The position numbers and the translations under genes are program-made. A model generated the notes under the pieces. The model was given only the letters and a program-made list of their open reading frames with translations. It was not told where the DNA came from and searched no databases. Shown here piece by piece: positions 1-64,000 of a DNA stretch of 64,000 nt. Origin of the DNA: an uncultured Bacilli bacterium (GTDB taxonomy: Bacteria; Bacillota_I; Bacilli_A; RF39; UBA660); contig CANRJW010000002.1 in assembly GCA_947631035.1 (NCBI GenBank), positions 3,233-67,232 of the forward strand. The letters are read 5' to 3'. How positions within the stretch are numbered: position 1 is the stretch's first letter; each line of letters opens with the position of its first letter.

Positions 1-248
1 GTAAACTGCCAGGTAAGATCCTTAAGAAACTCAACATCAGGGTTTCTATACTGAGGATAAACCTTCTTTGTCTTTTCATCACGTACATAAACCGTTTCGA
101 TTTTGTTATACTTTTCCATATATTTTACCTCTTTTTATTTTAAAATAAGACTATATTGATAAATATTATTAAGATCAATCTTAATGTCTTTATCATCAAT
201 GTAAATATCAAAATTGATATCTCCATCTAAAAAATTTCAAAAAACTGT

Positions 249-506
249 TTAACAATCATTTTTACTCTCCGCATACGGGTATTTATCATGCCAACTTAAA
301 ATATCATAACCCTGTTCTTTCCACCACTGCTCTTTTTCTTCAGTATATTCTATATAGTCAATTCTTTTTATCTCCTCAATTGTTCTATAAGGGATTTCTC
401 CCATAGTATGAAAAATATCAGGGGTTGTGGCTTTATAAACATATAGCTGATAATCATTTGTAACTATGCTATACTTACGTACATAGATTAAATAAGTTTT
501 TAACAT
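249..506 (-). CDS. hypothetical protein (85 aa)
   Basis: Intact ORF in the minus-strand gene array; no recognisable motif. Confidence 0.35.
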   Translation of the reverse strand: MLKTYLIYVRKYSIVTNDYQLYVYKATTPDIFHTMGEIPYRTIEEIKRIDYIEYTEEKEQWWKEQGYDILSWHDKYPYAESKNDC

Positions 507-512
507 ATTTTA

Positions 513-926
513 TCACTCCAAGAGAAAATCATAATGACTGCCCTGATAGGTATCATTAAGATCTACCTCGATTTCCAAGTCTTCAATTTTATACAGCTCT
601 ATAATTCTATCAATAATATCAGGTTGATTAAACAAGCTATTAAGATGGATATAAGCTGTCCCCTTATAAATTGCTACTCTCCCTCGAGGAAAATAATTCC
701 AGGACTTATCCTCAAATCCATCAGAATATTCAGACCAAAGTCGTTTATGTGTTAGAGAAGCTTTACTTACAAAAGATCTTAAATATTCACCATCATAGTT
801 GGAAGGGATTTGAATACCCCTAATTGTAAATTTTCCTCTTTTAATGTTCTTAACAGTGTCGCCTATAATCCAAAAAGCGCCCTGGTAATAAATATTATCT
901 TCTTTTCTAACTTCTTTTAATTTCAT
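513..926 (-). CDS. hypothetical protein, paralog of 22383..22823
   Basis: Shares the motifs YYQGAFWIIGDT vs LYKGIFWIVDET and NYFPRGRVAIYKG vs NYYPRGRVEIHNG with the ORF at 22383..22823. Confidence 0.5.
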   Translation of the reverse strand: MKLKEVRKEDNIYYQGAFWIIGDTVKNIKRGKFTIRGIQIPSNYDGEYLRSFVSKASLTHKRLWSEYSDGFEDKSWNYFPRGRVAIYKGTAYIHLNSLFNQPDIIDRIIELYKIEDLEIEVDLNDTYQGSHYDFLLE

Positions 927-963
927 ATCTTTACCTCACACAAAAATCATTTCATCGAGAAAA

Positions 964-1197
964 TCACTTATCAAACTTCTTTACGGTGTCCTCTTCAACC
1001 TGACAAAAGATTTCATGAAGTACTTTACAGCCTTTATTCCCAAGAACAAACCCGCCTTCCACTTCACCTTGCATATCAGCAATTTCCAAAGCCTGCTTTA
1101 CCTTATCTTCAGTATCATAGATTTGGCCATCGTAAAAGAATGTTTTTTCTTCTTCTTCATTTCCATTATTTGGTTTATAAGAAATTTGCATAATCAT
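964..1197 (-). CDS. hypothetical protein (77 aa)
   Basis: ORF packed between neighbouring minus-strand genes. Confidence 0.35.
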   Translation of the reverse strand: MIMQISYKPNNGNEEEEKTFFYDGQIYDTEDKVKQALEIADMQGEVEGGFVLGNKGCKVLHEIFCQVEEDTVKKFDK

Positions 1198-1203
1198 AAC
1201 TAC

Positions 1204-1476
1204 TTATACCTCTACAAAATATTCTTTAACAAATTCTTCAAAAATTTCTTGAGCTCTCTTTTTTGCTTTTTTAAATGCTTTTTCATATCTATTGGGCTTT
1301 CCATATTCTATAGGAACGCCTTCTTCTTTCCACCTGAGATCCCCATTTTTTAATACTACAAGATATTGTTCGTCTTGAAGATCAATACAAACACTTACAG
1401 GCCCTGCATACGCAACTGTACTATCCCAAAGACTGTAAGGGCCGCCATCATCAAATTGAAGTTGAACGATTTTCAT
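1204..1476 (-). CDS. small hypothetical protein, paralog of 37445..37753
   Basis: Start taken at the internal Met (MKIVQLQF...) to avoid overlap with rtcB. N-terminus MKIVQLQF and C-terminus EFVKEYF resemble MKIKQLQF and EKYIKENF of the 37.5 kb copy. Sits directly downstream of a promoter module. Confidence 0.45.
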   Translation of the reverse strand: MKIVQLQFDDGGPYSLWDSTVAYAGPVSVCIDLQDEQYLVVLKNGDLRWKEEGVPIEYGKPNRYEKAFKKAKKRAQEIFEEFVKEYFVEV

Positions 1477-1502
1477 ATGTTTATTCCGCCTTTTATCTTC
1501 AT

Positions 1503-1545
1503 ACTTATTATAATATAAAACAAAAAAGAGATCAACTAAAAAAAA
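1503..1545 (-). promoter_or_regulatory. promoter-module variant (single arm)
   Basis: ttattataatat...agatcaactaa; between rtcB and 1204..1476. Confidence 0.45.
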
Positions 1546-1549
1546 AACG

Positions 1550-2632
1550 TTAATCTCTTCCACTTTTGAAATTATAAATTGGTTTAATAATTCTCCATAT
1601 GCACACTGTAGGTTCAATTTTATCCACAATTTCTTGAGGTGGTTTATAGGCGAAAGGAGATTCATCAATCGTATTTGCACTTATAGAAGATGAATAAATA
1701 CCCTCCATGGATTTCTTATAATCCTCTAAGGAAATATTTTTCTTAGCTTCACTTCTACTCATGATTCTTCCAGCACCATGAGGTGCAGAACAATTCCAAT
1801 CTTCATTACTAAGTCCTGTACCCATAATTGCACCGTCTCTCATATTTAAAGGAATGATTACACCTTCTCCTTTATATGCAGCTACAGCACCTTTTCTAAC
1901 AATACTATCTGCAATATAATTGTGAGGACAATCAAATGCGCCTTCTGGATTTAACTTCATCATTTTAATGATAACTTCCGCAATTGCTTCTCTATTCATT
2001 TTTGCAAATTGATTACAAAGTTGACAATCAAAGAGGTAGTGGAACATGTGAGTATCTTCAAGATAACATAAGCGGTCAGGGGTTCCAGGATCAAGTTCTT
2101 TTAACTTCTTTCTTCTAAGTGCAAGATATTGATAAACCTGAGCTACCTGCTTTCCAAGATTCCTACTGCCTGTATGAATAACAAGGTATTTATAACCATT
2201 CTCATCTTGATCAACCTCAATGAAATGGTTACCTCCTCCTAAAGTACCAAGGGAGGATTGGAGTTCATCAATATGTTTAAGCTCTTTATAACAGTCAAGC
2301 TGTTTTAGGAGTTTGTTAAGTTCTTTACTACGGTCCCCAACATGTTTGCCACTGGGAATATAATTTCTAATAACGGCATCCAGCCTTGGAAGATCAATAT
2401 CAACTTTTCCAAGGTAGACGACATACATACCGCAACCAATATCGGTACCAATGGTAAAAGGGGAAATTTTATCTTTAAATTTGGCGGTAAACCCAACTAC
2501 AGAATCCTTTCCTGCATGGACATCGGGCATGATCCTGATATGGTCAAACAATCCAGATTTTCTCATTTCATGTAGTTGAGACATAGTAGCTGGATCTATA
2601 TTGTCAGTAAATATCTTGAGATCCTCATTCAT
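1550..2632 (-). CDS. rtcB: RtcB-family RNA ligase (3'-phosphate/5'-OH RNA-splicing ligase)
   Basis: 360 aa with the RtcB signature motifs PDVHAG and GGGNHF plus a metal-binding His pattern. Placement next to the tRNA-repair genes fits. Confidence 0.85.
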   Translation of the reverse strand: MNEDLKIFTDNIDPATMSQLHEMRKSGLFDHIRIMPDVHAGKDSVVGFTAKFKDKISPFTIGTDIGCGMYVVYLGKVDIDLPRLDAVIRNYIPSGKHVGDRSKELNKLLKQLDCYKELKHIDELQSSLGTLGGGNHFIEVDQDENGYKYLVIHTGSRNLGKQVAQVYQYLALRRKKLKELDPGTPDRLCYLEDTHMFHYLFDCQLCNQFAKMNREAIAEVIIKMMKLNPEGAFDCPHNYIADSIVRKGAVAAYKGEGVIIPLNMRDGAIMGTGLSNEDWNCSAPHGAGRIMSRSEAKKNISLEDYKKSMEGIYSSSISANTIDESPFAYKPPQEIVDKIEPTVCIWRIIKPIYNFKSGRD

Positions 2633-3464
2633 ATCTCTTCTTCATAGCCTCATATGTATTTTTCATGAGCATTGCAACCGTCATTGGTCCTACACCTCCA
2701 GGTACGGGAGTGATAAAAGAACATCTAGGTGCAACATTTTCAAAATCAACATCACCGCAAAGCTTGTTATTCTCATCTCTATTGATGCCAACATCAACAA
2801 CTACTGCACCTTCTTTTATCATGTCAGCAGTAATAAATTTGGGCTTGCCAATTGCGACAATGAGAATATCTGCCTGTAGGCACTCTTCTTTTAGGTTTTT
2901 AGTCTTAGAGTGACATATAGTTACAGTGGCATTTCTATTAAGCATAAGAGCGGCCATGGGCTTTCCTACAATATTAGAACGACCTACAATAACTACTTTT
3001 TTACCTTCAATCTCAATATTATATTCATCAAGCAGTCTCATAATACCCGCAGGCGTACACGCCACAGTACATTCCTTACCTGCAAAGAGTCTACCCATGT
3101 TGATATCCGTAAATCCATCAACATCTTTTTCTGGATCAATTGAATTGAGGACTTTATTACTATCAAGATATGCGGGAAGAGGAAGCTGTACTAAGATACC
3201 ATCTACCGTCTCATCGTAGTTCATATTCTCAATAGAGCTCTCAAGACTTTCTTGAGTGCATGTTGTTAGGTAAGCATCCTCAACTTCGATACCTACCTCT
3301 TGACTGGCTTTTGTTTTATTCCTGACATAAGTAGCAGATGCAGAGTTATCGCCCACCCTAAAAATTACAAGGCGGGGTGAGCGCCAAAAACCGTTTTCCT
3401 GAATAGCCTGTTTGGCTTCGTTTCTGACTTTTTGAGCAACTGCCCTCCCATCAATTATTACCAT
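2625..3464 (-). CDS. folD: bifunctional methylene-THF dehydrogenase/methenyl-THF cyclohydrolase FolD
   Basis: Motifs DGILVQLPLP and GRSNIVGKPMA with a Rossmann-type GxxGxxG region. Start set at the internal Met (MVIIDGRAV). Confidence 0.85.
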   Translation of the reverse strand: MVIIDGRAVAQKVRNEAKQAIQENGFWRSPRLVIFRVGDNSASATYVRNKTKASQEVGIEVEDAYLTTCTQESLESSIENMNYDETVDGILVQLPLPAYLDSNKVLNSIDPEKDVDGFTDINMGRLFAGKECTVACTPAGIMRLLDEYNIEIEGKKVVIVGRSNIVGKPMAALMLNRNATVTICHSKTKNLKEECLQADILIVAIGKPKFITADMIKEGAVVVDVGINRDENNKLCGDVDFENVAPRCSFITPVPGGVGPMTVAMLMKNTYEAMKKRYE

Positions 3465-3804
3465 TTTTAACCTCTGCATCCAGTAGTGTTGCAAGATAGT
3501 TTTCTTCTACTTCTCGCATTTTTTGTTCTGATAAGACAGTATCCCCATAAAGAGCTTCCTGAAACTCATCTACTTGCTTAATCTCTTCTTCGGTCAGCTC
3601 CGTATCGGTGACGATTTCGCAGAACGCATCAAACTCGCAGATATCCACAGCTTGGCAAACCGTGAAAAGCATTCTCTTGCCGCGAGACCGTGCAAACTCT
3701 GCCGCTTCCTTCTTCCGCTGCTCGAAGTTCTCCAGATTGAGATCGGAATAGTCCCCGCTCGAAATCCCGTTGCGGTACAGCTTGATAAGAATTGTCCCTT
3801 CCAT
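3451..3804 (-). CDS. hypothetical acidic protein in a locally GC-rich segment
   Basis: 117 aa ORF; local GC about 50% versus about 35% for the window. Confidence 0.45.
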   Translation of the reverse strand: MEGTILIKLYRNGISSGDYSDLNLENFEQRKKEAAEFARSRGKRMLFTVCQAVDICEFDAFCEIVTDTELTEEEIKQVDEFQEALYGDTVLSEQKMREVEENYLATLLDAEVKNGNN

Positions 3805-3986
3805 ACCCTTCTCCTTTGAATTTCTAAATCAATAAATGGGAATGAGCAAGCCGATCGGTTCAGCCTATCGTTAAATGCAAAGTCCTTGCCATATGGCAAG
3901 GACCTGCAAAGTCCGTCGTATTGCGACGAGGTGCGCTGTCCGTACAAAATCTGTCGTTTTGACAGGTGTGTCGGACTATTTCTATC

Positions 3987-4367
3987 CTATTTCTTATCCA
4001 AAATGAACGAAATTCCAATCCCATAAGTGTCTGCGAATGTTTCAACAAACGCAATCATGGCTTCCCTCGATAGCGAACAAAATTTGAATTTATATATTAT
4101 GTCTTTAATTCTTTTGTCGCTGGGATATTGAAATTCTTTATCGGGGAAAATTCCTCTGTATAATTCTTCTATTAAATTCATTATTAAGAAGAAAGAGAAC
4201 ATCTCATTGGGGCAATTGTATATCACTGATTCTGGATTTACAACCATAAAAGGTTTTAAGGTGTTAATCCAAAAACACTCTATGGCAAGTGCTTTATATT
4301 CACATATTCCTTCTAAATTATGGAAAACATAATGATACAGCGCACGTTTGTGGCACCGCCTAATCAC
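3987..4367 (-). CDS. hypothetical protein
   Basis: 126 aa ORF. Confidence 0.4.
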   Translation of the reverse strand: MIRRCHKRALYHYVFHNLEGICEYKALAIECFWINTLKPFMVVNPESVIYNCPNEMFSFFLIMNLIEELYRGIFPDKEFQYPSDKRIKDIIYKFKFCSLSREAMIAFVETFADTYGIGISFILDKK

Positions 4368-4368
4368 C

Positions 4369-4554
4369 TCATAAAGATTTTTTTTTGTTTATGAAGTAAT
4401 CTTGATTTTCTTCTAATGCGGGATCGTTTAATGCCACAAAGTTTTCCCAATGCGACTTGATGGTCTTATATGCCTCATCTTCCTCCTCTACGGGTGGGCT
4501 AGCATAAACCTTGTAACCTTCATTTTTGAAGTTTTCGCCGTTAAAACTAAACAT
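4369..4554 (-). CDS. hypothetical small protein
   Basis: 61 aa ORF abutting its neighbours. Confidence 0.3.
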   Translation of the reverse strand: MFSFNGENFKNEGYKVYASPPVEEEDEAYKTIKSHWENFVALNDPALEENQDYFINKKKSL

Positions 4555-4765
4555 CCATATCTCCGAAATTTATTTTACGCTTTTGTGCTTTAGAACGTTG
4601 AATACCCCTTGAAATTATCTGTTGCACATCCACAGCAGGGCGAATTGGACTATTCACTGGTTGCGACCTTATTGCTTCCTCGCGGAATTTCAATATGTCT
4701 AATCTTGACAAGTCGCTTACAATTATTTTTTTTATACCATATCTTCTATCTCTATACATTTTCAT
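4547..4765 (-). CDS. hypothetical small basic protein
   Basis: 72 aa ORF. Confidence 0.3.
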   Translation of the reverse strand: MKMYRDRRYGIKKIIVSDLSRLDILKFREEAIRSQPVNSPIRPAVDVQQIISRGIQRSKAQKRKINFGDMDV

Positions 4766-5064
4766 ACATCCTTTGCCGCATGAGCAATCTTGTACATATA
4801 TTTACTGGTCGTGCCTTTTGTCTTTTTACTTTTTTCAAATCTCACGGTCAATATTAAGACTCGAACCAGTTCAACTAATATTGTGACAATGGTGACACAA
4901 TAAGATCCAGCACTGACATAGGCAAATACATTTATAGGATATTCTCCATTCGCTGCCGTTGCCCCTAACCCTATCGCACTACTCACCATCGAAACAGCTA
5001 AGGCTAACAAAATAACTGCATTCTCAATTATCACCCATCTGCTCTTTTGCCGACACTTCCTCAC
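4762..5064 (-). CDS. small membrane protein (two TM segments)
   Basis: Hydrophobic stretches VIIENAVILLALAVSMVSSAIGL and CVTIVTILVELVRVLIL. Confidence 0.4.
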   Translation of the reverse strand: MRKCRQKSRWVIIENAVILLALAVSMVSSAIGLGATAANGEYPINVFAYVSAGSYCVTIVTILVELVRVLILTVRFEKSKKTKGTTSKYMYKIAHAAKDV

Positions 5065-5080
5065 TATTTATTTTTTTTTT

Positions 5081-5548
5081 TTAATTATCTTCTATTTCTA
5101 CACCATAATTAGATGCAATAACTCTTATTACGGATAGTGCTCTATTTAAGCCCATTACCATTCCATCCAGCCCTCGTGAGATAGCTGTAAAGGAAGATTT
5201 TGGAAAGGGTGCTATTTCATCTCTTTCTTTTTTAATTAAGGACAGCGCTTTTGTAAGCACTTCTTTCAGTGTTTCTTTACAGGTGTCATCTGCCTTATGG
5301 TATCCATGTTCCTGCAAAATATCTACAACTGAGAATATTTGACTTACAAAGAAGGGATAAAGCTCACCGGTATCAGGATCTTTATGGTTTCCTTTATGTA
5401 AGCCTTCAAGTACAAGGTCTCTCATCTCTTCTGTTTCTTTCTTTTTTGCGTAGTACCCTGCCATGTCCATTTTATTTCTCCTCGCTTCTAATAGCTCTTG
5501 TATATGAGGATAACCAAGGACATTCACCCTTAACTTCCTCTTCATCAC
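5081..5548 (-). CDS. hypothetical protein
   Basis: 155 aa ORF. Confidence 0.45.
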   Translation of the reverse strand: MMKRKLRVNVLGYPHIQELLEARRNKMDMAGYYAKKKETEEMRDLVLEGLHKGNHKDPDTGELYPFFVSQIFSVVDILQEHGYHKADDTCKETLKEVLTKALSLIKKERDEIAPFPKSSFTAISRGLDGMVMGLNRALSVIRVIASNYGVEIEDN

Positions 5549-5798
5549 AGTTAAGAATTCCTCTCAAAACCATTGTAGTTGCTCTGAGAATGTTAATGTT
5601 ATTTTCATGTGTATTACTGGTTTGAATAAGCCAGTTGTAAACCGGACTATTTGAAACATAGCCTACATTTTCAAAAGCGTCCCTTATAATTTGAGGACAC
5701 TCTTTTTCAAGGTTTCTTAAAACTTCAATAACTGTTTTGAACCCTTCGCACTCTTTAGCTGAAAACTTCACCACATATTTCTCTTTTTCTTTATCCAT
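5472..5798 (-). CDS. hypothetical protein
   Basis: 108 aa ORF; the true start may be internal. Confidence 0.4.
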   Translation of the reverse strand: MDKEKEKYVVKFSAKECEGFKTVIEVLRNLEKECPQIIRDAFENVGYVSNSPVYNWLIQTSNTHENNINILRATTMVLRGILNCDEEEVKGECPWLSSYTRAIRSEEK

Positions 5799-5800
5799 TT

Positions 5801-5980
5801 TTATTTATCCTCATAAAGTAATGGTTTTCCGTCCCGATCCACCATAACACATATGCTGGCGTGGCCTGCATATGTGTGCAATAAATACATGACTTTTGTA
5901 TCTCTGTCATAATATGCCATCATCGATTCATTAACTCGTCCCAGGGGCACAGGTCCACCATTGTATATCTGTGGTTTCAT
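5801..5980 (-). CDS. small hypothetical protein (59 aa)
   Basis: Hand-translated minus-strand ORF, below the ORF-track size threshold. Confidence 0.3.
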   Translation of the reverse strand: MKPQIYNGGPVPLGRVNESMMAYYDRDTKVMYLLHTYAGHASICVMVDRDGKPLLYEDK

Positions 5981-6147
5981 TTTACTTCTACCTCATACTT
6001 CTTGGCTACGTAGTTAATGATTTCATCTACATATTCTCTCAGTTTTTGGCATTCCCAGTCATTGCAATACTCATTGTAAACCGCTACTACAAGCATCGCG
6101 TTTTTAACATCATGCAGTACATTTTCTACTATTTTCTTCTCGTCCAT
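5977..6147 (-). CDS. small hypothetical protein (about 56 aa)
   Basis: Hand-translated minus-strand ORF; its stop and the downstream start overlap as ATGA. Confidence 0.3.
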   Translation of the reverse strand: MDEKKIVENVLHDVKNAMLVVAVYNEYCNDWECQKLREYVDEIINYVAKKYEVEVK

Positions 6148-6155
6148 ACATCACC

Positions 6156-6650
6156 TCAATCCAGATTTTCTTTACACCAAACTTCAATATTGTGCTTAAA
6201 TTTTTCTTCAATCTCTTCTTCATTGAAAGAACCAAAGAAGGTGTTAAGAAGAGTTCTGTAACAGCACTTATTAGGACAAAATTTAGGATTATCAAAAACA
6301 GGACTATCGTCACCGTTAAGAATCAGCATCAAAGCTGCTGCTACTCCTGCACTTCTGCTGATGCCAGCACCACACTGAACAATAATCTGATCTGCTTTGT
6401 CGAGGTTATCGTTAACAAATTTGATAATTCTCTCAGCATCTCTTCTAGTCATGTGGTTGAATTCATCAGATTCCACGTCATCGAATCTGAGAAAAAGAAT
6501 ACCAACGATGTTAGGATTACCCCTATTGAAGGTATTAGCAGACTCTTCAAGTGCAGCTATTGAGATTATGATTGTCCTCTCCTGGAAGTTCGTAAAGCTG
6601 AAATCACTTGCCTCTTTCCTGGACATTATTTTAATTCTCTTAGTATTCAT
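6156..6650 (-). CDS. Cys-based protein phosphatase (PTP/dual-specificity-like)
   Basis: VQCGAGISRSAG matches the CX5R(S) phosphatase P-loop (HCxAGxxRS). Confidence 0.5.
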   Translation of the reverse strand: MNTKRIKIMSRKEASDFSFTNFQERTIIISIAALEESANTFNRGNPNIVGILFLRFDDVESDEFNHMTRRDAERIIKFVNDNLDKADQIIVQCGAGISRSAGVAAALMLILNGDDSPVFDNPKFCPNKCCYRTLLNTFFGSFNEEEIEEKFKHNIEVWCKENLD

Positions 6651-7008
6651 CTTTAAGCCTTGTCGCATTTTTCATATGTTCAACAGTGTATTTGATCTCT
6701 GCCCATCTTGAACCAAACAGTGGTTCTCCCTTTTCATTTCTCACTTGCAGGTGCTCTCTATCCTGTTTCAAGTTTTCAATTGCACTAAGCAGATCAATCA
6801 TGTTAAGTTTAAGAGGAACAGGAACAGTTTCAGTACCCCAAACCTGCATATTATCATCCATCCAAACATGCCAAGTCTCAGTATGATTAGATCTATCAAT
6901 ATTTAGGATTACATGGTTATCTCCTGAGAGATAAAGATACTTATAAAGAATCGAAATATCATCAAACTTGCAAAGATTGTCAATAAATGTTTCAAATTTC
7001 ATATCCAT
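6640..7008 (-). CDS. hypothetical protein
   Basis: 122 aa ORF. Confidence 0.4.
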   Translation of the reverse strand: MDMKFETFIDNLCKFDDISILYKYLYLSGDNHVILNIDRSNHTETWHVWMDDNMQVWGTETVPVPLKLNMIDLLSAIENLKQDREHLQVRNEKGEPLFGSRWAEIKYTVEHMKNATRLKDEY

Positions 7009-7298
7009 TATTCCTCAATGATATTTCCTACAAGAGCATCTACTCTAAAGCACTTGCTTTCATCACAATGTCTTACAAATGTAATTTTATCAGGATAGTT
7101 TTTGTTAAAATATACATCTAGATCATTCATCCAAGCAAGCTGTTGAATAACCCGCTCAAGAAGATCCTTAAGTTTCATATGGTAATTATAAGTCTCTGCT
7201 TTATAGTAATGTCTAAGAAAGGCCTTGCAGAGGTTAATTAATTCTTCCCTGTCGCCGCTGTCCGGAATAAGCTCTTTGAAAAGTTCTGTCTTAGTCAT
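7008..7298 (-). CDS. hypothetical protein
   Basis: Start set at the internal Met; a promoter module lies directly upstream at 7322-7380. Confidence 0.4.
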   Translation of the reverse strand: MTKTELFKELIPDSGDREELINLCKAFLRHYYKAETYNYHMKLKDLLERVIQQLAWMNDLDVYFNKNYPDKITFVRHCDESKCFRVDALVGNIIEE

Positions 7299-7321
7299 AA
7301 TATATACCCCACATCTATTTT

Positions 7322-7380
7322 CTTCATATATAATTATATAGTAAGTAAAAAGAAAGATCAACTAAAAACATAGTTGATCT
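7322..7380 (-). promoter_or_regulatory. terminator-promoter module, full form
   Basis: Minus-strand reading AAGATCAACTA-tgttt-TAGTTGATCTT (hairpin), then TCTTTCTTTTT, with TTGATC-N17-TATAAT formed by the second arm and the downstream TATATAAT. Confidence 0.55.
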
Positions 7381-7424
7381 TAACAAATTTGTAAGATAAC
7401 TGACAAGTATTTGCGAAAGAGGTG

Positions 7425-8201
7425 TTAATTAATTGTAAAGCAGTAAATTATACTGTTTTGACTGTTTGCGGAATCAATGCTAGTAGCACCATTAGTAGCT
7501 AAAGCGCACCAGCTTGAAGCCGATGATGAAGATCTATTTCTTAACCACCTAATATGATTGCTAGATAGCTCAGGGGTCGCTGTAGTTGGGGTGGTCCTGC
7601 CCATCGATGTCAGCAACTGTCTATAATATTCAAACCGAGTTGAATTAGTTTTAACCATACCCGAAACTGATACATTGCCCCAGATTTCTTCCACTGAAGG
7701 TACCCAAAGAGTGCTGCTACTGCTAGCAGTAGCGGTATCTGAAGACTTGCTTATCGGGGTAATCATATCCTTGAGATAATTAGGAAATAGTAACCTAAGG
7801 ATGGTGTTGTGTAAAACATCATACACAACTGTTTTAGCCCAATCTGTAGTTGAAGAAATTAACATGCTAGAACTATGAGCCCAAAAAGAGGTTTGCCATG
7901 TGGAGCCTGTATAATCAGCATCGACGCAAAGTACAGGATGAATACCTGCTTCCTTCAATTCTATAAAAGCACGATCTCCAGCTCTTACAGCTACTGTCTT
8001 GTTCTTTACATTTTCCCAGTAGGCTTGAATATTAAAACTTATAGAGTGTATGGAATCTACTGCATTTATGGCTGCGTTGTTGGTATTCCCTATATATAGG
8101 TTATTATTTTCCATATCATAGTAGGGTTGACCAGTTAAGAGAACTTGATTACTGCTGAGACCGTTTCCTCTTAGAAGTTGTATTGATTTATTATTAGCCA
8201 T
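7425..8201 (-). CDS. tail-fibre/receptor-binding-like protein, paralog family member 1
   Basis: Conserved N-terminus MANNKSIQLLRG...QPYYDMENNNLYIG is shared with 24063..25001 and 37868..38653, and the C-terminus is divergent. The TTTGCTAAATT motif lies upstream. Confidence 0.5.
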   Translation of the reverse strand: MANNKSIQLLRGNGLSSNQVLLTGQPYYDMENNNLYIGNTNNAAINAVDSIHSISFNIQAYWENVKNKTVAVRAGDRAFIELKEAGIHPVLCVDADYTGSTWQTSFWAHSSSMLISSTTDWAKTVVYDVLHNTILRLLFPNYLKDMITPISKSSDTATASSSSTLWVPSVEEIWGNVSVSGMVKTNSTRFEYYRQLLTSMGRTTPTTATPELSSNHIRWLRNRSSSSASSWCALATNGATSIDSANSQNSIIYCFTIN

Positions 8202-8255
8202 TAAAATCTCCTCGTACGAGAAATCTTTATAAGTACGTATAATTTAGCAAATTAT

Positions 8256-9392
8256 TTAGTCTTTCAAATTTAGAACCTGCATTTTGTAGTTTCTACTGCA
8301 TCTAAGAAACCATTCACGTACATATGCATCAAGATCACACTCAGGACGATCATTGTACCATCTAAAAAGTAAAGCACTGATATCTTTATGATTATTCATT
8401 ACGTAAAGTGCAAAGTCCTTTTTAGTTTCATACGGGCCATGGGCTTCCGTATCCTCAATAGCGCTAACACTTTCTTGGATAAAATAATCAAGTAAGCATG
8501 TAAGCTCTGCAAAACGTTTTTGATATTCAGGAAAGTATGCTAAGAATTCATTTTGTTCATTATGTTCAATGATTTCAAGAATGCGAACCTTACTCTGTAC
8601 GCCGTTGTTTGCAAGATAATGAGCTTGCAACCATTTTGTGTTCTTAATTTTTACTCGATTCCAGTACTTATCAACTGCGACAAATCCTTCTTCATCCCAA
8701 TCCATTTCTTCCAGCGCTTTCTTACACTCATCAAGATTAGAAAGATTGTAGCTGCAAGGGCGCCAAACAGGGAGATCTTTTATATCAGGAAATTGTTCTT
8801 CAAAGGTATTAACATCCCTCATGCCGATAAGATAGACACGAGCAGTATCGTAGGGAACAACTACTCGATTATAAGGAGAAACAAGTTCAAAGGTGTAGCA
8901 CTTAGAGCAATCAAGATGAGTAAATAAACTGTCGAGAGTGGTAATATCATTCCACAAAGCTTCTTCAAACAATGCTTTAAAAGAAATGGGCTTAGAGAGT
9001 AGTGGAGAATTAACCTTAGCGTCAGTAGCATCAAGAGTACCCGAGGTGCTAATTCTCCATTTACTATGAATATTGTCCCACCATACTAAGATTTTAGAAC
9101 CATCTACCTTTTCTTGAACACTTACTGAGTCCCAGTCAATTTCAGCTGCGTATTGCTCCCCAACGTTGTAGAACTTAAAGAAGCTGAGAGCAACAGGGGT
9201 AAGGGTGTGCTTATTAACAACCAGGCCCCTGCACTCATTACAAATCTTTTGACTAAAATCACTAGCTATTTGATTGTATTTAAGAAGAACATAATCACCA
9301 TCTTCGCTTAAAGAGAGATTATAAGGAGGATTGGTAAGTATGTCCTTCCAGTTGTCCAGATTGTTTCTCATTAATTTTATCGTCTCAAGCAT
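8256..9392 (-). CDS. rnlA: ATP-dependent RNA ligase 1 (T4 RnlA-like tRNA repair ligase)
   Basis: Matches remembered T4 Rnl1 landmarks: ECRG, a nucleotidyl-transfer KVDGS motif at about residue 95, and EGFVAV..VKIK (motif V). Confidence 0.8.
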   Translation of the reverse strand: MLETIKLMRNNLDNWKDILTNPPYNLSLSEDGDYVLLKYNQIASDFSQKICNECRGLVVNKHTLTPVALSFFKFYNVGEQYAAEIDWDSVSVQEKVDGSKILVWWDNIHSKWRISTSGTLDATDAKVNSPLLSKPISFKALFEEALWNDITTLDSLFTHLDCSKCYTFELVSPYNRVVVPYDTARVYLIGMRDVNTFEEQFPDIKDLPVWRPCSYNLSNLDECKKALEEMDWDEEGFVAVDKYWNRVKIKNTKWLQAHYLANNGVQSKVRILEIIEHNEQNEFLAYFPEYQKRFAELTCLLDYFIQESVSAIEDTEAHGPYETKKDFALYVMNNHKDISALLFRWYNDRPECDLDAYVREWFLRCSRNYKMQVLNLKD

Positions 9393-10120
9393 TACTTTAC
9401 CTCTACCCCCTTATTGTTTTCGGCCCATTCTTTTATCTTTTGGCAGACCTTTGTAGATGTAATTCTACCTACCCAGCCGCCTTCCTTGCACGCTTCCCAG
9501 TCGATGCCGAGATAGCTACAGTGATTATTCAACTTCTTCTCAAAATTTTCAAACTTACCTGCAGTACCGCATCCTAACTTGTTAAAGCCATCAAAGAAAT
9601 CTCTTTTCTGATTATCGTTCAAGAAGATAACATTATCCTCCAACCTAAAGCAGCAACCCCCAGAAAATTCCGTCTTCTTTTTGCCGGGTAAATCCGTAAG
9701 ACTCGCTTTTTCTTCAAATTCCTCACCTTTGCCGTCGTGCAATTCAATTCCCTTGGCCAGTTTTTGAAGTACGTATTTAGAACCTGTAGGAATTTCAGGA
9801 ATATCATCAAAAGAATTAAAATGACTTGCAATAGTTTTAAGAATAGTCCTGTAGCTAAGATATTTACGCATTAACGACGTAAGCTTGGAAGATTGAATTA
9901 CTGTAAGATCTCCCATGCCTACAATGTGATAAAAATCCACCATTACAATAGTAGTCATACTTGCAAGCGCACTGTTTGCCCATTCTTTTAGTTCCATCAA
10001 ATCGGAAAGAACCATGCTTTCAAAATCTTTTCTGGAATGAATATGAGAAAGCCTGGTTTCACATTCTGTGTACTTATCAAAAAGAGAATTATAAATGGTA
10101 TCGAATAATTCTTTCCTCAT
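9392..10120 (-). CDS. hypothetical protein translationally coupled to the RNA ligase
   Basis: Its stop and the rnl start overlap as TAATG. Confidence 0.5.
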   Translation of the reverse strand: MRKELFDTIYNSLFDKYTECETRLSHIHSRKDFESMVLSDLMELKEWANSALASMTTIVMVDFYHIVGMGDLTVIQSSKLTSLMRKYLSYRTILKTIASHFNSFDDIPEIPTGSKYVLQKLAKGIELHDGKGEEFEEKASLTDLPGKKKTEFSGGCCFRLEDNVIFLNDNQKRDFFDGFNKLGCGTAGKFENFEKKLNNHCSYLGIDWEACKEGGWVGRITSTKVCQKIKEWAENNKGVEVK

Positions 10121-10159
10121 AGTTATTTTTACCTCACATCTCACTTTCTATACATATTA

Positions 10160-10203
10160 TATAATAAACAAAAAGAAAGATCAACTAATTTTAGTTGATC
10201 TTA
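10160..10203 (-). promoter_or_regulatory. terminator-promoter module, full form
   Basis: Same organisation (GATCAACTA / TAGTTGATC arms plus tattatataat) upstream of the 9392..10120 / rnl operon. Confidence 0.55.
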
Positions 10204-10231
10204 AAAATTATTGTCAGGTATTCTTTTCAAT

Positions 10232-12364
10232 TTATTGGATTAAAGACATAATTTTCTCCACATCATTACTGTGAATAATTGTCTGTCCATTTCCAATACC
10301 TTTTAACACCTTATCTGTTACAATTATATCTGCATCCCCCATGTTATCTACTACTTCAGTTGCCATGTAGGTAAATAGAGATTGAAGATTAAGAACGTTG
10401 GTGGATTCAATATAGGAAATTAAGAAATCGAAATCTGTGGTTCCCGCCACTGTTGCATTGCTATCTTTATTTACATTTAACCATACAAAATCATTTGCAT
10501 CAATATCAATAGCAAATAGGTAAGAGAAAGTAGTATCACCTTGAACTAAGAACGAACTCTTTACCGTTTTAGGTTCAAATACTTCTCCACTATCCACCTT
10601 TTCGCGTAACATGTAGCCTGCAGTGCACGTACAGGAATTAAAAGGAGTACCTGAATATACATTATCACAGACTACCAAATATTTAATATTTGGATACCTA
10701 CTCTTAAACTTATCGAGGCTTACATCGATGTATTCTGAACCACCCTCATAGCCGCGTGTTTGGTCTCCAGAGAAGCAAATAGCATCATTTTGATTATTGT
10801 AGAAGGTTCTCCAAGAGAACTCAATCAAGTTGCCCTTATCATCAATGCCCATAACTGAAAGATCTATGTCATTTACTTTTTCCCAATAGGTGAATAAGCG
10901 TACAGTTCTACCATCTAAGTGAACTCTACTGCCCCTAGAAAGGACACCATAACCACTGTTGCCTGCAGTTTCTTGGATAGGTACTGCTTTTAAGTTCATA
11001 CCTTCATCAATATATACTTTATTTAATCTTCCCTTGAGAAGTGTTTGTAATTTATTTTCAAGAGCAGAAAGAATTAATTGTTTATCTTTCTCAGTAATAT
11101 AGGAACGTCTTTTATTAACTTCCCATTGTTCTTCTGTATGTGTTTTAAGAAGATTTTGATGTGTGAATTTAAAATGTCTAGCATTTCTATTATCTACATT
11201 ATAGTAGCTATAGTTATAAAGTTGTTGAATAAGAGCAACAGCTGCATTTGACGTAAAGGCAGTGTCTATCACGTACTTTTTATCTTCTTCATTATTGCAA
11301 CGACTAAGAAGATAGTTCATGTGTCTGAGCACCGCCGTGGCGCCCTTCGCATGAGTTAAGATAACGCAGGCTGATTTAATATCTCCTTGAGCGATGTATT
11401 TTTCTACATAAGACATTTTTGACTTAATATCATCATTGTAGATAATAGAAACAAAATAGCTCTCAAGGTCCGTTTGGGGGTTGAAGTGAATGTGATGAAG
11501 TAGGCCCTTCCACAGCTTTCTCTTCTCAAGACACTCAATCACTTGATTATGGGTGACCCGATATTGATGGCCAGTTAGGTTTACAAGCTGTTTTTCGATC
11601 ACTCTTCTAATAACAGCAGTGATGAATTTTCTATCTCTATTTGGTAAATTTAATTTAGTAAGCTTAGGAAGTTTTGATTTATCCCTAAACATGTAAGAAC
11701 TGTCCGGTTTTTCCGCCTGTATCATTTCCTCTACTAACTTTATAATATCAGGAAGACATAAAAAAGATGTAAGTTCAAGATCACGTATATCATTGAGCAG
11801 TTTAATCGCAGTATTTTTACTTGCAATTGAGGTGGGGGCATAGGAATAATCAACAATGTATTGCTTTACTAAATCATATTGAGATTTACTTAAGGGGCGA
11901 GTTGAGGATAAAAGATCATCCACACAAGAACGAAGCTTATCATGTGCTTGTTTCTCTGTTAGAATCTCAAAATGCTTCACCTCTGTTTTCTCATCAAGCA
12001 CACCTCTTTCAATCTGCTCTTCAAAGATAGATCTTGTACCTTCACCCTCAAAATCATTAAGACCATAAGTAATGAAGTACGAATAGAGTTGGTCCAACAA
12101 TAATTGATCTTTTGTAAGCTCACGAACACTTGAGGGAAATCCAATATAGAAGGGAGCAGGTACTGAAACTGTTCCTATTCCTGTTTCAGCTATATGAAGC
12201 ATGTCAACAGTTGCAAGGTTTGCGTTCTTATCAATTACAATATTAAATAGTTTTCCGAGACCAACAAGTGCATTAAACGTATACTCAGCAGAATGTTGAG
12301 GCTCTGCGGGATCGCTTACAAAATAACCCTTGGTAAATAAATAATCTTTAAATACATCTTTCAT
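10232..12364 (-). CDS. large hypothetical protein (710 aa)
   Basis: Long intact ORF at the head of the ligase operon; no motif confidently recognised. Confidence 0.55.
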   Translation of the reverse strand: MKDVFKDYLFTKGYFVSDPAEPQHSAEYTFNALVGLGKLFNIVIDKNANLATVDMLHIAETGIGTVSVPAPFYIGFPSSVRELTKDQLLLDQLYSYFITYGLNDFEGEGTRSIFEEQIERGVLDEKTEVKHFEILTEKQAHDKLRSCVDDLLSSTRPLSKSQYDLVKQYIVDYSYAPTSIASKNTAIKLLNDIRDLELTSFLCLPDIIKLVEEMIQAEKPDSSYMFRDKSKLPKLTKLNLPNRDRKFITAVIRRVIEKQLVNLTGHQYRVTHNQVIECLEKRKLWKGLLHHIHFNPQTDLESYFVSIIYNDDIKSKMSYVEKYIAQGDIKSACVILTHAKGATAVLRHMNYLLSRCNNEEDKKYVIDTAFTSNAAVALIQQLYNYSYYNVDNRNARHFKFTHQNLLKTHTEEQWEVNKRRSYITEKDKQLILSALENKLQTLLKGRLNKVYIDEGMNLKAVPIQETAGNSGYGVLSRGSRVHLDGRTVRLFTYWEKVNDIDLSVMGIDDKGNLIEFSWRTFYNNQNDAICFSGDQTRGYEGGSEYIDVSLDKFKSRYPNIKYLVVCDNVYSGTPFNSCTCTAGYMLREKVDSGEVFEPKTVKSSFLVQGDTTFSYLFAIDIDANDFVWLNVNKDSNATVAGTTDFDFLISYIESTNVLNLQSLFTYMATEVVDNMGDADIIVTDKVLKGIGNGQTIIHSNDVEKIMSLIQ

Positions 12365-12666
12365 AATTCACCTCCATGGTGTATAAAAAAAAAGATTTTC
12401 AGGGTATTCTACGACTGAGTGGTTGCGGGATGTAACCTGCCTGATTTTAAGAAGTAAGTCATAGTAGCTGAAAATCTCTCAAATAAAAATTATTGTAGCC
12501 CTGAACCATTTTAACAGAATGATGCTTTTTAGCGAAGTAAGGACTACTAGCTGGAATATAAAAAATCAGGAAAGTTTGATAAATTATTTTGCTGCTGATC
12601 TAAATCTTCATTAACCATTTATAAAAGAAGTAAGCAACAATAGCTTGTAAATAAATTTCCTGATAT

Positions 12667-12741
12667 GGAGCTGGTGGTCAGACTTGAACTGACAACCTGC
12701 TGATTACAAATCAGCTGCACTGCCAATTGTGCTACACCAGC
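12667..12741 (-). tRNA. tRNA-Thr (anticodon TGT)
   Basis: Hand-folded cloverleaf GCTGGTG..GCTGA-TTTGTAA-TCAGC..GTCAG-TTCAAGT-CTGAC..CACCAGC-T-CCA; CCA is encoded. Confidence 0.8.
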
Positions 12742-12863
12742 ATAAATATATCCAGTTCTCTTACTGCGGAACTGGCAAGAACAGGTTTTGTTGTACTATA
12801 ATTACACATTAATATACAGAGGAACTGCATTTAAAGTGTGCTGTGAGGACCTAAAAATTTATT

Positions 12864-13415
12864 TTACTTTTCAGGGTAGTAAGGTTCAACAACAATGTTT
12901 GCCCAGTACCTACGTTCAGCAGCTTTTGACATAAAATCTTTAATGTTAGGAGAAGACATTGCTTTATAACTTATAAACTTAATTCCCAGGCCTTCATATT
13001 CACCCCATTTTCCAGTTCGTCCTTTCTCATACGTTGCAGGATTTTCATCCCAATCTAGATCAATAGGCATATCGTACTCGTCCATTAACCTGTTCCATTC
13101 CTCAATGTCCGCTGGATGTTCTGAATCATATAAGAAGCTATACTCATCCCTCCAATCGCTTCTCATGGGATCACTTACATACTTTCGTGTATTTGTTGCA
13201 TAAACTCTGATGCCCAGCTCACGAGCAACCTCTTTTGCTTCTTCACAAAGTCGCTCTGCATCTCGCTTGGTGTCACACAGGTAGCTAATTTTATAACCAC
13301 CCGCAGCAGAGCGAATATCTTCTGGATCCTGAATGCTCCAACCTGCATGCTTCATAAGCTCATAAACATACTTCTTTGTTCCATTTTTTGCTCTGCTTGT
13401 CCAATTGTCTTCCAT
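12864..13415 (-). CDS. hypothetical protein
   Basis: 183 aa ORF. Confidence 0.5.
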   Translation of the reverse strand: MEDNWTSRAKNGTKKYVYELMKHAGWSIQDPEDIRSAAGGYKISYLCDTKRDAERLCEEAKEVARELGIRVYATNTRKYVSDPMRSDWRDEYSFLYDSEHPADIEEWNRLMDEYDMPIDLDWDENPATYEKGRTGKWGEYEGLGIKFISYKAMSSPNIKDFMSKAAERRYWANIVVEPYYPEK

Positions 13416-13485
13416 TTATCCTGCTCCTTTAATTCTTATTCTATATTTATTATATCATATCTCAATTAAGAAATCAACTATATTT

Positions 13486-15150
13486 TCAAAAAAGTCCTGT
13501 AATTTTCCCTTCTTCATCAATATCCATCTTTTCCGCTGCAGGAATAGAAGGCAATCCAGGCATTGTCATAATATTGCCTGTAAGCACCACAATGAACCCT
13601 GCACCTGCTGACACCTTTACATTTCTAACTGTAATATTAAAATGTTCAGGCGCTCCTAACTTACTTGCATCATCGGAGAAAGAATACTGTGTCTTAGCTA
13701 TACAAATTGGAAGAGATCCAAATCCAAGACTTTCTAATCTTTTAATTTGTTCAAGTGCTTCGGGCGTGTAGTCAACACCGTCACCACCATAAATCTTTTG
13801 AGTAACTGCTAGAATCTTATCTTTAATAGATAATTTTTCATCATAAGAATAATTAAAATTACTCTTCTGTTCGCAAAGTTCAACAACCCTGCTAGCAAGA
13901 TCGATATTACCTGCACCGCCATCTGCCCATGCAGTAGACAGAATAGCATCGATACCTAGCTTTTTACATTCTTCTATTACAAGAGAAATTTCAGCATCAG
14001 TATCAGAGGGGAACTTGTTAATAGCAACAACGGCAGGGAGATGGTAGACATTAGTAATATTAGAGACATGTCTAAGAAGATTAGGAAGACCGTTCTTCAA
14101 TGCTTCTAAATCTTCATGTTCCAATTCAGTCCTAGTCAGTCCACCATGCATCTTAAGAGCCCTAATTGTTGCTACTACAACAACAGCATTGGGGGTAAGG
14201 CCTGCAGTTCTACATTTAATATCAAGAAATTTTTCGGCACCGAGGTCAGCACCAAACCCTGCCTCTGTAACTACATAATCAGCAAGCTTAAGGGCTGTCT
14301 TAGTAGCGATGATGGAATTACATCCATGTGCAATATTAGCAAATGGACCACCATGAACAATAGCAGGCGTAGCTTCTAGTGTCTGAACAAGATTGGGTTT
14401 GAGTGCATCTTTAAGGAGAATAGCCATAGCACCTACGGCTTTTAGGTCTCTCGCAGTTACAGGCTCTCCATCACAAGTATAACCTACAATTATTCTTGCA
14501 AGTCTCTCCTTAAGATTCGAAAGGGAGGTAGATAAGCATAGAATTGCCATAATTTCACTAGCAACTGTAATATCAAATCCATCCTTCCTGGGCACACCTG
14601 ATTTAGGTCCACCAAGGCCATCCTCGACATAACGAAGCTGACGATCGTTCATATCAACACATCTCTTCCATGTAATCTTTTCAGGATCAATGTTAAGAGG
14701 GTTACCGTGAAAGATACTATTATCAAGCATAGCAGCAAGAAGATTGTTTGCTGCACCGATAGCGTGAAAATCTCCGGTGAAATGGAGGTTAATATCTTCC
14801 ATCGGGACTACCTGTGCATAACCACCGCCGGCAGCTCCACCCTTAATACCAAAAACAGGGCCAAGAGAAGGCTCACGTAGAGCAGCTACTGTTTTATGCC
14901 CAAGTCTTGCTAGACTATCTGCAAGTCCAATCGTTGTTGTAGTCTTACCCTCACCTGCAGGTGTTGGGGTAATGGCTGTAACAAGAATTAGCTTACCATC
15001 AGGTTTATTTTGATTCATAATAGATAAGTCGAGCTTGGCTTTATATTTACCATAGTACTCGACCTCATCATCTGAAATGCCTAGGTAATGTACAGCATTA
15101 CTAATAGGCTTTATAGTAATTTGTTGTGCAATTTCAATATCTGTTAACAC
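13486..15150 (-). CDS. fhs: formate--tetrahydrofolate ligase (formyl-THF synthetase)
   Basis: 554 aa with the [16 protein letters not shown]-loop and an overall match to the Fhs architecture. Confidence 0.9.
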
Positions 15151-15182
15151 TCTTCACCTCTTGCTTATACCTAACCATTTAA

Positions 15183-15377
15183 TTACAGGTCCTCTAACAG
15201 GTATTTTTTAACACCCTCTTTGCAAATATCTGAAGAAATATAACTATTTGTTTGGCATTCCTTCAGTTTAGTACACAGAAAGCAAAGTTCAAGGTCCACA
15301 CTTGAACATAGATAGTCAACCATGTCATCAACTGTTTCGTATAAGTGATATTTATTTAGTACCTCAAAACGTGTCAT
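15183..15377 (-). CDS. hypothetical Cys-containing small protein
   Basis: 64 aa ORF. Confidence 0.3.
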   Translation of the reverse strand: MTRFEVLNKYHLYETVDDMVDYLCSSVDLELCFLCTKLKECQTNSYISSDICKEGVKKYLLEDL

Positions 15378-15496
15378 TTAGGCTACCTTATAAAAATAAA
15401 CAGTATGGGTGAGATTAAATTATGCATCCTACTTCTATTGGATACTATAACATAAATTTCTAAGGTACCTTAAACATCTAAATTAAAAAGTTTTCT

Positions 15497-15886
15497 TTAA
15501 TACGAAGGAAAAGAACATAGGCCTTCGTCTATATCTTCTTCACTCCTTCCAAGAATGCTAGCCACGTTCTTGATATCTCTCACTGTCAACCTACCCACTC
15601 TTCCGCCAAGATTCATGTGATTAAGATCCACCAACTTATCTAGTCTCGCGGTGGATGGTTTTCTTAAACCTGCCTCTCTCCAATCGATGATCTTATAGTC
15701 GCCTGAATCCCATTCTCTAACCCCGTGACTAGTAATAGGAGCAACATTTAATATAATTCCAGCGCTGTTATCAAGAATGATAACTGGCCTAGTTTTGTAC
15801 CTTGGTGTGAGCAGGTCTTCGTCTTCTTCGTAGGGAATAGCCCCGATGTAAATATCATAAACTCTCAAGGCAAGGGGCCCTCCCAA
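15497..15886 (-). CDS. MazF/PemK-family endoribonuclease toxin homologue
   Basis: KTRPVIILDNSAGIILNVAPITSHG matches the PemK/MazF core (RPxhhhs...hh.P.TS); length is also typical. Confidence 0.6.
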   Translation of the reverse strand: MGGPLALRVYDIYIGAIPYEEDEDLLTPRYKTRPVIILDNSAGIILNVAPITSHGVREWDSGDYKIIDWREAGLRKPSTARLDKLVDLNHMNLGGRVGRLTVRDIKNVASILGRSEEDIDEGLCSFPSY

Positions 15887-16068
15887 AGATCATCATAAAG
15901 GCCGTCGTCTTCCGGGTAATAGCATTCCTTGGGGAGGACAGTGTAGTGATAAGTGTGCTTGACAAAGTTTTTTGCGACTCTCTCCGCTTCCTCTATCACT
16001 GCGTCTTCATTAAGCATGTCCTCGTTCATACTTTTTGCTTCTTCCCAAATGTTTGGCATCATATGCAA
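15865..16068 (-). CDS. small acidic protein upstream of and overlapping the MazF-like gene (candidate cognate partner)
   Basis: 67 aa, acidic, with a 22-nt overlap onto the MazF-like start. Confidence 0.35.
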   Translation of the reverse strand: MHMMPNIWEEAKSMNEDMLNEDAVIEEAERVAKNFVKHTYHYTVLPKECYYPEDDGLYDDLWEGPLP

Positions 16069-16089
16069 CTCCTAATTTTACATACATTA

Positions 16090-16164
16090 TGGTGTGAGTG
16101 AGGAGACTTGAACTCCCGACTCCTTGATTAAAAGTCAAGTGCTCTACCACTGAGCTACACCCAC
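16090..16164 (-). tRNA. tRNA-Lys (anticodon TTT)
   Basis: Fold GTGGGTG..CTTGA-CTTTTAA-TCAAG..GGGAG-TTCAAGT-CTCCT..CACTCAC-A-CCA. Confidence 0.8.
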
Positions 16165-16231
16165 ATAAGATTTGACAGGGGCTGCCAGGACGGGTTGCAG
16201 TGCAGGGGGCGTCCTGACAGTTTGTCAAATT

Positions 16232-16314
16232 TGGTCACCGCGAAGGGATTTGAACCCTTACGATCTCTCACTGGATCCTAAATCCAGCGTGTCTGCCAGT
16301 TTCACCACGCGGCG
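16232..16314 (-). tRNA. tRNA-Leu (anticodon TAG), type II
   Basis: Fold CTGGA-TTTAGGA-TCCAG with a long variable arm and T-arm AAGGG-TTCAAAT-CCCTT; CCA is encoded. Confidence 0.7.
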
Positions 16315-16421
16315 ATATAGCATACATGACTTGCGGGGCGCAATCATATCTATTTTATCTGCGATCTCTGAATATTCAGCGCTCTTCGTTAAGCTACTCC
16401 GCCGACGTCATGCATGCTTAA

Positions 16422-16511
16422 TGGTGGAAGAGGAAGGAATTGAACCTCCTCGATGTCTGATCAGGACATCTCTGCACTTTTACAGATGCAGTATCAATCT
16501 GCGTCTCTCCC
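16422..16511 (-). tRNA. tRNA-like element, type-II-like, anticodon arm unresolved
   Basis: Acceptor GGGAGAG/CTCTTCC, T-arm GGAGG-TTCAATT-CCTTC and CCA are present, but the internal region (CTGCA-TCTGTAAAAG-TGCAG plus a GATGTC..GACATC hairpin) does not give a canonical 7-nt anticodon loop. Confidence 0.35.
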
Positions 16512-16514
16512 ATC

Positions 16515-16601
16515 TGGTGGGCCGGGATGGAGTTGCACCACCGGTGTTTCTGATGTAACGGATTTACAGTCCGCCCCAATCGCTTCTATGGATACCGACC
16601 C
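16515..16601 (-). tRNA. tRNA-Tyr (anticodon GTA), type II
   Basis: Fold GCGGA-CTGTAAA-TCCGT, acceptor GGGTCGG/CCGGCCC-A-CCA; the T-loop TGCAACT is unusual. Confidence 0.6.
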
Positions 16602-16726
16602 ATGAAAAAGAAAAATGACAGGGGCTGGGCTTGCACCAACTTGCGTTTCACGTCCTTACTCCCCCACTCCACTTTGGTGACTAGCCAGAATTGCACTGAC
16701 ATGGGAGCACCTATCAAATTTCCTGC

Positions 16727-16806
16727 TGGTGGCTGGGGGTGGACTTGAACCACCGACATACGGATTTTCAGTCCGTCGCTCTGACCAAAAACTGAGCTAT
16801 CCAGCC
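16727..16806 (-). tRNA. tRNA-Phe (anticodon GAA)
   Basis: Fold GCTC-AGTTTTTGGTCA-GAGC, ACGGA-CTGAAAA-TCCGT, GGTGG-TTCAAGT-CCACC, then CCA. Confidence 0.8.
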
Positions 16807-16862
16807 ATGTTGGCAATTTTCTATGTATCGCATCTCAGCCTGCCATGATACTTCACTTACGG

Positions 16863-16937
16863 TGGTCCGCCTGCCAGGATTTGAACCTGGAATAAAAGAT
16901 TAGAAGTCTCTTGTGATATCCATTTCACTACAAGCGG
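16863..16937 (-). tRNA. tRNA-Arg (anticodon TCT)
   Basis: Fold AGAGA-CTTCTAA-TCTTT, T-arm CCAGG-TTCAAAT-CCTGG, a C1:G72 acceptor, then CCA. Confidence 0.75.
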
Positions 16938-17085
16938 ATATTTATACACCTGACAGGATTCTTAGTACCTGCATCTCCTCCCCGTTTCCTCAGTGATAAG
17001 TTGAGTACTCAGGGGTGGGGTCCTCTTTAACGTTAAACGACAGGTGTTGAGATTTCACTAGGTTATCAAGCTAGCTACTTTCTCA

Positions 17086-17161
17086 TGGTACGGGGTGACA
17101 GACTTGAACTGTCGACTTCCTGCTTGTAAGGCAGGTGCTCTCCCAGCTGAGCTAACCCCGC
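17086..17161 (-). tRNA. tRNA-Val (anticodon TAC)
   Basis: Fold GCTC-AGCTGGGA-GAGC, CCTGC-CTTACAA-GCAGG, GACAG-TTCAAGT-CTGTC, then CCA. Confidence 0.8.
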
Positions 17162-17214
17162 ATGTGTTCGCTTCTCTTACTGTGGAAGCTTTGAAGGACA
17201 GGTTCGTTTTACAT

Positions 17215-17291
17215 TGGTGATGCCTATGCGGCTCGAACGCATAATCTTCAGCTTGAGAGGCTGACGTGTTATCCAGTTCCACTAAGGCACC
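17215..17291 (-). tRNA. tRNA-Glu (anticodon CTC)
   Basis: Fold TCAGC-CTCTCAA-GCTGA, ATGCG-TTCGAGC-CGCAT, acceptor GGTGCCT/AGGCATC-A-CCA. Confidence 0.6.
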
Positions 17292-17364
17292 TGGTTGGAG
17301 AGAAGAGAGTTGAACTCTTACCTGAGGAGCCACAATCCTCCGTGCTACCGTTACACCACAGACC
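17292..17364 (-). tRNA. tRNA-like element with a His-type (GTG) anticodon arm and an unpaired acceptor (possible pseudo-tRNA)
   Basis: Arm GAGGA-TTGTGGC-TCCTC and T-arm AAGAG-TTCAACT-CTCTT with CCA, but the 5' GGTCTGT cannot pair with the 3' CTCTCCA. Confidence 0.3.
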
Positions 17365-17400
17365 ACATATATAAATACAAGAAAGAAGTTTGGTTAATCT

Positions 17401-17607
17401 TTACTCAGCTACAGGCAATTCCCTTTCACTTTCAATACTATAAAGAATACCTTTATTGTTGTGTACGAGAATCCTGTGCATAGCTCTACGAGCAGAATGA
17501 ATGTCTTTGCCTTTATGCACAAGCCTGACTGTTTCATCCTTTCCATGCTCACCAATGGAGCCTCTAAGAATGGTAATAGTAAATTCAAACGACTTTCTTC
17601 TTAACAT
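17401..17607 (-). CDS. hypothetical small protein
   Basis: 68 aa ORF just downstream of the tRNA block. Confidence 0.35.
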   Translation of the reverse strand: MLRRKSFEFTITILRGSIGEHGKDETVRLVHKGKDIHSARRAMHRILVHNNKGILYSIESERELPVAE

Positions 17608-17703
17608 ATTTTACTTAAACACCCCTTCTTGTTTCCTCTATGAATATTATAGTATCAAAGAAAAAGTAAATCTACTAATCTCTGCAGTACTTCTTCAGTT
17701 AAT

Positions 17704-17958
17704 TTACTCGGTTACCCTTCTCTTCATTTCAGCAAAAGCAGCTTCAGCTAATTCATCGCCAAGAGCTCCCTTTACAATGCCTTCAAGAAGCTGAATATAT
17801 TCATCCTTCTCCCCTTCATACATTTCAGGTTCAGGACCTTTGTACCCTTCATAAGAGCAATTTGCGTAGCCCGAGCAGGGACCTGCGTAACGGTTTTTCT
17901 CATCCCGATCTGCAAATTGACAAGTCAAGCAACCACCATTCATATAACACTTATCCAT
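17704..17958 (-). CDS. hypothetical Cys-rich small protein
   Basis: 84 aa with CxxC, C...C..C and C.Y.G patterns. Confidence 0.4.
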   Translation of the reverse strand: MDKCYMNGGCLTCQFADRDEKNRYAGPCSGYANCSYEGYKGPEPEMYEGEKDEYIQLLEGIVKGALGDELAEAAFAEMKRRVTE

Positions 17959-17962
17959 ATAT

Positions 17963-18151
17963 TCACCTCACGTAAACTGTTAAGATATTTTTACCCATCG
18001 AATCAGTAGTGACACTTTCTACTTCGCTGTGTATGAATTCAGTAGGAATGTCCAGAACGGAGCTGCAGAGTGTCAGTGATCCTCCAGTCTTACCAATGAA
18101 GAATAATCGGCAGGACTTTTCGAGACCCTCCAGTAAATTCTCAACAAGCAT
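17963..18151 (-). CDS. hypothetical small protein
   Basis: 62 aa ORF. Confidence 0.3.
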   Translation of the reverse strand: MLVENLLEGLEKSCRLFFIGKTGGSLTLCSSVLDIPTEFIHSEVESVTTDSMGKNILTVYVR

Positions 18152-18273
18152 TATCTCACCTCAAATCATAACAGCAACACTGATAACAGGTTCACCATCT
18201 ACATCAATATCAGCCGCAAAGTCTATAACTTCGTTATCATCAATAACATCAAGAAGATCTTTGAATAGCATAT

Positions 18274-18501
18274 TTACCTCACCTGAATCCAATTATGAAT
18301 ATGGCAACCTGCAACGTTCGTTTCTTCGATCTCGGTCACGACTTCTTGAAAATCATCACCTGCGTAGTTGACGATCACCTCACTGTCGATTGCCTTATCA
18401 TCGTAGCTGACGATCTTGGCACCTGCGGTTTCGAGTAGTTCAAGTACTACCTGAAGGGATTCCTTGTAGTAATTTTCAACCTGAATCTTGTACTGTTTCA
18501 T
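18274..18501 (-). CDS. hypothetical small acidic protein
   Basis: 75 aa ORF. Confidence 0.4.
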   Translation of the reverse strand: MKQYKIQVENYYKESLQVVLELLETAGAKIVSYDDKAIDSEVIVNYAGDDFQEVVTEIEETNVAGCHIHNWIQVR

Positions 18502-18527
18502 CTTCTTACCTCACCCACATTTTCTAC

Positions 18528-18566
18528 ATTTATTATATAATAAAGGGGAAGAAGAATCAACTACTT
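18528..18566 (-). promoter_or_regulatory. promoter-module variant
   Basis: tattatataat...gaatcaactac; upstream of 18274..18501 and downstream of tRNA-Trp. Confidence 0.45.
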
Positions 18567-18589
18567 TCTGTAGTGAGATGAAAAATTTA

Positions 18590-18665
18590 TGGCAGGAGAG
18601 CAGGGATTCGAACCCCAGTCCACGGTTTTGGAGACCGTTATCCTAGACCACTAGACGACTCTCCT
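18590..18665 (-). tRNA. tRNA-Trp (anticodon CCA)
   Basis: Fold AGGAGAG..GTC-TAGTGGTCTAG-GAT..ACGGT-CTCCAAA-ACCGT..TTCGAAT..CTCTCCT-G-CCA. Confidence 0.75.
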
Positions 18666-19518
18666 ATTTAACAAATGTTCTTTTATTTGATCTTTTACTT
18701 TCTACAAAATGAGTTTTGATGTAAATCTCTCTATGAGCCTCATAATTTCTGTTATTATGGAAAGAACCAAAATCGGGAATTGCTTCATTAAGGGGAAGAC
18801 CACCTTCAAGATTCTTCATGTAGGGATGCTCATTAGATTCAATAAGAGGCCTACCATTGAGATTTATAAATTCTTCTATATCCATGTGATCTATTGGTTG
18901 CCCATCTATTATATAAATCATATCTGGGGTGTTTATCTTCTTACCAGCTTGATGATCAGCAGAAATAGTAATTGAGGATAATTGGGTTCTATTCTCATAT
19001 ACAAGATTCCAAATTATATCAAACCAATTAAAATCAAAAGAGCTTACCCTAGCGTAAATATCCTTACCTGAACCTCCTCTATATTTATCACTCATTCTAA
19101 CCCTTAAGAACTCTTGATTCATTCTATTATTTAATTCTTCCCACAATGCCTTACAAGTTGCAATATAATTATCATCAATATCATTTGCAGGTTTAGGATC
19201 AACTACTATAGATAATTCATTTAGGAATATTTTAAGAATATCTTTATCCATTCCAAATTTATGGGTGGCTTCAAAAGAATCATCCATACCAAGAACACCT
19301 CCAGCAAGGCATTCTAAACATTCCTTCATTAGGGGTTTAATATTTTGGTTTGAATGATCTAAAAACCAATTAAGAAACCATGGATCATTAAATAAATCCA
19401 CCATATTAGTAGCAAAGGATTCTTTTACATCATGTAGAATATAAGGATGAATGGATCTACATTCAAATATTTCACCATCGTTACGTACCATGTAAGGTGT
19501 TCTTTCTTTTAACCGCAT
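18664..19518 (-). CDS. hypothetical protein, paralog of 26851..27669
   Basis: Shared blocks TPYMVRNDGEIF vs TPYMLRNDGKVI, NQEFLRVR vs NQEFLRFR, and RVSSFDFNWFD vs RVSSKGFDWSD. Confidence 0.5.
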   Translation of the reverse strand: MRLKERTPYMVRNDGEIFECRSIHPYILHDVKESFATNMVDLFNDPWFLNWFLDHSNQNIKPLMKECLECLAGGVLGMDDSFEATHKFGMDKDILKIFLNELSIVVDPKPANDIDDNYIATCKALWEELNNRMNQEFLRVRMSDKYRGGSGKDIYARVSSFDFNWFDIIWNLVYENRTQLSSITISADHQAGKKINTPDMIYIIDGQPIDHMDIEEFINLNGRPLIESNEHPYMKNLEGGLPLNEAIPDFGSFHNNRNYEAHREIYIKTHFVESKRSNKRTFVK

Positions 19519-19532
19519 TTATATTCTCCTAT

Positions 19533-19579
19533 AAGATAAAAATGAGAGGCCCCATATGCAGAAACACACGAAGCCTCTC
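19533..19579 (-). terminator. rho-independent terminator closing the tRNA operon
   Basis: 7-bp stem GAGAGGC/GCCTCTC followed on the minus strand by ATTTTTAT, placed between the tRNA block and the 284-aa gene. Confidence 0.55.
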
Positions 19580-19852
19580 TTGGATAAAGAAATATGGAAA
19601 GAATTCGGAAAAATCTACATCAATTAACTATATAGAGATTATTCAGTTTTCTATAATGTTTATACCAAAACTTAAAGTGTTTCATAAATAATCTCCTAAG
19701 GTTGATGTACAACTAATTTAGCAATAGTTCTGCTTTCTTTTTGATCAGAAGAAGCAGAAAGAAACTGATCGGTTAAAACGGACCGATGTTCCGCAACAAG
19801 CTGAGTTACGAGGGTGTCGTGCCGTACAACTTGTTAAGGTAGTTGTCAACCA

Positions 19853-19938
19853 TGGTCGGGGCAGTGGGACTTGAACCCACACGTCTTAAAGACCACGGAT
19901 TTTAAGTCCGTTCCGTCTGCCAATTCCAGCATACCCCG
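19853..19938 (-). tRNA. tRNA-Leu (anticodon TAA), type II
   Basis: Fold ACGGA-CTTAAAA-TCCGT, variable arm GTCTT..AAGAC, T-arm GTGGG-TTCAAGT-CCCAC, acceptor CGGGGTA/TGCCCCG-A-CCA. Confidence 0.7.
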
Positions 19939-20029
19939 ATATTGAAGCCCTTCGCTCCTGTAGGTCTGCCAGGACCATCATTTGCTAGGCTTCTCAGCAG
20001 TTCAATTTCTCTTCTGGCAAAGGGTGCTG

Positions 20030-20102
20030 CACATCCCTGTGGGATTCGAACCCAGACCTCCACCCCGCTTGGGTGGTACTCTACCCTTTAAGCTACGGGA
20101 TT
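20030..20102 (-). tRNA. tRNA-like element (canonical GGGTTCGAATCCC T-arm, atypical anticodon and acceptor)
   Basis: D-arm-like TAGCTTAAAGGGTAGAG and a CCACC-CAAGCGG-GGTGG hairpin lacking U33; the acceptor pairing is only partial. Confidence 0.3.
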
Positions 20103-20293
20103 ATAAAAATTTATAGGCTGTTTATCTCATTCCATTTACTACTGCTTCTCTAATCTAAATATTACTAAATGTCAGGTTGTACCTCTTGGCTATCTTGAAC
20201 CTGTTCATATTCAGCTTCGTAGCACCTACAAAGTTATTCTTTATATCTCTATTTTATTTTTTAACCAAAAGAGATATTTGAGAAAAACATTAC

Positions 20294-20370
20294 TGGTGGT
20301 CCACCTCGGGCTCGAACCGAGAACCGGCTGTTTATGAGACAGCTGCTCTAACCTATTGCGCTAATGGACC
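20294..20370 (-). tRNA. tRNA-Met (anticodon CAT), elongator type, or lysidine-modified Ile
   Basis: Fold GCTGT-CTCATAA-ACAGC, CTCGG-TTCGAGC-CCGAG, acceptor GGTCCAT/GTGGACC-A-CCA; no initiator hallmarks. Confidence 0.75.
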
Positions 20371-20374
20371 ATAA

Positions 20375-20463
20375 TGGACGGTGAAGGACTTGAACCTCCG
20401 GCGACCAGCGATTGCAGATGTTACTCATACAACCTCCCGCTCTACCAACTAAGCTAACCGCCC
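20375..20463 (-). tRNA. tRNA-like element of 89 nt with no canonical anticodon arm (intron-containing or degenerate); CCA not encoded
   Basis: Good acceptor GGGCGGT/ACCGTCC, D-arm GCTT-AGTTGGTA-GAGC and T-arm GGAGG-TTCAAGT-CCTTC, but the 38-nt interior (GGAGGTTGTATGAGTAACATCTGCAATCGCTGGTCGCC) gives no 5-bp stem with a 7-nt loop. Confidence 0.35.
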
Positions 20464-20569
20464 ATAAATACTAATGCATGTTAGTAAAGAATTTTGTAAG
20501 AAGTACTTTTAGCTCACAGATTGTGATTGTCAATTTCCACCACGTGAAGGTAGTACCTCATCGGAAATC

Positions 20570-20640
20570 TACAGGGTGGAGGAGTCGAACCCCAATCGCC
20601 GGATATAAGCCGGGTGCAACGACCGCATCACCTACCCTGC
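20570..20640 (-). tRNA. tRNA-Ile (anticodon TAT); CCA not encoded
   Basis: Acceptor GCAGGGT/ACCCTGT with a G1.U72 pair, anticodon arm CCGG-CTTATAT-CCGG, T-loop TTCGACT. Confidence 0.55.
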
Positions 20641-20695
20641 GTATTTTAAAAATTTATCATTTCTACTCTGATATACACTTTCTACTTAACCAAAA

Positions 20696-20863
20696 TTAAA
20701 AGGTAGAGACGTAATATCCAAATTTTCGGTTAATCTCTTTTTCTTCCTTCTTTTCAAGATCTTTCATGTCCTCAATTGCATCCCAGTAGTCATCATAGCT
20801 GTCTACCACCGTTGTACTGCCTGTTTCTCTTTCTACTCTCTTCAGATAATATTTGCTGTTCAT
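20696..20863 (-). CDS. small hypothetical protein (about 55 aa)
   Basis: Hand-translated ORF whose start overlaps the upstream gene's stop as ATGA. Confidence 0.3.
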   Translation of the reverse strand: MNSKYYLKRVERETGSTTVVDSYDDYWDAIEDMKDLEKKEEKEINRKFGYYVSTF

Positions 20864-21066
20864 TCGTTCACCTCTACATTTTTAGCCGCTTCCATGGCTG
20901 TAATCACACCAAGCTTCTTATCTGCCTCTCCACGAAGCGTCAACACTTCTTCGTAAGAAAGCTTATCTGCAAATTGCAGGGCATCAATAATACCGTATAC
21001 GTAGTGCCAATCGACAACTCTTTCCATGGTGTCGATGATTTCGCAAACATACTCTACATAACTCAT
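20860..21066 (-). CDS. hypothetical small protein
   Basis: 68 aa ORF with a promoter module upstream at about 21091-21140. Confidence 0.4.
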   Translation of the reverse strand: MSYVEYVCEIIDTMERVVDWHYVYGIIDALQFADKLSYEEVLTLRGEADKKLGVITAMEAAKNVEVNE

Positions 21067-21144
21067 ACTTTTTACCTCACTCCCTAATCTTCCCTTATAT
21101 TATATAATAGTTGAAAGGAAAAATCAACTAAAAACTAACAAAAT

Positions 21145-21618
21145 TTATCCTTTATCCCTTTCCTTTAAGACTAAACTCTGATTTTTATAGTACTTATTCC
21201 AGGTAACTTCCACTTCAAAGAAATCTGGGGGAATAAATGTATTGGCTTCTTCTTTAGTTGGGAATTCAACTTCACCCATAATCAACCCTTCGAGAGCCCC
21301 TTTGTAGATATCTATCTCGATTTTATGCATACCGTAAGGAAGAACATATCTATCCTTCTCAATAATATTACCTACAATATTATGTTTGTTCGCTTCAAAT
21401 TCGGCTTGCGTACACTCTGTTTCTATTTCTTCCCGTTGTAGACCGTCATCCACTTGCTTTTTTATGGTATGAAAATAAATATCATCTTGTCGTCTATATC
21501 GCTCTTCCACATCGCCTACTTGCACATAGTATTGGGTAAGGTGACGTGATAATAATTTGTTCGATAAGATAATCTGCCTGACAAGATCGTTTAACAAAAA
21601 CTTGCGCTCAATTTCCAT
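21145..21618 (-). CDS. CYTH-domain protein (triphosphate tunnel metalloenzyme; CyaB/thiamine-triphosphatase-like)
   Basis: The N-terminal MEIERKFLL matches the CYTH EIExKF signature; 157 aa with acidic residues spaced along the sequence. Confidence 0.55.
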   Translation of the reverse strand: MEIERKFLLNDLVRQIILSNKLLSRHLTQYYVQVGDVEERYRRQDDIYFHTIKKQVDDGLQREEIETECTQAEFEANKHNIVGNIIEKDRYVLPYGMHKIEIDIYKGALEGLIMGEVEFPTKEEANTFIPPDFFEVEVTWNKYYKNQSLVLKERDKG

Positions 21619-21645
21619 TTTATAACTTTTTAAGTTTAGGCGGCT

Positions 21646-21825
21646 TTAGGCTGGGTACCAAAACCCGCAATTTGCAGCTCCCAACTGATTGTGATTAGCA
21701 TCATAAATGTACACTACAGACGCTTCCCTTCCCGTCTTATTTAACATCTTATCAATAAGATCATCGAGTGAAAGTTTAAACTGCTTGATATGACCATTCA
21801 TGTACTCTACAATATAGTTTTCCAT
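21646..21825 (-). CDS. small hypothetical protein (59 aa)
   Basis: Hand-translated ORF, MENYIVEYMNGHIKQF... Confidence 0.3.
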   Translation of the reverse strand: MENYIVEYMNGHIKQFKLSLDDLIDKMLNKTGREASVVYIYDANHNQLGAANCGFWYPA

Positions 21826-22139
21826 GTAACACCTTGATCTCTTATTATATAAAAACCCAGGCAGGCTACAGCGTTCCTTGCTTCTCGCTGCTTGGCATTC
21901 TGCCCCCGATACCTGCCTATATCCTTACACACATATTCCTGCTCGGAGAGAACACAGGAATGTGAATGGCTGTCAAAAATTACTGAGAAGCATCGCCGAA
22001 TCGAACGGTAGGTCATGCATGACCTTCAACAGGGGTATGTGGATCCCCCTCACCTAGAACTTCCCAGGGCGCCTGAATCGAACAGGTTCGCTATGCATCG
22101 CTACTTTCACTTATCCACACCTTAGCGCCAGCACCAAAA

Positions 22140-22254
22140 TGGTCAGGTTGACTGGGATTGAACCAGCACCCGCTTGCCTCATTGGCAAGCCATCTACCGC
22201 GGACATAATAACGTGGTCACGCTGCTTTTGTCCTTCTATTGAAAGTACAACCTG
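22140..22254 (-). ncRNA. roughly 115-nt tRNA-like RNA with an 8-bp acceptor-like stem, a canonical T-arm and a CCA end
   Basis: 3' end GCTGG-TTCAATC-CCAGT-CAACCTGA-CCA. The only complement to CAACCTGA (TCAGGTTG) lies 100 nt upstream at 22247-22254. The interior holds hairpins GCTTGC-CAATGAG-GCAAGC and GGACA..TGTCC. Confidence 0.3.
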
Positions 22255-22382
22255 ATATCTAGTTCACAGTTCTTCAAAGCAACACTGTGAAATGCTTTCC
22301 TACCGTAGTCGGAAAAGACCAGCCTTGCGTTGCCCCTTCCCATCTACATACCTATTATATAATATAAGAAGGAAAGAATCAA

Positions 22383-22823
22383 CTATTTTTGTGCAGGTTT
22401 CCAACCTTTTTCTGCATCTAAGTAGCAGAGGTAATGAGAGCTGTTATCTTCGATGACCCGTACCTTTTTTATTCCGTTGTGAGGGGTAAGATTAAATTCG
22501 TGCTTAAGAAATGTGATTACATCTTCATAGTTGATATTACCGTTAAGAAAGATCTTAGCAACACCGTTATGAATCTCAACCCTTCCCCTTGGATAGTAAT
22601 TATACGACTTACCATGCGTTTGAGACTTAGGTAACTGGCTCCATACAAGTTTATGGTTGTAAGTGTTTCCACTTTTGGCTATTCCAATATCATCCAATTC
22701 AATTGCATTACCATTTACATCAGAATCAATTTTGAAACAATAGTTGGAATTATTATAGGGATCAGTCTCATCTACAATCCAGAAAATGCCTTTATATAGA
22801 TTTGAATCTTCAAGCAATCTCAT
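22383..22823 (-). CDS. hypothetical protein, paralog of 513..926
   Basis: See 513..926; a promoter module lies upstream at 22351-22390. Confidence 0.5.
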   Translation of the reverse strand: MRLLEDSNLYKGIFWIVDETDPYNNSNYCFKIDSDVNGNAIELDDIGIAKSGNTYNHKLVWSQLPKSQTHGKSYNYYPRGRVEIHNGVAKIFLNGNINYEDVITFLKHEFNLTPHNGIKKVRVIEDNSSHYLCYLDAEKGWKPAQK

Positions 22824-22841
22824 TCTTAATTTTTCCTTTAC

Positions 22842-23225
22842 CTAGTCACTAACAAGTCGTCTAACATACTTTTCAAGATCTTGAAGTAAAAGTGCTTCTA
22901 CATGTAGACTATCAAGATAACTCGTAAGACAATTCATACCATCAAAAGAGCCGATATCTGGAAGTTTATATTGAAAATACCATTTATCGCTCCATGTGTA
23001 GATATTAACTTTAGTGCGAATAAAATATCCGTTAAAGGTAACAACAGGTGCTTTGCTCTTATAACAAACAATTTGCAATCTTCCGAGGTGTGTATTCCCA
23101 TCATTGGAGTACATCTCTACTTGGTACCATTCTGAATTCTGAGAAATATCCTCATAAGACAGTTCAAACTTGCAGCCATTGTTTTCTGGGTACGGAACTA
23201 CATAATTAAGCTTATCTCTATTCAT
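22842..23225 (-). CDS. hypothetical protein
   Basis: 127 aa ORF. Confidence 0.45.
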   Translation of the reverse strand: MNRDKLNYVVPYPENNGCKFELSYEDISQNSEWYQVEMYSNDGNTHLGRLQIVCYKSKAPVVTFNGYFIRTKVNIYTWSDKWYFQYKLPDIGSFDGMNCLTSYLDSLHVEALLLQDLEKYVRRLVSD

Positions 23226-23523
23226 ACATATTCCATCCCTTTAACTTCTCAGTTGAATTATTTTCAAGGAGCTCGTCTGCAAAGGCTAATGCCTTCTTTC
23301 TCTCTTCATCTTCTTCTTTAACAATTGCAGCTTCAATTTGATTATATTGAATGCCCCAGTAGATAGCCATGCACATGAAGAAGGCAGCTGGAATAAGCAA
23401 AAGCAGGTACCACAGTGAAACTGAAACCCCAATTACCCCCAGTAACATATTTACACCTGCCAGAATGTAGTTGATAGTTTCTTGTCTACTACAAGAGATT
23501 AAATCTTTAAGTTTCTTTTCCAT
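23218..23523 (-). CDS. small membrane protein
   Basis: Two hydrophobic helices (LAGVNMLLGVIGVSVSLWYLLLLIPAAFFMCMAIYW). Confidence 0.45.
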   Translation of the reverse strand: MEKKLKDLISCSRQETINYILAGVNMLLGVIGVSVSLWYLLLLIPAAFFMCMAIYWGIQYNQIEAAIVKEEDEERKKALAFADELLENNSTEKLKGWNMYE

Positions 23524-23526
23524 TAT

Positions 23527-23733
23527 TTATACCCCATAAGTTCTAGGAATCTTATTCTCAATCTCTTCAGGGGTATCCCCTGGATAGATTAATGTTGAAT
23601 AATTTCCGCTGTAAGGAAAGTGCCAGTTCAGTTTAACAATCGATTGTTCTAACCCCGCAATCTTTACTGCTTCTTCAATCTCTTCATGAGAAGGAGTTCT
23701 ATCATCGCTTTGATACTCAATAATCTTCTTCAT
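23527..23733 (-). CDS. hypothetical small protein
   Basis: 68 aa ORF. Confidence 0.4.
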   Translation of the reverse strand: MKKIIEYQSDDRTPSHEEIEEAVKIAGLEQSIVKLNWHFPYSGNYSTLIYPGDTPEEIENKIPRTYGV

Positions 23734-23747
23734 CGTTTGATTCTCCT

Positions 23748-23912
23748 TTAGATAGGAAGGATAGAATGTACAATTCTGTCGTTCTCATCTCTAATTTCTG
23801 CATAACCATAGTAACTGGCGTATTCCTGGGCTACGCTCTCCACCGTTCTTTCCTCTCCGACAGGAGCTTCTTTTAACTCTTCATTGTCATCGTAGTACCA
23901 GACGCTTTTCAT
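23748..23912 (-). CDS. small hypothetical protein (about 54 aa)
   Basis: Hand-translated ORF just downstream of a promoter module. Confidence 0.3.
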   Translation of the reverse strand: MKSVWYYDDNEELKEAPVGEERTVESVAQEYASYYGYAEIRDENDRIVHSILPI

Positions 23913-23944
23913 ATTTATATACCTCACTTCTCTTTACTTCATAC

Positions 23945-23995
23945 ATATTATATAATAAGTAAAAAGAAAGATCAACTACTTTTTATAGTTGATCT
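23945..23995 (-). promoter_or_regulatory. terminator-promoter module, full form
   Basis: GATCAACTA / TAGTTGATC arms plus tattatataat; lies downstream of the fibre paralog 24063..25001 and upstream of the 23748..23912 cassette. Confidence 0.55.
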
Positions 23996-24062
23996 TGAGA
24001 GTTTATTTTATTCTAATGAATTTGTAGCGTCACATATTGTCTCTTTTCGCTCGCGGAGATTC

Positions 24063-25001
24063 TTAAATACAAAAAGCAGGAGCCACACCGCCGTAGCTGT
24101 TAACGTTGCTGCTGCCAGTGCTGTTGATGGTAGCGTTGCCATCGATGCCAACGCCACACCAGTTGTAAGAGACATTCAGCCGAGGAGAACGGAGCCAGTA
24201 ATAGTTGCCACTTGATTCTCCATAATATTTCTTGACGCGCCTCGTGCTTGTTCCTGAACCTATACCGGAGTAGTAGGAATACGCGGTACCCTCAACCGGC
24301 CCATCAGAAGGAGACGTACCAACTCCAATTTCTGTTGCAGAAAGAAGGAACAGTTTTTGACTAACGTTATAGTTTCCTTCATCTACACTTCCACCACTAC
24401 CAATTGATCGTTGTTTAACCCAACAAGGCTTTCTGACAAGTTTTATTCCATCCTGGAGTGCCGGAGGCAATGATGCAAAAATATCCTGTAACGTAGATTG
24501 CAAGGTAACAGCAAGAGGAAATCCTTGCATGTTAGAAGGGAAATAGATATTCGAAGAACTATCATATTCTTTGTAATCAAAGGGCAGGCCAAGTGGGGAT
24601 GTTCCAATTATGTTTTCAAACTCCCATGTGGTCTTTGCTTTTGTTGTACTTGAACCTGACTGATCTGCCAGATCATCATGACTTGTTCCTATAAGTCTAA
24701 TCTTATAGTCGCGTCCATTAATACATCTTTTAATAGTTGCTTCTGTTCCGATTGAGATGTAGCTACCAGCTTCGCATTTTTCTATAAACTCTTCTATGCT
24801 TAAATTAGTACTACCAATTACTACACGCTGCTCTTCGCCGATAGGGCGAGCAATTTTTAACGAAGTGCCATTCACACCGCCTACATAGAGTCTATTCGTG
24901 TCAGCTTCATAAAATGGTTGACCTGGGAGTAAGCTTTCATTGCTTGCTTTTCTTTTATCTGAATTACCTCTGAGAAATTGTATTGAACCATTTCCTGCCA
25001 T
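24063..25001 (-). CDS. tail-fibre/receptor-binding-like protein, paralog family member 2
   Basis: N-terminus MAGNGSIQFLRGN...QPFYEADTNRLYVGG is conserved with 7425..8201 and 37868..38653; the C-terminus is Gly/Ser-rich. Confidence 0.5.
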   Translation of the reverse strand: MAGNGSIQFLRGNSDKRKASNESLLPGQPFYEADTNRLYVGGVNGTSLKIARPIGEEQRVVIGSTNLSIEEFIEKCEAGSYISIGTEATIKRCINGRDYKIRLIGTSHDDLADQSGSSTTKAKTTWEFENIIGTSPLGLPFDYKEYDSSSNIYFPSNMQGFPLAVTLQSTLQDIFASLPPALQDGIKLVRKPCWVKQRSIGSGGSVDEGNYNVSQKLFLLSATEIGVGTSPSDGPVEGTAYSYYSGIGSGTSTRRVKKYYGESSGNYYWLRSPRLNVSYNWCGVGIDGNATINSTGSSNVNSYGGVAPAFCI

Positions 25002-25157
25002 TAAATAACCTCCCTTGAGAGGTTCTCGAGGGAGGTGAGGTTAGTTAAAAATTGCGCCCCCCCCCCCATAAAAACTAAAGTTTTTCATGTGAGAGAAGAC
25101 TCCTTTTTTTTTTATTTTTATTTTTTGATATTTTTACCTATGTAATTTAGCTAAGCT

Positions 25158-25328
25158 TTATACACTGTGAAGAACCTGTTTTAACTGTTTCCATGTTTTC
25201 TTGCATTCATCACATATACATACAGGTTTGTAGTGATCATATATTGGAAATTGTTCACCACATAGCTGACATGTAAACATGGTTACAATATCTTTTTGGG
25301 TTTCTTCACCCTTAATTGCAGTTATCAT
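25158..25328 (-). CDS. small zinc-ribbon-like protein, tandem paralog of 25312..25518
   Basis: CQLCG...CICDECKKTWKQL parallels CNECRRKWNKLCK in the neighbouring gene. Confidence 0.3.
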   Translation of the reverse strand: MITAIKGEETQKDIVTMFTCQLCGEQFPIYDHYKPVCICDECKKTWKQLKQVLHSV

Positions 25329-25518
25329 CTTTTGTTAATTCCTCGATAACATCAACCATTTTACACAGTTTATTCCATTTTCTTCTGCATTCATTACAAA
25401 TTGCAGGTGTATTATAATGTGCAGGAATAGACGTAGAGCCGCCACACAAGAAGCAGCTCATGCACATGTGACTTGTCATGTCTGAAATATGAGCAGTAAC
25501 AACACTATTTCCATCCAT
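25312..25518 (-). CDS. small Cys-rich zinc-finger-like protein
   Basis: 68 aa with CMSCFLCGG...CNECRRKWNKLC. Confidence 0.4.
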   Translation of the reverse strand: MDGNSVVTAHISDMTSHMCMSCFLCGGSTSIPAHYNTPAICNECRRKWNKLCKMVDVIEELTKDDNCN

Positions 25519-25533
25519 TTTAATTTCCCTCTA

Positions 25534-26556
25534 TTAATTCATTTCCAGGCTCATCTTGTTACACTTGATGAGCAGTTTTTCGATATCATTGAAATAAGGC
25601 TTGTCAGGGAGCTTAGTTGTAGCCTCTGCTTCTCTGACTTTTGCTTTTAACTCATCAATCATAACATATAAATCAGGGCTGATTTCACCTTCAGTAGACA
25701 TATACTTACCGTTGCGCACAGACATTAGAAAATCTTTATCTTTCTCTCTATACGTAACTACTTCACCATCTTTAAGAAGATCATAGCACATTAAGAGAAG
25801 ACGAAGAAGATGCATAATATGCTTATTAAGCTTCATATCTTCTTTATTGTTTCTGTGCCCGATATGCTTGTAAGTCTTGATAATATTATTCATCTCTTCC
25901 CACATCATTTTATAATCACGAAGTGGATAATGTTTGAAATTACAATCCATGAAGATTTCAGTTTCCATATCTTCATTTACTGCAGTATCAGCATAAAGAT
26001 GAATATCATTTTCTCCAAATGGATGGTACTTCTCATGGAATGTATTCATTGCACTGTTGATGGAATTGAGAATATGTTCTTCCTGTTTGGGTTGAGATAA
26101 TTTTTCTCTACATACATAATTCTCAAGACGTGCAAGTTGAGCTGAAGCAAACCCAAAGAACTTACCTACTGCTCTCTTAGATAAGAACAAATGTCTGTTA
26201 GCAAGAATTTCTTTACCAATGTCGTTTAGATAAATGTAATGTTCAGGTTTGCATCCAAGGATTTCAAGAGTGTTGGGATTATTTTCAGTAAGAAGCTCAA
26301 ACATTCTGGAAATTGAATAAATAGTAGTATCTGTTTCTTTTTCTACTACCTGTTCAAATCTATGAAGCCCGAAAATTTCATCAGAACTGTGTACAGCAAT
26401 ACCTCTCACATCAACATCAGATGTGGGAGTAGAAAGACCATACGCATGGCTTCCACCTAAAGTGAGAAGACAAATTCTATTGCCTAGGTGAGGTTCAGTT
26501 CTTAAAAAATCATATGCAGGTGTTTTAAGGCTTTCTTTAATTTCCTGAATTGTCAT
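25534..26556 (-). CDS. Pol-beta-superfamily nucleotidyltransferase (minimal NTase fold with a helical C-terminal domain)
   Basis: LTLGGSHAYGLSTPTSDVDVRGIAV matches the hG[GS]x9-13Dh[DE]h motif; 340 aa. Confidence 0.55.
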   Translation of the reverse strand: MTIQEIKESLKTPAYDFLRTEPHLGNRICLLTLGGSHAYGLSTPTSDVDVRGIAVHSSDEIFGLHRFEQVVEKETDTTIYSISRMFELLTENNPNTLEILGCKPEHYIYLNDIGKEILANRHLFLSKRAVGKFFGFASAQLARLENYVCREKLSQPKQEEHILNSINSAMNTFHEKYHPFGENDIHLYADTAVNEDMETEIFMDCNFKHYPLRDYKMMWEEMNNIIKTYKHIGHRNNKEDMKLNKHIMHLLRLLLMCYDLLKDGEVVTYREKDKDFLMSVRNGKYMSTEGEISPDLYVMIDELKAKVREAEATTKLPDKPYFNDIEKLLIKCNKMSLEMN

Positions 26557-26588
26557 TCTATCACCCCCACGGATACCGTGTTTATTTC

Positions 26589-26777
26589 TTAGAGATATTT
26601 GTGTAAATTAGGTGCTACCAGTTTTTCATAAGCTTTGACAAAAGCTGTGCCCACAGTAGCTTGAAGCTCTCGCTCACTTTTTTCTTTTCTCGCCCTGCAC
26701 TTGCTGTGGCAATAAGCAGCACGTCTACATACACTACAGTCCCCACCGTGCTTCCACTGTTCTTGTTCTTCCACCAT
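26589..26777 (-). CDS. small Cys-rich protein
   Basis: 62 aa with CSVCRRAAYCHSKCRARK. Confidence 0.35.
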   Translation of the reverse strand: MVEEQEQWKHGGDCSVCRRAAYCHSKCRARKEKSERELQATVGTAFVKAYEKLVAPNLHKYL

Positions 26778-26799
26778 AATAGATTTACCTCATCTTATT

Positions 26800-26843
26800 T
26801 TCTATACATATTATATAATAATAACAAGAAGAAATCAACTAGT
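26800..26843 (-). promoter_or_regulatory. promoter-module variant
   Basis: atattatataat...aaatcaactag. Confidence 0.45.
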
Positions 26844-26850
26844 TTATATC

Positions 26851-27669
26851 TTAAAAGTTATCTTTTTTAATAATCTCTTCTGTTAAATGACGAGGGCTTG
26901 CGCACCAGAAACATTCAAGTAGGGTTCTTCCCTGTTTTAGATAATTACTAAAGGGTAGATCATCTCTTAAACAGAATAGGGATTCAATAAAAGGAAGATT
27001 TTTTAAGTTTAATTCCTCTATAGGTGTACAACTAATATTCTCTCTATCCATTTTATAGTTATCATAACTACCGAGAGTATTAGGGTCTTTAGAGATAGAA
27101 ACATTATCTATTTCATAATAATGCTCTGTGAGAACCTTTGCAATTAAGTCAGACCAATCAAATCCTTTGGAACTCACTCTAAAAAATACTCCCAATTTAG
27201 ATTTATTATAAACACCTTCTCCTGTACGAAACCTTAAAAACTCTTGATTTACAGCATCATTTACATGCAGCAATGCTTCATACACATCTTTAGGTTCCCC
27301 TACAGGGACCACGTAAGAAGTATTATAAGGATTAAACTTACTGATTATTTCTTCTATGAAAAATTTTGATAGTTCACCCCTTTCAAAGAAGAAATCGGTG
27401 TGATCTAGTAGTATCTTAAAGAACCTACTAAGCTCCACCCTTGTCCTTTCCTTACCGGTGTTCTGATAAAACCAGTACACTTCTTGCAACCTATCAAGTA
27501 CTGCTACTCTTACAGCTGCTCTCATACTTAGGTCTCTATCTCTGATTATGTAAGGATGGTCTACGACAGCATCATCCTTTCCATAATTTACCCTAATTAC
27601 CTTCCCATCATTTCTTAACATGTATGGAGTGCTTACACGTAGCTTCAGCTCTTCTTTGATAAATTTCAT
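26851..27669 (-). CDS. hypothetical protein, paralog of 18664..19518
   Basis: See 18664..19518; a promoter module lies upstream at 26791-26845. Confidence 0.5.
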   Translation of the reverse strand: MKFIKEELKLRVSTPYMLRNDGKVIRVNYGKDDAVVDHPYIIRDRDLSMRAAVRVAVLDRLQEVYWFYQNTGKERTRVELSRFFKILLDHTDFFFERGELSKFFIEEIISKFNPYNTSYVVPVGEPKDVYEALLHVNDAVNQEFLRFRTGEGVYNKSKLGVFFRVSSKGFDWSDLIAKVLTEHYYEIDNVSISKDPNTLGSYDNYKMDRENISCTPIEELNLKNLPFIESLFCLRDDLPFSNYLKQGRTLLECFWCASPRHLTEEIIKKDNF

Positions 27670-27685
27670 CTAAAATTTCTCCCCA

Positions 27686-28135
27686 TCATACTGGCTTGTC
27701 TGTATTGAAGCGGAAGGAACAACTCTCACTACTTTCTGCAGGACAAGAATAACGACTATTCTTATCTATTTCCCCGTTCTTTGTTTTTTCTAAGAATGTT
27801 TTATATTCAGTGAGGATCTCTTCACACATGGTTTCCATGTCTATATAGGCATACTGTAAAGCTTCTTTATCCCCATGTAAATCTTGACAGGCTAATGTAA
27901 GATAATTAATAGCTCTACCTAAAAACTCTGCTTCAGAAATTGCAGGAGTATGGGCGCCCATACGCCCAATAGGGCCTCTAGGTCCTATGGGATCGTGCCC
28001 ACATGGTGTGAAATCACCGCCCATTTTCTTCTGCTCGTCCTTTTTACGTCTCTTAAAGCATATTATGGAGGACACCACAACAGTAATTGCAGTGACCCCT
28101 ACATATACGCCCACTAAAATCCAAAAGTATAACAT
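27686..28135 (-). CDS. membrane-anchored hypothetical protein
   Basis: N-terminal TM helix (MLYFWILVGVYVGVTAITVVVSSIICF). Confidence 0.45.
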   Translation of the reverse strand: MLYFWILVGVYVGVTAITVVVSSIICFKRRKKDEQKKMGGDFTPCGHDPIGPRGPIGRMGAHTPAISEAEFLGRAINYLTLACQDLHGDKEALQYAYIDMETMCEEILTEYKTFLEKTKNGEIDKNSRYSCPAESSESCSFRFNTDKPV

Positions 28136-28138
28136 AGC

Positions 28139-28543
28139 TTACTTTCTCTTATGTCTGGTACCGGGTACTTCTTCCACACTTACAAATTCCAAATGATTTA
28201 CTTCATTGCAATAAGGACACTTATAGTACCTGTTAGTGTAGATTAAAGATGCAAGGATATCATCATCACCATAACCACAATCTGATTGTACCGTAACATT
28301 ATTCTCCGTATAAGTATCTGTGAAGGTCTCTACGTTTGTTAGATCAACCTCTCTATGACAGCCGGTGCACCAGGACGTACGGTCTCGAATCTTCTCTTGA
28401 AGTTCTTCATCCTGGATGCATTCCTCTATCACGTTACGAAGTTGAGATATCTCATCTATGAAGTCAAGAAATTCTGTTCCTTCAAGCTTCTTGCCCTGTT
28501 CAAACCATTCTTTTATATGTTTGATAAGATCTTCTTTTCCCAT
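28139..28543 (-). CDS. hypothetical protein with a C-terminal zinc ribbon
   Basis: 134 aa with CTGCH...CPYCN. Confidence 0.45.
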   Translation of the reverse strand: MGKEDLIKHIKEWFEQGKKLEGTEFLDFIDEISQLRNVIEECIQDEELQEKIRDRTSWCTGCHREVDLTNVETFTDTYTENNVTVQSDCGYGDDDILASLIYTNRYYKCPYCNEVNHLEFVSVEEVPGTRHKRK

Positions 28544-28546
28544 TTT

Positions 28547-28982
28547 TTAGTCCAGGCTCTCCTGTTTGTCTTCGTCTTCTTCTGGCCAATATTGAATGCC
28601 GTCAAAATAGCCATTTAACCTGTCCGTAATTCTTCTTGTCTGCATATTGTAGAAGATTGCAAGCATGTCTTTATCCGCTACCTTAAGCTGTTCAAAATGG
28701 TTTTTACGGACCTCTTCAGTTAAGTCTGTATAATAAAAACTAACTATAGCTTCACCCCCTGGGGGGGCAAATCACTACTGCCCACTTGGGCTTTGCAGAG
28801 GTTGGTGTTACAACAGTTGCTTGGTTTGAAGAAGTTTTTCTAAAACTCACTGATTGGGTATCATTCTCTTCCATTGCAATGATATCGCCTGCAAATCTAT
28901 CTACTGCATAATGGGGATCAATAGAGTAATTGGATGTTACTTTATAGTCCTTAATTACTTCAACAACAAAACCATCAATCAT
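28547..28982 (-). pseudogene. single gene split across two frames at a C/G homopolymer (candidate programmed +1 frameshift or phase-variable tract)
   Basis: ORF A (28752..28982) ends ...ICPPRG-TGA immediately after minus-strand CCCCCCCAGGGGG. The +1 frame stays open for about 75 more codons to 28547 (..FAPPGGEAIVSFYY..) with no independent start or RBS. Confidence 0.4.
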
Positions 28983-29005
28983 GCGTTCTTATACCTCCCT
29001 GAATA

Positions 29006-29575
29006 TTAAGCATCCTTCTTAGGTTGTGTCTTATGTTCTCTACGAACATCCTTTAGTGTCTTAATAGCCTTTGTGGTTGTATCACCCTCCCTACTATCAT
29101 TAGGAGCCCAATCATGAAGCGTTTTTACCGTAAACTCACTTGATGTAATCTTTTTAAGAACTGCAAGAGCAAGCCCCATCTCGGGATTATAAGTATCATT
29201 TTCACCGCAGGTAGAAGATGTCTTGGTACCATCACTCCAAATAACAACAGTATTAGGAGCATTATAAACTACCCTCTTAATATATACAAATTCATCATCT
29301 TCATCATAGTAAGCACCGCCAAACAGAGGCTCAGGGTAGTACTCTTCATAATTGTCGCAATCTTCAGAAAGCTCACAATCAGCACAATCACCATCACATT
29401 CAGGATAATTTTCCTCGACAGCATCTACAAGTGCTTGCACTTCCTTGGTAGGCATTAGAGTATAATCCTCCATAGTGTTTACATCTTCAAGAGTTTCCAG
29501 ATCCCCAGATGTGTACTGTGCATAAATTTCCGCGAACTTTGCAGTTGTGTCAAGCTTAATTCCGTTAATTTTCAT
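29006..29575 (-). CDS. hypothetical protein
   Basis: 189 aa; acidic, Cys-containing N-terminal half. Confidence 0.45.
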   Translation of the reverse strand: MKINGIKLDTTAKFAEIYAQYTSGDLETLEDVNTMEDYTLMPTKEVQALVDAVEENYPECDGDCADCELSEDCDNYEEYYPEPLFGGAYYDEDDEFVYIKRVVYNAPNTVVIWSDGTKTSSTCGENDTYNPEMGLALAVLKKITSSEFTVKTLHDWAPNDSREGDTTTKAIKTLKDVRREHKTQPKKDA

Positions 29576-29598
29576 TTCATCACCTCTATATTTATTTT

Positions 29599-29793
29599 TT
29601 AAAATCCATAATTTTCATTTGATGATTCGAGATCATCTTTTGCTTCTTCATAAGCGTATCTTTCTACTTCTCTATAGTACTCTTCAAGCACTTTTCTCAA
29701 ATCCGCTCTTAATACAAAATCTGCATAATTAAACTTTTTTGCTTCCTCGATGGTACTTAAAATATCATCTATTAATGTGTCCATACCAGACAT
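29599..29793 (-). CDS. hypothetical small acidic protein
   Basis: 64 aa ORF. Confidence 0.35.
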   Translation of the reverse strand: MSGMDTLIDDILSTIEEAKKFNYADFVLRADLRKVLEEYYREVERYAYEEAKDDLESSNENYGF

Positions 29794-29800
29794 ATATAAT

Positions 29801-30274
29801 TTACTCCTCTTCAGGTATCAGTTCTCTTAAAATACTAGCAACTGCAACTGAATTTATATTTTGATGTTCAAAAGCAATTCTACACTTCTCTTCAAGTGGG
29901 TGCTTTTTTCTCCACTCTTCCGCTTCTGCTATTTCTTGCTCTGATTTATCATTCCATTCTTTCAATGTTGCGTCCATTAGAGTTTTGTTTTTCTTTTCCC
30001 ATGTATGCTCCATCCAATATACAGTAACGGCTCCTGTAGCGGGAATTAACATGAGATTTAGAAGAAAAAGACAAAACGCTTCAAGGTCAACAAATAGAGC
30101 AAAAATAACAATAGCTGTATTTACACTAAGAAATACAAGAATACCAACTAGTGCTTGAAATATATAAGGCACACTAAAAAGATTATACTGAAATTCTTTA
30201 CAAACATAATTAGTATCAATACTGTTATTCACTTCAGAAAATGTGGAGCACGTACCGTGCAAGATATATTTCAC
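29801..30274 (-). CDS. membrane protein (about three TM segments)
   Basis: Hydrophobic segments at residues about 35-110. Confidence 0.45.
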   Translation of the reverse strand: MKYILHGTCSTFSEVNNSIDTNYVCKEFQYNLFSVPYIFQALVGILVFLSVNTAIVIFALFVDLEAFCLFLLNLMLIPATGAVTVYWMEHTWEKKNKTLMDATLKEWNDKSEQEIAEAEEWRKKHPLEEKCRIAFEHQNINSVAVASILRELIPEEE

Positions 30275-30516
30275 TTATCCCCTCTCCTTGCTACCAGGAT
30301 TAAAATAACCCAGCGAATACATACTACAAAAGCTACTAAAAGTAAAAATCCCCCAAGTGTAGGTGGAAATACTGTTACCCACCAACCAGCATTTGTCATT
30401 ACTCCAATTTGAGAAACAATCAAGGAAACGCAAGCTAGTGCAATGCTAATAACTACAAACCAGGCACTCTTCAACCATGCTTTTTCATTGTTAATTTTTT
30501 CTCTTATAGTTTTCAA
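30271..30516 (-). CDS. small membrane protein
   Basis: Two TM helices; start overlaps the neighbour. Confidence 0.4.
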   Translation of the reverse strand: MKTIREKINNEKAWLKSAWFVVISIALACVSLIVSQIGVMTNAGWWVTVFPPTLGGFLLLVAFVVCIRWVILILVARRGDK

Positions 30517-30734
30517 TTTTCCACCTCTATATTAAAATTTTTTAATAGCGTTTCAAAGGGAGTTCTTTCATATATGCCCATGCTTTCCCCTTTATAAATA
30601 ACAGCATGTAATGTAACTGGAAACAACTCTACATCTATACCTGTTTGGGCTTTCAAAGCTTCTACAAAATAAGAAGCATTGTGATTATGATAAGCTTCTA
30701 CTAAAGAAGCATACTGTTTGCCTGTAATTGTCAT
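30513..30734 (-). CDS. hypothetical small protein
   Basis: 73 aa ORF. Confidence 0.4.
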   Translation of the reverse strand: MTITGKQYASLVEAYHNHNASYFVEALKAQTGIDVELFPVTLHAVIYKGESMGIYERTPFETLLKNFNIEVEN

Positions 30735-31243
30735 CTTACTATCATCTCCGGTAATAGTTCAATATGTACATCATCGCTTTCAAGAGGATGATCAGGATCT
30801 GATACCACGCCATGGATTTGACCTACTCTATCCTTGTACTTCAGTGGAAGTTTCCAAAACTCTCCCCTCCACGCTTGGTTAGAATAGTGGGGATTATCTT
30901 CATCTTTTTCCCATAAGGATACAACAGAATTGTGGTTAATGATTTCTTCACATAACATCTGTTGAAGTGTAATACCTTTGGAACTTACATTATTATAAGA
31001 ATATTCCATCACTTCATCATACAGCTTTTCTCCATCCTCAATAGAAGAACAATGAGTAAATTTTTGAAGCATCCCCGGTTCCCAGGTACACTGAGTATCC
31101 TCTTCCACCGCCTGTCTTATCATATTAAGAGTATCTTCTATCTCTCTAGTATATAAATCAAGAGATGAGGGCATGCTCTCATTCTTAAATTTTTCTAACC
31201 AGCTCGCCTCATATGCAAGCTTTGCAAATGTACTCTTTCTCAT
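30731..31243 (-). CDS. hypothetical protein
   Basis: 170 aa ORF. Confidence 0.45.
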   Translation of the reverse strand: MRKSTFAKLAYEASWLEKFKNESMPSSLDLYTREIEDTLNMIRQAVEEDTQCTWEPGMLQKFTHCSSIEDGEKLYDEVMEYSYNNVSSKGITLQQMLCEEIINHNSVVSLWEKDEDNPHYSNQAWRGEFWKLPLKYKDRVGQIHGVVSDPDHPLESDDVHIELLPEMIVR

Positions 31244-31449
31244 TTATCCTCAACCTCTTCAAAAAGATCTTTAATATCCTGCTTTAGCCGCTCAATGTCT
31301 CTTTCATACATGCGTTTTGTTTGTGTACAATAATAACCAACCTCTTCTATTACAGTATGATTATCTATTAGCTTGAGAATCATTTTCAACTCTGCTTTAG
31401 TCATAACTGTCCCTCTTTTCTTCTTCAAATGTGATGAGTCCCTTAACAT
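31240..31449 (-). CDS. hypothetical small protein
   Basis: 69 aa ORF; resembles 31397..31579 (LKLIDNHTV vs IKLIDKNTK). Confidence 0.35.
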   Translation of the reverse strand: MLRDSSHLKKKRGTVMTKAELKMILKLIDNHTVIEEVGYYCTQTKRMYERDIERLKQDIKDLFEEVEDK

Positions 31450-31579
31450 CTCTTTTTAATTGCTCTATTTCTTCTTTATGAAGTTCAGGACAGTTATACC
31501 CTCCATGAAAACCATCAGTAAACCATTTAGTATTTTTATCAATTAGTTTGATAACTTCTTTACAATCTTCAACAGTCAT
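31397..31579 (-). CDS. hypothetical small protein
   Basis: 60 aa ORF overlapping its neighbour. Confidence 0.3.
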   Translation of the reverse strand: MTVEDCKEVIKLIDKNTKWFTDGFHGGYNCPELHKEEIEQLKRDVKGLITFEEEKRDSYD

Positions 31580-32010
31580 TTGGTCTCCTTTGGAGCTTCA
31601 GGTGCTTCATCCTTAAAGTAGATTCCATTATCGTGAAGGAAATTAAGAACTTCTCTATTCATATAAACATTCAGCTCATGTTTAGGTACCTCTTCGCGCA
31701 GCGCCTTCATAATATTGGAATCAGGTGTAAGAAAATTACCCTCGTCAATAGAAAGTCTAAGATTCACTCTTTGAAGTAAATCTGCAAGTGTTGGCTCATA
31801 AAATGCTGCATAAGTACAAATACTCATTTCATGTACCTTTTCTTTGATTCTATCATTTTCTCTGCGCTGCCTTTCAATCTTAGCTTCAGCAAGCATGGGA
31901 ATCATCGAGATTGCTTCACTTTCCAAATTTTTCTCAACAAGAAATTTCTTAATGATTTCCATATCATCAAGAAGACCACTATAAAAATTGCAAAAATCTA
32001 TAAGTCTCAT
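31576..32010 (-). CDS. hypothetical protein
   Basis: 144 aa ORF. Confidence 0.45.
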   Translation of the reverse strand: MRLIDFCNFYSGLLDDMEIIKKFLVEKNLESEAISMIPMLAEAKIERQRRENDRIKEKVHEMSICTYAAFYEPTLADLLQRVNLRLSIDEGNFLTPDSNIMKALREEVPKHELNVYMNREVLNFLHDNGIYFKDEAPEAPKETK

Positions 32011-32294
32011 TTGTCCACCTCTACGCCGTATTTCTGTCGTATAATTCTTGCAAGTTTTGTCGCCTTATCAATACGATAACCGCCAAGATCGTCAATAGTT
32101 TGACATTCTAACCAATCGGCTATCTCTTTCGCCGTTTCTTTGCGTACATCATCGGCTTTGCGGTAGCCCGCTTCAATAATTGCCTTTGCTGCATCCCACT
32201 CACCAACAATATTGTCAGTAAAAGCCTTGTGTTCTAACATAATATGCCTGTCTAAAATATCAAATACTTTTTCAACTTCTCTTTCTTTATCCAT
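32007..32294 (-). CDS. hypothetical protein
   Basis: 95 aa ORF. Confidence 0.4.
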   Translation of the reverse strand: MDKEREVEKVFDILDRHIMLEHKAFTDNIVGEWDAAKAIIEAGYRKADDVRKETAKEIADWLECQTIDDLGGYRIDKATKLARIIRQKYGVEVDK

Positions 32295-32473
32295 TAATAT
32301 TCACCCCTATTGAATTTTTGTTTCATTTGAGCACGGGATTGTTTTTTCTTGTTGGGTACAGTTTGTGTGTTAAGTCTACGACCAGCAAGTCTTTCTTTTC
32401 TTTGCTGGTCATTTTCCTTCAATATATCAAAGGTATTTCTATTCAGTTTGATAGTGAATTTATTCTTTTTCAT
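32294..32473 (-). CDS. small basic protein (59 aa)
   Basis: Hand-translated Lys/Arg-rich ORF with a promoter module upstream at 32461-32511. Confidence 0.3.
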   Translation of the reverse strand: MKKNKFTIKLNRNTFDILKENDQQRKERLAGRRLNTQTVPNKKKQSRAQMKQKFNRGEY

Positions 32474-32508
32474 ACTTATAGTATAAAGTAAATGAAGAGA
32501 GAAATCAA

Positions 32509-33084
32509 CTAATTTTTACAGGCAACTTCAAGCACGTCCATGATAGCACTCTTTGGGATTGATTTTTTACGCGCAAACTTAGGAGTATCTGAAAGTAGAT
32601 GAGTAATTACATCTTTTACTTCTTTCTTACCGTCTTCAATACCTTCCTTAACTGCTCGTTGAAAATCTGAAAATGCATTTCCTATTAGTTTCAGTTCATT
32701 CTCTCTAACCCCATTTCTATAATGATTCTCAAAAGCAACGCTGAAGCTGGGTGCGATATACCAGTCCTTATCCTGCTTATAAGAAACACTGTAAACTACG
32801 CCCTGTTCATGTGTAGGGAGGAATTCAACTGTGTCCCCAAATTTTATTAAATGATCATGCACTCTTGCCATTTCTGCAGTTGCATCTTCAAAGCTTGTAA
32901 ACCATTCTTTACCGTACCCTTTAACATACAAGAAACAGTCTTTTGTATCTACATAACTGTTAATACCTTCAGGATCGTTTGCTGTGCAGTAAATAGCTCT
33001 TACTGTAGCTTCTTCTAGTTTATCTGTGGATTCAACCCAATACCAAACTTTACTACCTACTGGAATACTACGAAATTCTATCAT
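32509..33084 (-). CDS. hypothetical protein
   Basis: 191 aa ORF. Confidence 0.45.
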   Translation of the reverse strand: MIEFRSIPVGSKVWYWVESTDKLEEATVRAIYCTANDPEGINSYVDTKDCFLYVKGYGKEWFTSFEDATAEMARVHDHLIKFGDTVEFLPTHEQGVVYSVSYKQDKDWYIAPSFSVAFENHYRNGVRENELKLIGNAFSDFQRAVKEGIEDGKKEVKDVITHLLSDTPKFARKKSIPKSAIMDVLEVACKN

Positions 33085-33087
33085 ATA

Positions 33088-33414
33088 TCACCTCTTGTCA
33101 TTTAGTCTGTGATCCCAGACATCTTCTAGAGTTTTTGGCCCAAATAATTCTTTATATTGTTTGGTATCTCTAATGGTGTCTGAGGAGATATTTAAATCAC
33201 CTGTTTTCTTATATGTAGCGCAATCTTGTAAAAACTTATTATAGTTAACAGGTGCTTCTTTATAATCCTTTTCAAACTTTCTTTTACCGCATTTTTTACA
33301 TATATAAATAGTACGTGCATTTAGATCATTTATTAAGTCACCATAAATGTTTGCAAAAAGTACATAATTATGTCTACAAAATACCTGTCTTGCTCTTTTT
33401 GCAATTTTCATCAA
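33088..33414 (-). CDS. hypothetical protein with a CxxC pair
   Basis: 108 aa with CRHNY...CKKCGKRK. Confidence 0.45.
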   Translation of the reverse strand: MMKIAKRARQVFCRHNYVLFANIYGDLINDLNARTIYICKKCGKRKFEKDYKEAPVNYNKFLQDCATYKKTGDLNISSDTIRDTKQYKELFGPKTLEDVWDHRLNDKR

Positions 33415-34241
33415 TCTGCTAGCCTCACAGGTAAAAGAATATGTTCAAATGTTTCTTCTTCACTAAAGTTTGTTTTACAATAAATGGGAGAAATATTATT
33501 TTCGGGAGTAAATACTTCCATGTAGCTTCTTCTGCCCTTAATAAAACTTTTAGAGGAAGCGCTAAGTAGAGCTGGATTAAGTGCAATACGATTACCAGCC
33601 TTCTTTTTTGCAGTTTCTAGAGTTTCAATAGCTTTTACCGGATATTCAGCCGCAGGAGGAGTGAATTCATAATTAATAAAACCAAAGGCTGCAGGCAGCT
33701 TAACGAAGGTTGTTTTCTTTTCTTTATCGAAAGTTACCACTACATCAAGATCTTCCATCCATTGAAAACTTCTAAAATAAAAGGGCTTGAAGTAACATGT
33801 AAACTCTTCTTCGTTTTCTTGTGATAGGATATATCTGGAAAGTTGGTATCCATTACATGCTACGGCTGTGACAGAATCTTTAGTAACCTCAAGTTGGATA
33901 AATTTAAGTACATCTCTACCATACTTAACACTCTCGCCTTCAGCAGCCCCCTTCACAGCATCCATCATAGTCTTGAAGTTTTTTAATTTAATTTTGCAAC
34001 TAGGGGTTTGTGTGCTTTTTATATTATTCGATTTCTTCTTCTCTTCATACATATTATACTGCCCATTTGGACCGCACCAGGTTCTTTCTTCAACATGACC
34101 ACCATTAGTATCTGTATAAGCTTTACCAGACCCAAAGGTAGCAAAAGATTCTACTTGACAGGGTTCACTCATATCAGCATTTCTAAAATAATTAGCACAT
34201 GTATCTTTTTTATCACAAAAATCTCCAGTACACAACATCAT
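33411..34241 (-). CDS. hypothetical protein
   Basis: 276 aa; Cys-rich N-terminus. Confidence 0.5.
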   Translation of the reverse strand: MMLCTGDFCDKKDTCANYFRNADMSEPCQVESFATFGSGKAYTDTNGGHVEERTWCGPNGQYNMYEEKKKSNNIKSTQTPSCKIKLKNFKTMMDAVKGAAEGESVKYGRDVLKFIQLEVTKDSVTAVACNGYQLSRYILSQENEEEFTCYFKPFYFRSFQWMEDLDVVVTFDKEKKTTFVKLPAAFGFINYEFTPPAAEYPVKAIETLETAKKKAGNRIALNPALLSASSKSFIKGRRSYMEVFTPENNISPIYCKTNFSEEETFEHILLPVRLAD

Positions 34242-34753
34242 AGCTTATTCACCTCCAAAAGCTCTGGGTTATCCCATTTATTACCAATAATTTCAACTAC
34301 ATCAAGTTGCTCGTCTTCACCTCCAAAGTTACACCAAATTTCCCATAAAGAAATAAAATTATCATTTCCGCAAAAACTTGGAAGTGTATCTGGATTCAAG
34401 TCTTTTACTTTTTCTTCAAGTTGGTTATAATCTATTGTTTTGTGAGTACCAATCCCAAACGCACCTTTTTCAAGAACAATTTCTCCAACAATATTGTAAA
34501 ATCTTACAATGTGCCCCTCAAAAATACGCTTACTATTTTTATCCCACCATCCTGTATATTCAGAAATAGTCTCGGGATCTACCTCATAGAAAGGGAATTT
34601 GGGTTGAAGACGCCCACGCATAGTCAGGTCTCCTTGACTAATAAGTTCTTTAGGTATAATATAAGCATACCAATCATGCTTTGTAGAAAGGAAAAGTCCT
34701 TCTTCCCACTCACTATTATCTTCTCTTTTGCCTCTATATAAATGCTCTCTCAT
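34238..34753 (-). CDS. hypothetical protein
   Basis: 171 aa ORF. Confidence 0.45.
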   Translation of the reverse strand: MREHLYRGKREDNSEWEEGLFLSTKHDWYAYIIPKELISQGDLTMRGRLQPKFPFYEVDPETISEYTGWWDKNSKRIFEGHIVRFYNIVGEIVLEKGAFGIGTHKTIDYNQLEEKVKDLNPDTLPSFCGNDNFISLWEIWCNFGGEDEQLDVVEIIGNKWDNPELLEVNKL

Positions 34754-34762
34754 ATATTCACC

Positions 34763-35209
34763 TTAAAGCTTCTGTAAACAATTATCTACAAATTGGCTGA
34801 TCTTGGATTTATCAAAAGATTTACCCGTCTTTTCAAGTTCCTTGATAGTACTACCAATCAACCTACCCTTATTTGCTCCTACAGTTTCAATAAGGTGTTG
34901 AATAGTAAGTACAATTTCATCATCTGTCAATGCAGGGGGAAGATAGTTATTAAGTAGCTCAATTTTGGTTGTAAGTTCTGCATAGGTGGCATCTTCCTCT
35001 TTATAGAAGCTTTTAGTTTCTTCTAGCTCTTTAATTTCTTTTTGAATAAGGCTGATAACTACATTATCCTCCAAGGGTAGAGTAGTATACTTACCTGACT
35101 TCTCTGCATTTGTAATCTTAGCAAGCACTGATTCATAGGTACTCTTAGCCACATGGTTTTGTTCTTTTCTTGCTTGATTGAATTTATCTCTAATTTCTTC
35201 TTGAATCAT
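34763..35209 (-). CDS. GatB/YqeY-domain protein
   Basis: IRDKFNQARKEQNHVAKSTYESVLAKITNAEK follows the YqeY helical pattern (LKxAMKxxD..LRxLxxxIKxxE). Confidence 0.45.
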   Translation of the reverse strand: MIQEEIRDKFNQARKEQNHVAKSTYESVLAKITNAEKSGKYTTLPLEDNVVISLIQKEIKELEETKSFYKEEDATYAELTTKIELLNNYLPPALTDDEIVLTIQHLIETVGANKGRLIGSTIKELEKTGKSFDKSKISQFVDNCLQKL

Positions 35210-35247
35210 GATATTCTACCTCCTTAATCCTCTTCCACACACCTTTA

Positions 35248-35433
35248 TTACTTATTTCCCTTGAGTCCAGCAATATAATTGTCCGCTTCCTCTTCGGTAC
35301 CACAGCTATATGATAAGATTTCCTTAAAGGTGTTTCTATATAAAACTTGCCAATATGCGGAAAAACCTAAACAAATACGTTGTTTGTATGGTAATTCAAT
35401 TATGTCTTTATTTTGATCCACTGTTACTGACAT
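35248..35433 (-). CDS. hypothetical small protein
   Basis: 61 aa ORF. Confidence 0.35.
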   Translation of the reverse strand: MSVTVDQNKDIIELPYKQRICLGFSAYWQVLYRNTFKEILSYSCGTEEEADNYIAGLKGNK

Positions 35434-35924
35434 TGTATCATCCCTCCCTTCTTTTCTAATTCTACTTTACGATCCCAAGCGGCAAGCATTTCATCAACTT
35501 CTGCATCTGTAAGATGCTCACCTCTTCTATGTCTTGCTGCAAGAGTATTAAATGTTTCTGTGGCTTTTTGAAGCTTTTCGTAGTCAATGACCTGAATGGC
35601 AAGCTTTTCTTGTTTCTCCAAGAAAGCACGTGCCTCATTTTCATTTCCAAACGACTCTACTACAACACCATAGACTGGCTCACGAAAAACAACACTCCAG
35701 ACAGGTTTGGCCTGAGTCCATCCATGATTAATGTAGTGCATTTCCATGTGCGGCAAAGCAATTACTTCCTTACCTTTCAGGCTCTCTTCAAGCTCCTTTA
35801 ATTCAAAGTACTGCTTATATGGTTCACATTCTCCCTCTGTCCGATTACACCCATTAGGCTCTCCATGATAAGGACAGTTGCATTGCTCACAGAATTCTAG
35901 TTCGTCTAATCTACCGTTTTTCAC
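35424..35924 (-). CDS. hypothetical protein with a Cys-rich N-terminus
   Basis: 166 aa with CEQCNCPYHGEPNGCNRTEGEC. Confidence 0.45.
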   Translation of the reverse strand: MKNGRLDELEFCEQCNCPYHGEPNGCNRTEGECEPYKQYFELKELEESLKGKEVIALPHMEMHYINHGWTQAKPVWSVVFREPVYGVVVESFGNENEARAFLEKQEKLAIQVIDYEKLQKATETFNTLAARHRRGEHLTDAEVDEMLAAWDRKVELEKKGGMIQCQ

Positions 35925-35930
35925 CTTTCT

Positions 35931-36158
35931 TCACCCTCTATATGTTTTAGGCACCCACGGACCGTCAAAACTATCATCTACTATGAATCGTTCACCACAG
36001 CAAGGACAGACCAGGTAATCTACTGCTGTTCTTACTCTACCTGTTTCTATGAGAGTATTCTCATATAGCTTACTCTCTTTTTCTTCAAAATAAACAGGTT
36101 CAAGATCTACGTTGCACGTGAGGCACTTTCCAAACTTATTCAATGCTATCGCCTCCAT
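35931..36158 (-). CDS. small zinc-ribbon protein
   Basis: 75 aa with CLTC...CPCCG. Confidence 0.4.
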   Translation of the reverse strand: MEAIALNKFGKCLTCNVDLEPVYFEEKESKLYENTLIETGRVRTAVDYLVCPCCGERFIVDDSFDGPWVPKTYRG

Positions 36159-36162
36159 GTAC

Positions 36163-36489
36163 CTAACAAGAATAAGAAATAGCTACAAAAGTTTTCTTTG
36201 AAACTTGAATATACATGGTTCCGTAGAAGTTATCCTCATGATATCCTGTTTCCTGATTAACAAAGTAAGCTATATCTTCTTCCTTATAAATACCACTGTT
36301 ACTTAGCAGTTTATCTTCACTATCAAATAAACGGCCATTCAATACTCTGCAGTTGTTGTAGATTGCAATGATGTTCCAATCGTACAGTTCTCGAAGAAGA
36401 GGACTTTCATTCAGCTTTTCTCTTCTACTGCCCTGTTCAGTTTCCGTCTTTGCATATTTAAGTAGTTGCTTAAAAAATTTATTTTTCAT
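36163..36489 (-). CDS. hypothetical protein
   Basis: 108 aa ORF. Confidence 0.4.
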   Translation of the reverse strand: MKNKFFKQLLKYAKTETEQGSRREKLNESPLLRELYDWNIIAIYNNCRVLNGRLFDSEDKLLSNSGIYKEEDIAYFVNQETGYHEDNFYGTMYIQVSKKTFVAISYSC

Positions 36490-36805
36490 CCTCTATCTCC
36501 GTACCGGTACGTTTATACACAAAAAGAAGACTTGCGAGTTCCCCACCAATATCAATATTATCTGGATACCAATCTTCTCCATTTTCAATATAGTATTGCT
36601 TGTCGTCTGGGTGAGGGTTAGGAATAATTGCAAATCCAGGTAACATACTACACCCATCAAGAGTATTTAGGATGGAATGGGCAAGTCCTTCTAATTTATC
36701 TCTTGAAGTCTTAGCTCTGCTTTCTTTTTCCCAGTATTCGATTAAATCCCAAATGTGATCAATAAGGTCTTGTTGTACCTCTGTCTTAGTTTTTTCTCTT
36801 GGCAT
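36479..36805 (-). CDS. hypothetical protein
   Basis: 108 aa ORF. Confidence 0.4.
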   Translation of the reverse strand: MPREKTKTEVQQDLIDHIWDLIEYWEKESRAKTSRDKLEGLAHSILNTLDGCSMLPGFAIIPNPHPDDKQYYIENGEDWYPDNIDIGGELASLLFVYKRTGTEIEDEK

Positions 36806-37443
36806 TACTTTACCTCTTCATTTATAATCTTGATCCCCTGCTTAAGTAGTGATTTACGTAATGATCTTACTCCTACTCTATAGGATGGGGAGTCTACACT
36901 GCGCTTAATGGTTGATTTCTTACCTTCCTTGCTCTCACAGTAGAAGTAGTGCGTCTTTCCCTTTACCTTATCTGGGATTTGATCTTCTTTCTCTTCCTTC
37001 TTCTTCTTTCTGCCGCGTCTCCTAGTCTCGGATACCTGTTCTTCCTGATCTACTTCCTCGGCCCGTTTGATCATCTTCTCAAGATTTTTCTTATCTTCTT
37101 GTCTACGCTTTTCAAAATAACTGTAGTGTTGTTTACTTAGAACCGAAAGAAGCTGGTCTTCAGATAGTTCGTAGATCTCTTCTAATGTTTTTCCTTTATC
37201 CAGCCAGGCCGTTGTAGCCCAGTTTCTTAAAACATTTCTTTCATACCCTTCACGTGCTTTATCTGATTTAAATTCAAAACGTACGCAGACTGCATTACAA
37301 GAAACAAAACAAGCAGGAGCTGAGGGATACGCAGCCAGCGCGTCTTTTCTGTACTTGCAATCTTCGCAGAAATCTGCAAATATTCTCTCAGAGTAGGGTG
37401 CACTGCCCTTTAACACAATTGACTTCATTGCTTCTTTCTTCAT
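36805..37443 (-). CDS. hypothetical Lys-rich protein
   Basis: Start moved to the internal Met (MKKEAMKS) to avoid overlap; Cys cluster in the N-terminal half, basic/acidic C-terminal tail. Confidence 0.4.
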   Translation of the reverse strand: MKKEAMKSIVLKGSAPYSERIFADFCEDCKYRKDALAAYPSAPACFVSCNAVCVRFEFKSDKAREGYERNVLRNWATTAWLDKGKTLEEIYELSEDQLLSVLSKQHYSYFEKRRQEDKKNLEKMIKRAEEVDQEEQVSETRRRGRKKKKEEKEDQIPDKVKGKTHYFYCESKEGKKSTIKRSVDSPSYRVGVRSLRKSLLKQGIKIINEEVK

Positions 37444-37444
37444 A

Positions 37445-37753
37445 TTAATTATCCTCGAGGAGAAAATTCTCTTTGATATATTTTTCAAACATCTCTTGAG
37501 CCATCTTATGCATACGGTCGTGAAGTTGCTCAAGAATCTCTTTACGTGCGTATTGTATAAAGGTGTCTGATACGCTTATGCTTCGGCTATCAACCTGTTC
37601 CCTGCCTGTTTCAAGAGTGATTTTGAAGATTCCAGGTGCTTCACACCTATCGGGCTCTCTCCAAATACGAGCAACAAGGCACCTTACGTTCGCTTCTTCA
37701 TAATCTTTAAGAACATGCGGAACACTGCGAAACTGTAGCTGTTTTATTTTCAT
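37445..37753 (-). CDS. small hypothetical protein, paralog of 1204..1476
   Basis: See 1204..1476; a promoter module lies directly upstream at 37771-37840. Confidence 0.45.
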   Translation of the reverse strand: MKIKQLQFRSVPHVLKDYEEANVRCLVARIWREPDRCEAPGIFKITLETGREQVDSRSISVSDTFIQYARKEILEQLHDRMHKMAQEMFEKYIKENFLLEDN

Positions 37754-37774
37754 AATATTACACCTCACTTTATT

Positions 37775-37835
37775 TTCATGTTTATTATAATATAAACAAA
37801 AAGAAAAGATCAACTAATTTTCATAGTTGATCTTA
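37775..37835 (-). promoter_or_regulatory. terminator-promoter module, full form
   Basis: GATCAACTA / TAGTTGATC arms plus ttattataatat; between fibre paralog 37868..38653 and the small paralog 37445..37753. Confidence 0.55.
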
Positions 37836-37867
37836 ATATATTTTCTTTTTGCTGCTGTACGTTGTTT

Positions 37868-38653
37868 TTACTTAAGTGTAAAGCAAAAAATCACACCATG
37901 GGGATAGCTCGCGTCGCCCCCAGATAAACTACCATTGTAGTCTAAATAACACCAATCTAAATTCGATGTATGCCTGTTTCTTATCCAAGAATTAACGCTG
38001 CTTTTAAGTCTGGGATTAGCTTGAATTGTAGAGGTTTCATCTCCTTCCAATAACCACCTGTAGTATACAAATTGGAAAATTGAATTACTATCTTTAACTA
38101 GCCAGGAAGGAAACGTTGCGTTATCTTTCCCCCAGATCTCTTCTGCTGAAGGTACCCAAAGTTTGCAGGAAATTCCTGCATCACCATCACCTGAGGACTT
38201 AGTCACACTGGTGATTTTATCACTTAAATACTTGGGAAACAGGTCAAGAACATCGCTGTTCAGTATTTTACACAGGTCTGTTGCTCCCCAGGTTGTGGTT
38301 AGAGAATCTGACATTTGAAGCGTGCCTAACCATGAGACTTGCCATGTGGTTCCACTGCTATAACTAAGGTCAACGCAAAGTGCGGGAAGAACACGTCCAT
38401 CCTTTAACTCTATAAGTGCACGATCTCCAACCCTTATAACCGTCCCTCCACCGCTTCCTGCATTTTCCCAGTACGTTTGAATGTTAGGACCAATAGGAGT
38501 CGCTGCATTTATGACCGTATTGCCAGCACCGCCTATATATAAATTATTGTTTTGCATGTCATAATAGGGTTGACCGGGAATCAGTGTAGCATTACTACTA
38601 TTCCCGCTACCCCTTAAAAACTGTATTGAATTATTTCCTGCCATTAAAAACAT
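37868..38653 (-). CDS. tail-fibre/receptor-binding-like protein, paralog family member 3
   Basis: MAGNNSIQFLRGSG...QPYYDMQNNNLYIGG is conserved with the other two members; the TTTGCTAAATT motif lies upstream. Confidence 0.5.
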   Translation of the reverse strand: MFLMAGNNSIQFLRGSGNSSNATLIPGQPYYDMQNNNLYIGGAGNTVINAATPIGPNIQTYWENAGSGGGTVIRVGDRALIELKDGRVLPALCVDLSYSSGTTWQVSWLGTLQMSDSLTTTWGATDLCKILNSDVLDLFPKYLSDKITSVTKSSGDGDAGISCKLWVPSAEEIWGKDNATFPSWLVKDSNSIFQFVYYRWLLEGDETSTIQANPRLKSSVNSWIRNRHTSNLDWCYLDYNGSLSGGDASYPHGVIFCFTLK

Positions 38654-38693
38654 CCCTTTGTATGTAAGATTACATACAATTTAGCAAACATCT

Positions 38694-38972
38694 TTATCCC
38701 TTAAAAATACCTTCAAGGATGTTTTCACATTTAGGTGAGGAAAAGATACCAAACTTAATTAGTGTATTTAAGTTAAGTGCTTTGCCCACCCTTTCAAGGT
38801 CTTCTAATGCCTCTGCACCCTTCGTGAACACCGCATCATAAATAAGGGTGGGACCATCTTCATCTTTTCTAAATATATATCCATGATACAAATTCCTACA
38901 GTAAGCGAGCACATCTGAAGCAAAGGGATTGTAATCGTATTTCTTAACAATTGAGTAATATTCTTTTTCCAT
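38694..38972 (-). CDS. hypothetical protein
   Basis: 92 aa ORF. Confidence 0.4.
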   Translation of the reverse strand: MEKEYYSIVKKYDYNPFASDVLAYCRNLYHGYIFRKDEDGPTLIYDAVFTKGAEALEDLERVGKALNLNTLIKFGIFSSPKCENILEGIFKG

Positions 38973-38974
38973 AT

Positions 38975-39367
38975 TTATTTCACCCCCACAAAATGGCTTT
39001 CTTTTACATAACCAACAACCTTAGATTGTTCAGTAATGGTCTGATCTTTCTTATCTACTATAAGCTGAACTTCTTCAACATAAACTGATTCTTGATAGTT
39101 ATCCTCAAAGGGTGCAATAAGCTTGAGAAGTGCTCCTAGAGTTACACAGCTTACAGCGGGACTACCTTGATACCTGTAATAGGTAGCAAGAGTGTTGTCT
39201 CCCTTAAGAAGCTTCACCTGCTTGCCATCACTAAGGCCGCAGTAAAAGGACCCATCAGCAGCATTAAGATAGATACATTTCTCATCGATCTTTCTTACAA
39301 TACACTCTCTACCGGAGTGCCAGACGTGATCACCTACTTCAAGTCAGTTTCCAGTCATATCTAACAT
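38975..39367 (-). pseudogene. gene with an in-frame TGA at codon 8 (interrupted gene or stop-codon readthrough candidate)
   Basis: Strong RBS GAGGTGAT plus ATG at 39367; the reading frame MLDMTGN-TGA-LEVGDHVWHSGREC... then continues in frame into the 80-aa ORF. The only alternative start is a weak GTG at 39217. Confidence 0.4.
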
Positions 39368-39379
39368 CTTTATCACCTC

Positions 39380-39805
39380 TTAGAAGTTGTAGTCGAAGTA
39401 CTCGCGGCGGCCGGCCGTGACCTTCTTACCAAGGTACATGAAAGCACCTTCTTTCTTGCTCCACCGCACTGTAAGAACACTGCCGTTCGGATCTCTCTCG
39501 TAGTTATATTCCAAGTCTTCGTTATTAGTACAGCAGGCACCGAAACCACCAGGAACAAATTCTGGCTTACAGCCCTTCTTAAGCGCTGCCTTATCCCGCT
39601 GAAGCGTTAAGCTACACGGGGTCCTTTTAATAACGGTGTAAGCTTCAGCATCGGAGTAGTAATGAACAGTAACGCCATCGCCCACTTCTAGCCCCTGATA
39701 AAACTCAGCATAAATAGGTCTTTCTTGAGCAACCTTCTTATTGTAATCACAAGTCCAGGGAAGAGCTTCCAACCTAGCTTTTAATTCCTTTTCACTCATC
39801 TTCAT
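39380..39805 (-). CDS. hypothetical protein
   Basis: About 141 aa; start chosen at the Met preceded by GAGGT. Confidence 0.45.
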   Translation of the reverse strand: MKMSEKELKARLEALPWTCDYNKKVAQERPIYAEFYQGLEVGDGVTVHYYSDAEAYTVIKRTPCSLTLQRDKAALKKGCKPEFVPGGFGACCTNNEDLEYNYERDPNGSVLTVRWSKKEGAFMYLGKKVTAGRREYFDYNF

Positions 39806-39956
39806 ACTTAAATACCTCACACTTGATTCTTACTTATATTATATACGATATAGTAAAAAATAGCAACTAATATTAAATAGTAATTGAGGATTTTAATAAA
39901 AATTCAGTTTTTAGATAGCTAAATTTAATGGAAATAAAATTTAAGGGGTTTGTTTT

Positions 39957-40565
39957 ATGAAAGCATGCGAGGTGATGAGTTTACTTCACATAACTAGGCC
40001 CACTCTGTGTAAGTATCTTAAAGTAGGTTATATAAAAGCGACTAAGACGGCCACAGGTCAATATATTTATGATGATGATTCAGTATATGCTTTTATAGGT
40101 CAAAAGAAGCATAAAGAAAATAAGATAGTAGTTTCATATGCCAGGGTATCCACACAGAATCAAAAAGATCAACTAATAAGTCAAAATCAACGAATATATG
40201 AATCCTGCATATCAAGAGGGCTTAATCTAGACATGCAATTATCTGATATCAAGTCTGGACTATCTGAAAACAGGGAAGGATTGCAGAAACTGATCAGGCT
40301 GGTCATTGAAAATAAAGTTAAGTTGATAGTTATTGAGAATAAAGATAGGCTAGTTAGGTTTGGATATGAAATATTGGAATCTGTATTTAGGTATTTCGGT
40401 ACTTCAATTTTAGTGCTGAATGACTCCATCCAAAATAAATCATATGAACAAGAGTTAACCGATGACCTAATTTCAATTATTCATTATTTTTCTATGAAAT
40501 CTTATTCACATAGAAGAAAATTAAATAAAATAAGAAGAGAATTAGAGGAAAAAGAAGGAGACTAA
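39957..40565 (+). CDS. tnpA: IS607-family transposase TnpA (serine recombinase with an N-terminal MerR-like HTH)
   Basis: The HTH MSLLHITRPTLCKYLKVGYI is followed by the catalytic block VVSYARVSTQNQKDQL. One of only two plus-strand genes in the window. Confidence 0.8.
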   Translation: MKACEVMSLLHITRPTLCKYLKVGYIKATKTATGQYIYDDDSVYAFIGQKKHKENKIVVSYARVSTQNQKDQLISQNQRIYESCISRGLNLDMQLSDIKSGLSENREGLQKLIRLVIENKVKLIVIENKDRLVRFGYEILESVFRYFGTSILVLNDSIQNKSYEQELTDDLISIIHYFSMKSYSHRRKLNKIRRELEEKEGD

Positions 40566-40568
40566 GTA

Positions 40569-41960
40569 GTGGAAAATTTGATTACACTTAAAATCAAATA
40601 TTCATTATCAAGCAGTATAGATAGGGATACTCTACTCTCTTTTATAAAAAACTACAATAATGTTTATAGATTTACAGCTAATAGATTATTAGAAAATCCT
40701 AAACTAGGTACCAAAAGAATCACTGAACTGCAAAACAACTTGAATAATATTTTTATAGATTCTCACCTTAAGAACTCCTGCATATTTGATGCTAAAACAT
40801 TAATTAAGCAATCAGAACAGGGCGATAAAATAATATTTGGTGGCAAGCAGTTATTGAATAAAAGGAATAAACATCAAATATCTAATGAAGAATGGAAGCT
40901 TCAAAGATTGGTTCCTCTATGTAGTGTTGGAGAAGCAGATAAGAAGGCTAATAGGAAATTTACTATCTTATCCTCATCTCAAATATTATTCAAACCCAAC
41001 AAAAGCACTCACATTGTTCTTAACTTATGTAGTTTAAGAAAGAATTGGAAGTCTCAGTTGGAAAGACTTTCGTTACTGCAGAATCAAAAAGTATTACCTA
41101 TAACCTACAGATTAGATCTGGATTATATTTATATTACATATGATTGTAATCTCACATCCACGAGTAAGTCTAAGAGTAAAACACTGGATAGAATACTATC
41201 TATAGATATGAATCCAAACTATTTAGGATATGATATATGTGACTGGAGCGGTGAATATCCAAATAGAATAGTTAAATCTGAGGTGCTATCTCTTAAACCC
41301 TTAAATGATAAAGACAGTAGCTTAAAAAGTAAGAGCTTGAATAGCTCCTCAAAAGAGAGGGCATGTATTACAGACAAGAGAGAATATGAGGTAATTCAAT
41401 TAGCGCATCAGATAGTCAAGCAAACAATTCATTATGGGTGCGAACTAATTGCGATTGAAGACTTAGTTATTCTTCCCGGCAACCTAAACAAAGGAAAGAA
41501 ACTAAATAAATTATGCAATAATCAATGGTGTAGAGATAAGTTTGTACGAGTACTGGAAAAACTGTGCAAGCTAAGTAACATTAAATTATTAAAAATGCCT
41601 GCAAATTATTCAAGCTACACCGGTAATTTGTGTTATAGAAAATATAACTTACCTGATATGTGCTTATCAGCTCTTGAAATAGGTAGAAGAGGTTATGAAT
41701 TTAACCATCAATATCTATTAAAAGATAAAGATATAAAAAAGAATATAGTTTTAAACAACTCCCAAGAATTTGTATCTAATGCAAAACAGTCGTTGGAAGA
41801 ATTAGGGTTGCATTTAGGTATAGATTCAGTTGACTTAAAGCAAATATTCAAGGAAGTTAAAAACTCTAAATTGAGATATAGAGTTCAGCTAGATGAAAAT
41901 CAATGCTGTTTTAGGAAATTCTATAAAAAGAAATATATAGATTTATACAGGTTTGTATAG
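40569..41960 (+). CDS. tnpB: TnpB-like RuvC-fold protein (IS605/IS607 OrfB; OMEGA-type RNA-guided nuclease family)
   Basis: RuvC-I LSIDMNPNYLGY, RuvC-II IAIEDL, a degenerate zinc-finger region (YSSYTGNLC...) and RuvC-III-like PDMCLSALEIGRRG; sits 4 nt downstream of tnpA. Confidence 0.7.
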   Translation: MENLITLKIKYSLSSSIDRDTLLSFIKNYNNVYRFTANRLLENPKLGTKRITELQNNLNNIFIDSHLKNSCIFDAKTLIKQSEQGDKIIFGGKQLLNKRNKHQISNEEWKLQRLVPLCSVGEADKKANRKFTILSSSQILFKPNKSTHIVLNLCSLRKNWKSQLERLSLLQNQKVLPITYRLDLDYIYITYDCNLTSTSKSKSKTLDRILSIDMNPNYLGYDICDWSGEYPNRIVKSEVLSLKPLNDKDSSLKSKSLNSSSKERACITDKREYEVIQLAHQIVKQTIHYGCELIAIEDLVILPGNLNKGKKLNKLCNNQWCRDKFVRVLEKLCKLSNIKLLKMPANYSSYTGNLCYRKYNLPDMCLSALEIGRRGYEFNHQYLLKDKDIKKNIVLNNSQEFVSNAKQSLEELGLHLGIDSVDLKQIFKEVKNSKLRYRVQLDENQCCFRKFYKKKYIDLYRFV

Positions 41961-42018
41961 GTCTGAATAGAATTTACATCTTATATGCTCCTTTGATATT
42001 AGTATTTGTGTATTTTTC

Positions 42019-43122
42019 TTATGGTGTAAGTCCAGAATCAGGTCCGCTGCCGCCGTCCTGAATGGAATTGAAGTAGTCGTTGATGCCGCCGGAGAGGTCT
42101 CCGCCCATCGAACTGTCGCTGCCGAGACGATCCATCGCTTCCTGCTGCGCCTGATCGAAGCTGTCGCCATAGTACGTACTCCCGTCGTTGATGTTGCCGC
42201 TGTTATCGCCGCTGCTCCCACCGTTACCGCTGCCTGTCGGAGGCGGAGAGTACTTGGGCGGGGTATCGGGATCGGACGGAGCGTCATTGTCATTCTTCGG
42301 CCAATCCATATTGGGCACATAGAAGGACGGATTTTCCGCTTCTTCGACGCTGTCCTCGAACGCGAGGAAGACGGCCGAGACGGTGATGTTGCCCTGCACG
42401 TCAAGATCCTGCCTGTAGGCTTCGGTGACGCCGTCGGACCAACCGACGAAGATGTGCTCGCTGTCTCCGATCGCGAGGACGGCGGGCGCGTCTTCCCCTT
42501 CCGTGACGATGAGCTCCTGTGCGAGCGCGGGCTCTTCGGACCAATCGTCGGTGTACATGACGATCGAGCCGCCCTTATTCGCCGTGTAGGTCACGGTGTA
42601 CGTTCTCGGGATATATTCGCCCATGAGAAGTTCCGCGCCGCCGGGGATGACGTCCGCGACATAGAGCGAACCGACGGTCAACATCGAGGTGCCGAAGAAG
42701 ACGCCGACGCCGAAGGTGATGACGAGCGCCGCAGACACTGCGAGCTTGACGAGCATGTGATCGACCGAGCCGAGGGCCTTCATCGTGTCTTCCCTCTGCT
42801 TCATCGCGACGTAGGAAGCGTCGTTTTCGAGCTCGACCATCGTGAGCACACGCTCTTCGAGGCCGAGACGGTCGACGCGCTGAGCGATCGCTTTGGTCGT
42901 GGGACGGTAGAGCTTCAAATAAAGGAGCGGCGTCAGCCCCGCAAGAAGGGCCGCGAACACGCCGAGGCCGATCCAAAGCCCCGCCTTAAACCCTGCAAGC
43001 CAGCAGATAAGCACGGTGAGCGAAAGTGCGCCGAAGGCGATGCTTCCGCTGAGCAGAAATGCTTTCAAGATGCCTTCACGGGCGATCCGTGCACGGTACT
43101 TTTTAAAAACATTGTCAGCCAT
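42019..43122 (-). CDS. foreign-origin membrane protein (about 60% GC; three N-terminal TM helices, Gly/Ser/Asp-rich C-terminal tail)
   Basis: Strong compositional contrast with the rest of the window; both strands show the stop-free spurious ORFs typical of high-GC DNA. The phage-type TTGCTAAATT motif lies upstream at 43173-43182. Confidence 0.55.
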   Translation of the reverse strand: MADNVFKKYRARIAREGILKAFLLSGSIAFGALSLTVLICWLAGFKAGLWIGLGVFAALLAGLTPLLYLKLYRPTTKAIAQRVDRLGLEERVLTMVELENDASYVAMKQREDTMKALGSVDHMLVKLAVSAALVITFGVGVFFGTSMLTVGSLYVADVIPGGAELLMGEYIPRTYTVTYTANKGGSIVMYTDDWSEEPALAQELIVTEGEDAPAVLAIGDSEHIFVGWSDGVTEAYRQDLDVQGNITVSAVFLAFEDSVEEAENPSFYVPNMDWPKNDNDAPSDPDTPPKYSPPPTGSGNGGSSGDNSGNINDGSTYYGDSFDQAQQEAMDRLGSDSSMGGDLSGGINDYFNSIQDGGSGPDSGLTP

Positions 43123-43175
43123 TGTTGTTACCTCCTCACAAATTTTTTATGTTAAATAGGTAGTAGTCACATAAT

Positions 43176-43709
43176 TTAGCAATCATTTAGTATGTTCTTA
43201 TAAACCACATATTGCATAGAAACTGCATGAATATTCTCTTCTGTATCCTTTATATCCACTGTACGAGATGGTGTCTCATAGAGAAACATAAAGCCCTCAT
43301 CGAGATTATCTAAATTTCTAATGAAAGTATCTGCATTACCGTCAATATCAACCCTAGTAACAAAAGCATAATCACAGAAAGGAAGTAGAGTATTATAGAC
43401 CATCCCACCACCTATTACCATTGCTTTGTCTACAAGATCGTTTTTAGTAATATAGTCAGATAGTTCTTTTATATTTGTTACATGAACTACACTTTCCGGT
43501 AGTTTTTCATCTTCAGGTGCAATAACTATATTTAATCTATTCTTCAGAGGCTTACCGCCTGGCAGGGAATGTAAAGTATTTAACCCCATTATTACAGGTT
43601 TGTAAGATGTATTAAGAACAAAGCTTTGCATATCTTCAGGAATGTTGAAGAGAAGTTTTCCATTCTTTCCAATACCCCAATTCTTATCTACACAGACAAT
43701 TGCGTTCAT
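43176..43709 (-). CDS. folA: dihydrofolate reductase
   Basis: MNAIVCVDKNWGIGKNGKLLFNIPEDMQSF matches the DHFR N-terminal NADPH/folate-binding signature; 177 aa. Confidence 0.8.
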   Translation of the reverse strand: MNAIVCVDKNWGIGKNGKLLFNIPEDMQSFVLNTSYKPVIMGLNTLHSLPGGKPLKNRLNIVIAPEDEKLPESVVHVTNIKELSDYITKNDLVDKAMVIGGGMVYNTLLPFCDYAFVTRVDIDGNADTFIRNLDNLDEGFMFLYETPSRTVDIKDTEENIHAVSMQYVVYKNILNDC

Positions 43710-43715
43710 TTCTAT

Positions 43716-44357
43716 TTAATCCCCGTTATTCAGCTTTTCCCAGCTAATTCTTAAGAAGGCTAGAGAGTTTCCGTTGCAGTTATGTGCACAATCAGCTTTA
43801 ACAAAAAACCAAGAGGCTTGCAAATCTTTCATGGCACCGCCCACAGTCTCACGAGACAGGTCTTTAGAAAGGTAGTAGATACATTTGTGTTCTCCCCTTT
43901 CGGCTGCCTTTTTAATTTCTTTTCTAATTTTTGCGGATAGCTCTCTTACTTCCTTCTCGCTCGTCATTAAGTCAATTGCTTTCTTAGCTAATTTTTGAGC
44001 ATACACTGCATCAAACTTATCAATAGGAATATCATCAAAATTAGTTTCTTCAGGAAATTCGGGCTTAAGCCATTCTATAAAATCGCTCTCAAGCTTCTCA
44101 GACACCGAAAGGACAGTGCATATAAATGTTTCTATAATTTCGTCTGAAGAACTGTCAGGTGGTAGTTTTAAGAACGCGTGATAGGGAGAGGAGGTACAGT
44201 CGCCAAAATTGATATAAAAAGAATTACAATCTGTTTTTAAATGGAAAGGCGTACCTTGTATTGTAAAGCAAATATTCTTCTCTGCAAGGAATTGATTAAG
44301 TGCTTCCCTTGCGGTGGTGATGTTGTTATGTATCCAACTCTTTAGTGCATTATTCAT
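43716..44357 (-). CDS. hypothetical protein
   Basis: 213 aa ORF. Confidence 0.45.
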   Translation of the reverse strand: MNNALKSWIHNNITTAREALNQFLAEKNICFTIQGTPFHLKTDCNSFYINFGDCTSSPYHAFLKLPPDSSSDEIIETFICTVLSVSEKLESDFIEWLKPEFPEETNFDDIPIDKFDAVYAQKLAKKAIDLMTSEKEVRELSAKIRKEIKKAAERGEHKCIYYLSKDLSRETVGGAMKDLQASWFFVKADCAHNCNGNSLAFLRISWEKLNNGD

Positions 44358-44643
44358 TACTTTCTCCCGCCTTTATCTCTACTGCTGTGATTTTAAGATC
44401 ATCATCTCTACCTGTTACCGGAATTAGGAGAGCTTGGATGCCTACGCTTCTTAACCACTCCTGCAATCCAGTCAAAGCATCTACAAAAGATTTTCTATCC
44501 ATGAGGTTTCCATCATCACCCTTTGCATTTACATAAAGAAGATAGCGTAAATCAGGGTCTAAACCCTCCAAGGCTTCTATCCTGATGTGAGAGATATCCA
44601 TAGTGGAGGGCTTTTCTATTTTTCTTTCAGATATTTCTTTCAT
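44350..44643 (-). CDS. hypothetical protein
   Basis: 97 aa ORF. Confidence 0.4.
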   Translation of the reverse strand: MKEISERKIEKPSTMDISHIRIEALEGLDPDLRYLLYVNAKGDDGNLMDRKSFVDALTGLQEWLRSVGIQALLIPVTGRDDDLKITAVEIKAGESNE

Positions 44644-44655
44644 ATTAGTTTCTCC

Positions 44656-45486
44656 TCAAATTGCAACCGGAATTTTATGCTCAAACTTGTTCGGCTCATA
44701 CCCTTCTAACTTAAAACTATCTACTGTAAAATCATAGAAATTTTTAATATCAGGATCTACAATAAGTTTGGGGGCAGGCTTGGGTTCGTTTTTAAGTACC
44801 TCTTCTGTTAAAGGAATATGCCTATCATAAATATGAGCATCAGCAATAACGTGCACTAATTCTCCAGGCACTAAACCACTTACTTGCGCCATCATAATGA
44901 GAAGAATAGAATATTGAACTACATTCCAGTTATTTGCTGTTAACATATCATTTGAACGTTGATTGAGGATACCATTCAATACATTCCCTGAAACATTAAA
45001 CGTCATGGAATATGCACATGGATATAATCCCATTTCATGCAAATCCTGAAAATTATAAATGTTAGTTAAGATTCTTCTACTTGCAGGGTTGTTTTTCAAA
45101 TCAAATAAGACTCTATCAACTTGATCAAACATTCCTTCTTTATACTGATGCTTAACACCAAGTTGATATCCATATGCTTTGCCTATTGAGCCACTTTCAT
45201 CTGCCCAGCTATCCCAAATATGAGATCCCAAGTCGTGAATGTTATTGGATTTCTTCTGCCAAATCCAAAGTAATTCATCTATGCAGGACTTAAAAGCTGT
45301 TCTTCTTAAGGTTAAAATAGGAAATTCTTCCTGTAAATTATATCTATTAACAATACCAAATTTCTTAACCGTGTGAGCCGGTGTACCATCATCCCAGCGG
45401 GGCCTTACCTCAAGGTTGGTATCCCAGGTTCCATTATCTATAATATCTCTGCAGTTCTTAATAAATATTTCATCTGCTTTACTCAT
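44656..45486 (-). CDS. thyA: thymidylate synthase (ThyA, folate-dependent)
   Basis: RRILTNIYNFQD..GLYPCAYSMTFNV contains the catalytic Cys of the PCH motif; the DAHIY block and overall ThyA architecture are present (276 aa). Confidence 0.9.
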   Translation of the reverse strand: MSKADEIFIKNCRDIIDNGTWDTNLEVRPRWDDGTPAHTVKKFGIVNRYNLQEEFPILTLRRTAFKSCIDELLWIWQKKSNNIHDLGSHIWDSWADESGSIGKAYGYQLGVKHQYKEGMFDQVDRVLFDLKNNPASRRILTNIYNFQDLHEMGLYPCAYSMTFNVSGNVLNGILNQRSNDMLTANNWNVVQYSILLIMMAQVSGLVPGELVHVIADAHIYDRHIPLTEEVLKNEPKPAPKLIVDPDIKNFYDFTVDSFKLEGYEPNKFEHKIPVAI

Positions 45487-45697
45487 CTACAATATCCCTT
45501 ATGTCATTTAAGAAGTCCTGAAATCTCTTTTTATTCTCTTTTTCGAACTTTCTTTTATTTTCAAAAAACATGCAAGCACGGGGTCTGGAAAAAGTCCGTA
45601 CTTTATTATCATCATCAACAAATGCTCTGCATGTTACCTTACCAGCTTGATCCACCAACACGCAGTTTCTACATTTCTTACAATTCATTTGTCTCAT
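45479..45697 (-). CDS. small Cys-rich protein
   Basis: 72 aa with CKKCRNC...C. Confidence 0.4.
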   Translation of the reverse strand: MRQMNCKKCRNCVLVDQAGKVTCRAFVDDDNKVRTFSRPRACMFFENKRKFEKENKKRFQDFLNDIRDIVDE

Positions 45698-45737
45698 TCT
45701 ATTTCTCCCATGTCAGCTAACAACGATGAATACTCTT

Positions 45738-46025
45738 TCACTTTTCCACATAATATTTTTCTGAAGAATACGTTGTTGCCACTATCTCAGAATTTGAGAA
45801 CACATCCTGCAGTATTTGGGGAAATTCATCGACAAGTATTTTGCGCGGTTTATCACGCATTTTGCAATACTTGTTATAAGAAATAAATTGAGCCCGTGGA
45901 TACCGTAATTGAAGCATTCTTGTAAGCGCGTCGTCCCATACTATGATAGGGATATTTAATTTCTCAGATAAAGCAGCTAACTGAAATGTTTTTCCTGTAC
46001 CCCTGGGCATATCTATAATTTTCAA
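45738..46025 (-). CDS. small P-loop protein
   Basis: MPRGTGKTF Walker-A-like motif; 95 aa. Confidence 0.4.
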   Translation of the reverse strand: MKIIDMPRGTGKTFQLAALSEKLNIPIIVWDDALTRMLQLRYPRAQFISYNKYCKMRDKPRKILVDEFPQILQDVFSNSEIVATTYSSEKYYVEK

Positions 46026-46122
46026 AATAGTGCCTCCTGTATCAACTATCTATACCAGAAATACATATATAGAAATAAAGGAGAGGAAGTACTTCCTCTC
46101 CTTTCTCTTAAAAATATTTTAA

Positions 46123-47208
46123 TTATTCAAAGGGTACGAACACGTTAGCACCCTCACCTGTCATAACATCAGGCAACTGACCATCCCATGCTTCTAGGTA
46201 TTCAATATACTTCAAATAATCTGAAATAACTTTAATTTCCGCTTCTGTCTTGCCTTCAAAGTCAATTTCATAATTCACACCCACCTGGACAAGCTCGCCA
46301 CTTTCGTTTTCTTCCATAACAGGTGTTTCTTTGATAGTGAATCCAAGCATACGTGCAACTTCGACTGATTTTGCCTTAATTGCATCTGCTTCAGCCTTTG
46401 CTGCTAATAGCTGTGCCTGTGCATCACCCTCAGCTTTTGCAATTGCCGCTTCTGCTGCAAGCCTTGCAACTTCAAGTTCTTGTTCAGCTTGGATAATTGC
46501 TCTTTCTTTTTCGTACTCAGCTTGCAACTTCTTCTGCTCTGCAACCATCTTATCTTCAACGGTCTGTTCAAAAGTATCTGAAAAGTCAATATTTGAAAGA
46601 ACAACTGTAGTTACATCTACGTAATAACTTTCATCAATTGCTTCCTTAACAAACTGCTCCACCTCGGGGGAAATCTCAGCTCTCTTCTCAATAATTTCCA
46701 TTGCTGAATACTTGGAAAGAACCGACTTTGTTCTCTCAGCAACAACGCTTTCAATTCTATTTTCCAAAGCATCCAAATTACCGTATTGTGTTGCAATGTC
46801 GATAACCTTATCTTGCTGAATTTGGAACTGAACGGTCATTGCAATATCCATTGTCTGAGCATCTTTTGAATATGCTTGTGTGGTAATATCTGTATTCTGT
46901 ACCTTAGCATCATAATACTCGTACTTATCTGTCATCCAGAAATCAAAATAAGTACCTGCATTCCTTGTACCCTCAATTTCACCCATGTGCTTTACGACAG
47001 AAATCTCACCAGCTTCAACGGTGTGAAATGACCATGGAATACACAAAAACAGTACTGCAAATACTAGTGCAGTTGCGGCTCCTGCCCACTTACAAGCTGC
47101 TGCTCCACGGTCCCATTCACCGTCCATTACAGTACCTGCGATAAGTGCGGCAATACCGCCAAAGCACAAAACACCAAATATGATTCCTAAAGCTATTCTG
47201 AAAACCAT
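46123..47208 (-). CDS. SPFH/band-7 (prohibitin/HflK-like) membrane protein
   Basis: N-terminal TM, an SPFH core (VVKHMGEIEGTRNAGTYFDF...) and an Ala/Glu-rich coiled coil (AEQELEVARLAAEAAIAKAEGDAQAQLLAAKAEADA). Confidence 0.7.
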   Translation of the reverse strand: MVFRIALGIIFGVLCFGGIAALIAGTVMDGEWDRGAAACKWAGAATALVFAVLFLCIPWSFHTVEAGEISVVKHMGEIEGTRNAGTYFDFWMTDKYEYYDAKVQNTDITTQAYSKDAQTMDIAMTVQFQIQQDKVIDIATQYGNLDALENRIESVVAERTKSVLSKYSAMEIIEKRAEISPEVEQFVKEAIDESYYVDVTTVVLSNIDFSDTFEQTVEDKMVAEQKKLQAEYEKERAIIQAEQELEVARLAAEAAIAKAEGDAQAQLLAAKAEADAIKAKSVEVARMLGFTIKETPVMEENESGELVQVGVNYEIDFEGKTEAEIKVISDYLKYIEYLEAWDGQLPDVMTGEGANVFVPFE

Positions 47209-47291
47209 TTATACATCACCTCTTTATTTTTTTTTTATTTATCTACTTCTTCTACGTTGATAATGTTTTGATAATCGTCTATAATAGGAAG

Positions 47292-47576
47292 TCACCAACC
47301 TATAACAGTAAATCTGTAGGTATGATTTTCCTTAATCTGTGCATACATATCAGAAGATCTGAACTTTCCTCTAAACCAGTTATCCGTATTTTCAAATACG
47401 ATTACTTCTCCGTCTTCTTTTTCACAGAAGACCAGGTATTTCCCATCATCGTTATAGTTTACTCTTTCCATTTTGGTAACTGTAACCACGTATTCTTGAT
47501 CGTTAAAAGTGCTACCAAAGAATAGGCCAGCAGCAATAACCAAAACAATTACAAGAATAGGAATGAATTTTTTCAC
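47292..47576 (-). CDS. small membrane-anchored or secreted protein
   Basis: N-terminal hydrophobic segment (MKKFIPILVIVLVIAAGLFF). Confidence 0.4.
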   Translation of the reverse strand: MKKFIPILVIVLVIAAGLFFGSTFNDQEYVVTVTKMERVNYNDDGKYLVFCEKEDGEVIVFENTDNWFRGKFRSSDMYAQIKENHTYRFTVIGW

Positions 47577-47605
47577 CTTTCTACTTCACATCTCAATTTC
47601 TATAC

Positions 47606-47642
47606 ATATTATAGTATAGGTGAAAGGAAAAGTCAACTAAAA
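47606..47642 (-). promoter_or_regulatory. promoter-module variant
   Basis: atattatagtat...agtcaactaa; upstream of 47292..47576. Confidence 0.4.
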
Positions 47643-47676
47643 ACAAAGAAAAAAGACCCTAATTTTTATAGGGTCT

Positions 47677-48045
47677 TTAAAAATTATCTTCATTCATGGT
47701 TTGTATAAGATTTCTACAGTCTGCTAATGCTTCTTCTTTTGTTACCTCAAATGCTTGTGTAATTTTATTATATGGGTTATTAAGAAATCCGTATACTTCC
47801 TTGGTTATTTTACCTGAATTAAACATACACTTTTTTATACTGCAGCTACAAGATTTAGGCAGTAAATCTAAATCAGGTATTACAGGGCCAAAAGTGAATA
47901 TTCTTGTATTACCAAGCTTGGTTTCTACGATTAGAACAAATTCACAACCTTCATCATTAAATGCTTTAAATGCAAAATTACCTATATCATCTATAAGAAG
48001 TTCTGCCTGAGCATCCGCTTTTACAAAATAGGGAAAACTTACCAT
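47677..48045 (-). CDS. hypothetical protein
   Basis: 122 aa ORF. Confidence 0.4.
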   Translation of the reverse strand: MVSFPYFVKADAQAELLIDDIGNFAFKAFNDEGCEFVLIVETKLGNTRIFTFGPVIPDLDLLPKSCSCSIKKCMFNSGKITKEVYGFLNNPYNKITQAFEVTKEEALADCRNLIQTMNEDNF

Positions 48046-48057
48046 GATCGATTCGCC

Positions 48058-48240
48058 TTATTCGAGTAATTGATGTATTTTTTGAGGCTCCACCTCACAG
48101 AGGTTGTAATCACGGTCTCGCATAACAGGAGATGGGTTCAATAGCTTTCTCTTTAATCCAAAATATAGTAAATTAAGACCAATGATGACAGCGACTGCTA
48201 AAGCAATTATTAATGCAACTTCAATCACTACTACCATCAT
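48058..48240 (-). CDS. small membrane protein
   Basis: 60 aa with a single TM helix. Confidence 0.35.
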   Translation of the reverse strand: MMVVVIEVALIIALAVAVIIGLNLLYFGLKRKLLNPSPVMRDRDYNLCEVEPQKIHQLLE

Positions 48241-48907
48241 CTACAGGTCCTTCAACCTTAAGGTTTTTCTCTATCTTTATCTCACCACTATCTACCTGAG
48301 ACATAAACTTAGCTGCATGATCAATTGCAGAAAGATTAGGATCATCCTTAATATCGGCTTCTAGTTGCTTTTTGTATTCATCTATTGCTTTCATATAGGC
48401 TTCTAAAAGCTTATTCTTTTCTTTTTCTTTAGCTTTATCAAATCTTTTATCTATTTCAAGTCCGATTGTTTCTAGTGTCATGCCATCCAGAAGATCTACT
48501 TCTTGTTGTAAATAAAAAGCAACCGCACCTGTAAATGTAGATATAAAAGAGCCACCTTCCAGTGTCTGGTACATCATGTTGATTTCAGTGCTTCTAGGGT
48601 GTATAAATTCCCTGTTAGGAAGGCTTGCATCTTTTTGTCTAACTAAGGTGAATCCCTTAGAATGACTAATAATAGGGTTAATATAAATTCTTACATCAGG
48701 AGTGCTAGACTTTGTTTGAAATCTGACACATACCATTCTATATGGGTAACCAATCTGAGGAGCTGATAAGGACTGTAACTTATTTTCTAATAAAGTAGAT
48801 TTTAATTCCCCGGCAATTCTAAAAGCTAATTTCCTATCTTCTTCTAGGTTAATTTCATCTGCTCTTTCTATAAACTTTTCTAAATCAGTAATAATATCCA
48901 TTTTCAC
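48221..48907 (-). CDS. hypothetical protein
   Basis: 228 aa ORF. Confidence 0.45.
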   Translation of the reverse strand: MKMDIITDLEKFIERADEINLEEDRKLAFRIAGELKSTLLENKLQSLSAPQIGYPYRMVCVRFQTKSSTPDVRIYINPIISHSKGFTLVRQKDASLPNREFIHPRSTEINMMYQTLEGGSFISTFTGAVAFYLQQEVDLLDGMTLETIGLEIDKRFDKAKEKEKNKLLEAYMKAIDEYKKQLEADIKDDPNLSAIDHAAKFMSQVDSGEIKIEKNLKVEGPVDDGSSD

Positions 48908-49188
48908 TCCTCTCTTTCTATGCTAAGTGTGTAAGAATCATCATCAAAAGAAGAAGACAGGGTAATATAAAATGATTCATTCTCGCTGCCCGTATACTCG
49001 TAATAAAAAGCACCGCCGTCTGCAGTAAGTTCTCCACCGTCGACTTCCTCTATTAATTCGCTCTTTTCAAGTAATGAAAATATCTTTCCCCACTCAGTAT
49101 CATTATCTAGTTCTATAATGTAGGCATCACCTTCAAATACACCTGCTTTTGTAATACCAATATCTTCAAGTACAGCTTTTTCGGTCAT
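48904..49188 (-). CDS. hypothetical acidic protein
   Basis: 94 aa ORF. Confidence 0.4.
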   Translation of the reverse strand: MTEKAVLEDIGITKAGVFEGDAYIIELDNDTEWGKIFSLLEKSELIEEVDGGELTADGGAFYYEYTGSENESFYITLSSSFDDDSYTLSIEREE

Positions 49189-49370
49189 ACTAATTCCTCC
49201 GGCGGGGCTGATTCTTCTTCTTCTTTCAGCTTTAGTATAAATTTTTTCGCCTGCTCTTCATTGGGGCACCAGCGAACTGAGATATGTCCCCACTGATCAA
49301 GAAAGAAGACATTTACATGGTCATTCATAACATCTTTATAAGGTAGTGTGATAGTCTTTTTATAAGACAT
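49185..49370 (-). CDS. hypothetical small protein
   Basis: 61 aa ORF. Confidence 0.35.
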   Translation of the reverse strand: MSYKKTITLPYKDVMNDHVNVFFLDQWGHISVRWCPNEEQAKKFILKLKEEEESAPPEELV

Positions 49371-49714
49371 TATTTCAAGTCCTCCTTAATTGTTTTAAGA
49401 GAATTAAGGGCTGTCTTATTTTCATCAATCACATTTTGAGCAGTTCTATTACCACTTGCTTTAACTAATTTCTTATTTTGCCCTGCATAACGTTCTTGCT
49501 TAGATTTCTTAGCAGGCTTATTTAGCAGATACATAAAGTATGAGAGTGTTTCGTAGTTTAGTTTAATTGGTTCAACCATTTTTTTCATATTTTCTACGAC
49601 TTCAGGAGCTACAGAACTCTCTTTAAGTAATTTCTCAGCATCCTTAAGCTCAGCTCTCATGTCATTGTAATTTTTTGTTACTTCGTTATAATAATTAATT
49701 ACATCTCTAATCAT
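49370..49714 (-). CDS. hypothetical protein
   Basis: 114 aa ORF. Confidence 0.4.
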   Translation of the reverse strand: MIRDVINYYNEVTKNYNDMRAELKDAEKLLKESSVAPEVVENMKKMVEPIKLNYETLSYFMYLLNKPAKKSKQERYAGQNKKLVKASGNRTAQNVIDENKTALNSLKTIKEDLK

Positions 49715-50261
49715 GCGATACTCCCCTTTCTTCTAGCGCCCGGTTAATAATATCCAGTGCGATATTATATCCATATTCATCCCCATTAATTTCAAGGTAG
49801 TTAGTTTCATCTATATCATTTAGAAGCTTTAGTAATTTATATTTTAATTCTTCTGACTCTTCTTCAGTTTGATTTCTACCCGTGGGATTATATTTTTTAA
49901 CTCTATTTATAAAAAAGTTAATATTATCAAAAGAGTCATACAACGTTTTTACTAATTGATTAAATGTATCCCCCAATAAAGGATCGTTATTGTAGAGAAT
50001 CTCAAGAAGCAGGGGGCTATCAAGAACTATAACATCCACCTGATCTTTACAGATATACAGCTTATGGTAAGATTCCCCAAGCATATATACTTGATCTTCT
50101 AATGCCTTTGAATTATGTTCCCAGGTCTTGTCTTTTGCAAATTCTGTAAGATATTCTACGTTTACGTTATGCAATTTTAATTGAGCAAAAATGTAAGATG
50201 CTCCGGTGCTTTTACCAGAGCCTGGGGCACCAAACAAATTAATAACAAGCGGTTTTTTCAT
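49707..50261 (-). CDS. P-loop nucleotide/polynucleotide kinase-like protein
   Basis: MKKPLVINLFGAPGSGKSTGASYIF resembles the T4 Pnk kinase-domain N-terminus (MKKIILTIGCPGSGKST); 184 aa with no phosphatase domain. Confidence 0.5.
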   Translation of the reverse strand: MKKPLVINLFGAPGSGKSTGASYIFAQLKLHNVNVEYLTEFAKDKTWEHNSKALEDQVYMLGESYHKLYICKDQVDVIVLDSPLLLEILYNNDPLLGDTFNQLVKTLYDSFDNINFFINRVKKYNPTGRNQTEEESEELKYKLLKLLNDIDETNYLEINGDEYGYNIALDIINRALEERGVSHD

Positions 50262-50280
50262 CTTATTACCTCAAGCTTTA

Positions 50281-50610
50281 TTAATCGTCTTTATCAGAAG
50301 CAGAATGCTGAATATTACGCATATTTTCTATAAATTTAGAAATAGTTAACAAATCAGCAATAGAGCAGTGAGAAATATAATCTGTAGCAGCATCATGTAT
50401 ATTGCAAACATCTTCAAATGTCAGTGAACTGTAAATACTTGATGGTAAGGTATCAGGCTTTTGCGCACTAGAAATACTTTCCTGTCTTTCTTCCCAGGCT
50501 TCTTCATGTGCATATTTTGATGCTGACCAACAGTTATTACATGGCTCCATGTCCTCTGGAAGTTCATAATACTTACAGCCCTTACATTTATTATCCACAA
50601 TATCTTCCAT
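50281..50610 (-). CDS. hypothetical Cys-containing protein
   Basis: 109 aa ORF. Confidence 0.4.
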   Translation of the reverse strand: MEDIVDNKCKGCKYYELPEDMEPCNNCWSASKYAHEEAWEERQESISSAQKPDTLPSSIYSSLTFEDVCNIHDAATDYISHCSIADLLTISKFIENMRNIQHSASDKDD

Positions 50611-50954
50611 TATTCTGTCACCTCTTTAAATTTAAAATTGGACTGGGCTAGAATACCACCTTCTTCAGTAAATACGAAATAAATATTTGCATCTACTGCT
50701 GTTGCAAGTCTAAGATACTTAGCAGTTTCAGGAATATGAGAAACTGTTCCGTTTATATATACCATTTTTCCTCTAACGGCACATTTACAATTACCTACGG
50801 TTTCATAAGAGTTTCTGTAACCTCTGCCTACCTTTCTTGCTCTTCTTTCTACTATATCGTGTTGCTCGTTTACAAGCTGCTGATAAAAAGTCAGGGGCAA
50901 TTTATGCTCACCTATTTCTTCGGGCAAAGGTAGGACCGCTTCAATTTTTATCAA
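50610..50954 (-). CDS. hypothetical protein
   Basis: 114 aa ORF. Confidence 0.4.
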   Translation of the reverse strand: MIKIEAVLPLPEEIGEHKLPLTFYQQLVNEQHDIVERRARKVGRGYRNSYETVGNCKCAVRGKMVYINGTVSHIPETAKYLRLATAVDANIYFVFTEEGGILAQSNFKFKEVTE

Positions 50955-50957
50955 AAT

Positions 50958-51155
50958 TTAATTCTCCCTATTCCTACGGCACCATTCTTTATGCTGCTTA
51001 ACATCCAGTGCAAGAAAAACTGCTCCAATAATTAGCTCAAAAATAGCAAAACCTGTTATAACCCATGCTCCCCAAGTGGGCATAACAATAACCCACGCGA
51101 GTAATAAATGCAACGGCGCGGATATAAAAAATTGAATCCAATCAAAATCCATCAT
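50958..51155 (-). CDS. small membrane protein
   Basis: 65 aa with two TM helices. Confidence 0.35.
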   Translation of the reverse strand: MMDFDWIQFFISAPLHLLLAWVIVMPTWGAWVITGFAIFELIIGAVFLALDVKQHKEWCRRNREN

Positions 51156-51508
51156 ACATTATCATCTCTCCTCTCTTTTTCGAAATAAAATAACACGGGA
51201 TGTGGTTTAGGATCTACAAGACCATATCTTACAGCTATTTGATAGGTGACATTATCTCTTGCAAGTACGGCGGGCATCTTTTCTAACATTCTTCTAAAAC
51301 TATCAAGAGAGCTGCAATGCTTGTAATGGTTACAACTCCTACAAGCAGGTAGCAAATTATTCATATCATTTGTTCCACCGTGCTCAACTGAAATAATATG
51401 ATCTACTTGCATTTTTTCAAAAGGGAGCTCGCATCCACAATAAGCACAATGTCCATTGCATTTATTATATACCTGCTCTCTTTCTATTTTTGTAAAAGGT
51501 CTTCTCAT
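51152..51508 (-). CDS. HNH endonuclease
   Basis: CNGHCAYCGC...DHIISVEHGGTNDMNNLLPACRSCNHYK matches the HNH motif. Confidence 0.75.
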   Translation of the reverse strand: MRRPFTKIEREQVYNKCNGHCAYCGCELPFEKMQVDHIISVEHGGTNDMNNLLPACRSCNHYKHCSSLDSFRRMLEKMPAVLARDNVTYQIAVRYGLVDPKPHPVLFYFEKERRDDNV

Positions 51509-52380
51509 TTTGATTCCTCATCAACCACCAAAACATTACAGATACCTGAGTATGCTGTACAAGCATCAAGAGCAATAATTCCTTTATCTATAAAGGGCTG
51601 AAATGATTTATTAAAATCTTTTTTACTCTTATCAGGAAATTCTTTGTATTTTTGTTTAATATGAGACCATCCCCAGCTACAATGGTAGTGACCACATATG
51701 ATTGTTTTATCAGGAATTACAACTCCCTGTTTCCAGCAATCCATGCCATTCAGCCATCTTGCTCTATTCCACTTTCTGTTATGATTATCTACCTCGTCTA
51801 CCGATGCATCATCTTTTAACTCTTTATTCCATGTAGAGTCAAATTTGTACCTGTCTGGTCTGCCATAAATGTCCGCATGGGTAGGAATAATTGGAATCCA
51901 GCCGTGTGTAATTACATAGTTATTAATTTCTACATAATCAACTGCTTTCTCTCTAATCCATTCCAGTATGGGCTTCATTTTATCGTAGATAAGTTGCTGA
52001 ATAGATCTATCATAAATATAAGAATAAATTTCAAATTTATCCAGATCACAGAATTGGGCAACTGTATCTACTGTTCCATTACTTACATGATGCTCTCCCA
52101 CATGCATTCCTGTGGAGAGTTCATAGACACAGTCTTCAAGTAAATCTTCATGATTACCTCTTACATAAATAAACCTGTCTCCTAAGGATTGTACAAATTG
52201 AAGAAGCTGCCTTGATTCTTCTCCTCTATCAAAAAGATCACCTGCAACTACAAGAATGTGATTTGGGTTGTTTTGCTGCCATCCTGTTTTATCCAAGGCT
52301 TTCTTAAATATGGTAAAGAAACTGTGGATATCGGATGTAATAAAATACTTTTTACTGCTTTCCATCTTTATCTTCCTCAT
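51505..52380 (-). CDS. calcineurin-like metallophosphoesterase (Ser/Thr protein phosphatase or ApaH-like)
   Basis: Motifs SDIHS, VVAGDLFDRGEES and VRGNHE. Confidence 0.75.
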   Translation of the reverse strand: MRKIKMESSKKYFITSDIHSFFTIFKKALDKTGWQQNNPNHILVVAGDLFDRGEESRQLLQFVQSLGDRFIYVRGNHEDLLEDCVYELSTGMHVGEHHVSNGTVDTVAQFCDLDKFEIYSYIYDRSIQQLIYDKMKPILEWIREKAVDYVEINNYVITHGWIPIIPTHADIYGRPDRYKFDSTWNKELKDDASVDEVDNHNRKWNRARWLNGMDCWKQGVVIPDKTIICGHYHCSWGWSHIKQKYKEFPDKSKKDFNKSFQPFIDKGIIALDACTAYSGICNVLVVDEESK

Positions 52381-52837
52381 CCAGCAGTGTTATTCCGCTA
52401 ATATCGTCATCATATATTATATCCATTTCTGAAAAAGAATCAACTATATTTTCTTGCTTTATTTCTTGCTCGGGAGGAATTAGTACCGCATGTGTAGGAT
52501 CTACCTGCAACTGGGGGGAAAACTCTTCAAATGGTGTCATATACCAGGGGCATAGCCAACCCTTTTTCTGCAAAAACTTAAGAGATTTAATAATTTGTTT
52601 CTCTGTAAGTTGTTTGGAAACATCTACATGTGACACGCTCCAGTATTTATCTTTACTATAATCTACAATAAGGACGCTTTTATATTTCTTCGGTAAGGGT
52701 ATTACCCATCCTATGTACTCCGTGGTCATGATTGGCGATATGAAATTATTTATAAACTCAACAGCTTTGTCGCTTAATACTAATACCTGATTTGGCTGCA
52801 TTTGATTCAACTCCAATAAAAAAAAAAGGACTATCAA
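52352..52837 (-). CDS. hypothetical protein
   Basis: 161 aa ORF. Confidence 0.4.
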   Translation of the reverse strand: MIVLFFLLELNQMQPNQVLVLSDKAVEFINNFISPIMTTEYIGWVIPLPKKYKSVLIVDYSKDKYWSVSHVDVSKQLTEKQIIKSLKFLQKKGWLCPWYMTPFEEFSPQLQVDPTHAVLIPPEQEIKQENIVDSFSEMDIIYDDDISGITLLDEEDKDGKQ

Positions 52838-52924
52838 AAGATAGCCCTCAATATATTAAAAACATCACTACAAAGGAAAACTTGTTTTTTAATTATCAGT
52901 GGCTTCTTCTATTTTTCTTATGCA

Positions 52925-53389
52925 TTAGAAAAGGAAGGGGAAGCTAAAATACCTATCAATATTGTTAAAGAACCTACTCATACTTCTGGATATTCTGTTA
53001 TACTCCTCCAACGCTTTCTTACCCGTGTAGGTGGTAGTATAGGTTCCAAATTCCTCATTGAAGTTTTGAATGGCTTTATAACGTTCACTTGAAGCTTCTG
53101 AGTACTTATCTTCTGCTTCTTTAAGCATCTGTTTAGCTTCTTCTTGTGCTTTTGCCACTTTCTTGCGTGCTTCTTCTCTTACTTTTTCGTACTCTTCAAG
53201 AGCTAACGATACCTTATCTTCTGCGACTTGAATACTGTCTGCTAGCTCTTTCTTACGTTTACTTAAAGCATTCTTTTTTTCAGTTTCTGCAAGAGCTTTT
53301 TGTTCCTGCTCTTTTTCGAATTTTTCATCTGCCTCTTTGCACGCTTCTACCGTGTCATAAACTTTACCGTCTTTACCTGTAATTGTCAT
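52925..53389 (-). CDS. coiled-coil protein
   Basis: 154 aa, Glu/Lys-rich with a heptad-like pattern. Confidence 0.4.
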   Translation of the reverse strand: MTITGKDGKVYDTVEACKEADEKFEKEQEQKALAETEKKNALSKRKKELADSIQVAEDKVSLALEEYEKVREEARKKVAKAQEEAKQMLKEAEDKYSEASSERYKAIQNFNEEFGTYTTTYTGKKALEEYNRISRSMSRFFNNIDRYFSFPFLF

Positions 53390-53503
53390 TTTACTTCCTT
53401 ACCTTAGGGCTTACCTTTAAGGACTTACCTAAGGATTTAATAAATTTTTATTTTATTTGTTGTACATATATGAAAAACTTTGCAGTAATGTTTCTACGAT
53501 AAA

Positions 53504-54694
53504 TTAGTCTAACACTATTCTATACAGTGCTTCCATTACATTATCTTCACTAACAATAATAAGATTTTGTGATGGTTTAGAATTTAACCTCAAATCGTGT
53601 GCGTAAGAATCAGTGCCCATGACAGAACCATTGCAGAGTAATAATGTATTACATGATTCATCTGCTGAGAAGTGATGTCTGTGTGCTGCTACTATCAAAT
53701 CACATTTTTGGGACACAAAACTGGTCAAATTTGCAATAGCAGAGCTGGGTTTATCCCTATCCCCATGTACCCCCAATACCTTATGGCCTCTTATCTCAGC
53801 ACAAATAATATCGGGTCCAAATTCATTTTGGTGGAATTTGATATTTCCATTTAGCTTTAATCTATCAGCTAGATACCAATCAGTAATTCTACAAAGGGAT
53901 TCAAGATCTAATGAATCCTCTTTGTTAGGCTCTAACCTGGAATGGTTATCAATACATGAGTAGTACTCAATCTGGAAGAAGTTAGACAGATCATTTATAA
54001 ACTCAGCTAGAATTTCTGACACTTTCATTATTTGAGTGATAACATCTATTCTACTCTGCAACCTGATCGTTAAATGAATTCTACCTGCAATTAGATCCGA
54101 TAAATTAAAAATATGCAGTGTTTTTACATCATTTTTACGGCAGTACTCAATCGTTCTTCGTTTTAGTTCTTCTATTCTATGTAGAGCTACCTTAGGATTG
54201 TAATAATTCCAGGCATTGTTTACCTCAATACCATAGTGCCAATCTGAAATACATAAGATAGCATCATTAGGAGATTCTTCTAAGTTTATAAACTCCCTAG
54301 TAGGAGGAACTAGATATTTGGTTTTTCCAATTTCCCTAGCTGCTTCAAGAGCGATTTCTTTTAATGTTTCTTCACGAGCTAGTTTTCTAACATATGCATT
54401 GTTCTGGATTCTTTCATCTGAAAGCTTTACTTTCACCTTTTTTAGCTCCAGAATCTTTGCATCCAATTCATCAACGTCCGATGAGATGTTTACATACTCA
54501 CTATAATGCTTGCGGAAGAAGCCTTCTTTCCAGTTGGTATTAAAAACCTCATGTGAGATATCTGCTACATCGTCCCAGGATAGACTAAATCTCTTCTTTA
54601 ATGAGCATAGAAATTTAATTCCTTCTACTACATCTTTATACTCATTATCATATAAAATATTTAATATCTCTTCACGTCTTGTACTATCTAGCAT
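53504..54694 (-). CDS. metallophosphoesterase-domain protein with a helical N-terminal domain
   Basis: Motifs CISDWHYG, GVHGDRD and VAAHRHH (metallophosphoesterase motifs I, III, V) in the C-terminal half. Confidence 0.55.
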   Translation of the reverse strand: MLDSTRREEILNILYDNEYKDVVEGIKFLCSLKKRFSLSWDDVADISHEVFNTNWKEGFFRKHYSEYVNISSDVDELDAKILELKKVKVKLSDERIQNNAYVRKLAREETLKEIALEAAREIGKTKYLVPPTREFINLEESPNDAILCISDWHYGIEVNNAWNYYNPKVALHRIEELKRRTIEYCRKNDVKTLHIFNLSDLIAGRIHLTIRLQSRIDVITQIMKVSEILAEFINDLSNFFQIEYYSCIDNHSRLEPNKEDSLDLESLCRITDWYLADRLKLNGNIKFHQNEFGPDIICAEIRGHKVLGVHGDRDKPSSAIANLTSFVSQKCDLIVAAHRHHFSADESCNTLLLCNGSVMGTDSYAHDLRLNSKPSQNLIIVSEDNVMEALYRIVLD

Positions 54695-54703
54695 AATTTA
54701 TAG

Positions 54704-55252
54704 TCATTCCTCTGAATTTGGAGTACTTACGGTTTCATCATCTTCTAATACCGTAACGTCTTCCTCATTATTTATATTATTCATAAGAGCTTCAAGAACG
54801 TTCGTGATTTTCTCTCTTGATTCTCTACTTAATCCATCTATAACATTGACATTCACCTGGTTGTTTTGTTGATATTTAATTGTGGGTATACTATCTAATT
54901 GCTCAACTTTTTCATTGTTTGTATCCATTACCATTTGGACGGTTTTCATCCAATCTGCAATATCTTTGTTGTTGAAATTATCTGGATACTTCTCCAGCCT
55001 TTCAAGCATCTGCCTTACCAGTGCATCCTGTACATCATTTAGTGCATTTATTCTAAGTGCATTCCTTTTTGTTTGATATACATTGAAAAGATGAGTTAAA
55101 TCCTTTGTTTTATCTAAGTCATCTTCCTTCATTAATTTAGCAAGCACTTCATTTTGTTTGTCTTGAGCAATTGTTGTTAGAGCACTTAAATCCCTGTCCT
55201 TATTTTCCTCTACATGCTCCTCAGTAGTTGTTAAATTTTCTTCTCCGCTCAT
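54704..55252 (-). CDS. hypothetical acidic protein
   Basis: 182 aa ORF. Confidence 0.4.
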   Translation of the reverse strand: MSGEENLTTTEEHVEENKDRDLSALTTIAQDKQNEVLAKLMKEDDLDKTKDLTHLFNVYQTKRNALRINALNDVQDALVRQMLERLEKYPDNFNNKDIADWMKTVQMVMDTNNEKVEQLDSIPTIKYQQNNQVNVNVIDGLSRESREKITNVLEALMNNINNEEDVTVLEDDETVSTPNSEE

Positions 55253-55276
55253 TTCAGTGCTCCGAATGTTTTTAAT

Positions 55277-55603
55277 TTATAGATACTGCTTATAGGCATT
55301 TAATATTTTCTGAGTAAGTGTTTTTTCAATGATGCATGTTAATGGGTTTTTATTTTCTACAACTACAGATCTTACAGCATTTTCTAATTTTCTGCCAGGG
55401 GTAAATCTGTATTGTACGCTAGCATCTTCTACAAAAACAGTCAAGATACCTATTCCTAAATCTATGTCAACAGGGTTTTCTTTTTTTAATCTAGCCTCTT
55501 CTATCCCGTCACAAATACAGTAGATAGCCTTATCGAGTAGTTGATTAAGAGCAGTGACTGGGATTGTAGTTAAAGCTGATACATCTTCAACTAGGGATTG
55601 CAT
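55277..55603 (-). CDS. hypothetical protein
   Basis: 108 aa ORF. Confidence 0.4.
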   Translation of the reverse strand: MQSLVEDVSALTTIPVTALNQLLDKAIYCICDGIEEARLKKENPVDIDLGIGILTVFVEDASVQYRFTPGRKLENAVRSVVVENKNPLTCIIEKTLTQKILNAYKQYL

Positions 55604-55809
55604 TAATTGTCTCCTTTACTTATCTCTTTTAAGACCTTAAGAGAATCTCTACGTGTAAGCATATTGTAATCATTGATCAAATCTGAATAATAGTTATCAA
55701 GTGATAAGCTTAATCTCTTCTGTATATAGTAAGCTAGTAGATTGTCCTTACTTCTCCTATGCTTTTTCACATCTTCTAACATGCTTAGAAAAGTCTCTTT
55801 ATTCGCCAT
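55603..55809 (-). CDS. hypothetical small protein
   Basis: 68 aa ORF. Confidence 0.35.
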   Translation of the reverse strand: MANKETFLSMLEDVKKHRRSKDNLLAYYIQKRLSLSLDNYYSDLINDYNMLTRRDSLKVLKEISKGDN

Positions 55810-56194
55810 CTATATCCGACCTCACTTGAAAGGAGTAATCTCTAAGTACCTCTAGCAGTTTGCGATAATTGGCTTTTACCGCACGTAAATCCTTGCTTTT
55901 ATGCCCAATAAGTTGAACAGCTTCATCATAATTCATATTTTCGATTTTTACGTATTGATATAAAAGCAGAGAATATATTAGATTCTCCAGCTCGTCCATG
56001 GTAGGGATGGTAATGGTTTGTCCCCCAAAATACTCGCACAGATTAAGTAGATTCTTTTTATCTAAAATGTAAGCTAATTCACTAACAGAAGAATATTCAG
56101 GTGTCCCTATAAGTTTATAAAGGCAAAAAAGCCCAAGGGAATAAACATCCCGCTCCTTTAGCGAGGATAGCTTATTTTTTACATCACTGCTCAC
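55799..56194 (-). CDS. hypothetical protein
   Basis: 131 aa ORF. Confidence 0.4.
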   Translation of the reverse strand: MSSDVKNKLSSLKERDVYSLGLFCLYKLIGTPEYSSVSELAYILDKKNLLNLCEYFGGQTITIPTMDELENLIYSLLLYQYVKIENMNYDEAVQLIGHKSKDLRAVKANYRKLLEVLRDYSFQVRSDIDGE

Positions 56195-57083
56195 TTGTGT
56201 AATCCTCCAAAGGCTGCATTAAAATTTCTTTTATTATGCTGTCCGATAGCTCATAAGAACCAACTATATATCTAAGGTCGTGCGCTATCTCACTCTTACA
56301 CCTATTAACAAGCAACTTTACGTAGTTTTTCATCGATTTTTCAAGGTGATAGATCACAACGTTGTCCCCACCCTCTTCCGCATAAATCCTATCCATAAGA
56401 TCTGTTGTGGGCAAACATTTTGCTTCCTTGTTCTCCAACCTTGTCCTGTTCTTATTACTCATTGTAAGTGTTTTAAGAAGGGTAAGTAAGCAGCTTATAT
56501 AAAGATTATGCATCATAACAGGGTTGTTGCTGTATGGCGACTCTTTCAGTACATGCTTTACAGTTGAGGGAAGTTGAGTCAGGTAATACTTGTACTCCGC
56601 CTTAAGTAAATCATCTGTTAACCTTCGGGCCTCCGTCACTTTTGCATCTGCTATTACAACGGGGGCATTACCTTCAAGGGCACTTTCTTGAAACACTTGA
56701 AAAAAGTTCGATCTTTGATAATTTACCTTCAGTGGATATAAAATTTTCTTTATGTAGTTAAGACAAGATTTAATAGGTTTTAGCTTATTGTCTGGTTCTC
56801 TTTCTTTTCTGTACCGGAGAAAGAGTTGAGTAGCCCCGTAAAGCGCATAACTATCATAATCAGAAGCTGTTTGAAACATTCTCCCCTTGACACTTAAAAT
56901 ATAAAATAGTTGATACATATATTCAAAGCATTTTTCTTCGTCGCAATCGGGATTTCTTATTTCTCTGTCGATGTAGATTGCCATGTCCACGTATCTTAAC
57001 TTACTGTCCTTGCGATATGTTGGCATATATGATTTTCCTAAATTCTGCAATAATTTGAGACTAGCATAAGTTTGTAACTCCAT
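56184..57083 (-). CDS. hypothetical protein
   Basis: 299 aa ORF. Confidence 0.45.
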   Translation of the reverse strand: MELQTYASLKLLQNLGKSYMPTYRKDSKLRYVDMAIYIDREIRNPDCDEEKCFEYMYQLFYILSVKGRMFQTASDYDSYALYGATQLFLRYRKEREPDNKLKPIKSCLNYIKKILYPLKVNYQRSNFFQVFQESALEGNAPVVIADAKVTEARRLTDDLLKAEYKYYLTQLPSTVKHVLKESPYSNNPVMMHNLYISCLLTLLKTLTMSNKNRTRLENKEAKCLPTTDLMDRIYAEEGGDNVVIYHLEKSMKNYVKLLVNRCKSEIAHDLRYIVGSYELSDSIIKEILMQPLEDYTSEQ

Positions 57084-58932
57084 CCTCGTTTTTAATAAGA
57101 TTAATTGTTGAATCTACAGGCACCATCAGCTCAGCCCTGTGGGTAATTATAAATACGCTTTCTATGTTTACAAGCCTCTTTGTAATTACATTAATAATCT
57201 GTGAGCAGCCCGTAATGTCAAGGTTATCAAATATTTCATCCAATACAAGGATATTGGAACTAAAATTCGAAAATTGACACAGCATGTCTCTAATAGCCAA
57301 GTTAATGATGATATTAACTTTCTGGGACTCGCCGCCAGAGAGATTCTCGTAGACCTTGCCATTGTAAGAGATATCGATATTATTACCATTAAGATTAAAC
57401 TCGATCTTATCTGTACCGAAAATATCCTTACTATATACCTTTGCTCTTTCTTGGATATAGTTGATAACGTTTAGTAAAAGGAATCCTCTAAAGTCCCTGG
57501 TTGCAATTGTTATCATTTTACTTACCACATCCAATCTAGATTTTAGCTCGTCTCTTTCTACTGTGTTATACCCTATTTGCTGGCTAATTCTGGTTATTTC
57601 TTGGTTCGCGTTACTTATACTGTCTACTAGATACTGCTTGTGCTGCTTGTATGTGCTGTACTTTGATTTGGCGGAGTTATAAATATCTTCTTGGTATTTT
57701 TTCTCCTCCTCCAGTGAGGCTATTTTAGACTTACAGGACTGAACACTCTGCCTTATTTCATTTATTTCATTATCTATCTTTAATAGAATACATTCGTAGT
57801 TCTTTTTTATTTCTGCTTCTTCTTTCACCCTCTGATCTTTTATGGTGGACAGTTTTGACCTAACGTCAACTAATTGATCCTGCAGTGCTTGTAGTTCCTT
57901 TTCCTTCTCTGTAGTATCTACCTTATGCACATTAGGCAGTTTTTGACCGCATGTAGGACATACATCTCTTACGTTCTTTAGGTTACTTATCTCAGCGACC
58001 AGCGCTCTGATCTGGCCACTTAGCTGAGCTTCAGTTGAAACAAGTTCTTTTGATAGCTCATTATATTTATTACTTAATTGAAGCTGATGAGTCGAGTATG
58101 AATAGGACTCACTAGACTTGACGTTCACCTTCTCATTGAGCTGCTGTTCCAGGTCATTAAGAAGAGACTTACTTTCCTCTAACGGGCCAAGAAGTGCTTC
58201 TACCTTTTTAGAAGCTTCCTCTATTGTGCTTAAGAGCTGATTCTCATCTTCCAGGGAATCTAACTCTTTCTTGTCTCTATCTTTATTAGTCTCTATTACC
58301 TGTACTTTGGAATTTAAGGACAGTATTGAATCCTCTACCTTTCTTAATTCTGTATTTAGTACGACTTTCCTGTCCGCCAATCTTTTCTTGATATCTTCAA
58401 TCATAAAGTCAGATTGAGACAGCCTCTCTAGAACCTCTTTTCTGCCGCTGGGAGTGTTGTTGGTAAATCTCTGGGGCAGCCCTTGGCCGAAAACAATAAC
58501 TGAGCCAATAAACTGCAACGTAAGATCAGGTAGATACTCACTGAGTAGCTTCTCCCCGTCTCTAATACCTTTTCCTGACTTGTCCTCACCATTAATAAAG
58601 ATGTGTAATGTGGTGCCGTGTTTCTTATGGTCTTTGTATCTGCAGACCCGATATTCTTTTCCATCCATTAGGAAGGTGAGCTCTACCCCGGTTCCCCCCT
58701 CTGTGTGAATGTTTGTGATATTCTTATCTGTGCCCCTGATGGTCTTTCCTGTAAGACACCATGTTAAAGCATCAAAAATGGAGCTTTTTCCTACCCCGTT
58801 ACTGGTAGCATTATCATTAGGATCATTATTAATACCTGTAATAAGGGTATACCCCATGTCATTGAGTTTTAATTCTACGTTACCGAGAGATAAGAAGTTC
58901 TCTATTGAAATAGATAAGAACTTTAATTTCAT
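57061..58932 (-). CDS. sbcC: SbcC/Rad50-like recombination ATPase (T4 gp46 analogue)
   Basis: N-terminal Walker A NGVGKSSIFDAL, a long coiled coil with the CPTCGQKL zinc hook, and C-terminal LSGGESQKV plus ILVLDEIF (signature and Walker B). Confidence 0.8.
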   Translation of the reverse strand: MKLKFLSISIENFLSLGNVELKLNDMGYTLITGINNDPNDNATSNGVGKSSIFDALTWCLTGKTIRGTDKNITNIHTEGGTGVELTFLMDGKEYRVCRYKDHKKHGTTLHIFINGEDKSGKGIRDGEKLLSEYLPDLTLQFIGSVIVFGQGLPQRFTNNTPSGRKEVLERLSQSDFMIEDIKKRLADRKVVLNTELRKVEDSILSLNSKVQVIETNKDRDKKELDSLEDENQLLSTIEEASKKVEALLGPLEESKSLLNDLEQQLNEKVNVKSSESYSYSTHQLQLSNKYNELSKELVSTEAQLSGQIRALVAEISNLKNVRDVCPTCGQKLPNVHKVDTTEKEKELQALQDQLVDVRSKLSTIKDQRVKEEAEIKKNYECILLKIDNEINEIRQSVQSCKSKIASLEEEKKYQEDIYNSAKSKYSTYKQHKQYLVDSISNANQEITRISQQIGYNTVERDELKSRLDVVSKMITIATRDFRGFLLLNVINYIQERAKVYSKDIFGTDKIEFNLNGNNIDISYNGKVYENLSGGESQKVNIIINLAIRDMLCQFSNFSSNILVLDEIFDNLDITGCSQIINVITKRLVNIESVFIITHRAELMVPVDSTINLIKNEDGVTNLC

Positions 58933-60005
58933 TTCACTACCTCCTGCAACTCTTTCAGCACCAGGTCTGTTTTTCCTAGCTGCTCAATGATGTAGGACTG
59001 GAATTGCTGAAGATGATCTACAGAATTGAATACTTGAATATGGTCTTCTACCTCTTCGCTTTCTTCCTGATCTGCTGTAGATATAATTTTATACTCTTCT
59101 ACATTCTCATCAGCATCAAGAATCTCTCTTAATTCTGGTACCAATTCCTCTACACATTTTACACTAAAGACAGCATGCGTGGGGATCTTCAGGTTCTCCA
59201 AATCAACTCTGCTTTGTATGGTTTGTTTAACAAACTTGAGAGCATAAGGATTTTCTATGAGGTGAATGGATTCATCTCGGGTATCCAATAAAAGCACACT
59301 GTGAGGATACACAAAACCATCTTCATTAAAATTCTGACCAGTAAGATTACCCAGGTTGAGTATTCTATTCTGTGTTACCCACCCCTGGTTGTGTATATGG
59401 CCGTTAATAAAGTATCTACAGCCGGTACCCAAGATTTCGTCTTTATCAAAGCCATTCTTACTTTCAAACATGCCGTACTGGACACCTTTGATATCATTAT
59501 GACTAAAAATATACAGCTGCTTTAATTCTCGAGTACTGACCATGAAGCCTTGCTGAGCCCGTAGTTCTTCAATATACTCATCGAGAGGCTTTCTTTCACT
59601 TTCAAAAATGTATGGAAGGTAAATGAATTCGTATCCAAAACCAGTCTTTCTTGTAGGTTTATCAATTACTTCGAAATTGGATCCCAGACTTGTGATCAAA
59701 TGAGCAGAACTGTACTCTAGTGTGCGAGAAGCTGTCTCGTGATTACCTACAATAAATGTATGTAGGATATCTTTAGCCCAAATAATATCTCTGAATGCTG
59801 TTAACTCTTCTGCATTCAAATCTGCTCTATCAAAAAAGTCTCCTAGATAGATTATCTGCTGTGCACCCTGATTTATAGCTTCTTTCTCTGCCCAATTAAT
59901 AGACCAGAGCAAGTTTTCCAATCTCTTGGAATAATATTCTCCTCTTCGCCTAACAATTGAGGAAAATTGGGAGTAGTGCACGTCTCCTACAATTAATACC
60001 TTCAT
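58929..60005 (-). CDS. sbcD: SbcD/Mre11-like nuclease (T4 gp47 analogue)
   Basis: Motifs VGDVHYS, LGDFFDR and VGNHE; overlaps the sbcC start. Confidence 0.85.
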   Translation of the reverse strand: MKVLIVGDVHYSQFSSIVRRRGEYYSKRLENLLWSINWAEKEAINQGAQQIIYLGDFFDRADLNAEELTAFRDIIWAKDILHTFIVGNHETASRTLEYSSAHLITSLGSNFEVIDKPTRKTGFGYEFIYLPYIFESERKPLDEYIEELRAQQGFMVSTRELKQLYIFSHNDIKGVQYGMFESKNGFDKDEILGTGCRYFINGHIHNQGWVTQNRILNLGNLTGQNFNEDGFVYPHSVLLLDTRDESIHLIENPYALKFVKQTIQSRVDLENLKIPTHAVFSVKCVEELVPELREILDADENVEEYKIISTADQEESEEVEDHIQVFNSVDHLQQFQSYIIEQLGKTDLVLKELQEVVK

Positions 60006-60024
60006 ACAATCACCTAACTTAGAA

Positions 60025-60072
60025 TGTTTCTATACTTAGTATATATGATACAATAAAAAATGTCAACTAAAA
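60025..60072 (-). promoter_or_regulatory. promoter-module variant
   Basis: tatatatgataca...tgtcaactaa; upstream of sbcD and downstream of the clamp-loader operon. Confidence 0.4.
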
Positions 60073-60996
60073 TCACGCTGTCAGAACAGAGGTCATCAAA
60101 TAATCAATAATCAAATTTTCTGAAAGCTCCCCGTTCTTTAGCTTGTATTCCGTATCATTCACCATCTTCAATATTTTTAAAAGCTGATCTTTAGAATAGG
60201 TGCGGGGCAGCTTATTTATTGCCCATATTTGATTACTTTTAAGACCTGTGGAAGCTTCTGTTGGGTTTTTAGCTAACCAGACTTTTATCAACTTCTTAAA
60301 GTTATTACTCAGAAGAGTAATCAAACCCGTACTTTCAATATCTATCTTCGATATATTCTTTAATATAATTTTTATCTTTTCTATGTTTCTAGTCTGCAAA
60401 GAGTTTGTTAAGTCATATATTGTCTCTTCCACACAATTACCTAGTAAATCACTGGACATAAAAACATCAAAAAGACCGGATTGAGCAGCTGGTGCAAATA
60501 CTTTCAGCTTTGCCATCTCGACATCTAATTTGTGGAGATCGTAGTTGCAGCTTTTTGCTAGTCTCTCTACCTGCGTATCATTAAGACCTTCGCACACGCC
60601 TTGAATGTACTTATGAACCTGCCAGGCCTCAATCTCTGGCAACTCAATAACGACCGGGCAGTAAGATGTGATTTCCTTCTTTATTTTCTTCGCGGATATG
60701 ATTAGGTTAGTAACATTTAGGAGACTTTCATCAACATAATCCAGATTGTCTAGTCTACATAAATAAAAATTATCTGCATCCCTCTCCTCTTCAAACATAG
60801 TTGAGGTTTGAGGATAATCTTTTAAGTCCTCAATAATCTTTAAATCTAGTTCTTCCGCACTGGCTAAAAATCTGGCATATTGCAAGGGAAGATAATCATT
60901 TTTAGATGTACCTAACACAACAAGGTGATTAAGGTGTCCATTCAACACTTCATTTTTTAGCTCTTCTAATGTCATGATACTCTTGCAGCCTCCCAT
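60073..60996 (-). CDS. probable clamp-loader accessory subunit (delta-like)
   Basis: Called from operon position upstream of the two clamp-loader genes; no strong motif. Confidence 0.35.
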   Translation of the reverse strand: MGGCKSIMTLEELKNEVLNGHLNHLVVLGTSKNDYLPLQYARFLASAEELDLKIIEDLKDYPQTSTMFEEERDADNFYLCRLDNLDYVDESLLNVTNLIISAKKIKKEITSYCPVVIELPEIEAWQVHKYIQGVCEGLNDTQVERLAKSCNYDLHKLDVEMAKLKVFAPAAQSGLFDVFMSSDLLGNCVEETIYDLTNSLQTRNIEKIKIILKNISKIDIESTGLITLLSNNFKKLIKVWLAKNPTEASTGLKSNQIWAINKLPRTYSKDQLLKILKMVNDTEYKLKNGELSENLIIDYLMTSVLTA

Positions 60997-61775
60997 AGTC
61001 TTATTAACAGATTATCAAAAGCTCTCTGCTGTACAATATATAGATCTCTCTTTGCGGAATAATCAAGAAGTTGCTTATACATATTTATATAAACAGGACT
61101 GGGATCACTCTGAACTCTTTTTAATAGTTTATTCTTCAATACAAGAATTAAGGCTTCGGGGTCAAGCTTTTCTTTCTCATTTTTAAAGCCTACCCTATCC
61201 GCTATATGGAGGGTATTGGATGGAGAAGCCGTAGCAATTTTATCTATAATATTATCCACCAACTGCATTATTTCTGCAAGAGGTTGCTGCTGAAGTTCCT
61301 GAACCTGACCCGGTGTTGTTGCTAACTCAAGAATTTGATCTTGGGAAGCTGCATGGTTGCTTACGAACTGCTGAAGCTCTTCTTTTGTATATTTTTCAAA
61401 TTTCCAGACCTGACATCTATTAGCTACAGTGGGAAGCAACAATTGCGGAGATGTTGACAGAAAGGCAAAGAAGGTAACGGGTTTAGGTTCTTCTATAAGC
61501 TTAAGAAGACTTCCCTGAAGCTTGGGCGGACATTGATTCACATCTACAATGTATAGGGTAGGTTGAACTTCTTCTGTAATCTGCAATGCTAGATCATCTG
61601 TTATCTTAGTATCTAGTTCTTTTAATGTCAAGCCCAACTTTTCTGCAATTAAGTTACAAACATAATGTTTTCCGCAACCCCTTCTTCCATGTAGAAAGAT
61701 AGCTTGCGGAAAGTTATCGAGTGTTAGTTTATTTATCTTACCTGTTAATTTCTTCTGTCCAACGAATTGCATCAC
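60972..61775 (-). CDS. clamp-loader small subunit (AAA+-like, delta-prime or gp62-type)
   Basis: P-loop GRRGCGKHYV; translationally linked to the large subunit. Confidence 0.55.
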   Translation of the reverse strand: MMQFVGQKKLTGKINKLTLDNFPQAIFLHGRRGCGKHYVCNLIAEKLGLTLKELDTKITDDLALQITEEVQPTLYIVDVNQCPPKLQGSLLKLIEEPKPVTFFAFLSTSPQLLLPTVANRCQVWKFEKYTKEELQQFVSNHAASQDQILELATTPGQVQELQQQPLAEIMQLVDNIIDKIATASPSNTLHIADRVGFKNEKEKLDPEALILVLKNKLLKRVQSDPSPVYINMYKQLLDYSAKRDLYIVQQRAFDNLLIRLWEAARVS

Positions 61776-62788
61776 TGCCCCCTCAGCATCTGCATAAACA
61801 GTACAGTTATGGTGGTTTCTGGATCGGAATCGTTTTTCAAGTAATTCTTTAACTCAAAAACTTTATTTATCAGATAATTATAATAATTACTTGCGTCCTG
61901 AAACTCAACTACATACTTAAGGGCTTCCGTCCATTGAGAAGAGAAGTAGGTTACTTCTACATCACTAAAAACAATGTACTTTTGAATGTTAATCAAGAAC
62001 TCTAAGAATTGATTAACAAAGAGACCTGTATTATCACAGCTTTCCAATACATCATTTAATATCTGCAGTAATTCGGGCTGCTTTCCATCCAAAAGGCAGT
62101 TAAGGAGCTCAAACATGCTGTCCAAAGTTACGGTTCCTAGCACTCTTGCCACATTTTCTAATGTAAGGGAAGTGGAGTAATCAGCACATTTATCTAGAAG
62201 TGTAAGTGCTTCTCTCATGCAACCTTGAGCTGCCTTACTTATATACATTACACCGTCCTGATAATCTGTAAAACCTTCTAACTTGCAAATCTTACACAGT
62301 TTCTCCGCAATAAGGTCATGAGAAATACTCTTAAAAGTAAAACTCTGAACCCTATTCATAATTGTTGCAGGAATCTTTTGAGGATCGGTGGTACAGAAGA
62401 TAAAAATGGTGTACTTAGGGGGCTCTTCTATACACTTAAGGAAGGCTTGCCAGGCTGCATTAGAAAGACCCTGTGCTTCATCTATAATGAAAACTTTATA
62501 GATGCAGTCCACAGCTCGTTCCTGAGCATCCTCGATGATGGCCCTTACATTATCCACGCCACTGTTAGATGCTGCATCAATTTCGATAGGCTCTCCTTCG
62601 CCCTTATTTATAGCTTTAGCTAATAACCGTGCTATGCTTGTCTTACCTGTTCCGGTTTTTCCTGCAAACAGTAGAGCATGTCCTATTGAGTCTTGATCAA
62701 GTTGTGTTTTTAAAATCGTAACAACTGCATCTTGCCCTACTACCTCATCAAAGGTTTGAGGACGGTATTTAATGTTTAAAGATCGCAC
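61772..62788 (-). CDS. clamp-loader ATPase large subunit (DnaX/RFC/gp44-like)
   Basis: RFC box KYRPQTFDEVVGQ, Walker A GKTGTGKTS, Walker B IFIIDEA. Confidence 0.85.
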   Translation of the reverse strand: MRSLNIKYRPQTFDEVVGQDAVVTILKTQLDQDSIGHALLFAGKTGTGKTSIARLLAKAINKGEGEPIEIDAASNSGVDNVRAIIEDAQERAVDCIYKVFIIDEAQGLSNAAWQAFLKCIEEPPKYTIFIFCTTDPQKIPATIMNRVQSFTFKSISHDLIAEKLCKICKLEGFTDYQDGVMYISKAAQGCMREALTLLDKCADYSTSLTLENVARVLGTVTLDSMFELLNCLLDGKQPELLQILNDVLESCDNTGLFVNQFLEFLINIQKYIVFSDVEVTYFSSQWTEALKYVVEFQDASNYYNYLINKVFELKNYLKNDSDPETTITVLFMQMLRGQ

Positions 62789-62797
62789 AATTCACCT

Positions 62798-63172
62798 CTA
62801 TATCTCTTTTATAATCTCGACACCGTCTAAAGGTAACCAACCATACCATGGTTCTGCTTTCACTAATTCATCTTCCGGAGAAAAACTTACCCCTGTTACT
62901 TGAATCATCTTTCCCATGACCTGCTGTACTTCACATCTATAATAAGAATGATTTGGCACTCTGCCTGCATTCCAATTTATAAAAAATGGATAATCTTTGG
63001 GAGGATGCACCAGGTAGTCTGCTAACCCTATCTCATAGTAATGCCCAGGTAGACATGTTTGATCGTTTTTTGCTACACTTTTTTTAATGAACAAATGCAG
63101 TGCATCCTCGGCGTAGGGAGGAATCTCAGCTACCGTGCATTTTTTTAGTTGCTTTTTAATTATAGGATTCAA
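62798..63172 (-). CDS. hypothetical protein
   Basis: 124 aa ORF. Confidence 0.4.
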   Translation of the reverse strand: MNPIIKKQLKKCTVAEIPPYAEDALHLFIKKSVAKNDQTCLPGHYYEIGLADYLVHPPKDYPFFINWNAGRVPNHSYYRCEVQQVMGKMIQVTGVSFSPEDELVKAEPWYGWLPLDGVEIIKEI

Positions 63173-63780
63173 AACGGGAGATCTTCCTCATCATTTAAGT
63201 AAGTTGCTAACTGATCTGCAGCGCTTAATATGCAGGCTAGTTTATATTTTTTATAGATGTGAGAATAATTAAAAGTAGGATTTTCATAAGAAACGCCCAT
63301 ATTTATAATAGCAGCTGATTCTTCATCTTTCAACGGAATGTAATTGGTGATAATCCTTTCCGCATTCTGGCCTGATGTACCAAATACAAACCTGTCCGCA
63401 GGATCTTTAACGGTGTATCCACGTTCAGCCACCCACCTGAAAGTACCTACATCATCTTTTCTATCTCCATCTGCACAGTAGTGTTTTCTATTAAAGACTG
63501 CAGGTTCAAAATAGTCTGTTTTATCTAAATTTGCAAGTAACGCACATATAGCGATACTCTCTTCTTCCGCTTCCCATGGGGTATCTTTTACCAGTTTTAA
63601 CATGTAATTATACCTATCCCAAGCATAATCACATAAACCCCCGCTCCATGTGTGATGTAATTTCAGACTGGCAGGAGCTGTAAAGAAATCAGAATTCTCA
63701 AGAGCTGTGATCAAATTCTCTATGCCGGGCCTAGACACCTTCCGTCTTAATTCAAGTAAGAATTTTTCCTTGTTATTCAT
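63169..63780 (-). CDS. hypothetical protein
   Basis: 203 aa ORF. Confidence 0.45.
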   Translation of the reverse strand: MNNKEKFLLELRRKVSRPGIENLITALENSDFFTAPASLKLHHTWSGGLCDYAWDRYNYMLKLVKDTPWEAEEESIAICALLANLDKTDYFEPAVFNRKHYCADGDRKDDVGTFRWVAERGYTVKDPADRFVFGTSGQNAERIITNYIPLKDEESAAIINMGVSYENPTFNYSHIYKKYKLACILSAADQLATYLNDEEDLPF

Positions 63781-64000
63781 CTGTACGTATCTCTCCTATG
63801 TATTCATCGCTATTTTCTAATACAGCCTCTACAACATAGCCAGGAAAGACCGGTGGAACCTTCTTATTACTTTCATTATAATCACTATAAGTTTTCATAT
63901 CAACTATTCTTCCATATCTTCTTGTAACTTCTCTACAAGAAATTTCATTAATTTTTCATCTATAATATAAAAATTTGGAGAATTAGGGCCGAAGGAGAAA

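What the first reader, a model, noticed from the sequence alone, without database searches (positions are those of the whole stretch)
1550..12364. Two RNA-ligation systems (RtcB and T4 Rnl1-like) with coupled unknown partners
RtcB seals 3'-P/5'-OH ends and Rnl1 seals 3'-OH/5'-P ends, both well-established tRNA anticodon-break repair activities. Here both sit near the tRNA island. The Rnl1-like gene (8256..9392) is translationally coupled (TAATG) to an unknown 250-aa protein and follows an unknown 710-aa protein; these are good candidates for new end-healing or targeting partners. Elsewhere in the window there is a Pnk-kinase-like P-loop protein (49707..50261), a CYTH triphosphatase (21145..21618), a GatB/YqeY-domain protein (34763..35209) and a Pol-beta NTase (25534..26556). 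Together this suggests an unusually complete counter-measure set against host anticodon nucleases.
Basis: partly seen in the sequence, partly recalled or inferred. Interest (0 to 1): 0.55.

Follow-up and report, generated by a model that had tools for sequence, protein, structure and literature searches.

The report
Phage RNA-repair genes plus Ro-like RNA–protein cassette
The two RNA ligases are real but ordinary for a large phage; the surprise is that the "unknown 710-aa protein" always travels with small tRNA-mimicking Y-RNA-like RNAs, tRNA genes and often RtcB, which is the genomic niche of the RNA quality-control protein Ro60, although it shows no detectable Ro60 homology.

Summary
RtcB (1550-2632) and a T4-type Rnl1 (8256-9392) are both real and carry their catalytic motifs. 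A third ligase starts at the left window edge, and an RlaP nucleotidyltransferase lies at 25534-26556. Such combinations are already described for large phages.

The 250-aa ORF is really 242 aa. It overlaps the Rnl1 start (TAATG), but it is not a conserved Rnl1 partner. The pairing exists only in the closest relatives, and 29 more distant family members have no ligase within 5 kb. Its function stays unknown.

The 710-aa gene is a separate transcription unit. Homologues occur in hundreds of Lachnospiraceae genomes and in distant phages.
- RtcB lies within 10 kb on the same strand in 11 of 83 genome loci.
- tRNA genes lie next to many homologues.
- One to four structured RNA modules (AGCUA-N7-UUACUUC) sit directly upstream in 83 of 106 loci.

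The long modules contain a circularly permuted tRNA-like domain. Their best Rfam match is YrlA, the bacterial Y RNA, and covariation is strong. The window holds three short modules at 12393-12651.

No TROVE/Ro60 gene lies in any of these loci, and the 710-aa protein shows no TROVE homology. My reading is a Ro60-like RNA–protein particle built on a different protein. Binding itself is inferred, not shown.

The parts
1..131 (-). N-terminus of a third RNA ligase (PF09414 type); the gene runs off the left edge of the window
   Evidence: The PF09414 ligase of the related phage locus L147 matches window 131-3 at 81% identity (tblastn).
1550..2632 (-). RtcB 3'-phosphate/5'-OH RNA ligase (360 aa)
   Evidence: PF01139, E 7.5e-56; phrog_1075, E 1.4e-111. 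Active-site motifs, including PHGAGR, align to PDB 1uc2.
6156..6668 (-). Cys-phosphatase (DSP/PTP fold, C-X5-R signature VQCGAGISRS); conserved between Rnl1 and RtcB in a related phage; candidate end-processing enzyme
   Evidence: DSPc, E 7.4e-7, below the Pfam cut-off. The alignment to DUSP22 covers the P-loop. A 75%-identical homologue in L147 lies between Rnl1 and RtcB.
6640..7008 (-). 122-aa protein of unknown function, conserved directly downstream of Rnl1 in a related phage
   Evidence: 36% identical to the 127-aa gene next to Rnl1 in L147. No Pfam family.
7333..7381 (-). Terminator hairpin overlapping a TTGATC-17-TATAAT promoter; end of the 242-aa/Rnl1/258-aa unit
7425..8201 (-). 258-aa paralogue of the phage's DUF6273 proteins; not a specific Rnl1 partner
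   Evidence: 46% identical to 37868-38653 and 25% identical to 24063-25001, both DUF6273 proteins. In L001 this position holds a lipase gene instead.
8256..9392 (-). T4 Rnl1-type ATP-dependent RNA ligase (378 aa)
9392..10120 (-). 242-aa protein of unknown function. Its stop overlaps the Rnl1 start. Predicted as an N-terminal three-helix domain, a disordered linker and a small alpha/beta C-terminal domain.
   Evidence: No Pfam, PHROG, PDB or PADLOC match.
10156..10202 (-). Terminator hairpin overlapping a promoter, between the 710-aa gene and the 242-aa gene
10232..12364 (-). 710-aa protein: basic helical domain (about 136-445), TerD-like beta-sandwich (about 478-640) and a small C-terminal domain. 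Proposed Y-RNA-binding protein.
12393..12475 (-). Y-RNA-like module 3: P1 UUUUCAG/CUGAAAA, AGCUA, P2 CUAUGAC/GUCGUAG, UUACUUC, a degenerate T-arm-like insert, then a U9 run
   Evidence: CM R1, 30 bits, E 1.6e-4. Exact motif at 12452-12469. P1 6/6 and P2 7/7 paired.
12488..12558 (-). Y-RNA-like module 2: AGCUA-GUAGUCC-UUACUUC paired with GGGCUAC; P1 weak
12574..12651 (-). Y-RNA-like module 1: AGCUA-UUGUUGC-UUACUUC paired with GCAGCAA
   Evidence: CM R1, 21.9 bits, E 0.011
12666..12741 (-). tRNA-Thr(UGU), directly upstream of the three modules; first gene of the tRNA island
25534..26556 (-). RlaP (RNA-ligase-associated Pol-beta nucleotidyltransferase)
   Evidence: PF10127, E 1.6e-21. 95% identical to the RlaP that lies 3.3 kb from Rnl1 in L147.

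Best explanation
The interval is part of a large phage's RNA-maintenance region and holds two separable things.

(1) An ordinary multi-ligase repair set. It comprises RtcB, which seals 2',3'-cyclic-phosphate or 3'-phosphate ends to 5'-OH ends; Rnl1, which seals 3'-OH to 5'-phosphate ends; a third PF09414 ligase at the window edge; a Cys-phosphatase; and, 13 kb away, RlaP. Together they would restore tRNAs cut by host anticodon nucleases. The 242-aa gene in front of Rnl1 is a lineage-specific addition of unknown function that is co-transcribed with it.

(2) A cassette consisting of tRNA-Thr, three small structured RNA modules and the 710-aa protein. Across bacteria and phages this protein is encoded directly beside one to four RNAs. 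Each RNA has an outer helix P1, a conserved internal loop (AGCUA opposite RAUAUC), a helix P2 and a conserved UUACUUC. In the long versions these parts enclose a circularly permuted tRNA-like domain, in the order T-arm, closed acceptor stem, D-arm. This is the architecture of YrlA Y RNAs.

I propose that the protein binds the P1/loop/P2 platform through its basic helical domain, forming a Ro60/Y-RNA-like particle. The tRNA-like part, or in this phage the adjacent tRNA, would then engage tRNA-handling enzymes such as RtcB or damaged tRNAs. The TerD-like domain would take the place of Ro60's vWA domain as a metal- or ligand-binding module.

Shown: the identity of the genes, the RNA structure, the co-occurrence, and the absence of TROVE. 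Inferred: direct binding, and any role in repair or in counter-defence.
For: Ligases:
- Identity and catalytic motifs.
- Third ligase.
- A related phage (L147) carries RlaP, then Rnl1, a 127-aa gene, DSP, RtcB and the PF09414 ligase within 10 kb.

The 710-aa family:
- More than 600 homologues, about 45% identical over the full length, in Lachnospiraceae.
- Full-length structural relatives in other phages (BFVD TM 0.75, 0.55, 0.52).
- RtcB within 10 kb on the same strand in 11 of 83 genome loci. It lies next to the gene in L040, L041 (on both sides in these two), L043, L063, L084 and L091. An Rnl1-like gene lies upstream in L061.
- tRNA genes flank homologues in many genome and phage loci. None occurs in the 29 control loci of the 242-aa family.
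- Distant phages: Weasels2 has tRNAs and RtcB nearby; RpAliso has a tRNA island and a CCA-adding enzyme nearby.

The RNA:
- The upstream region is conserved at nucleotide level across species.
- 172 of 183 exact motif occurrences lie within 500 nt upstream of the gene on its strand, and none lies on the other strand in 1.75 Mb.
- N7 has a perfect complement downstream in 118 of 128 modules, against 15% for shuffled N7.
- P1 pairs 6/6 in 41% of modules, against 3.5% in the control.
- The RNAalifold consensus has 30 pairs, 24 of them with compensatory changes.
- 97.6% of cells are paired, against 76.9% after shuffling and about 40% in slid controls.
- The best Rfam family is YrlA: 48.6 bits, E 5e-10.
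- The covariance model R1 finds the RNA next to the gene in nearly all genome loci (110 hits, all on the gene's strand).
- R1 also finds it in viral loci, and beside the 24-27%-identical homologues of an actinophage (68 bits) and an alphaproteobacterial phage (44 bits). It finds nothing in the control loci of the 242-aa family or of Rnl1.
- Window hits.
- True Ro60-linked phage Y RNAs score about 50 bits with R1 but lack AGCUA and UUACUUC.

Other:
- No TROVE gene in 107 loci plus the window.
- The helical domain has a net charge of +11, while the other domains are acidic.
Against: - No experiment or structure shows that the protein binds the RNA.
- The window's own modules are short and lack the tRNA-like domain. 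Modules 1 and 2 have a weak P1. R1 scores in the window are modest: 30 and 22 bits.
- The RNAs nearly always lie directly 5' of the gene on the same strand, and a U-run follows module 3, so a cis-acting leader is a serious alternative.
- P2 pairing was used to select the modules aligned in A5, so the covariation of that one helix is partly circular. P1, the T-arm, the acceptor hairpin and the D-arm were not selected for.
- RtcB is adjacent in only about 10-13% of loci.
- In this phage RtcB is 7.6 kb from the 710-aa gene.
- Some 'genome' loci are probably phage contigs binned into MAGs, which inflates the tRNA adjacency.
Confidence: 0.6

Rival explanations
1. The RNA modules are a cis-regulatory leader of the 710-aa gene. 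They would act through attenuation or autoregulation, possibly by sensing tRNA or the protein itself, and would not be trans-acting Y-RNA-like partners.
For: - Modules lie on the gene's strand within 500 nt of its start in 172 of 183 exact occurrences.
- In the window, module 3's outer helix is followed by U9 just before the ribosome-binding site.
- In L006 a hairpin with a U-run sits between the last module and the start codon.
- An XRE-type regulator gene often lies upstream.
Against: - Modules also occur just downstream of the gene (L087, L104, Weasels2).
- They occur in front of an Rnl1-like gene two genes upstream of it (L061).
- One set in L130 has no downstream ORF and lies within a tRNA array.
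- They share their architecture with YrlA and with the Ro60-linked phage Y RNAs, which are stand-alone RNAs.
- A terminator after the array is equally what an independent small RNA would have.
Confidence: 0.25
2. One reading: the 242-aa and 710-aa proteins are new end-healing or targeting partners of Rnl1.
For: - The 242-aa stop overlaps the Rnl1 start. The two genes are adjacent in the three closest relatives.
- The 710-aa gene lies next upstream in the window and in L001.
- One bacterial locus (L061) has an Rnl1-like gene two genes upstream of a 710-aa homologue.
Against: - 29 more distant 242-aa family loci have no Rnl1, RtcB or tRNA within 5 kb.
- Five Rnl1 relatives at 46-70% identity have no 242-aa or 710-aa homologue nearby. 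Four of them carry Pnk-like AAA_33/KTI12 genes instead.
- A terminator/promoter cassette separates the 710-aa gene from the pair.
- Neither protein matches any phosphatase, kinase or phosphodiesterase family.
Confidence: 0.07
3. The 710-aa protein is a Ter-type (TerD) stress or superinfection-exclusion factor with no role in RNA biology. Its neighbourhood would reflect only where accessory genes accumulate in large phages.
For: - Weak TerD Pfam hits in 5 of 43 members.
- NCBI names some members 'TerD family protein'.
- A BFVD relative is called 'tellurium resistant like'.
- Stand-alone TerD genes are noted in actinophages (PMC7824862).
Against: - This does not explain a covarying, YrlA-like RNA that stays beside the gene across Firmicutes, an actinophage and an alphaproteobacterial phage.
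- It does not explain the repeated same-strand adjacency to RtcB in bacterial chromosomes.
- No other Ter genes (TerB, TerC, TelA, TerY) were seen in the neighbourhoods scanned.
Confidence: 0.06

Closest known systems
Ro60 (Rsr) with YrlA Y RNAs and RtcB: the rsr-yrlBA-rtcBA locus of Salmonella, and Ro-like genes with Y RNAs in actinophage tRNA islands (PMC4201824)
   Same: - A protein of about 540-710 aa is encoded directly beside one to four small RNAs.
- The RNAs have a closing stem, an internal loop, a second stem and a permuted tRNA-like domain.
- Rfam YrlA is the best-matching family.
- Model R1 cross-detects true Ro-linked Y RNAs.
- RtcB is a recurrent neighbour in bacteria.
- In phages the gene sits in tRNA islands, as Ro does in Sparky and Phredrick.
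   Different: - No TROVE homology: no Pfam hit, and hhalign probability 0.1-0.3%.
- Foldseek to Ro60 is only TM 0.20-0.26.
- The C-terminal domain is a TerD-like beta-sandwich instead of vWA.
- The conserved loop sequences AGCUA, RAUAUC and UUACUUC are absent from Ro-linked Y RNAs.
- All YrlA scores are below Rfam's gathering score.
- Many modules, including all three in the window, lack the tRNA-like domain.
T4 Rnl1 (gp63) with Pnkp: tRNA anticodon-break repair
   Same: The Rnl1 here has the same length and the same nucleotidyltransferase motifs I, IIIa, IV and V. The alignment runs through the C-terminal domain.
   Different: - Only about 24% identity to T4-like Rnl1.
- No Pnkp-type kinase-phosphatase in the 64-kb window.
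- The conserved neighbours are a Cys-phosphatase and RtcB.
Multi-ligase RNA-repair sets of jumbo phages: RtcB, Rnl1, Rnl2, RlaP, CCA-adding enzyme, Thg1 and tRNAs (Iyer et al. 2021, PMC7824862)
   Same: RtcB, Rnl1, a third ligase, RlaP and a tRNA island are all present, as described there. Relatives of this Rnl1 sit with a CCA-adding enzyme, Thg1 and Pnk-like genes.
   Different: That survey lists ROT/TROVE proteins in only a small subset of phages. It mentions TerD only under Ter systems, not in connection with RNA.
TerD family (tellurite-resistance, Ca2+-binding beta-sandwich)
   Same: Residues 478-640 give weak TerD hits. By eye, invariant DIDLS and SGDxTxGxxGGSEY stretches resemble the TerD metal-binding motifs (the resemblance rests on my own knowledge).
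   Different: - Scores are below Pfam's cut-off.
- A 450-residue helical N-terminal part has no family.
- No other Ter genes lie nearby.

Membership tests
T4 Rnl1 (RnlA) RNA ligase | Nucleotidyltransferase motif I (KxDG, lysine adenylylation site) | tested here: met
   EKVDGS aligns with T4 TKEDGS in 2c5u.
T4 Rnl1 (RnlA) RNA ligase | Motifs IIIa, IV and V (EG..., KxK) | tested here: met
   FELVSP aligns with FEFVAP, EGFVAV with EGYVAV, and VKIKN with FKIKS.
T4 Rnl1 (RnlA) RNA ligase | Family model above the curated threshold | tested here: met
   PF09511 scores 38.4 bits against a cut-off of 28.3. The NCBIfam equivalog TIGR02308 scores only 42 against 242, so this is family level and not an equivalog.
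T4 Rnl1 (RnlA) RNA ligase | Works with a Pnkp-type end-healing enzyme encoded by the same phage | tested here: not met
   No homologue of the Pnk-like AAA_33/KTI12 genes of related loci occurs in the 64-kb window. The rest of the genome was not seen.
RtcB RNA ligase | Family model above threshold, plus the guanylylated histidine and the metal ligands | tested here: met
   PF01139 scores 190.6 bits. PHGAGR, DVHAG, DIGCG, GNHF and HTGSR align to PH1602.
Ro60 / TROVE protein (for the 710-aa protein) | TROVE domain detectable by sequence or profile | tested here: not met
   No TROVE hit in 43 members at E up to 0.1. hhalign of A2 against human Ro60 gives probability 0.3%, and against a 7-member Ro alignment 0.1%.
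Ro60 / TROVE protein (for the 710-aa protein) | Ring-shaped HEAT-repeat fold | tested here: inconclusive
   Foldseek lists human Ro60 (9nen) at rank 16, with TM 0.20/0.26 and probability 0.44. No other Ro structure is in the top 50. No domain-wise comparison was possible.
Ro60 / TROVE protein (for the 710-aa protein) | C-terminal vWA domain | tested here: not met
   The C-terminal half is a beta-sandwich with weak TerD hits.
Ro60 / TROVE protein (for the 710-aa protein) | Encoded next to Y RNA genes | tested here: met
YrlA (Rfam RF02553) Y RNA | Score at or above Rfam's gathering threshold (69 bits) | tested here: not met
   Scores are 48.6 (L006), 39.6 (L129) and 42.3/34.7 (L122). There is no hit in the window. 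A true Ro-linked phage Y RNA also scores only 36.6.
YrlA (Rfam RF02553) Y RNA | Closing stems plus a permuted tRNA-like domain (T-arm, closed acceptor, D-arm) | tested here: met
   Met for the long modules of bacterial and some phage loci. Not met for the three window modules, whose inserts are only 32-36 nt; module 3 keeps a degenerate T-arm.
YrlA (Rfam RF02553) Y RNA | Bound by the neighbouring protein; carries tRNA-type modifications | not testable with these tools
   Needs RIP/CLIP and modification mapping.
TerD domain | Pfam PF02342 above the gathering score | tested here: not met
   20.9 bits against a cut-off of 25.3; 5 of 43 members hit at E up to 0.1.
T4 Pnk-type polynucleotide kinase (for 49707-50261) | Similarity to Pnk / AAA_33 kinases | tested here: not met
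   Best hit is AAA_28, E 6.8e-8. There are weak nucleoside-monophosphate-kinase hits and no PDB match. tblastn with the Pnk-like proteins of L148-L151 finds nothing in the window.

The most novel reading that the evidence does not exclude
The 710-aa family is a previously unrecognised, non-TROVE Y-RNA-binding protein. Together with its AGCUA/UUACUUC-type Y-like RNAs it would form a second class of Ro-like particles. This class would be widespread in gut and rumen Lachnospiraceae and in phages of at least three bacterial phyla, and would be functionally linked to RtcB and tRNA repair or surveillance.
Probability: 0.5. Interest if true: 0.85.

Novelty: new variant of a known kind. Interest (0 to 1): 0.7.

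Why it matters
Bacterial Y RNAs have so far been searched for, and interpreted, only beside Ro60 (PMC4201824). What they do is still largely open.

This work points to a Y-RNA-like family tied to a different protein. It has clear covariation and hundreds of examples in gut and rumen Firmicutes. It also occurs in phages of Firmicutes, Actinobacteria and Alphaproteobacteria. That would have three consequences:
- The 'tRNA-mimic RNA plus large RNA-binding protein plus RtcB' arrangement would be shown to have arisen or diversified beyond TROVE proteins.
- Experimenters would gain a new and abundant system with a defined candidate binding site.
- About 700-aa 'TerD family/hypothetical' genes, and the unannotated gaps beside them in phage tRNA islands, could be annotated.

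For this phage, the result relocates the likely function of the 710-aa gene from 'Rnl1 partner' to 'tRNA/Y-RNA particle'.

The two ligases themselves add nothing new.

Tried and rejected
- A megablast of 1-12500 against INPHARED phages found nothing.
- The 242-aa protein gave no answer. There was no tblastn hit in phages. There was no Pfam, PHROG, NCBIfam or PADLOC hit, and no PDB hit by sequence or profile. The AlphaFold model, built from only 4 sequences, was poor (pLDDT 65). Its Foldseek matches are not meaningful; the T4 MotA C-terminal domain appears only at probability below 0.2.
- Ro60 homology of the 710-aa protein was tested and rejected at sequence level.
- The profile of the 710-aa family against PDB sequences found nothing.
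- Rfam at gathering thresholds found only tRNAs in the window and in seven bacterial loci.
- IMG/VR scans with the window's Rnl1 and its Cys-phosphatase found no close relatives. tblastn of the phosphatase against phages gave two uninformative hits.
- Apart from RtcB, an XRE regulator and tRNAs, the bacterial neighbours are unrelated housekeeping genes.
- R1 hits at 16113-16300 and 16355-16479 in the window lie over adjacent true tRNA genes, which mimic the permuted order. I rejected them as false positives.
- The Burroughs & Aravind 2016 RNA-repair survey could not be read.

Full report
**What is at the coordinates**

All genes in 1-39 kb lie on the minus strand, and 14 tRNA genes lie at 12666-20640.

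ORF 1550-2632 is RtcB. It scores 190.6 bits on PF01139 (E 7.5e-56) and E 1.4e-111 on phrog_1075. Its alignment to P. horikoshii RtcB covers the metal-binding and guanylyl-histidine motifs, including PHGAGR.

ORF 8256-9392 is a T4-type Rnl1. It scores above the PF09511 threshold and E 6e-43 on phrog_562. Aligned to T4 Rnl1, motif I is EKVDGS, IIIa is FELVSP, IV is EGFVAV and V is VKIKN.

The upstream ORF overlaps the Rnl1 start through TAATG. Its likely start is ATG 10120, behind a GAGG ribosome-binding site, which gives 242 aa.

- RlaP (25534-26556) and YqeY (34763-35209) are sound.
- CYTH is sub-threshold.
- The 'Pnk-like' P-loop protein is only a generic AAA_28 hit with no PDB relative.

There is no close relative among deposited phages. 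The best Rnl1 match, at 34% identity, is an uncultured 484-kb phage.

**Transcription units**

A repeated cassette occurs at 7356-7379, 10179-10200, 23970-23994 and 37808-37832, with variants near 1521 and 21113. It is an 11-bp hairpin (AAGATCAACTA...TAGTTGATCTT) followed by a T-run. The 3' arm of the hairpin is the -35 box of a TTGATC-17-TATAAT promoter, and a GTGAGGT ribosome-binding site lies about 30 nt further on.

Two copies bracket the 242-aa gene, Rnl1 and a 258-aa gene, which therefore form one unit. The 710-aa gene lies in the unit before.

The 258-aa protein is a paralogue of the phage's DUF6273 proteins, at 46% and 25% identity. In a related phage a lipase gene takes its place.

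**The 242-aa protein**

A word-indexed search found only three homologues, each beside Rnl1. In one of them a 64-aa ORF is inserted between the two genes.

A profile search of 1.8 billion representative proteins found 173 family members. They are about 240 aa long and share a conserved N-terminal motif, YHIIGMGNLTxxQ...YLxYRP. Some consist of the N-terminal domain only.

In 29 IMG/VR loci of this family there is no Rnl1, RtcB, 710-aa homologue or tRNA within 5 kb. Their neighbours include an ATP-dependent DNA ligase, a GP88-family protein and integrases.

Five Rnl1 relatives at 46-70% identity have no family member nearby (hmmsearch).

The protein matches no known family or fold. I conclude that it is a lineage-specific gene co-transcribed with Rnl1 and that its function is unknown.

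**What really accompanies this Rnl1**

In L147 the Rnl1 is 70% identical, RtcB 90% and RlaP 95%. The gene order there is RlaP, about 3 kb of other genes, Rnl1, a 127-aa gene, a DSP phosphatase, a 59-aa gene, RtcB, about 1.6 kb of other genes, and a PF09414 RNA ligase.

The window keeps this order, loosened by insertions:
- Rnl1 at 8256-9392.
- The 122-aa homologue at 6640-7008.
- The Cys-phosphatase at 6156-6668, with a C-X5-R signature.
- RtcB at 1550-2632.
- The PF09414 ligase, which starts at about 119-131 and runs off the window.

More distant relatives pair Rnl1 with Pnk-like AAA_33/KTI12 proteins, a CCA-adding enzyme, Thg1, RlaP and a DNA ligase. None of the Pnk-like proteins has a homologue in this window.

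A lambda-phosphatase-like metallophosphoesterase lies at 51505-52380.

Multi-ligase sets of this kind are already described for jumbo phages (PMC7824862).

**The 710-aa protein**

It has more than 600 homologues, about 45% identical over the full length, in rumen and gut Lachnospiraceae and relatives.

Sequence matches are few:
- A partial match to an NCBIfam RING/TerD-type family (residues 314-638).
- Sub-threshold TerD hits.

A good AlphaFold model (pLDDT 81, pTM 0.83) shows four parts: an N-terminal part, a helical domain (about 137-443), a beta-sandwich (about 478-640) and a small C-terminal domain.

No solved structure matches it. Full-length structural relatives exist in a Siphoviridae metagenome phage, in Campylobacter phages and in Lactobacillus phage LpeD.

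Bacterial neighbourhoods vary, with two recurrent neighbours:
- An XRE regulator gene lies just upstream in 9 loci.
- RtcB lies on the same strand within 10 kb in 11 of 83 loci. It sits next to the gene in six of these, and on both sides in L040 and L041. L061 has an Rnl1-like gene instead.

tRNA genes also lie close. They sit within a few hundred bases of the gene in many genome loci and flank it in phage loci L129/L130, L131, L132 and L141-L143, and in L039. In LpeD a tRNA cluster lies about 4 kb upstream. The 29 control loci of the 242-aa family contain no tRNA.

In Rhodococcus phage Weasels2 the homologue lies among tRNAs, with RtcB 3 kb downstream. In Ruegeria phage RpAliso it lies in a tRNA island, directly before a tRNA nucleotidyltransferase.

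**The RNA**

The roughly 300 nt upstream of the gene are conserved at nucleotide level between species whose proteins are only about 45% identical to the window's protein.

The region holds one to four modules with the signature AGCTA-N7-TTACTT(C). Of 183 exact occurrences on the gene's strand in 1.75 Mb, 172 lie within 500 nt upstream of the gene and two lie just downstream. None lies on the opposite strand.

The pairing evidence is as follows.
- N7 varies freely, yet it has a perfect 7-nt complement downstream in 118 of 128 modules. Shuffled N7 achieves this in 15%.
- The six bases before AGCTA pair with six bases after a conserved RATATC. Pairing is 6/6 in 41% of modules, against 3.5% in the control.

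There are two size classes. Short modules have 13-45 nt inside P2. Long modules have about 80-90 nt, in the order T-arm, a 7-bp hairpin in the acceptor position, then D-arm. This is a circularly permuted tRNA whose acceptor stem is closed.

On 31 long modules, RNAalifold predicts P1, P2, the T-arm, the acceptor hairpin and the D-arm. Of 30 pairs, 24 carry compensatory changes. 97.6% of cells are paired, against 76.9% after shuffling and about 40% when the partners are slid. P2 was a selection criterion for these modules; the other helices were not.

Rfam's best family for these RNAs is YrlA, the bacterial Y RNA. The scores are 48.6 bits and E 5e-10 in L006, 39.6 in L129 and 42.3 in RpAliso. 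All are below the gathering score of 69, which explains why they go unannotated.

A covariance model built from the alignment (R1) gave these results.
- It finds the RNA beside the gene in nearly all genome loci: 110 hits, all on the gene's strand.
- It finds the RNA in the viral loci. This includes the unannotated gaps next to the 24-27%-identical homologues of Weasels2 (68 bits) and RpAliso (44 and 34 bits).
- It finds nothing in the control loci of the 242-aa family or in the Rnl1 loci L147-L151.

**In the window**

Three short modules lie between tRNA-Thr (12666-12741) and the 710-aa start (12364). The exact motifs are at 12628-12645, 12535-12552 and 12452-12469, and these are the only exact copies in 64 kb. 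Each N7 pairs 7/7 with a downstream heptamer.

R1 detects module 3 (12393-12475, 30 bits, E 1.6e-4) and module 1 (12574-12651, E 0.011). Module 3 has a perfect P1, a degenerate T-arm-like insert and a U9 tail.

None of the three has a full tRNA-like domain. A genuine tRNA sits immediately upstream.

**Comparison with Ro60**

True Ro-like genes of actinophages also lie in tRNA islands with Y RNAs beside them. R1 detects those Y RNAs at about 50 bits, so the architecture is shared. They lack AGCUA and UUACUUC, however.

The 710-aa family shows no TROVE signal:
- No Pfam hit in 43 members.
- hhalign probability of 0.1-0.3% against Ro60 and against a Ro alignment.
- Only a weak Foldseek listing of human Ro60 (TM 0.20-0.26).
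- A TerD-like domain where Ro60 has vWA.

No TROVE gene lies in any of 107 loci or in the window. The helical domain is basic (+11) and the other domains are acidic.

The papers I could search report Y RNAs only beside Ro60. None links TerD-type proteins to tRNA or RtcB.

**Interpretation**

The most economical reading is that the 710-aa protein and its RNAs form a Ro/Y-RNA-like particle. The P1/loop/P2 platform would be the protein's binding site. The tRNA-like domain, or here the neighbouring tRNA, would be the effector end. The particle would act in the same sphere as RtcB.

The co-occurrence, the RNA structure and the lack of TROVE homology are shown. Binding and function are inferred.

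The main rival is a cis-acting leader. Position and the U-runs favour it. Against it stand the cases where the RNA lies downstream of the gene or is detached from it, and the kinship with stand-alone Y RNAs.

**Limits**

- The structure of the 242-aa protein was predicted from only four sequences.
- No domain-level fold comparison of the 710-aa protein was possible.
- Some 'genome' loci are likely phage contigs binned into MAGs.
- Only 64 kb of the phage was seen.

Noticed in passing
window 2625-3494, 13486-15150, 44656-45486: The phage encodes FolD, a full-length formate-tetrahydrofolate ligase (897 bits) and thymidylate synthase. This is a one-carbon/folate set that is unusual for a phage. 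FolD and the formate-THF ligase are syntenic with the 710-aa gene in several IMG/VR phages (L134-L139, L145, L146).
   Followed up: partly
window 7333-7381, 10156-10202, 23961-23994, 37799-37832; variants near 1521-1538 and 21113-21130: A repeated cassette consists of an 11-bp terminator hairpin whose 3' arm forms the -35 box of a TTGATC-17-TATAAT promoter, followed by a GTGAGGT ribosome-binding site. It looks like a phage-specific punctuation of early or middle transcription units.
   Followed up: partly
window 7425-8201, 24063-25001, 37868-38653: Three paralogous DUF6273 proteins share an N-terminus (SIQ(L/F)LRGN...GQP(Y/F)Y...N(N/R)LY(I/V)G) that looks like the N-termini of tail-fibre proteins, yet they sit in a non-structural region. 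Each is followed by the hairpin/promoter cassette. A DUF6273 gene also precedes RtcB in L008.
   Followed up: partly
window 39957-41960 (+ strand) and 42019-43122: This is the only plus-strand block in the window. It holds a serine recombinase (Resolvase, E 2e-16) and a 463-aa ORF, with GC 0.30 and reversed skew, which suggests an inserted mobile element. The next 2 kb has GC 0.49, well above the window's mean.
   Followed up: no
L122 (Ruegeria phage RpAliso) 2895-3116: A permuted tmRNA (Rfam, 129.5 bits) lies unannotated directly upstream of the two Y-like RNAs and the 710-aa homologue. A tRNA nucleotidyltransferase follows the homologue.
   Followed up: no
L130 19399-19725; L116 2799-2930: Some AGCUA/UUACUUC modules enclose a tRNA-like sequence in the normal, non-permuted order inside P2. 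The L130 set lies in a tRNA array with no ORF downstream, so the scaffold can carry different cargo and can be detached from the protein gene.
   Followed up: partly
L040 and L041, 7936-13576: In two Lachnospiraceae/Eubacterium genomes the order is RtcB, XRE regulator, three RNA modules, 710-aa homologue, then a second and different RtcB paralogue.
   Followed up: partly
window 46123-47208, 57061-60005, 60073-62788: A Band-7/SPFH protein, an SbcC/SbcD-like nuclease pair and clamp-loader subunits show that the window is a replication/nucleic-acid-metabolism region of a large phage.
   Followed up: no
window 16113-16300: Adjacent true tRNA genes (Leu then Lys) are picked up by the Y-like RNA model. 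The T-arm of one followed by the D-arm of the next imitates the permuted order. This is a predictable false-positive class for any such search.
   Followed up: yes
L119 (Lactobacillus phage LpeD) 7408-7746: The structural homologue of the 710-aa protein in LpeD has an annotated MazF-like endoribonuclease as the next annotated gene, about 650 nt downstream. No Y-like RNA was detected there.
   Followed up: no

Follow-up and report, generated by a model that had tools for sequence, protein, structure and literature searches.

Do two small overlapping genes at the end of a phage tRNA block make up a toxin-antitoxin module, and if they do, what could such a module offer to a large phage? This question is raised by a locus within a stretch of 64,000 nucleotides of DNA, referred to below as the window, in which a putative antitoxin gene (A) and a putative toxin gene (T) lie on the minus strand directly after the last tRNA gene. 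The most probable answer, in our view, is that A and T work together as a type II-like toxin-antitoxin cassette of two genes, which is an accessory module of a lineage of large tRNA-rich phages. The carriers are large tRNA-rich uncultured phages, represented by contigs of ~110-200 kb.

The limits of the two genes need to be settled first. T, encoding a putative endoribonuclease toxin of 123 aa with the MazF/PemK fold, occupies 15497..15868 (-), with a TTG start codon and a TAA stop codon at 15497-15499. An earlier, sequence-only reading of this locus had given the toxin 129 aa; an ORF of that length is indeed present as the maximal ORF (15497-15886(-), first codon TTG), but 123 aa is the likelier length. 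The TTG at 15868 is most likely the start codon, for several reasons that can be read from the window and its relatives. Gene callers assign 123 aa to T on 98%-identical contigs (the protein there, P0001, is 98% identical to T); close relatives have GTG, a change silent in the frame of A, where the window has TTG; more distant relatives have ATG at the homologous position; and a candidate Shine-Dalgarno sequence, GGAGG (15879..15883 (-), read from the sequence), lies 10 nt before the TTG, within the end of A. The A gene, encoding a putative acidic antitoxin of 65 aa, occupies 15865..16062 (-), with an ATG start and a TGA stop; its maximal ORF (15865-16068(-)) has 67 aa and TTG as first codon. 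A Shine-Dalgarno sequence of its own, AGGAG, can be read from the sequence at 16069..16073 (-), 6 nt before the ATG. Since T starts at TTG 15868, the stop codon of A and the start codon of T share the 4 nt TTGA at 15865-15868, and the overlap of 22 nt described previously shrinks accordingly. A and T would then be translationally coupled via this TTGA overlap, with the Shine-Dalgarno sequence of T inside A. Between the window and the 98%-identical contigs, A and T together differ at 10 nt, only two of which change an amino acid (Y38H in A, L20P in T); one of the others is the swap of the start codon from TTG to GTG, and seven are silent, a pattern that we count as a sign of selection.

The resemblance of T to MazF and PemK is far above chance. 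T matches the Pfam family PemK_toxin (PF02452) with 32.1-32.3 bits (E about 1.5e-7, cut-off 23.1), covering model positions 18-105/109, and 45 of 46 aligned T relatives match the same family. PHROG 1936, annotated as 'MazF-like growth inhibitor', matches T with E=5.5e-13, and the T family profile retrieves S. aureus MazF and B. subtilis EndoA from the PDB over the full length (E~2e-8). The AlphaFold2 (AF2) model of T is of good quality (pLDDT 90, pTM 0.81) and contains seven strands followed by C-terminal helices, that is, a complete fold; a Foldseek search with it places T in the SH3-like beta-barrel MazF/CcdB fold with C-terminal helix. The top 50 PDB matches in this search are all toxins of the MazF/PemK family (MazF, MoxT, YdcE), with E down to 5e-7 and TM 0.6-0.77. 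The MazF/PemK relationship first proposed from the letters alone is thus borne out by Pfam, PHROG and family-profile-to-PDB searches. The possibility of a truncated fragment was rejected on the complete model coverage and the complete fold. A CcdB-type gyrase poison was likewise rejected: both the profiles and the fold lead to MazF/PemK, and T has kept the residues that align with the catalytic pair of the RNase. It is important to note how divergent T is. Its identity to the nearest solved MazF structures is only ~20%; NCBIfam and PADLOC yield no match for T, for A or for the T relative P0002; and tblastn of T against 50,697 GenBank phage records gives no match at E<=0.01, for which reason T is regarded as a distant branch. 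When the locus was compared with GenBank phages by blastn, only the tRNAs matched, with no close published phage relative. One further hit, P0004 (1112 aa, 14 stretches), was discarded as an artefact of low-complexity repeats. T can be considered a genuine but divergent MazF/PemK-type enzyme; if it acts as MazF does, it would cleave single-stranded RNA and produce 2',3'-cyclic phosphate and 5'-OH ends.

In MazF toxins, the catalytic Arg ends the beta1-beta2 loop, and the catalytic Thr or Ser lies on the next strand pair. The residues of T that align with this pair, which the sequence-only reading had singled out for checking, are both present: R27 (codon at 15788..15790 (-)) aligns to the RPV of S. 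aureus and B. subtilis MazF, and T46 (codon at 15731..15733 (-)) falls on IT(A/G) in the MazFs of known structure. We take them to correspond to R25 and T48 in B. subtilis numbering and, presumably, to the pair R29/T52 in E. coli numbering. R27, P28 and T46 are invariant across 46 T family sequences, in which the basic groove residues K25, R51 and R75 are also invariant or nearly so. The beta1-beta2 loop of T is strongly acidic and does not carry the canonical MazF G-S-E-Q motif. Because this loop is atypical, the substrate choice of T, and even its activity, could differ from that of known MazFs. T might be a catalytically dead or repurposed MazF fold, with an RNA-binding or structural role for example, in which case the pair would not be a toxin-antitoxin module. 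The acidic loop without the SEQ motif, the acidic character of T overall (pI 5.1 in the window) and the low identity to solved MazFs all speak for this reading, while the constancy of the Arg/Thr-aligned residues and of the groove speaks against it. As for the substrate, a k-mer avoidance scan of the phage's transcribed strand (k=4-6, Markov expectation) found nothing strand-specific, so no specificity is deduced for T; counts of known MazF motifs were not striking either.

The partner is a more unusual protein. A is strongly acidic (pI 4.2, net charge about -11) and has homologues (P0152-P0178) that make up a small family. The family is recognized by a C-terminal motif, LPxExYxPEDDxYD, in which six residues (L43, P44, P50, E51, D52, D53) are invariant and two tyrosines (Y48, Y56) almost so; in the window it spans residues L43-W60, LPKECYYPEDDGLYDDLW (15883..15936 (-)), and is a putative toxin-binding tail. 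The motif is also present in the partners of T relatives whose T identity is 36-45%. A has no match in Pfam, NCBIfam or PADLOC, and its best PHROG match is insignificant (E=0.29). Searching the PDB with the A-family profile gave a chance match only (E=0.77), and hhalign of A against E. coli and B. subtilis MazE gave a probability of 0.1%. Judged by these sequence comparisons, A is a previously unannotated family that appears to have no homology to MazE/PemI or other known MazF antitoxins. No domain match was found in its 65 aa, neither an AbrB/SpoVT swapped hairpin nor an RHH N-terminal domain. With neither a recognizable DNA-binding domain in A nor a promoter-like site in front of it, the autoregulated-operon logic of classical type II modules appears to be absent here. 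How could such a small protein restrain T? By analogy with the C-terminal region of MazE, the tail LPxExYxPEDDxYDDL may bind in the groove for RNA that the T dimer forms, and so block the active site. In P0002 (locus L001), a copy of the A tail is fused to the C-terminus of T, and a separate upstream A gene is kept. In the AF2 model of P0002, the segment in the place of an N-terminal DNA-binding domain is one long helix, and the A-like tail, with a pLDDT of 57-69, is not confidently docked; the model is a monomer prediction from an alignment in which T and A were mixed, whereas the target of MazE is a dimer of MazF. The fusion is confined to one lineage; among the C-terminally extended T relatives (260-857 aa), no informative fused domain or A motif was found except in P0002.

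The two genes travel together. A gene with the PEDD motif lies directly upstream of T in nine distinct pairs (window, L001, L006/L007a, L007b, L012, L015, L016, L021, L024), with T identity down to 36-45%. Most pairs have 4-nt start/stop overlaps, which read ATGA in relatives. The pairwise identities of A and T co-vary (Mantel r=0.79, permutation p=0.0016, eight pairs). The small acidic partner in antitoxin-toxin order that had been pointed out before is hence a conserved and co-varying one. Every T in the 26 fetched loci has an upstream A-type or Panacea gene, and none was seen without a partner in this small sample. The Panacea case is that of P0007, a T relative with 44% identity in the context of a phage lysis module, which is preceded by an overlapping SocA_Panacea gene instead of A. 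The pair of P0009 (L024) adjoins a DUF6290-ParE toxin-antitoxin pair; an RHH identity guessed by eye for the 86-aa partner of P0009 was rejected, as Pfam gave it no support. The context of T relatives comes from exact-protein look-ups only, and the loci are few and largely from related samples. Pattern scans of IMG/VR, GTDB genomes and JGI metagenomes did not add a confirmed relative of T; the family alignments were too divergent for this kind of search. That Panacea, an antitoxin domain beyond doubt, is found as a partner among relatives of T, and that no T stands without an upstream partner in the loci fetched, also weigh against a dead or repurposed T, which we regard as extremely improbable.

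Several general features of type II modules are found at this locus: the genes are adjacent, co-directional, antitoxin-first and coupled, their pairing is conserved with co-variation, and orphan antitoxins are tolerated with the toxin always partnered (26 loci, a small sample). The orphans are intact A ORFs in related phages (L010/L011 and L018-L020; relatives P0164, P0165, P0167), and the motif of the L018-type has drifted from PEDD to PGDD. Their existence suggests another role for A. It could primarily serve anti-defence, as a MazE-like mimic that neutralizes host MazF/PemK-type abortive-infection toxins, with T functionally the less important part, a passenger or the origin from which A evolved. 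Phage small proteins that inactivate host MazF are documented (PMC10769878), and orphan phage antitoxins as counter-defence are documented for DarTG (PMC11825919, PMC11481870). However, T in the window is intact, its catalytic residues are invariant and the substitutions are mostly silent; the co-variation of A and T suggests that A is matched to T and not to a target in the host; and the tandem duplication of A and T makes little sense if A alone mattered. We therefore consider it very unlikely that A acts mainly against host toxins.

The genomic setting of the cassette raises the question of whether it is tied to the tRNA genes. The tRNA-Lys(UUU) gene at 16090-16164 (-) (ARAGORN; Rfam tRNA 73.6 bits) is the last gene of the tRNA block, and its 3' end is 27 nt upstream of the ATG of A on the same strand, so that the position in a phage immediately beside the tRNA block, as claimed earlier, stands. 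A scan for sigma-70-like sites found none in these 27 nt, other types of phage promoters being outside the scan. A and T appear to be transcribed as a 3' extension of the tRNA array, not from a promoter of their own. The cassette lies in a hypervariable island (15174..16131 (-), delimited by blastn of the loci against the window). Compared with contig L007, the flanks of the island are 93-95% identical, whereas the cassette region reaches only ~69% identity and has a different content. At this site, L007 carries two cassettes in tandem and L010 an orphan A only; the states seen at the site are orphan A, one pair, a pair with fused tail and two tandem pairs. In L021 and L012, a second type of cassette sits within another tRNA array, with tRNA-Met on one side and tRNA-Gly or tRNA-Thr on the other, and in L016 a third lies between genes for Thg1 and a CCA-adding enzyme. 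Genes for RtcB (1550-2632), an Rnl1-like RNA ligase and RlaP are likewise present in the window, and a GIY-YIG homing endonuclease and TnpB are encoded nearby. Some relatives of T have no tRNA nearby, for example one beside a lysis cassette (L013) and one beside a ParE toxin-antitoxin pair (L024).

On this basis, T might be, instead of a dormant addiction toxin, a phage effector for tRNA-linked host takeover, directed against host tRNAs or tRNA-like RNAs. The tRNA array of the phage would then supply resistant replacements, the RNA-repair enzymes would mend collateral damage, and A would act as a timer or dosage control. This reading gives the pair another role and another target than the preferred one does, but leaves unchanged what T and A are as molecules. 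RtcB joins exactly the RNA ends that MazF leaves, and its gene in the window, together with those of the Rnl1-like ligase and RlaP, counts in favor of the takeover. So do the 27-nt distance from tRNA-Lys(UUU) with no promoter-like site between, and the recurrence of cassettes in a tRNA array and between Thg1 and CCA-adding enzyme genes. Some MazFs are also known to act on tRNA-Lys(UUU); MazF-mt9 and the MazF of M. smegmatis cleave tRNA-Lys specifically (PMC4756823, PMC6620280, PMC7033543). Nevertheless, tRNA arrays are zones of general plasticity in large phages, homing endonuclease and TnpB genes lie in the neighborhood, and relatives of T do occur away from tRNA genes. Furthermore, the usual explanation for RNA-repair genes in large phages is that they counter anticodon nucleases of the host (PMC7824862, PMC10264068), and the transcribed strand of the phage shows no strand-specific k-mer avoidance. 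A takeover of this kind is rather unlikely. In a related form of the argument, which we find unlikely, the cassette is wired into the tRNA economy of the phage. T would selectively destroy host tRNA, such as tRNA-Lys(UUU) in the manner of MazF-mt9, or other host RNAs of translation; the flanking array would provide cleavage-resistant substitutes; RtcB, Rnl1, Thg1 and CCA-adding enzymes would repair the damage; and the attack would be timed by co-transcription with the tRNAs and by a labile minimal antitoxin A. If true, it would amount to a programme to 'replace the host tRNA pool' that arose from a domesticated toxin-antitoxin module.

We return to the preferred reading, a toxin-antitoxin cassette that is accessory to the phage. 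Against it count the lack of resemblance between A and MazE/PemI or any solved structure, the apparent absence of autoregulation, the tail of P0002 that AF2 did not place with confidence, the atypical loop and acidity of T, and the small set of loci, largely from related samples. Candidate pay-offs for the phage include host RNA shut-off, inter-phage competition and the selfish persistence of the cassette. The roles offered for the cassette by the sequence-only reading, namely host shut-off, tRNA or mRNA processing, decoy and antitoxin mimic, are speculation; the recurrence in tRNA arrays and the orphan A genes keep two of them alive.

The toxin on its own is ordinary, since much is known of toxin-antitoxin modules and of PemK-like genes carried by phages. 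What is new is, firstly, a very small antitoxin family with the LPxExYxPEDDxYD tail, which could serve as a minimal MazF-inhibitor peptide. Secondly, the island in these large uncultured phages, hypervariable and with a changing copy number of the cassette, shows in compact form how such modules turn over. Thirdly, the cassettes recur in phage tRNA arrays and beside tRNA maturation and repair genes, apparently without a promoter of their own. If the tRNA linkage is functional, it would tie the tRNA arrays and RNA-repair enzymes of large phages to the purpose of phage toxin RNases.

Among known systems, the cassette is closest to MazEF/PemIK (Kis-Kid), for example MazE-MazF of B. subtilis (EndoAI/EndoA, 4ME7) and MazF of S. 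aureus (4MZM). T shares with them the fold, PF02452 and the Arg/Thr pair, and the gene pair shares the antitoxin-toxin order, the overlapping start and stop codons and a small acidic partner with an aromatic acidic C-terminal tail. In contrast to MazE, PemI and Kis, to which it shows no detectable homology, A has 65 aa, half their size, and is devoid of an AbrB/SpoVT or RHH domain. T, for its part, is set apart from MazEF/PemIK by its ~20% identity to solved MazFs and its different beta1-beta2 loop, and the cassette by the lack of an evident promoter of its own and by its place on a large phage, inside a tRNA array. T also resembles the phage MazF-fold proteins of PHROG 1936, and PemK-like models in BFVD match it with E~1e-6 to 1e-4 (the PemK/MazF toxin of Lactobacillus phage ViSo-2018a and gp171 of Brochothrix phage A9). 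Unlike these phage proteins, T belongs to a distant branch, and its partner with the PEDD tail has no significant PHROG match. CapRel(SJ46) is reportedly a fused toxin-antitoxin protein, and P0002 resembles it in carrying a copy of the A tail in cis at the C-terminus of the toxin domain; unlike CapRel(SJ46), the T of the window is unfused and the P0002 lineage keeps a separate upstream A.

A further comparison is with AimX and YosL of phi3T/SPbeta, two small proteins with which the phage binds the MazF of the host and inactivates it via a short MazE-mimicking helix (PMC10769878). They provide a precedent for the orphan A genes of related phages. However, AimX and YosL resemble MazE in sequence and are directed at the toxin of the host, whereas A showed no similarity to MazE in our comparisons and is paired with a phage toxin. 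Finally, Panacea antitoxins neutralize validated MazF-like toxins (PMC8832971; Kurata et al. 2022), and the cassette resembles PanA-PanT (Panacea/DUF4065) in that an overlapping SocA_Panacea gene stands before P0007, the relative of T. The partner in the window differs from PanA in being much smaller, having a different conserved motif and not being a Panacea protein. Through P0007 and its SocA_Panacea gene, this branch of PemK proteins joins the known swapping of antitoxin partners.

The small acidic ORF (A) and the MazF/PemK-like ORF (T) quite probably form a type II-like toxin-antitoxin cassette, carried by the phage as an accessory module, in which T would be a MazF-fold RNase restrained by A, and A a minimal antitoxin that has no DNA-binding domain and would act through its C-terminal tail. 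The sequence-only reading had described two overlapping ORFs, and both are present, on the minus strand, at the position it had assigned to them. T is best read as 123 aa from a TTG start (15497-15868, minus strand), and A as 65 aa from an ATG start (15865-16062, minus strand). We place the T start at 15868 because gene callers use the same start on 98%-identical contigs (P0001), where the codon is GTG rather than TTG, a swap that leaves the overlapping A protein unchanged; because the homologous start in more distant relatives is ATG, overlapping the upstream stop as ATGA; and because a GGAGG precedes the window's start codon by 10 nt. With these starts the two genes share a classical 4-nt TTGA rather than the 22 nt claimed earlier, which holds for the maximal ORFs. 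A, with a computed pI of 4.2 and a charge of about -11, has AGGAG 6 nt upstream of its ATG. The gene for tRNA-Lys(UUU), which includes the CCA, ends at 16090 and so leaves 27 nt before that ATG.

The MazF/PemK relationship of T is borne out by several lines of evidence. T matches Pfam PemK_toxin (PF02452) at 32.1 bits (gathering score 23.1) and PHROG 1936, 'MazF-like growth inhibitor', at E=5.5e-13. When 1.84 billion representative proteins were searched exhaustively with HMMER, 344 relatives passed E<=1e-3 and just 22 passed E<=1e-10; this is a small, divergent branch. In an alignment of 46 T relatives (A1), 45 of which match PF02452 individually, R27, P28, T46, L68, G92 and D98 are invariant, and K25, R51, W63, G67, R75 and L94 nearly so. 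The profile of this alignment matched, over its whole length and with E from 2e-8 to 1e-3, the solved structures of S. aureus MazF, B. subtilis EndoA/YdcE, B. anthracis MoxT and M. tuberculosis MazF-mt3/mt1, aligning R27-P28 with the RPV motif and T46 with IT(A/G), the positions that the established MazF literature assigns to the catalytic Arg and Thr. With the same alignment as input, AlphaFold2 gave a model (mean pLDDT 90, pTM 0.81) that had MazF/PemK-family toxins as all 50 of its best 50 Foldseek matches in the PDB, at TM about 0.7, and its best named matches in the viral structure library BFVD are phage 'PemK-like protein' entries. T is thus a real, complete MazF/PemK-fold protein and not the truncated fragment that was considered at the outset. 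That the fold is inactive and repurposed is extremely unlikely; the presumed catalytic residues are among the invariant ones. No cleavage motif that the phage itself avoids emerged from a scan for k-mer avoidance.

A gave no significant match in Pfam, PHROGs, NCBIfam, PADLOC or the PDB, and profile comparison with MazE of E. coli and of B. subtilis revealed no similarity. A profile search retrieved 27 clusters of homologues, 44-114 residues long and mostly 55-67. Their alignment (A3) has a C-terminal signature, LPxExYxPEDDxYD(D/E)L, in which L43, P44, P50, E51, D52 and D53 are invariant and Y48 and Y56 nearly so. A belongs to a new small family and is a conserved partner of T. Because it is invariant, acidic and aromatic, and by analogy with MazE, the PEDD tail is a putative toxin-binding element.

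In nine distinct pairs, the gene immediately preceding a T homologue encodes a protein with this tail. Besides the window, these are found in L001 (P0002, 58-59% identical to the window T), L006/L007a (P0003, 59%), L024 (P0009, 45%), L007b/L008 (P0005, ~40%), L015 (P0006, ~39%), L012 (P0008, ~38%), L016 (a 128-aa T, ~36%) and L021 (a 113-aa T). Across eight pairs, the pairwise identities of A and T are correlated (Mantel r=0.79, p=0.0016). Against its 98%-identical relatives, the window shows 10 nucleotide differences over A and T, a pattern consistent with purifying selection on both, since seven differences are silent and only two change an amino acid (A Y38H, T L20P); the remaining one is the start-codon swap. 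The T homologue of L015 carries an in-frame TAG (181-183) at a Gln position of the database protein P0006, which makes a TAG-recoded phage the probable source of this relative.

The loci also offer proxies for toxicity and neutralisation. None of those fetched has a T without an upstream partner. The partner can be of another kind: the gene ahead of P0007, a relative of 44% identity, overlaps it and encodes a SocA_Panacea protein, with a holin and endolysin module alongside, and Panacea is a promiscuous antitoxin domain established by experiment (PMC8832971). The P0009 pair adjoins a DUF6290-ParE pair. The L001 toxin P0002 has the C-terminal half of an A-like (A1-type) protein fused to it as an extra copy, KNFKAYVKTIPHIAVLPKEWYNPEDDIYDELYRDDFQ, and a separate A is kept upstream; AlphaFold2 gives this fusion a long helix followed by a short one over DDIYDELY, but the tail pLDDT (57-69) is too low to show docking. 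An A gene can also stand alone: L010/L011 have such an orphan at the same tRNA-Lys site, and L018-L020 have one, its motif drifted to PGDD, within a second tRNA array. That A serves as a mimic directed against host MazF has a precedent in phi3T AimX and YosL (PMC10769878); we consider it very unlikely here.

The cassette site itself has the marks of an accessory, fast-turning-over island, because the cassette has diverged between conserved flanks (L007 versus the window: 95% identity on the tRNA side, 93% on the formate-THF ligase side, ~69% in the cassette region) and its content varies among contigs: one pair in the window and L002-L005, two tandem pairs in L007, one pair with a fused A tail in L001, and an orphan A only in L010.

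A promoter scan found no sigma-70-like promoter between tRNA-Lys and A, so the pair probably forms a 3' trailer to the tRNA transcript. Elsewhere in these phages, cassettes are embedded in a second tRNA array, with tRNA-Met on one side and tRNA-Gly or tRNA-Thr on the other, and another (L016) lies between Thg1 and CCA-adding enzyme genes. The tRNA linkage is recurrent within the phage lineage, yet it is no family-wide rule, because the relatives in L013 and L024 are away from any tRNA. The window has at least 15 tRNA genes (14 by ARAGORN and one more by Rfam), and its minus strand also encodes an RtcB ligase (1550-2632, E=7.5e-56), a T4 Rnl1-like RNA ligase (8256-9392) and an RlaP nucleotidyltransferase (25534-26556). 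RtcB seals exactly those ends left by MazF-type cleavage. With this setting on one side and the tRNA-free relatives on the other, a tRNA-linked host-takeover function of T is unlikely; that the phage runs a programme of cutting host tRNAs and supplying substitutes from its own array, which would be of high interest if true, is quite unlikely.

Several further features of the arrays were recorded. The 412-nt gap between tRNA-Leu(UAG) and tRNA-Phe holds the extra tRNA missed by ARAGORN (16518-16601, minus strand, 37.8 bits) and a weak tRNA/tmRNA-clan match (16422-16511, minus strand, 18.8 bits), with a homologue in L002 (5369-5457). The tRNA-Lys(UUU) upstream of the cassette in L010 (9824-9969) and L007 (~900-1050) has a ~74-nt anticodon-loop insertion, possibly an intron; the window tRNA-Lys lacks it, and identity to the relatives breaks exactly there. 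An HDV-like ribozyme candidate (20501-20569, minus strand; Rfam RF02682, HDV-F-prausnitzii, full model 1-74) scored 29.2 bits in a local scan, below the gathering score of 44 (E=0.0011). It begins at the base right after the 3' end of tRNA-Ile(UAU) (20570-20640), the arrangement expected if self-cleavage makes the tRNA 3' end. Near the tRNA arrays of relatives are genes for ribosomal protein S21 (L001 9591-9809, L010 13706-13924), an IS605 OrfB/TnpB-like protein (L001 3512-4759) and a GIY-YIG homing endonuclease (L010 8195-9127).

The window has a GC content of ~37%, and almost all its genes lie on the minus strand, including the folate one-carbon enzymes FolD (methylene-THF dehydrogenase/cyclohydrolase, 2625-3494, E=1e-76) and formate-THF ligase (FTHFS, 13486-15150, via the Pfam annotation of the 554-aa L002 homologue), a dual-specificity-phosphatase-like protein (6156-6668) with weak Rit1/polymorphic-toxin phosphatase matches, and a 710-aa protein (10232-12364) with a TerD domain match below threshold. 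A Rad50/Mre11-like pair, an SPFH protein and an exonuclease are also encoded. The sole plus-strand gene block (39957-41960), with 30% GC and reversed GC and AT skew, holds a serine-recombinase-type transposase (PHROG 6620, E=1.6e-46) and then a 463-aa ORF without matches; it looks like an inserted mobile element, and a stretch of 48.7% GC (42001-44000) adjoins it. Related contigs reach 110-199 kb, and the nearest cultured phages are the large Bacillota myophages Listeria LIS04 and Bacillus SP-15, with the Rad50-like protein only ~30% identical.

Catalogues already include PemK-like toxins from phages (PHROG 1936 and the BFVD matches), and antitoxin partner swapping is well known (PMC8832971, PMC10440598). 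What is new here is the PEDD-tail antitoxin family, the apparently promoter-less placement of the cassette within tRNA arrays, and the series orphan, single, tandem and fused. Among the catalogued toxins, T is a new, distant member: its identity to the solved structures is only ~20%, its beta1-beta2 loop is acidic (EEDEDLL...) where canonical MazF has the G-S-E-Q motif, and the conserved TSHxxRxWDxGDY and DWxxAGL elements are the T family's own.

Follow-up and report, generated by a model that had tools for sequence, protein, structure and literature searches.

tRNAs, tRNA-shaped RNAs and structured spacers in an island of a large gut phage

In the window, a stretch of 64,000 nucleotides, positions 16090 to 22260 carry tRNA genes side by side with elements which resemble tRNAs and do not fold as such. 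A preliminary description had offered several readings of these odd elements, namely intron-containing tRNAs, suppressor or decoy tRNAs, tRNA-derived regulatory RNAs and pseudogenes, and the question is which of these the locus favours. The best fit was found for conserved RNAs which derive from tRNAs and do not decode. The region belongs to a large gut phage, the host of which is probably one of the Clostridia, and forms its island of tRNAs and noncoding RNAs. As the island sequence is 100% identical across five independent assemblies, its anomalies are not sequencing errors.

Canonical tRNAs of the island

With default settings ARAGORN reported 14 tRNA genes, and the Rfam model RF00005 gave 13 matches above the gathering score, to which the E-value mode added tRNA-Tyr(GUA) (16518-16601, 37.8 bits). 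All tRNA-type features of the island lie on the minus strand. Eleven canonical tRNAs fall into the range from 16090 to 22260. Ten of these are Lys(UUU) (16164-16090), Leu(UAG) (16314-16232), Tyr(GUA) (16601-16515), Phe(GAA) (16806-16727), Arg(UCU) (16937-16863), Val(UAC) (17161-17086), Glu(CUC) (17291-17215), Trp(CCA) (18590-18665), Leu(UAA) (19853-19938), and Met(CAU) (20294-20370), all found by both ARAGORN and Rfam; the eleventh is Ile(UAU), which is treated below. The twelve canonical tRNAs of the preliminary description are reached only with the outlying tRNA-Thr(UGU) (12666-12741, minus strand, ARAGORN and Rfam), which is canonical and lies outside the range. The long variable arms assigned to Tyr and both Leu tRNAs were confirmed. 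A CCA end is encoded in Leu(UAA) and Met, and it is missing from three elements (starting at 20031, 20375, and 20570) and not from two as had been stated. The T-loop motif GGTTCRANTCC, with at most one mismatch, was matched 16 times compared to 4.2 expected, a number reached by none of 100 shuffles, and 13 of the 16 matches are located in the island, on its minus strand. Open reading frames translate normally under table 11.

Elements which mimic tRNAs

Covariance models, ARAGORN and folding, and for four of them orthologues in sister phages, showed all five odd elements (E1 to E5) to be real, and the covariance models neither resolved all of them as standard tRNAs nor left all of them without a score. 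The claim of at least five was extended by two more elements, E6a and E6b, located after E5. All seven keep the acceptor and T-arm top half with its T-loop motif. By sequence and comparison, a decodable anticodon loop is lost in E1, E3, E4, and E5, and probably also in E6a and E6b; the loops of these decoding-deficient mimics have 4-11 nt, lack U33 and differ in length among orthologues.

E1 (16422-16511) resembles a class-II tRNA, ends in ACCA and has a long variable arm. RF00005 does not match it, its sole Rfam match being the tmRNA tRNA-like domain (18.8 bits), and its minimum-free-energy fold is a class-II cloverleaf. The CTGCA/TGCAG stem described previously belongs to one of two competing folds, but covariation prefers the other, with a D stem GCAG/CUGC and a 4-bp stem UCUG/CAGA closing an 8-nt loop; the loop is non-canonical either way, without U33 and of 8, 8, and 7 nt in the orthologues (7 nt in sister phage L267). 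All 26 pairs are formed in three phages, with four compensatory pairs compared to none in slid controls. E2 (17292-17365; ARAGORN, Rfam and alignment) is a tRNA-His(GUG) scoring 50.5 bits in Rfam; its D, anticodon, and T arms are canonical, G-1 and A73 are present, and its CCA directly adjoins tRNA-Glu. The acceptor has pyrimidine-pyrimidine mismatches at 4:69, 5:68, and 6:67 in all four aligned phages, among which two compensatory pairs were found. With its canonical anticodon loop intact, E2 could still decode.

E3 (20031-20102; Rfam 33.8 bits, ARAGORN and a seven-phage alignment) encodes no CCA, has a mismatched 1:72 pair and carries the loop CAAGCGG without U33, which appears among orthologues also as CAGGCGGG and CAAGCGGG. 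In the seven phages of this family 88% of the cells are paired compared to 35-51% in slid controls, and eight compensatory pairs are distributed over all four helices; the copy in the window has two mismatches more than its orthologues. E4 (20375-20463; ARAGORN, Rfam and folding) has canonical acceptor, D, and T arms, from which alone its 41.4 bits derive, and ends without CCA 3 nt upstream of tRNA-Met. The 38 nt reported at the site of the anticodon arm, which replace this arm and the variable loop, were borne out, as the covariance model skips that arm; they can fold into a hairpin with a stem of 7 bp and a loop of 11 nt. The sister-phage comparison yielded no orthologue of E4.

E5 (22140-22254; folding and orthologues), without a match in Rfam at E <= 10, is a tRNA-like RNA with an ACCA end which has indeed about 115 nt, and the acceptor-like stem given as 8 bp has 7 bp, or 8 when T22255 is counted. 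A T-arm is present; the anticodon arm is replaced by a stem of 7 bp with a 5-nt loop, and the D-arm by a long hairpin. In the sister-phage comparison this 39-nt D-loop insertion (22199-22237) occurs only in the window phage and L267, where its apical stem AGCGU/ACGUU becomes GGCGU/ACGCU. The orthologues in L023 (7774-7851), L025 (2417-2494), and L074 have 78 nt, and E5 corresponds to such a 78-nt tRNA-like RNA with the hairpin added; loops at the anticodon position read AAUAAAA, AAUAGAA, and AAUGA, and the helices show one-sided changes only across sister phages. E6a (22068-22135; folding and orthologues) is a three-way element, closed by a stem of 4 bp, in which a long arm is joined by a hairpin resembling a T-arm (CCUG-UUCGAUU-CAGG); at 92-95% identity in five sister phages it is too invariant for covariation. 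E6b (21983-22067; ARAGORN at 80% threshold and folding) is closed by a stem of 9 bp and contains two hairpins, GGGGG/CCCCU around a loop of 9 nt and GGUCA-UGCA-UGACC, besides CCG-UUCGAUU-CGG, which resembles a T-arm. Its pair 93:103 covaries from A-U to G-C, which weakly supports maintenance of the helix.

Six of the about seven mimics have orthologues in sister phages. Four of the five odd elements retain 84-100% identity in phages in which a neighbouring protein is 54-63% identical, and E5 and E6 are 86-95% identical compared to 54-63% for a 284-amino-acid reading frame inside the island; the comparative sets comprise 3-7 related phages, and for related sequences the shuffle control overstates significance. 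As conserved orthologues have abnormal loops or acceptors as well, E1, E2, E3, and E5 are regarded as selected tRNA mimics and not as pseudogenes in decay, suppressors, or hosts of group I introns. Apart from the mimics, sister phages carry tRNA-Lys genes which are split by tRNA-like inserts ending in CCA, possibly a novel type of intron.

Structured spacers and possible uses of the tRNA shape

Three spacers with tRNAs or mimics on either side, the structure of which was absent from the preliminary description, are by covariation conserved structured RNAs, all on the minus strand. S1 (20103-20228), between Met and E3, has 29 pairs, five with compensatory changes, and 80-94% identity in four sister phages. 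S2 (92 nt, 19939-20030), for which Rfam holds no matching family, fits exactly between E3 and tRNA-Leu(UAA), with 25 pairs, two of them compensatory, and possible kissing loops UGCCAG/CUGGCA. S3 (148 nt, 16938-17085), exactly between tRNA-Val and tRNA-Arg, begins with a hairpin at its 5' end and continues with a four-way junction, for which ACACCUG/CAGGUGU is the closing stem; it has 36 pairs, nine of them with compensatory changes. The ends of all three are set exactly by the neighbouring tRNAs or mimics; no spacer is left at the Val-S3-Arg, His-Glu, and E6a-E6b junctions, and in seven phages E3, S2, and Leu(UAA) follow each other without a gap, irrespective of the form of the E3 anticodon arm.

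We lean, if modestly, towards an interpretation of the island as a factory of noncoding RNAs punctuated by tRNAs, where the top half of the tRNA would provide a module for processing and stability. Three sigma-70-like promoters would give rise to minus-strand polycistronic precursors. P1 (TTGATT-17-TATAAT, 22354-22382, minus strand), a consensus match upstream of E5-E6a-E6b, recurs as an extended motif at 21127-21099 and 18560-18532, the frequency of such promoter-like sites being not above that in shuffles; an intrinsic-terminator-like hairpin (19544-19579, minus strand) closes the second unit. The top half of tRNAs is the recognition target of RNase P, RNase Z, and the CCA-adding enzyme, and may have been kept as a portable module giving defined ends and stability. 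Host RNase P would cleave the 5' end of each tRNA-shaped module, and 3' ends would be formed by exonucleolytic trimming where CCA is encoded, by RNase Z in the CCA-less E3 and E4, and by a cis-acting theta-type HDV-like ribozyme in tRNA-Ile(UAU). From this, some dozen tRNAs able to decode, about seven RNAs of tRNA shape, and the three spacer RNAs would be expected. E3 could be an RNase Z handle defining the 5' end of S2, and the CCA-ended E1 and E5 could act in trans, as stable RNAs resembling tRNAs, in a conflict with the host. A role as processing handle is not the whole story, because the E5-E6a-E6b modules have nothing between them to punctuate. The island as a whole suggests that the phage employs the shape of tRNAs as a module of general use, for RNA processing as well as for mimicry.

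Four minus-strand genes of the window point to a tRNA-centred conflict with the host. These encode the RNA ligase RtcB (1550-2632; PF01139, E = 7.5e-56), which ligates 2',3'-cyclic-phosphate to 5'-OH ends, a T4 Rnl1-like RNA ligase (8256-9392; PF09511, 38.4 bits), a PemK/MazF-like endoribonuclease toxin adjoining tRNA-Lys (15497-15886; PF02452, E = 1.5e-7), and RlaP, a Pol-beta-type nucleotidyltransferase of RNA-repair pathways (25534-26556; PF10127, E = 1.6e-21). This damage-control set would also suit odd elements which act as decoys or sponges and draw off host factors directed at tRNAs, be they defence nucleases, toxins, modification enzymes, or regulators of another kind which bind tRNA. 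They would then protect or mimic real tRNAs rather than aid processing, a reading we hold to be rather unlikely. It is favoured by E5-E6a-E6b as a dedicated promoter-to-terminator unit of mimics only, by the perfect anticodon stem-loop on a crippled acceptor in His, which resembles nuclease bait, and by passages of PMC10264068 in which phage tRNAs are proposed as a counter to tRNA-targeting defences. A specific host factor, however, cannot be named, and the gapless arrangement of E3, S2, and Leu is left unexplained. The usual target of anticodon nucleases, the canonical anticodon loop, is moreover missing from most mimics.

That some elements, above all E4, are split decoding-tRNA genes with segments excised and halves joined by RtcB or Rnl1 appears distinctly unlikely, even though the window encodes these two ligases and sister phages contain evidently functional tRNA-Lys(UUU) genes with the anticodon loop split by 46-69-nt CCA-ending inserts and, in L023 and L030, tRNA-Leu(UAA) orthologues with a group I intron. 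Removal of 14 nt from E4 yields a Tyr-like loop UUGUAAA, but the best excision leaves a poor stem GGAGG/UCGCU (one mismatch, two G-U) and a 7-nt variable loop. The lineage-specific insertion in E5 agrees with the intron-containing tRNAs considered before, yet its excision would give no decoding tRNA because the insertion-free orthologues are non-canonical, too. Loop variation in E1 and E3 consists of single-nucleotide indels and not of discrete inserts, a bulge-helix-bulge motif was not noticed on inspection of the elements, and these bear no group I or ribozyme signature; the Rfam covariance models, a check the preliminary description had proposed, found neither group I intron nor tmRNA in the window. 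Decay to functionless pseudogenes in a fast-evolving tRNA array would account for the poor or missing tRNA-model scores of several elements, for the restriction of E4 to the window phage, and for the extra mismatches of E3. It is nevertheless highly unlikely, and largely refuted for E1, E2, E3, E5, and E6, which are more conserved than adjoining protein genes; helices of every class carry compensatory substitutions, seen in E1, E3, and His, and conservation extends to the anomalies (mismatches in His, and absence of U33 and CCA in E3). Least of all do we expect special decoders, that is quadruplet or frameshift tRNAs or stop suppressors with enlarged loops. ARAGORN at low threshold does propose 4-base anticodons at 16426-16515 (gtaa) and 21985-22063 (gaag), and theta ribozymes are, in passages of PMC10879173, often linked to suppressor tRNAs. 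Against this stand the absence of CUA, UUA, and UCA anticodons from canonical loops in ARAGORN, which also leaves the suppressors suggested initially without support, loops without U33 and R37 which change in length and sequence among orthologues, the normal reading of the open reading frames, and a ribozyme-linked tRNA which is an ordinary Ile(UAU).

A candidate theta-type ribozyme behind tRNA-Ile

In the tRNA-punctuated factory the 3' end of tRNA-Ile(UAU) (20570-20640, minus strand; Rfam 24 bits, accepted by ARAGORN), which has a canonical 7-nt anticodon loop, would be made by the RNA itself. Its lack of an encoded CCA had been recorded before, and what had been missed is a candidate theta-type minimal HDV-like ribozyme (20501-20569, minus strand; RF02682) directly 3' of it, which would explain this lack. 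Cleavage is predicted 5' of G20569, immediately 3' of the tRNA discriminator A20570, with C20512 as catalytic C. The Rfam score of 29.2 bits is under the gathering threshold of 44; a pattern search found this one site in 128 kb, and none with the catalytic C mutated or in 60 shuffles. The segmentation GATTTCC-GATG-AGGTACT-ACC-T-TC-ACGT-GGT-GGAAATT-GA-...-CTAAA-AGTACTT fits the theta ribozymes published in the respective passages of PMC10879173, whereas L4/P4 (17 nt) and J1/2 (4 nt) exceed in length those of most published examples.

The tRNA island, its gene setting and its relatives

Every tRNA-type feature found between 12 and 23 kb lies on the minus strand. ARAGORN called 14 genes at default settings and the Rfam model RF00005 gave 13 matches above its gathering score, to which the E-value mode of Rfam added a Tyr(GUA) match (16518-16601), a weak tmRNA-domain match (16422-16511) and an HDV-like ribozyme match (20501-20569). 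The intron and relaxed modes of ARAGORN yielded mostly spurious long-intron calls. A preliminary description had placed 12 canonical tRNAs and five odd tRNA-like elements, here called E1 to E5, at 16090-22260. The island and its odd elements were confirmed with minor corrections: the canonical tRNAs within this range number 11 (Lys-UUU, Leu-UAG, Tyr-GUA, Phe, Arg-UCU, Val-UAC, Glu-CUC, Trp, Leu-UAA, Met, and Ile-UAU), a twelfth being obtained only by counting Thr-UGU at 12666-12741, outside the range, and an encoded CCA is absent from three elements, Ile(UAU), E4, and E3, rather than from two tRNAs. Matches to the T-loop motif at 4857 and 24646 were rejected; both are inside open reading frames and are not tRNA-like. 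As five independent assemblies carry an island which is 100% identical, the anomalies are not assembly errors.

The window belongs to a large phage with folate, replication and RNA-repair genes. The RNA-repair genes are those of RtcB (1550-2632, minus strand), a T4 Rnl1-like RNA ligase (8256-9392, minus) and the Pol-beta-type nucleotidyltransferase RlaP (25534-26556, minus). Together with a PemK/MazF-like toxin gene beside tRNA-Lys (15497-15886, minus) they make up a full toolkit for tRNA breakage and repair around the island, which hints at a tRNA-centred conflict with the host. Folate one-carbon metabolism is represented by FolD (2625-3494, minus), formate-tetrahydrofolate ligase (FTHFS; 13486-15150, minus) and the thymidylate synthase ThyA (44656-45486, minus). 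A serine-recombinase (resolvase) gene and a 463-amino-acid reading frame occupy the opposite strand at 39957-41960 (plus), inside a patch at 40-44 kb in which the GC skew is inverted at 40-42 kb (GC only 0.30) and GC is raised to 0.49 at 42-44 kb. This patch is probably an inserted mobile element.

The closest relatives are animal-gut assemblies binned with Clostridia. Searches of INPHARED returned generic tRNA matches only and no relative; IMG/VR contained no close relative, protein scans there led to distant relatives of 31-45% identity only, and DNA-pattern scans for the ribozyme, the spacer RNA S2 and E4 gave chance matches or none. Genome and metagenome scans with a 17-mer, which was too short, produced about 230 chance loci and a single real one, L074, a rabbit-gut Clostridia MAG contig. 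Syntenic sister phages were located by exact-protein look-ups of homologues of two island reading frames (L022, L023/24, L025, L026/27, L030/31, L032, L034/35, and L267/268), with L074 added by the DNA scan. A 146-amino-acid reading frame has more than 130 homologues. Sister phages retrieved through a 284-amino-acid reading frame of the island share 54-63% identity in that frame, whereas the RNA elements are 84-100% identical, so the RNA parts are the most constrained sequence of the locus.

tRNA mimics with aberrant anticodon arms

All five odd elements have a 4-5-bp T stem with a T-loop motif of the GTTCRANNC type. Only E2 keeps a 5-bp anticodon stem, a 7-nt loop, U33 and a purine at position 37. 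The others were examined for such an anticodon loop and lack it, and these mimics, tRNA-shaped RNAs which mostly do not decode, are therefore not functional members of RF00005.

E1 (16511-16422) folds as a class-II cloverleaf with an ACCA end and all 7 acceptor pairs. When the window copy is compared with those of L023 and L267, none of the 26 pairs is broken. Compensatory double changes affect four of them, two located in the variable arm and one each in the 'anticodon' and T stems; slid controls show 0. The stem of the 'anticodon' arm has only 4 bp and its loop, UAAAAGUG or UAAAGUG in L267, is 8 nt or 7 nt long and lacks U33. The fold put forward in the preliminary description, a CTGCA/TGCAG stem with a 10-nt loop containing a Tyr-like CUGUAAA, can still be formed by way of one G-U pair; its 'anticodon' GUA becomes AUA in L023. 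Whichever of the two folds holds, E1 is a non-decoder. A tmRNA was not recovered: against the tmRNA tRNA-like domain (RF00023) E1 and its L023 orthologue reached weak scores of 18.8 and 19.8 bits, the former a partial match far below the gathering score of 47, and ARAGORN made tmRNA calls only at a relaxed threshold, marked as permuted or spurious. E1 lacks the mRNA-like reading frame, the pseudoknots and the split acceptor of a tmRNA.

E2 (17365-17292) is tRNA-His(GUG), scoring 50.5 bits against RF00005 (gathering score 29). Pairing reaches 95-100% in its D, anticodon and T arms, where two compensatory changes occur, and 4 of 7 acceptor pairs are formed. The three central mismatches, at pairs 4:69, 5:68, and 6:67, are U-U, C-C (or C-U), and U-U in all four aligned phages, and the open acceptor is thus a fixed trait and not decay. 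The L267 copy is identical to that of the window.

E3 (20102-20031) has orthologues in seven phages, where 88% of cells are paired as compared to 35-51% in slid controls, with compensatory changes at eight pairs spread over all four helices. Common to all seven are an unpaired 1:72, a loop (CAAGCGG or 8-nt variants) without U33, and the missing CCA. In the window copy 5 acceptor pairs are formed, 1:72 and 7:66 being mismatched, as against 6 in L023, L025, and L267. The anticodon arm differs wholly between two subgroups, and ARAGORN variously names the locus Ala(agc), Arg(acg), Leu(gag), or a 4-base (agcg) tRNA. Like that of E2, the scores of E3 (33.8 bits) and E4 (41.4 bits) exceed the RF00005 threshold of 29, but all three were reached via local skips of the anticodon arm.

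E4 (20463-20375), located 3 nt upstream of Met, has canonical acceptor (7 pairs), D and T arms. In place of the anticodon arm skipped by the covariance model it carries 38 nt which can form a 7-bp stem with an 11-nt loop. No E4 orthologue was found in the sister-phage loci or by DNA-pattern scans, and a search for copies of the E4 and E5 inserts as repeated or mobile sequence found no others. The heptamer GGAGGTT occurs twice in E4 (20399-20440, minus), flanking a 31-nt core of the aberrant middle segment; it could be a duplication scar, or chance.

In E5 (22254-22140), which has 7 acceptor pairs, a long hairpin replaces the D-arm, which is present in E1 to E4. At the anticodon position a 7-bp stem carries a 5-7-nt loop starting with AAU. 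In L023, L025, and L074 the orthologous tRNA-like RNA is 78 nt long, its stem has 6-7 bp and its loop reads AAUAAAA or AAUAGAA; the copies of the window and L267 have an additional 39-nt D-loop hairpin and the 5-nt loop AAUGA. Directly after E5 follow two further mimics, E6a (22135-22068) and E6b (22067-21983), which are 92-95% conserved and each have a closing stem adjoining a GUUCGAUUC hairpin. RF00005 at E <= 10 gave no match for E1, E5, E6a, or E6b. The three elements E5-E6a-E6b are flanked by a promoter-like site (22382-22354) and a terminator-like hairpin with a U-run, L074 having been examined as well, and are predicted to be an independent unit of mimics only. Promoter-like sites at 22354-22382, 21099-21127, and 18532-18560 (minus) have a common longer motif, TAGTTGAYT ... 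TATTATATAATA, which suggests a putative phage-specific promoter class. In a sister locus, L026 486-543 (equal to L027 2448-2505), a 58-nt tRNA-like element of 28.7 bits apparently has no anticodon arm.

A predicted theta-type ribozyme, structured spacers and split tRNA genes

Directly 3' of the discriminator A20570 of the CCA-less tRNA-Ile(UAU) lies G20569, the first nucleotide of a predicted theta-type HDV-like ribozyme which would form the 3' end of this tRNA. The sequence can be segmented into GATTTCC, GATG, AGGTACT, ACC, T, TC, ACGT, GGT, GGAAATT, GA, CAATCACAATCTGTGAG, CTAAA, and AGTACTT, and in the conserved core every base agrees with the segmentation published for theta ribozymes (PMC10879173, supplement files 3, 4, and 6). 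The Rfam alignment and an own descriptor agree on a nested double pseudoknot with a 3-bp P3 (ACC/GGU) and a 2-bp P1.1 (UC/GA); P1 is GAUUUCC/GGAAAUU, 6-7 bp beginning at G1 with a G1-U pair, and P2 is AGGUACU/AGUACUU. The junction J4/2 is CUAAA with the catalytic cytosine at 20512, and the predicted cleavage site is within 1 nt of the tRNA 3' end. The descriptor, built from the published theta segmentation and run on both strands of the window, found exactly one site there, and 0 sites when the catalytic C was changed to A, G, or U, in 60 shuffles, or in the sister loci. Rfam has no dedicated theta model; the nearest one, RF02682, gave 29.2 bits (E = 0.0022 on 701 nt) with matching helices, below its threshold of 44 bits.

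Cleavage by HDV-like ribozymes leaves a 2',3'-cyclic phosphate. Such an end would be left on the tRNA-Ile, where RtcB, which uses ends of this type, and RlaP might act. Ile(UAU), the ribozyme and E4 occupy a variable slot. In L023, L025, and L030 nothing but Met is found there, and L074, L267, and L272 have another Ile(UAU), which bears CCA; the module was probably acquired together. In two of these loci (L267 3173-3262 and L272 1290-1379) the tRNA-Ile(UAU) is 90 nt long; its anticodon loop is canonical, its variable region unusually long.

The spacers are structured too. S2 (20030-19939, minus), 92 nt long, occupies precisely the interval from E3 to Leu(UAA) in each of the seven phages. The three modules are contiguous, a layout of the t-element type with predicted cleavage at the junctions. 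Its consensus fold has 25 pairs, two of which covary through three pair types, and its loops UGCCAG and CUGGCA are predicted to be able to kiss. S2 matched no Rfam family, including hammerhead, twister, pistol, hatchet, glmS, YrlA, and riboswitches, at E <= 10, and a covariance model run on 595 kb of related loci found nothing more distant than this clade. By analogy with theta, this RNA following a CCA-less element could be a new ribozyme forming 3' ends. An HDV-like fold for S2 was considered and rejected, as it lacks the ACC-U-YC-NCGU-GGU core and its helix order does not fit. S3 (17085-16938, minus; 148 nt) exactly fills the interval from tRNA-Val to tRNA-Arg, and of its 36 predicted pairs nine show compensatory changes. 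S1 (20228-20103, minus), upstream of E3, has five such pairs; neither S1 nor S3 matched Rfam. Junctions without any spacer are His/Glu, Val/S3/Arg, E3/S2/Leu, E6a/E6b, and Ile/ribozyme, and at these the 5' cut of one module would therefore make the 3' end of the preceding one.

Interrupted tRNA genes occur in the sister phages. tRNA-Lys(UUU) is intact in the window and L267 and split in the anticodon loop, after U34 or U35, in four other lineages, by a 46-nt insert in L023 (14237-14354) and L030 (about 15083-15200) and by a 62- or 69-nt insert in L026 (2064-2198, equal to L027 4026-4160) and L022 (7154-7295). The first kind is a minihelix with a 6-bp acceptor-like stem in which three pairs covary, a hairpin CUGG-GGCAGUA-CCAG and an NCCA end; the second is a mini-cloverleaf with a UUCAAAU T-loop and an ACCA end. 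Compensatory changes are found in the exons and in the inserts, and from the exon covariation across the insert it follows that the split genes are used, which requires removal of the insert. The PemK/MazF gene adjoins the intact Lys in the window and L267, and L023 has no PemK. With their acceptor stem start and CCA end the inserts suggest a putative route of excision by RNase P and a cut after CCA, with sealing by the phage ligases. No description of such a splicing route was found in the literature, and none is known in bacteria or phages. Alternatively, the inserts may stem from a mature mimic RNA ligated into a nuclease-cut tRNA, the product being copied back into DNA. The split Lys genes may represent a novel type of tRNA intron linked to the RNA ligases of phages. 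A wider conjecture, that the tRNA shape is a movable RNA cassette in this phage clade, with the Lys inserts as instances, the E4 middle segment and the E5 D-loop hairpin as relics and S2 as a possible ribozyme, is considered unlikely.

Group I introns, for which a check over 12.3-22.4 kb had been suggested, have no match to RF00028 anywhere in the window, anticodon loops included, even at E <= 10. The Leu(UAA) orthologue carries one of about 200 nt after U34 (Rfam 52.9 bits) in L023 (9435-9725) and L030 (4886-5170), whereas the window copy is uninterrupted. A more distant relative has a HEARO RNA (L270 7948-8166; 135.9 bits) adjoining an RRXRR/HNH reading frame.

Proposed working and known systems

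The analysis shows the layout, the conservation and covariation, as well as a ribozyme motif and anticodon loops that are no longer canonical. It is highly probable that the island contains conserved, mostly non-decoding tRNA mimics, a theta ribozyme and structured spacer RNAs. A specific functional reading of the mimics is offered tentatively and is somewhat less likely to hold than to fail. RNase P recognises the stack of acceptor and T-arm, RNase Z cuts CCA-less precursors after the discriminator, and CCA-encoding precursors undergo exonucleolytic trimming. Enzymes of these specificities would release tRNAs, mimics and S RNAs from the precursors. The CCA-less E3 would serve as an RNase Z handle that defines the 5' end of S2, the 3' end being defined by RNase P acting at Leu. 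The top half of the tRNA may then be a portable module for defined ends and stability, which would explain why mimics persist, and evolution could give their anticodon side other contacts. E1 and E5, with their CCA ends, might act in trans, as might the E5-E6 unit, as tRNA look-alikes in the conflict with the host.

The preliminary description had left a choice among several interpretations, of which tRNA-derived RNAs, here read as conserved and non-decoding, gained support and pseudogenes and suppressors lost it. The covariation contradicts a reading as pure pseudogenes. The missing U33 and the loop insertions and deletions among orthologues contradict suppressor or quadruplet decoders; neither default ARAGORN nor the on-strand elements of relaxed runs showed CUA, UUA, or UCA in a canonical loop. 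The few Stop/SeC calls made in its most permissive intron mode have long predicted 'introns', overlap no tRNA-like element and are treated as spurious. A split decoding tRNA is possible for E4 only, where a search for single-deletion 'introns' gave just a weak Tyr-like solution, the one deletion restoring a 7-nt loop leaving a poor stem. A role as decoys is compatible with the data and overlaps the proposal of tRNA-shaped modules, but leaves the exact E3/S2/Leu architecture unexplained.

Phage tRNA arrays are usually read as devices for codon supply or anti-defence, and their odd members dismissed as pseudogenes. Here the odd members are selected for the tRNA fold without decoding, and the spacers are structured too, and the array for these reasons looks like a tRNA-punctuated noncoding-RNA operon. 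It is a phage tRNA array with accessory stable RNAs, in which several uncharacterised structured RNAs stand beside one predicted new theta ribozyme. That tRNA shapes are under selection without decoding can be demonstrated in it, and the clade is a testable lead to a new kind of tRNA intron.

As a whole the island resembles the tRNA gene cluster of phage T4, in which the small stable non-tRNA RNAs species 1 and 2 (rnaC/rnaD) are co-transcribed with tRNAs and cut from common precursors by the tRNA-processing machinery. The island provides concrete candidates for what tRNA-like RNAs do in phage infection. Unlike the T4 cluster it has at least seven tRNA-shaped RNAs and three other structured RNAs, for which covariation evidence is available; the INPHARED search revealed no sequence relation to T4.

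Theta ribozymes have been described as minimal HDV-like ribozymes at tRNA 3' ends in gut phages (Kienbeck et al. 2024, PMC10879173). The window ribozyme has the same nested P1/P1.1/P2/P3 layout, an identical core (ACC-U-UC-ACGU-GGU ... GA ... CUAA), G1 right after the discriminator of a CCA-less tRNA and the setting of a gut Caudoviricetes-type phage of Bacillota. It differs in a longer L4/P4 (17 nt, with a possible CACA/UGUG mini-P4), a 4-nt J1/2, and in its partner, which is Ile(UAU) and no suppressor, in a genome which is not recoded. Neither the ribozyme nor its tRNA is among the sequences listed in the accessible part of the theta supplement. It is thus a predicted new member which would extend the family to a non-recoded Bacillota phage and a tRNA-Ile(UAU) partner.

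Phage tRNAs with altered anticodon loops evade host anticodon nucleases, according to van den Berg et al. 2023 (PMC10264068). Anticodon-loop deviation and the setting of a tRNA-targeting conflict with RNA-repair genes are common to both, but those tRNAs stay decoders with 7-nt loops, whereas the loops of the mimics have the wrong length and no U33, and decoding is therefore unlikely. A literature search found no precedent in phage tRNA arrays for tRNA-like introns or for conserved tRNA mimics that do not decode. In their presumed working the mimics resemble the t-elements of plant mitochondria, tRNA-like structures used as processing signals for RNase P and RNase Z (PMC1920247). In both, non-decoding tRNA-like folds stand at the ends of other RNAs and would define them, as the E3/S2/Leu arrangement fits; the plant elements serve the maturation of organellar mRNAs, whereas those of the window belong to a phage noncoding-RNA array in which several mimics encode CCA and stand alone in a unit of their own.
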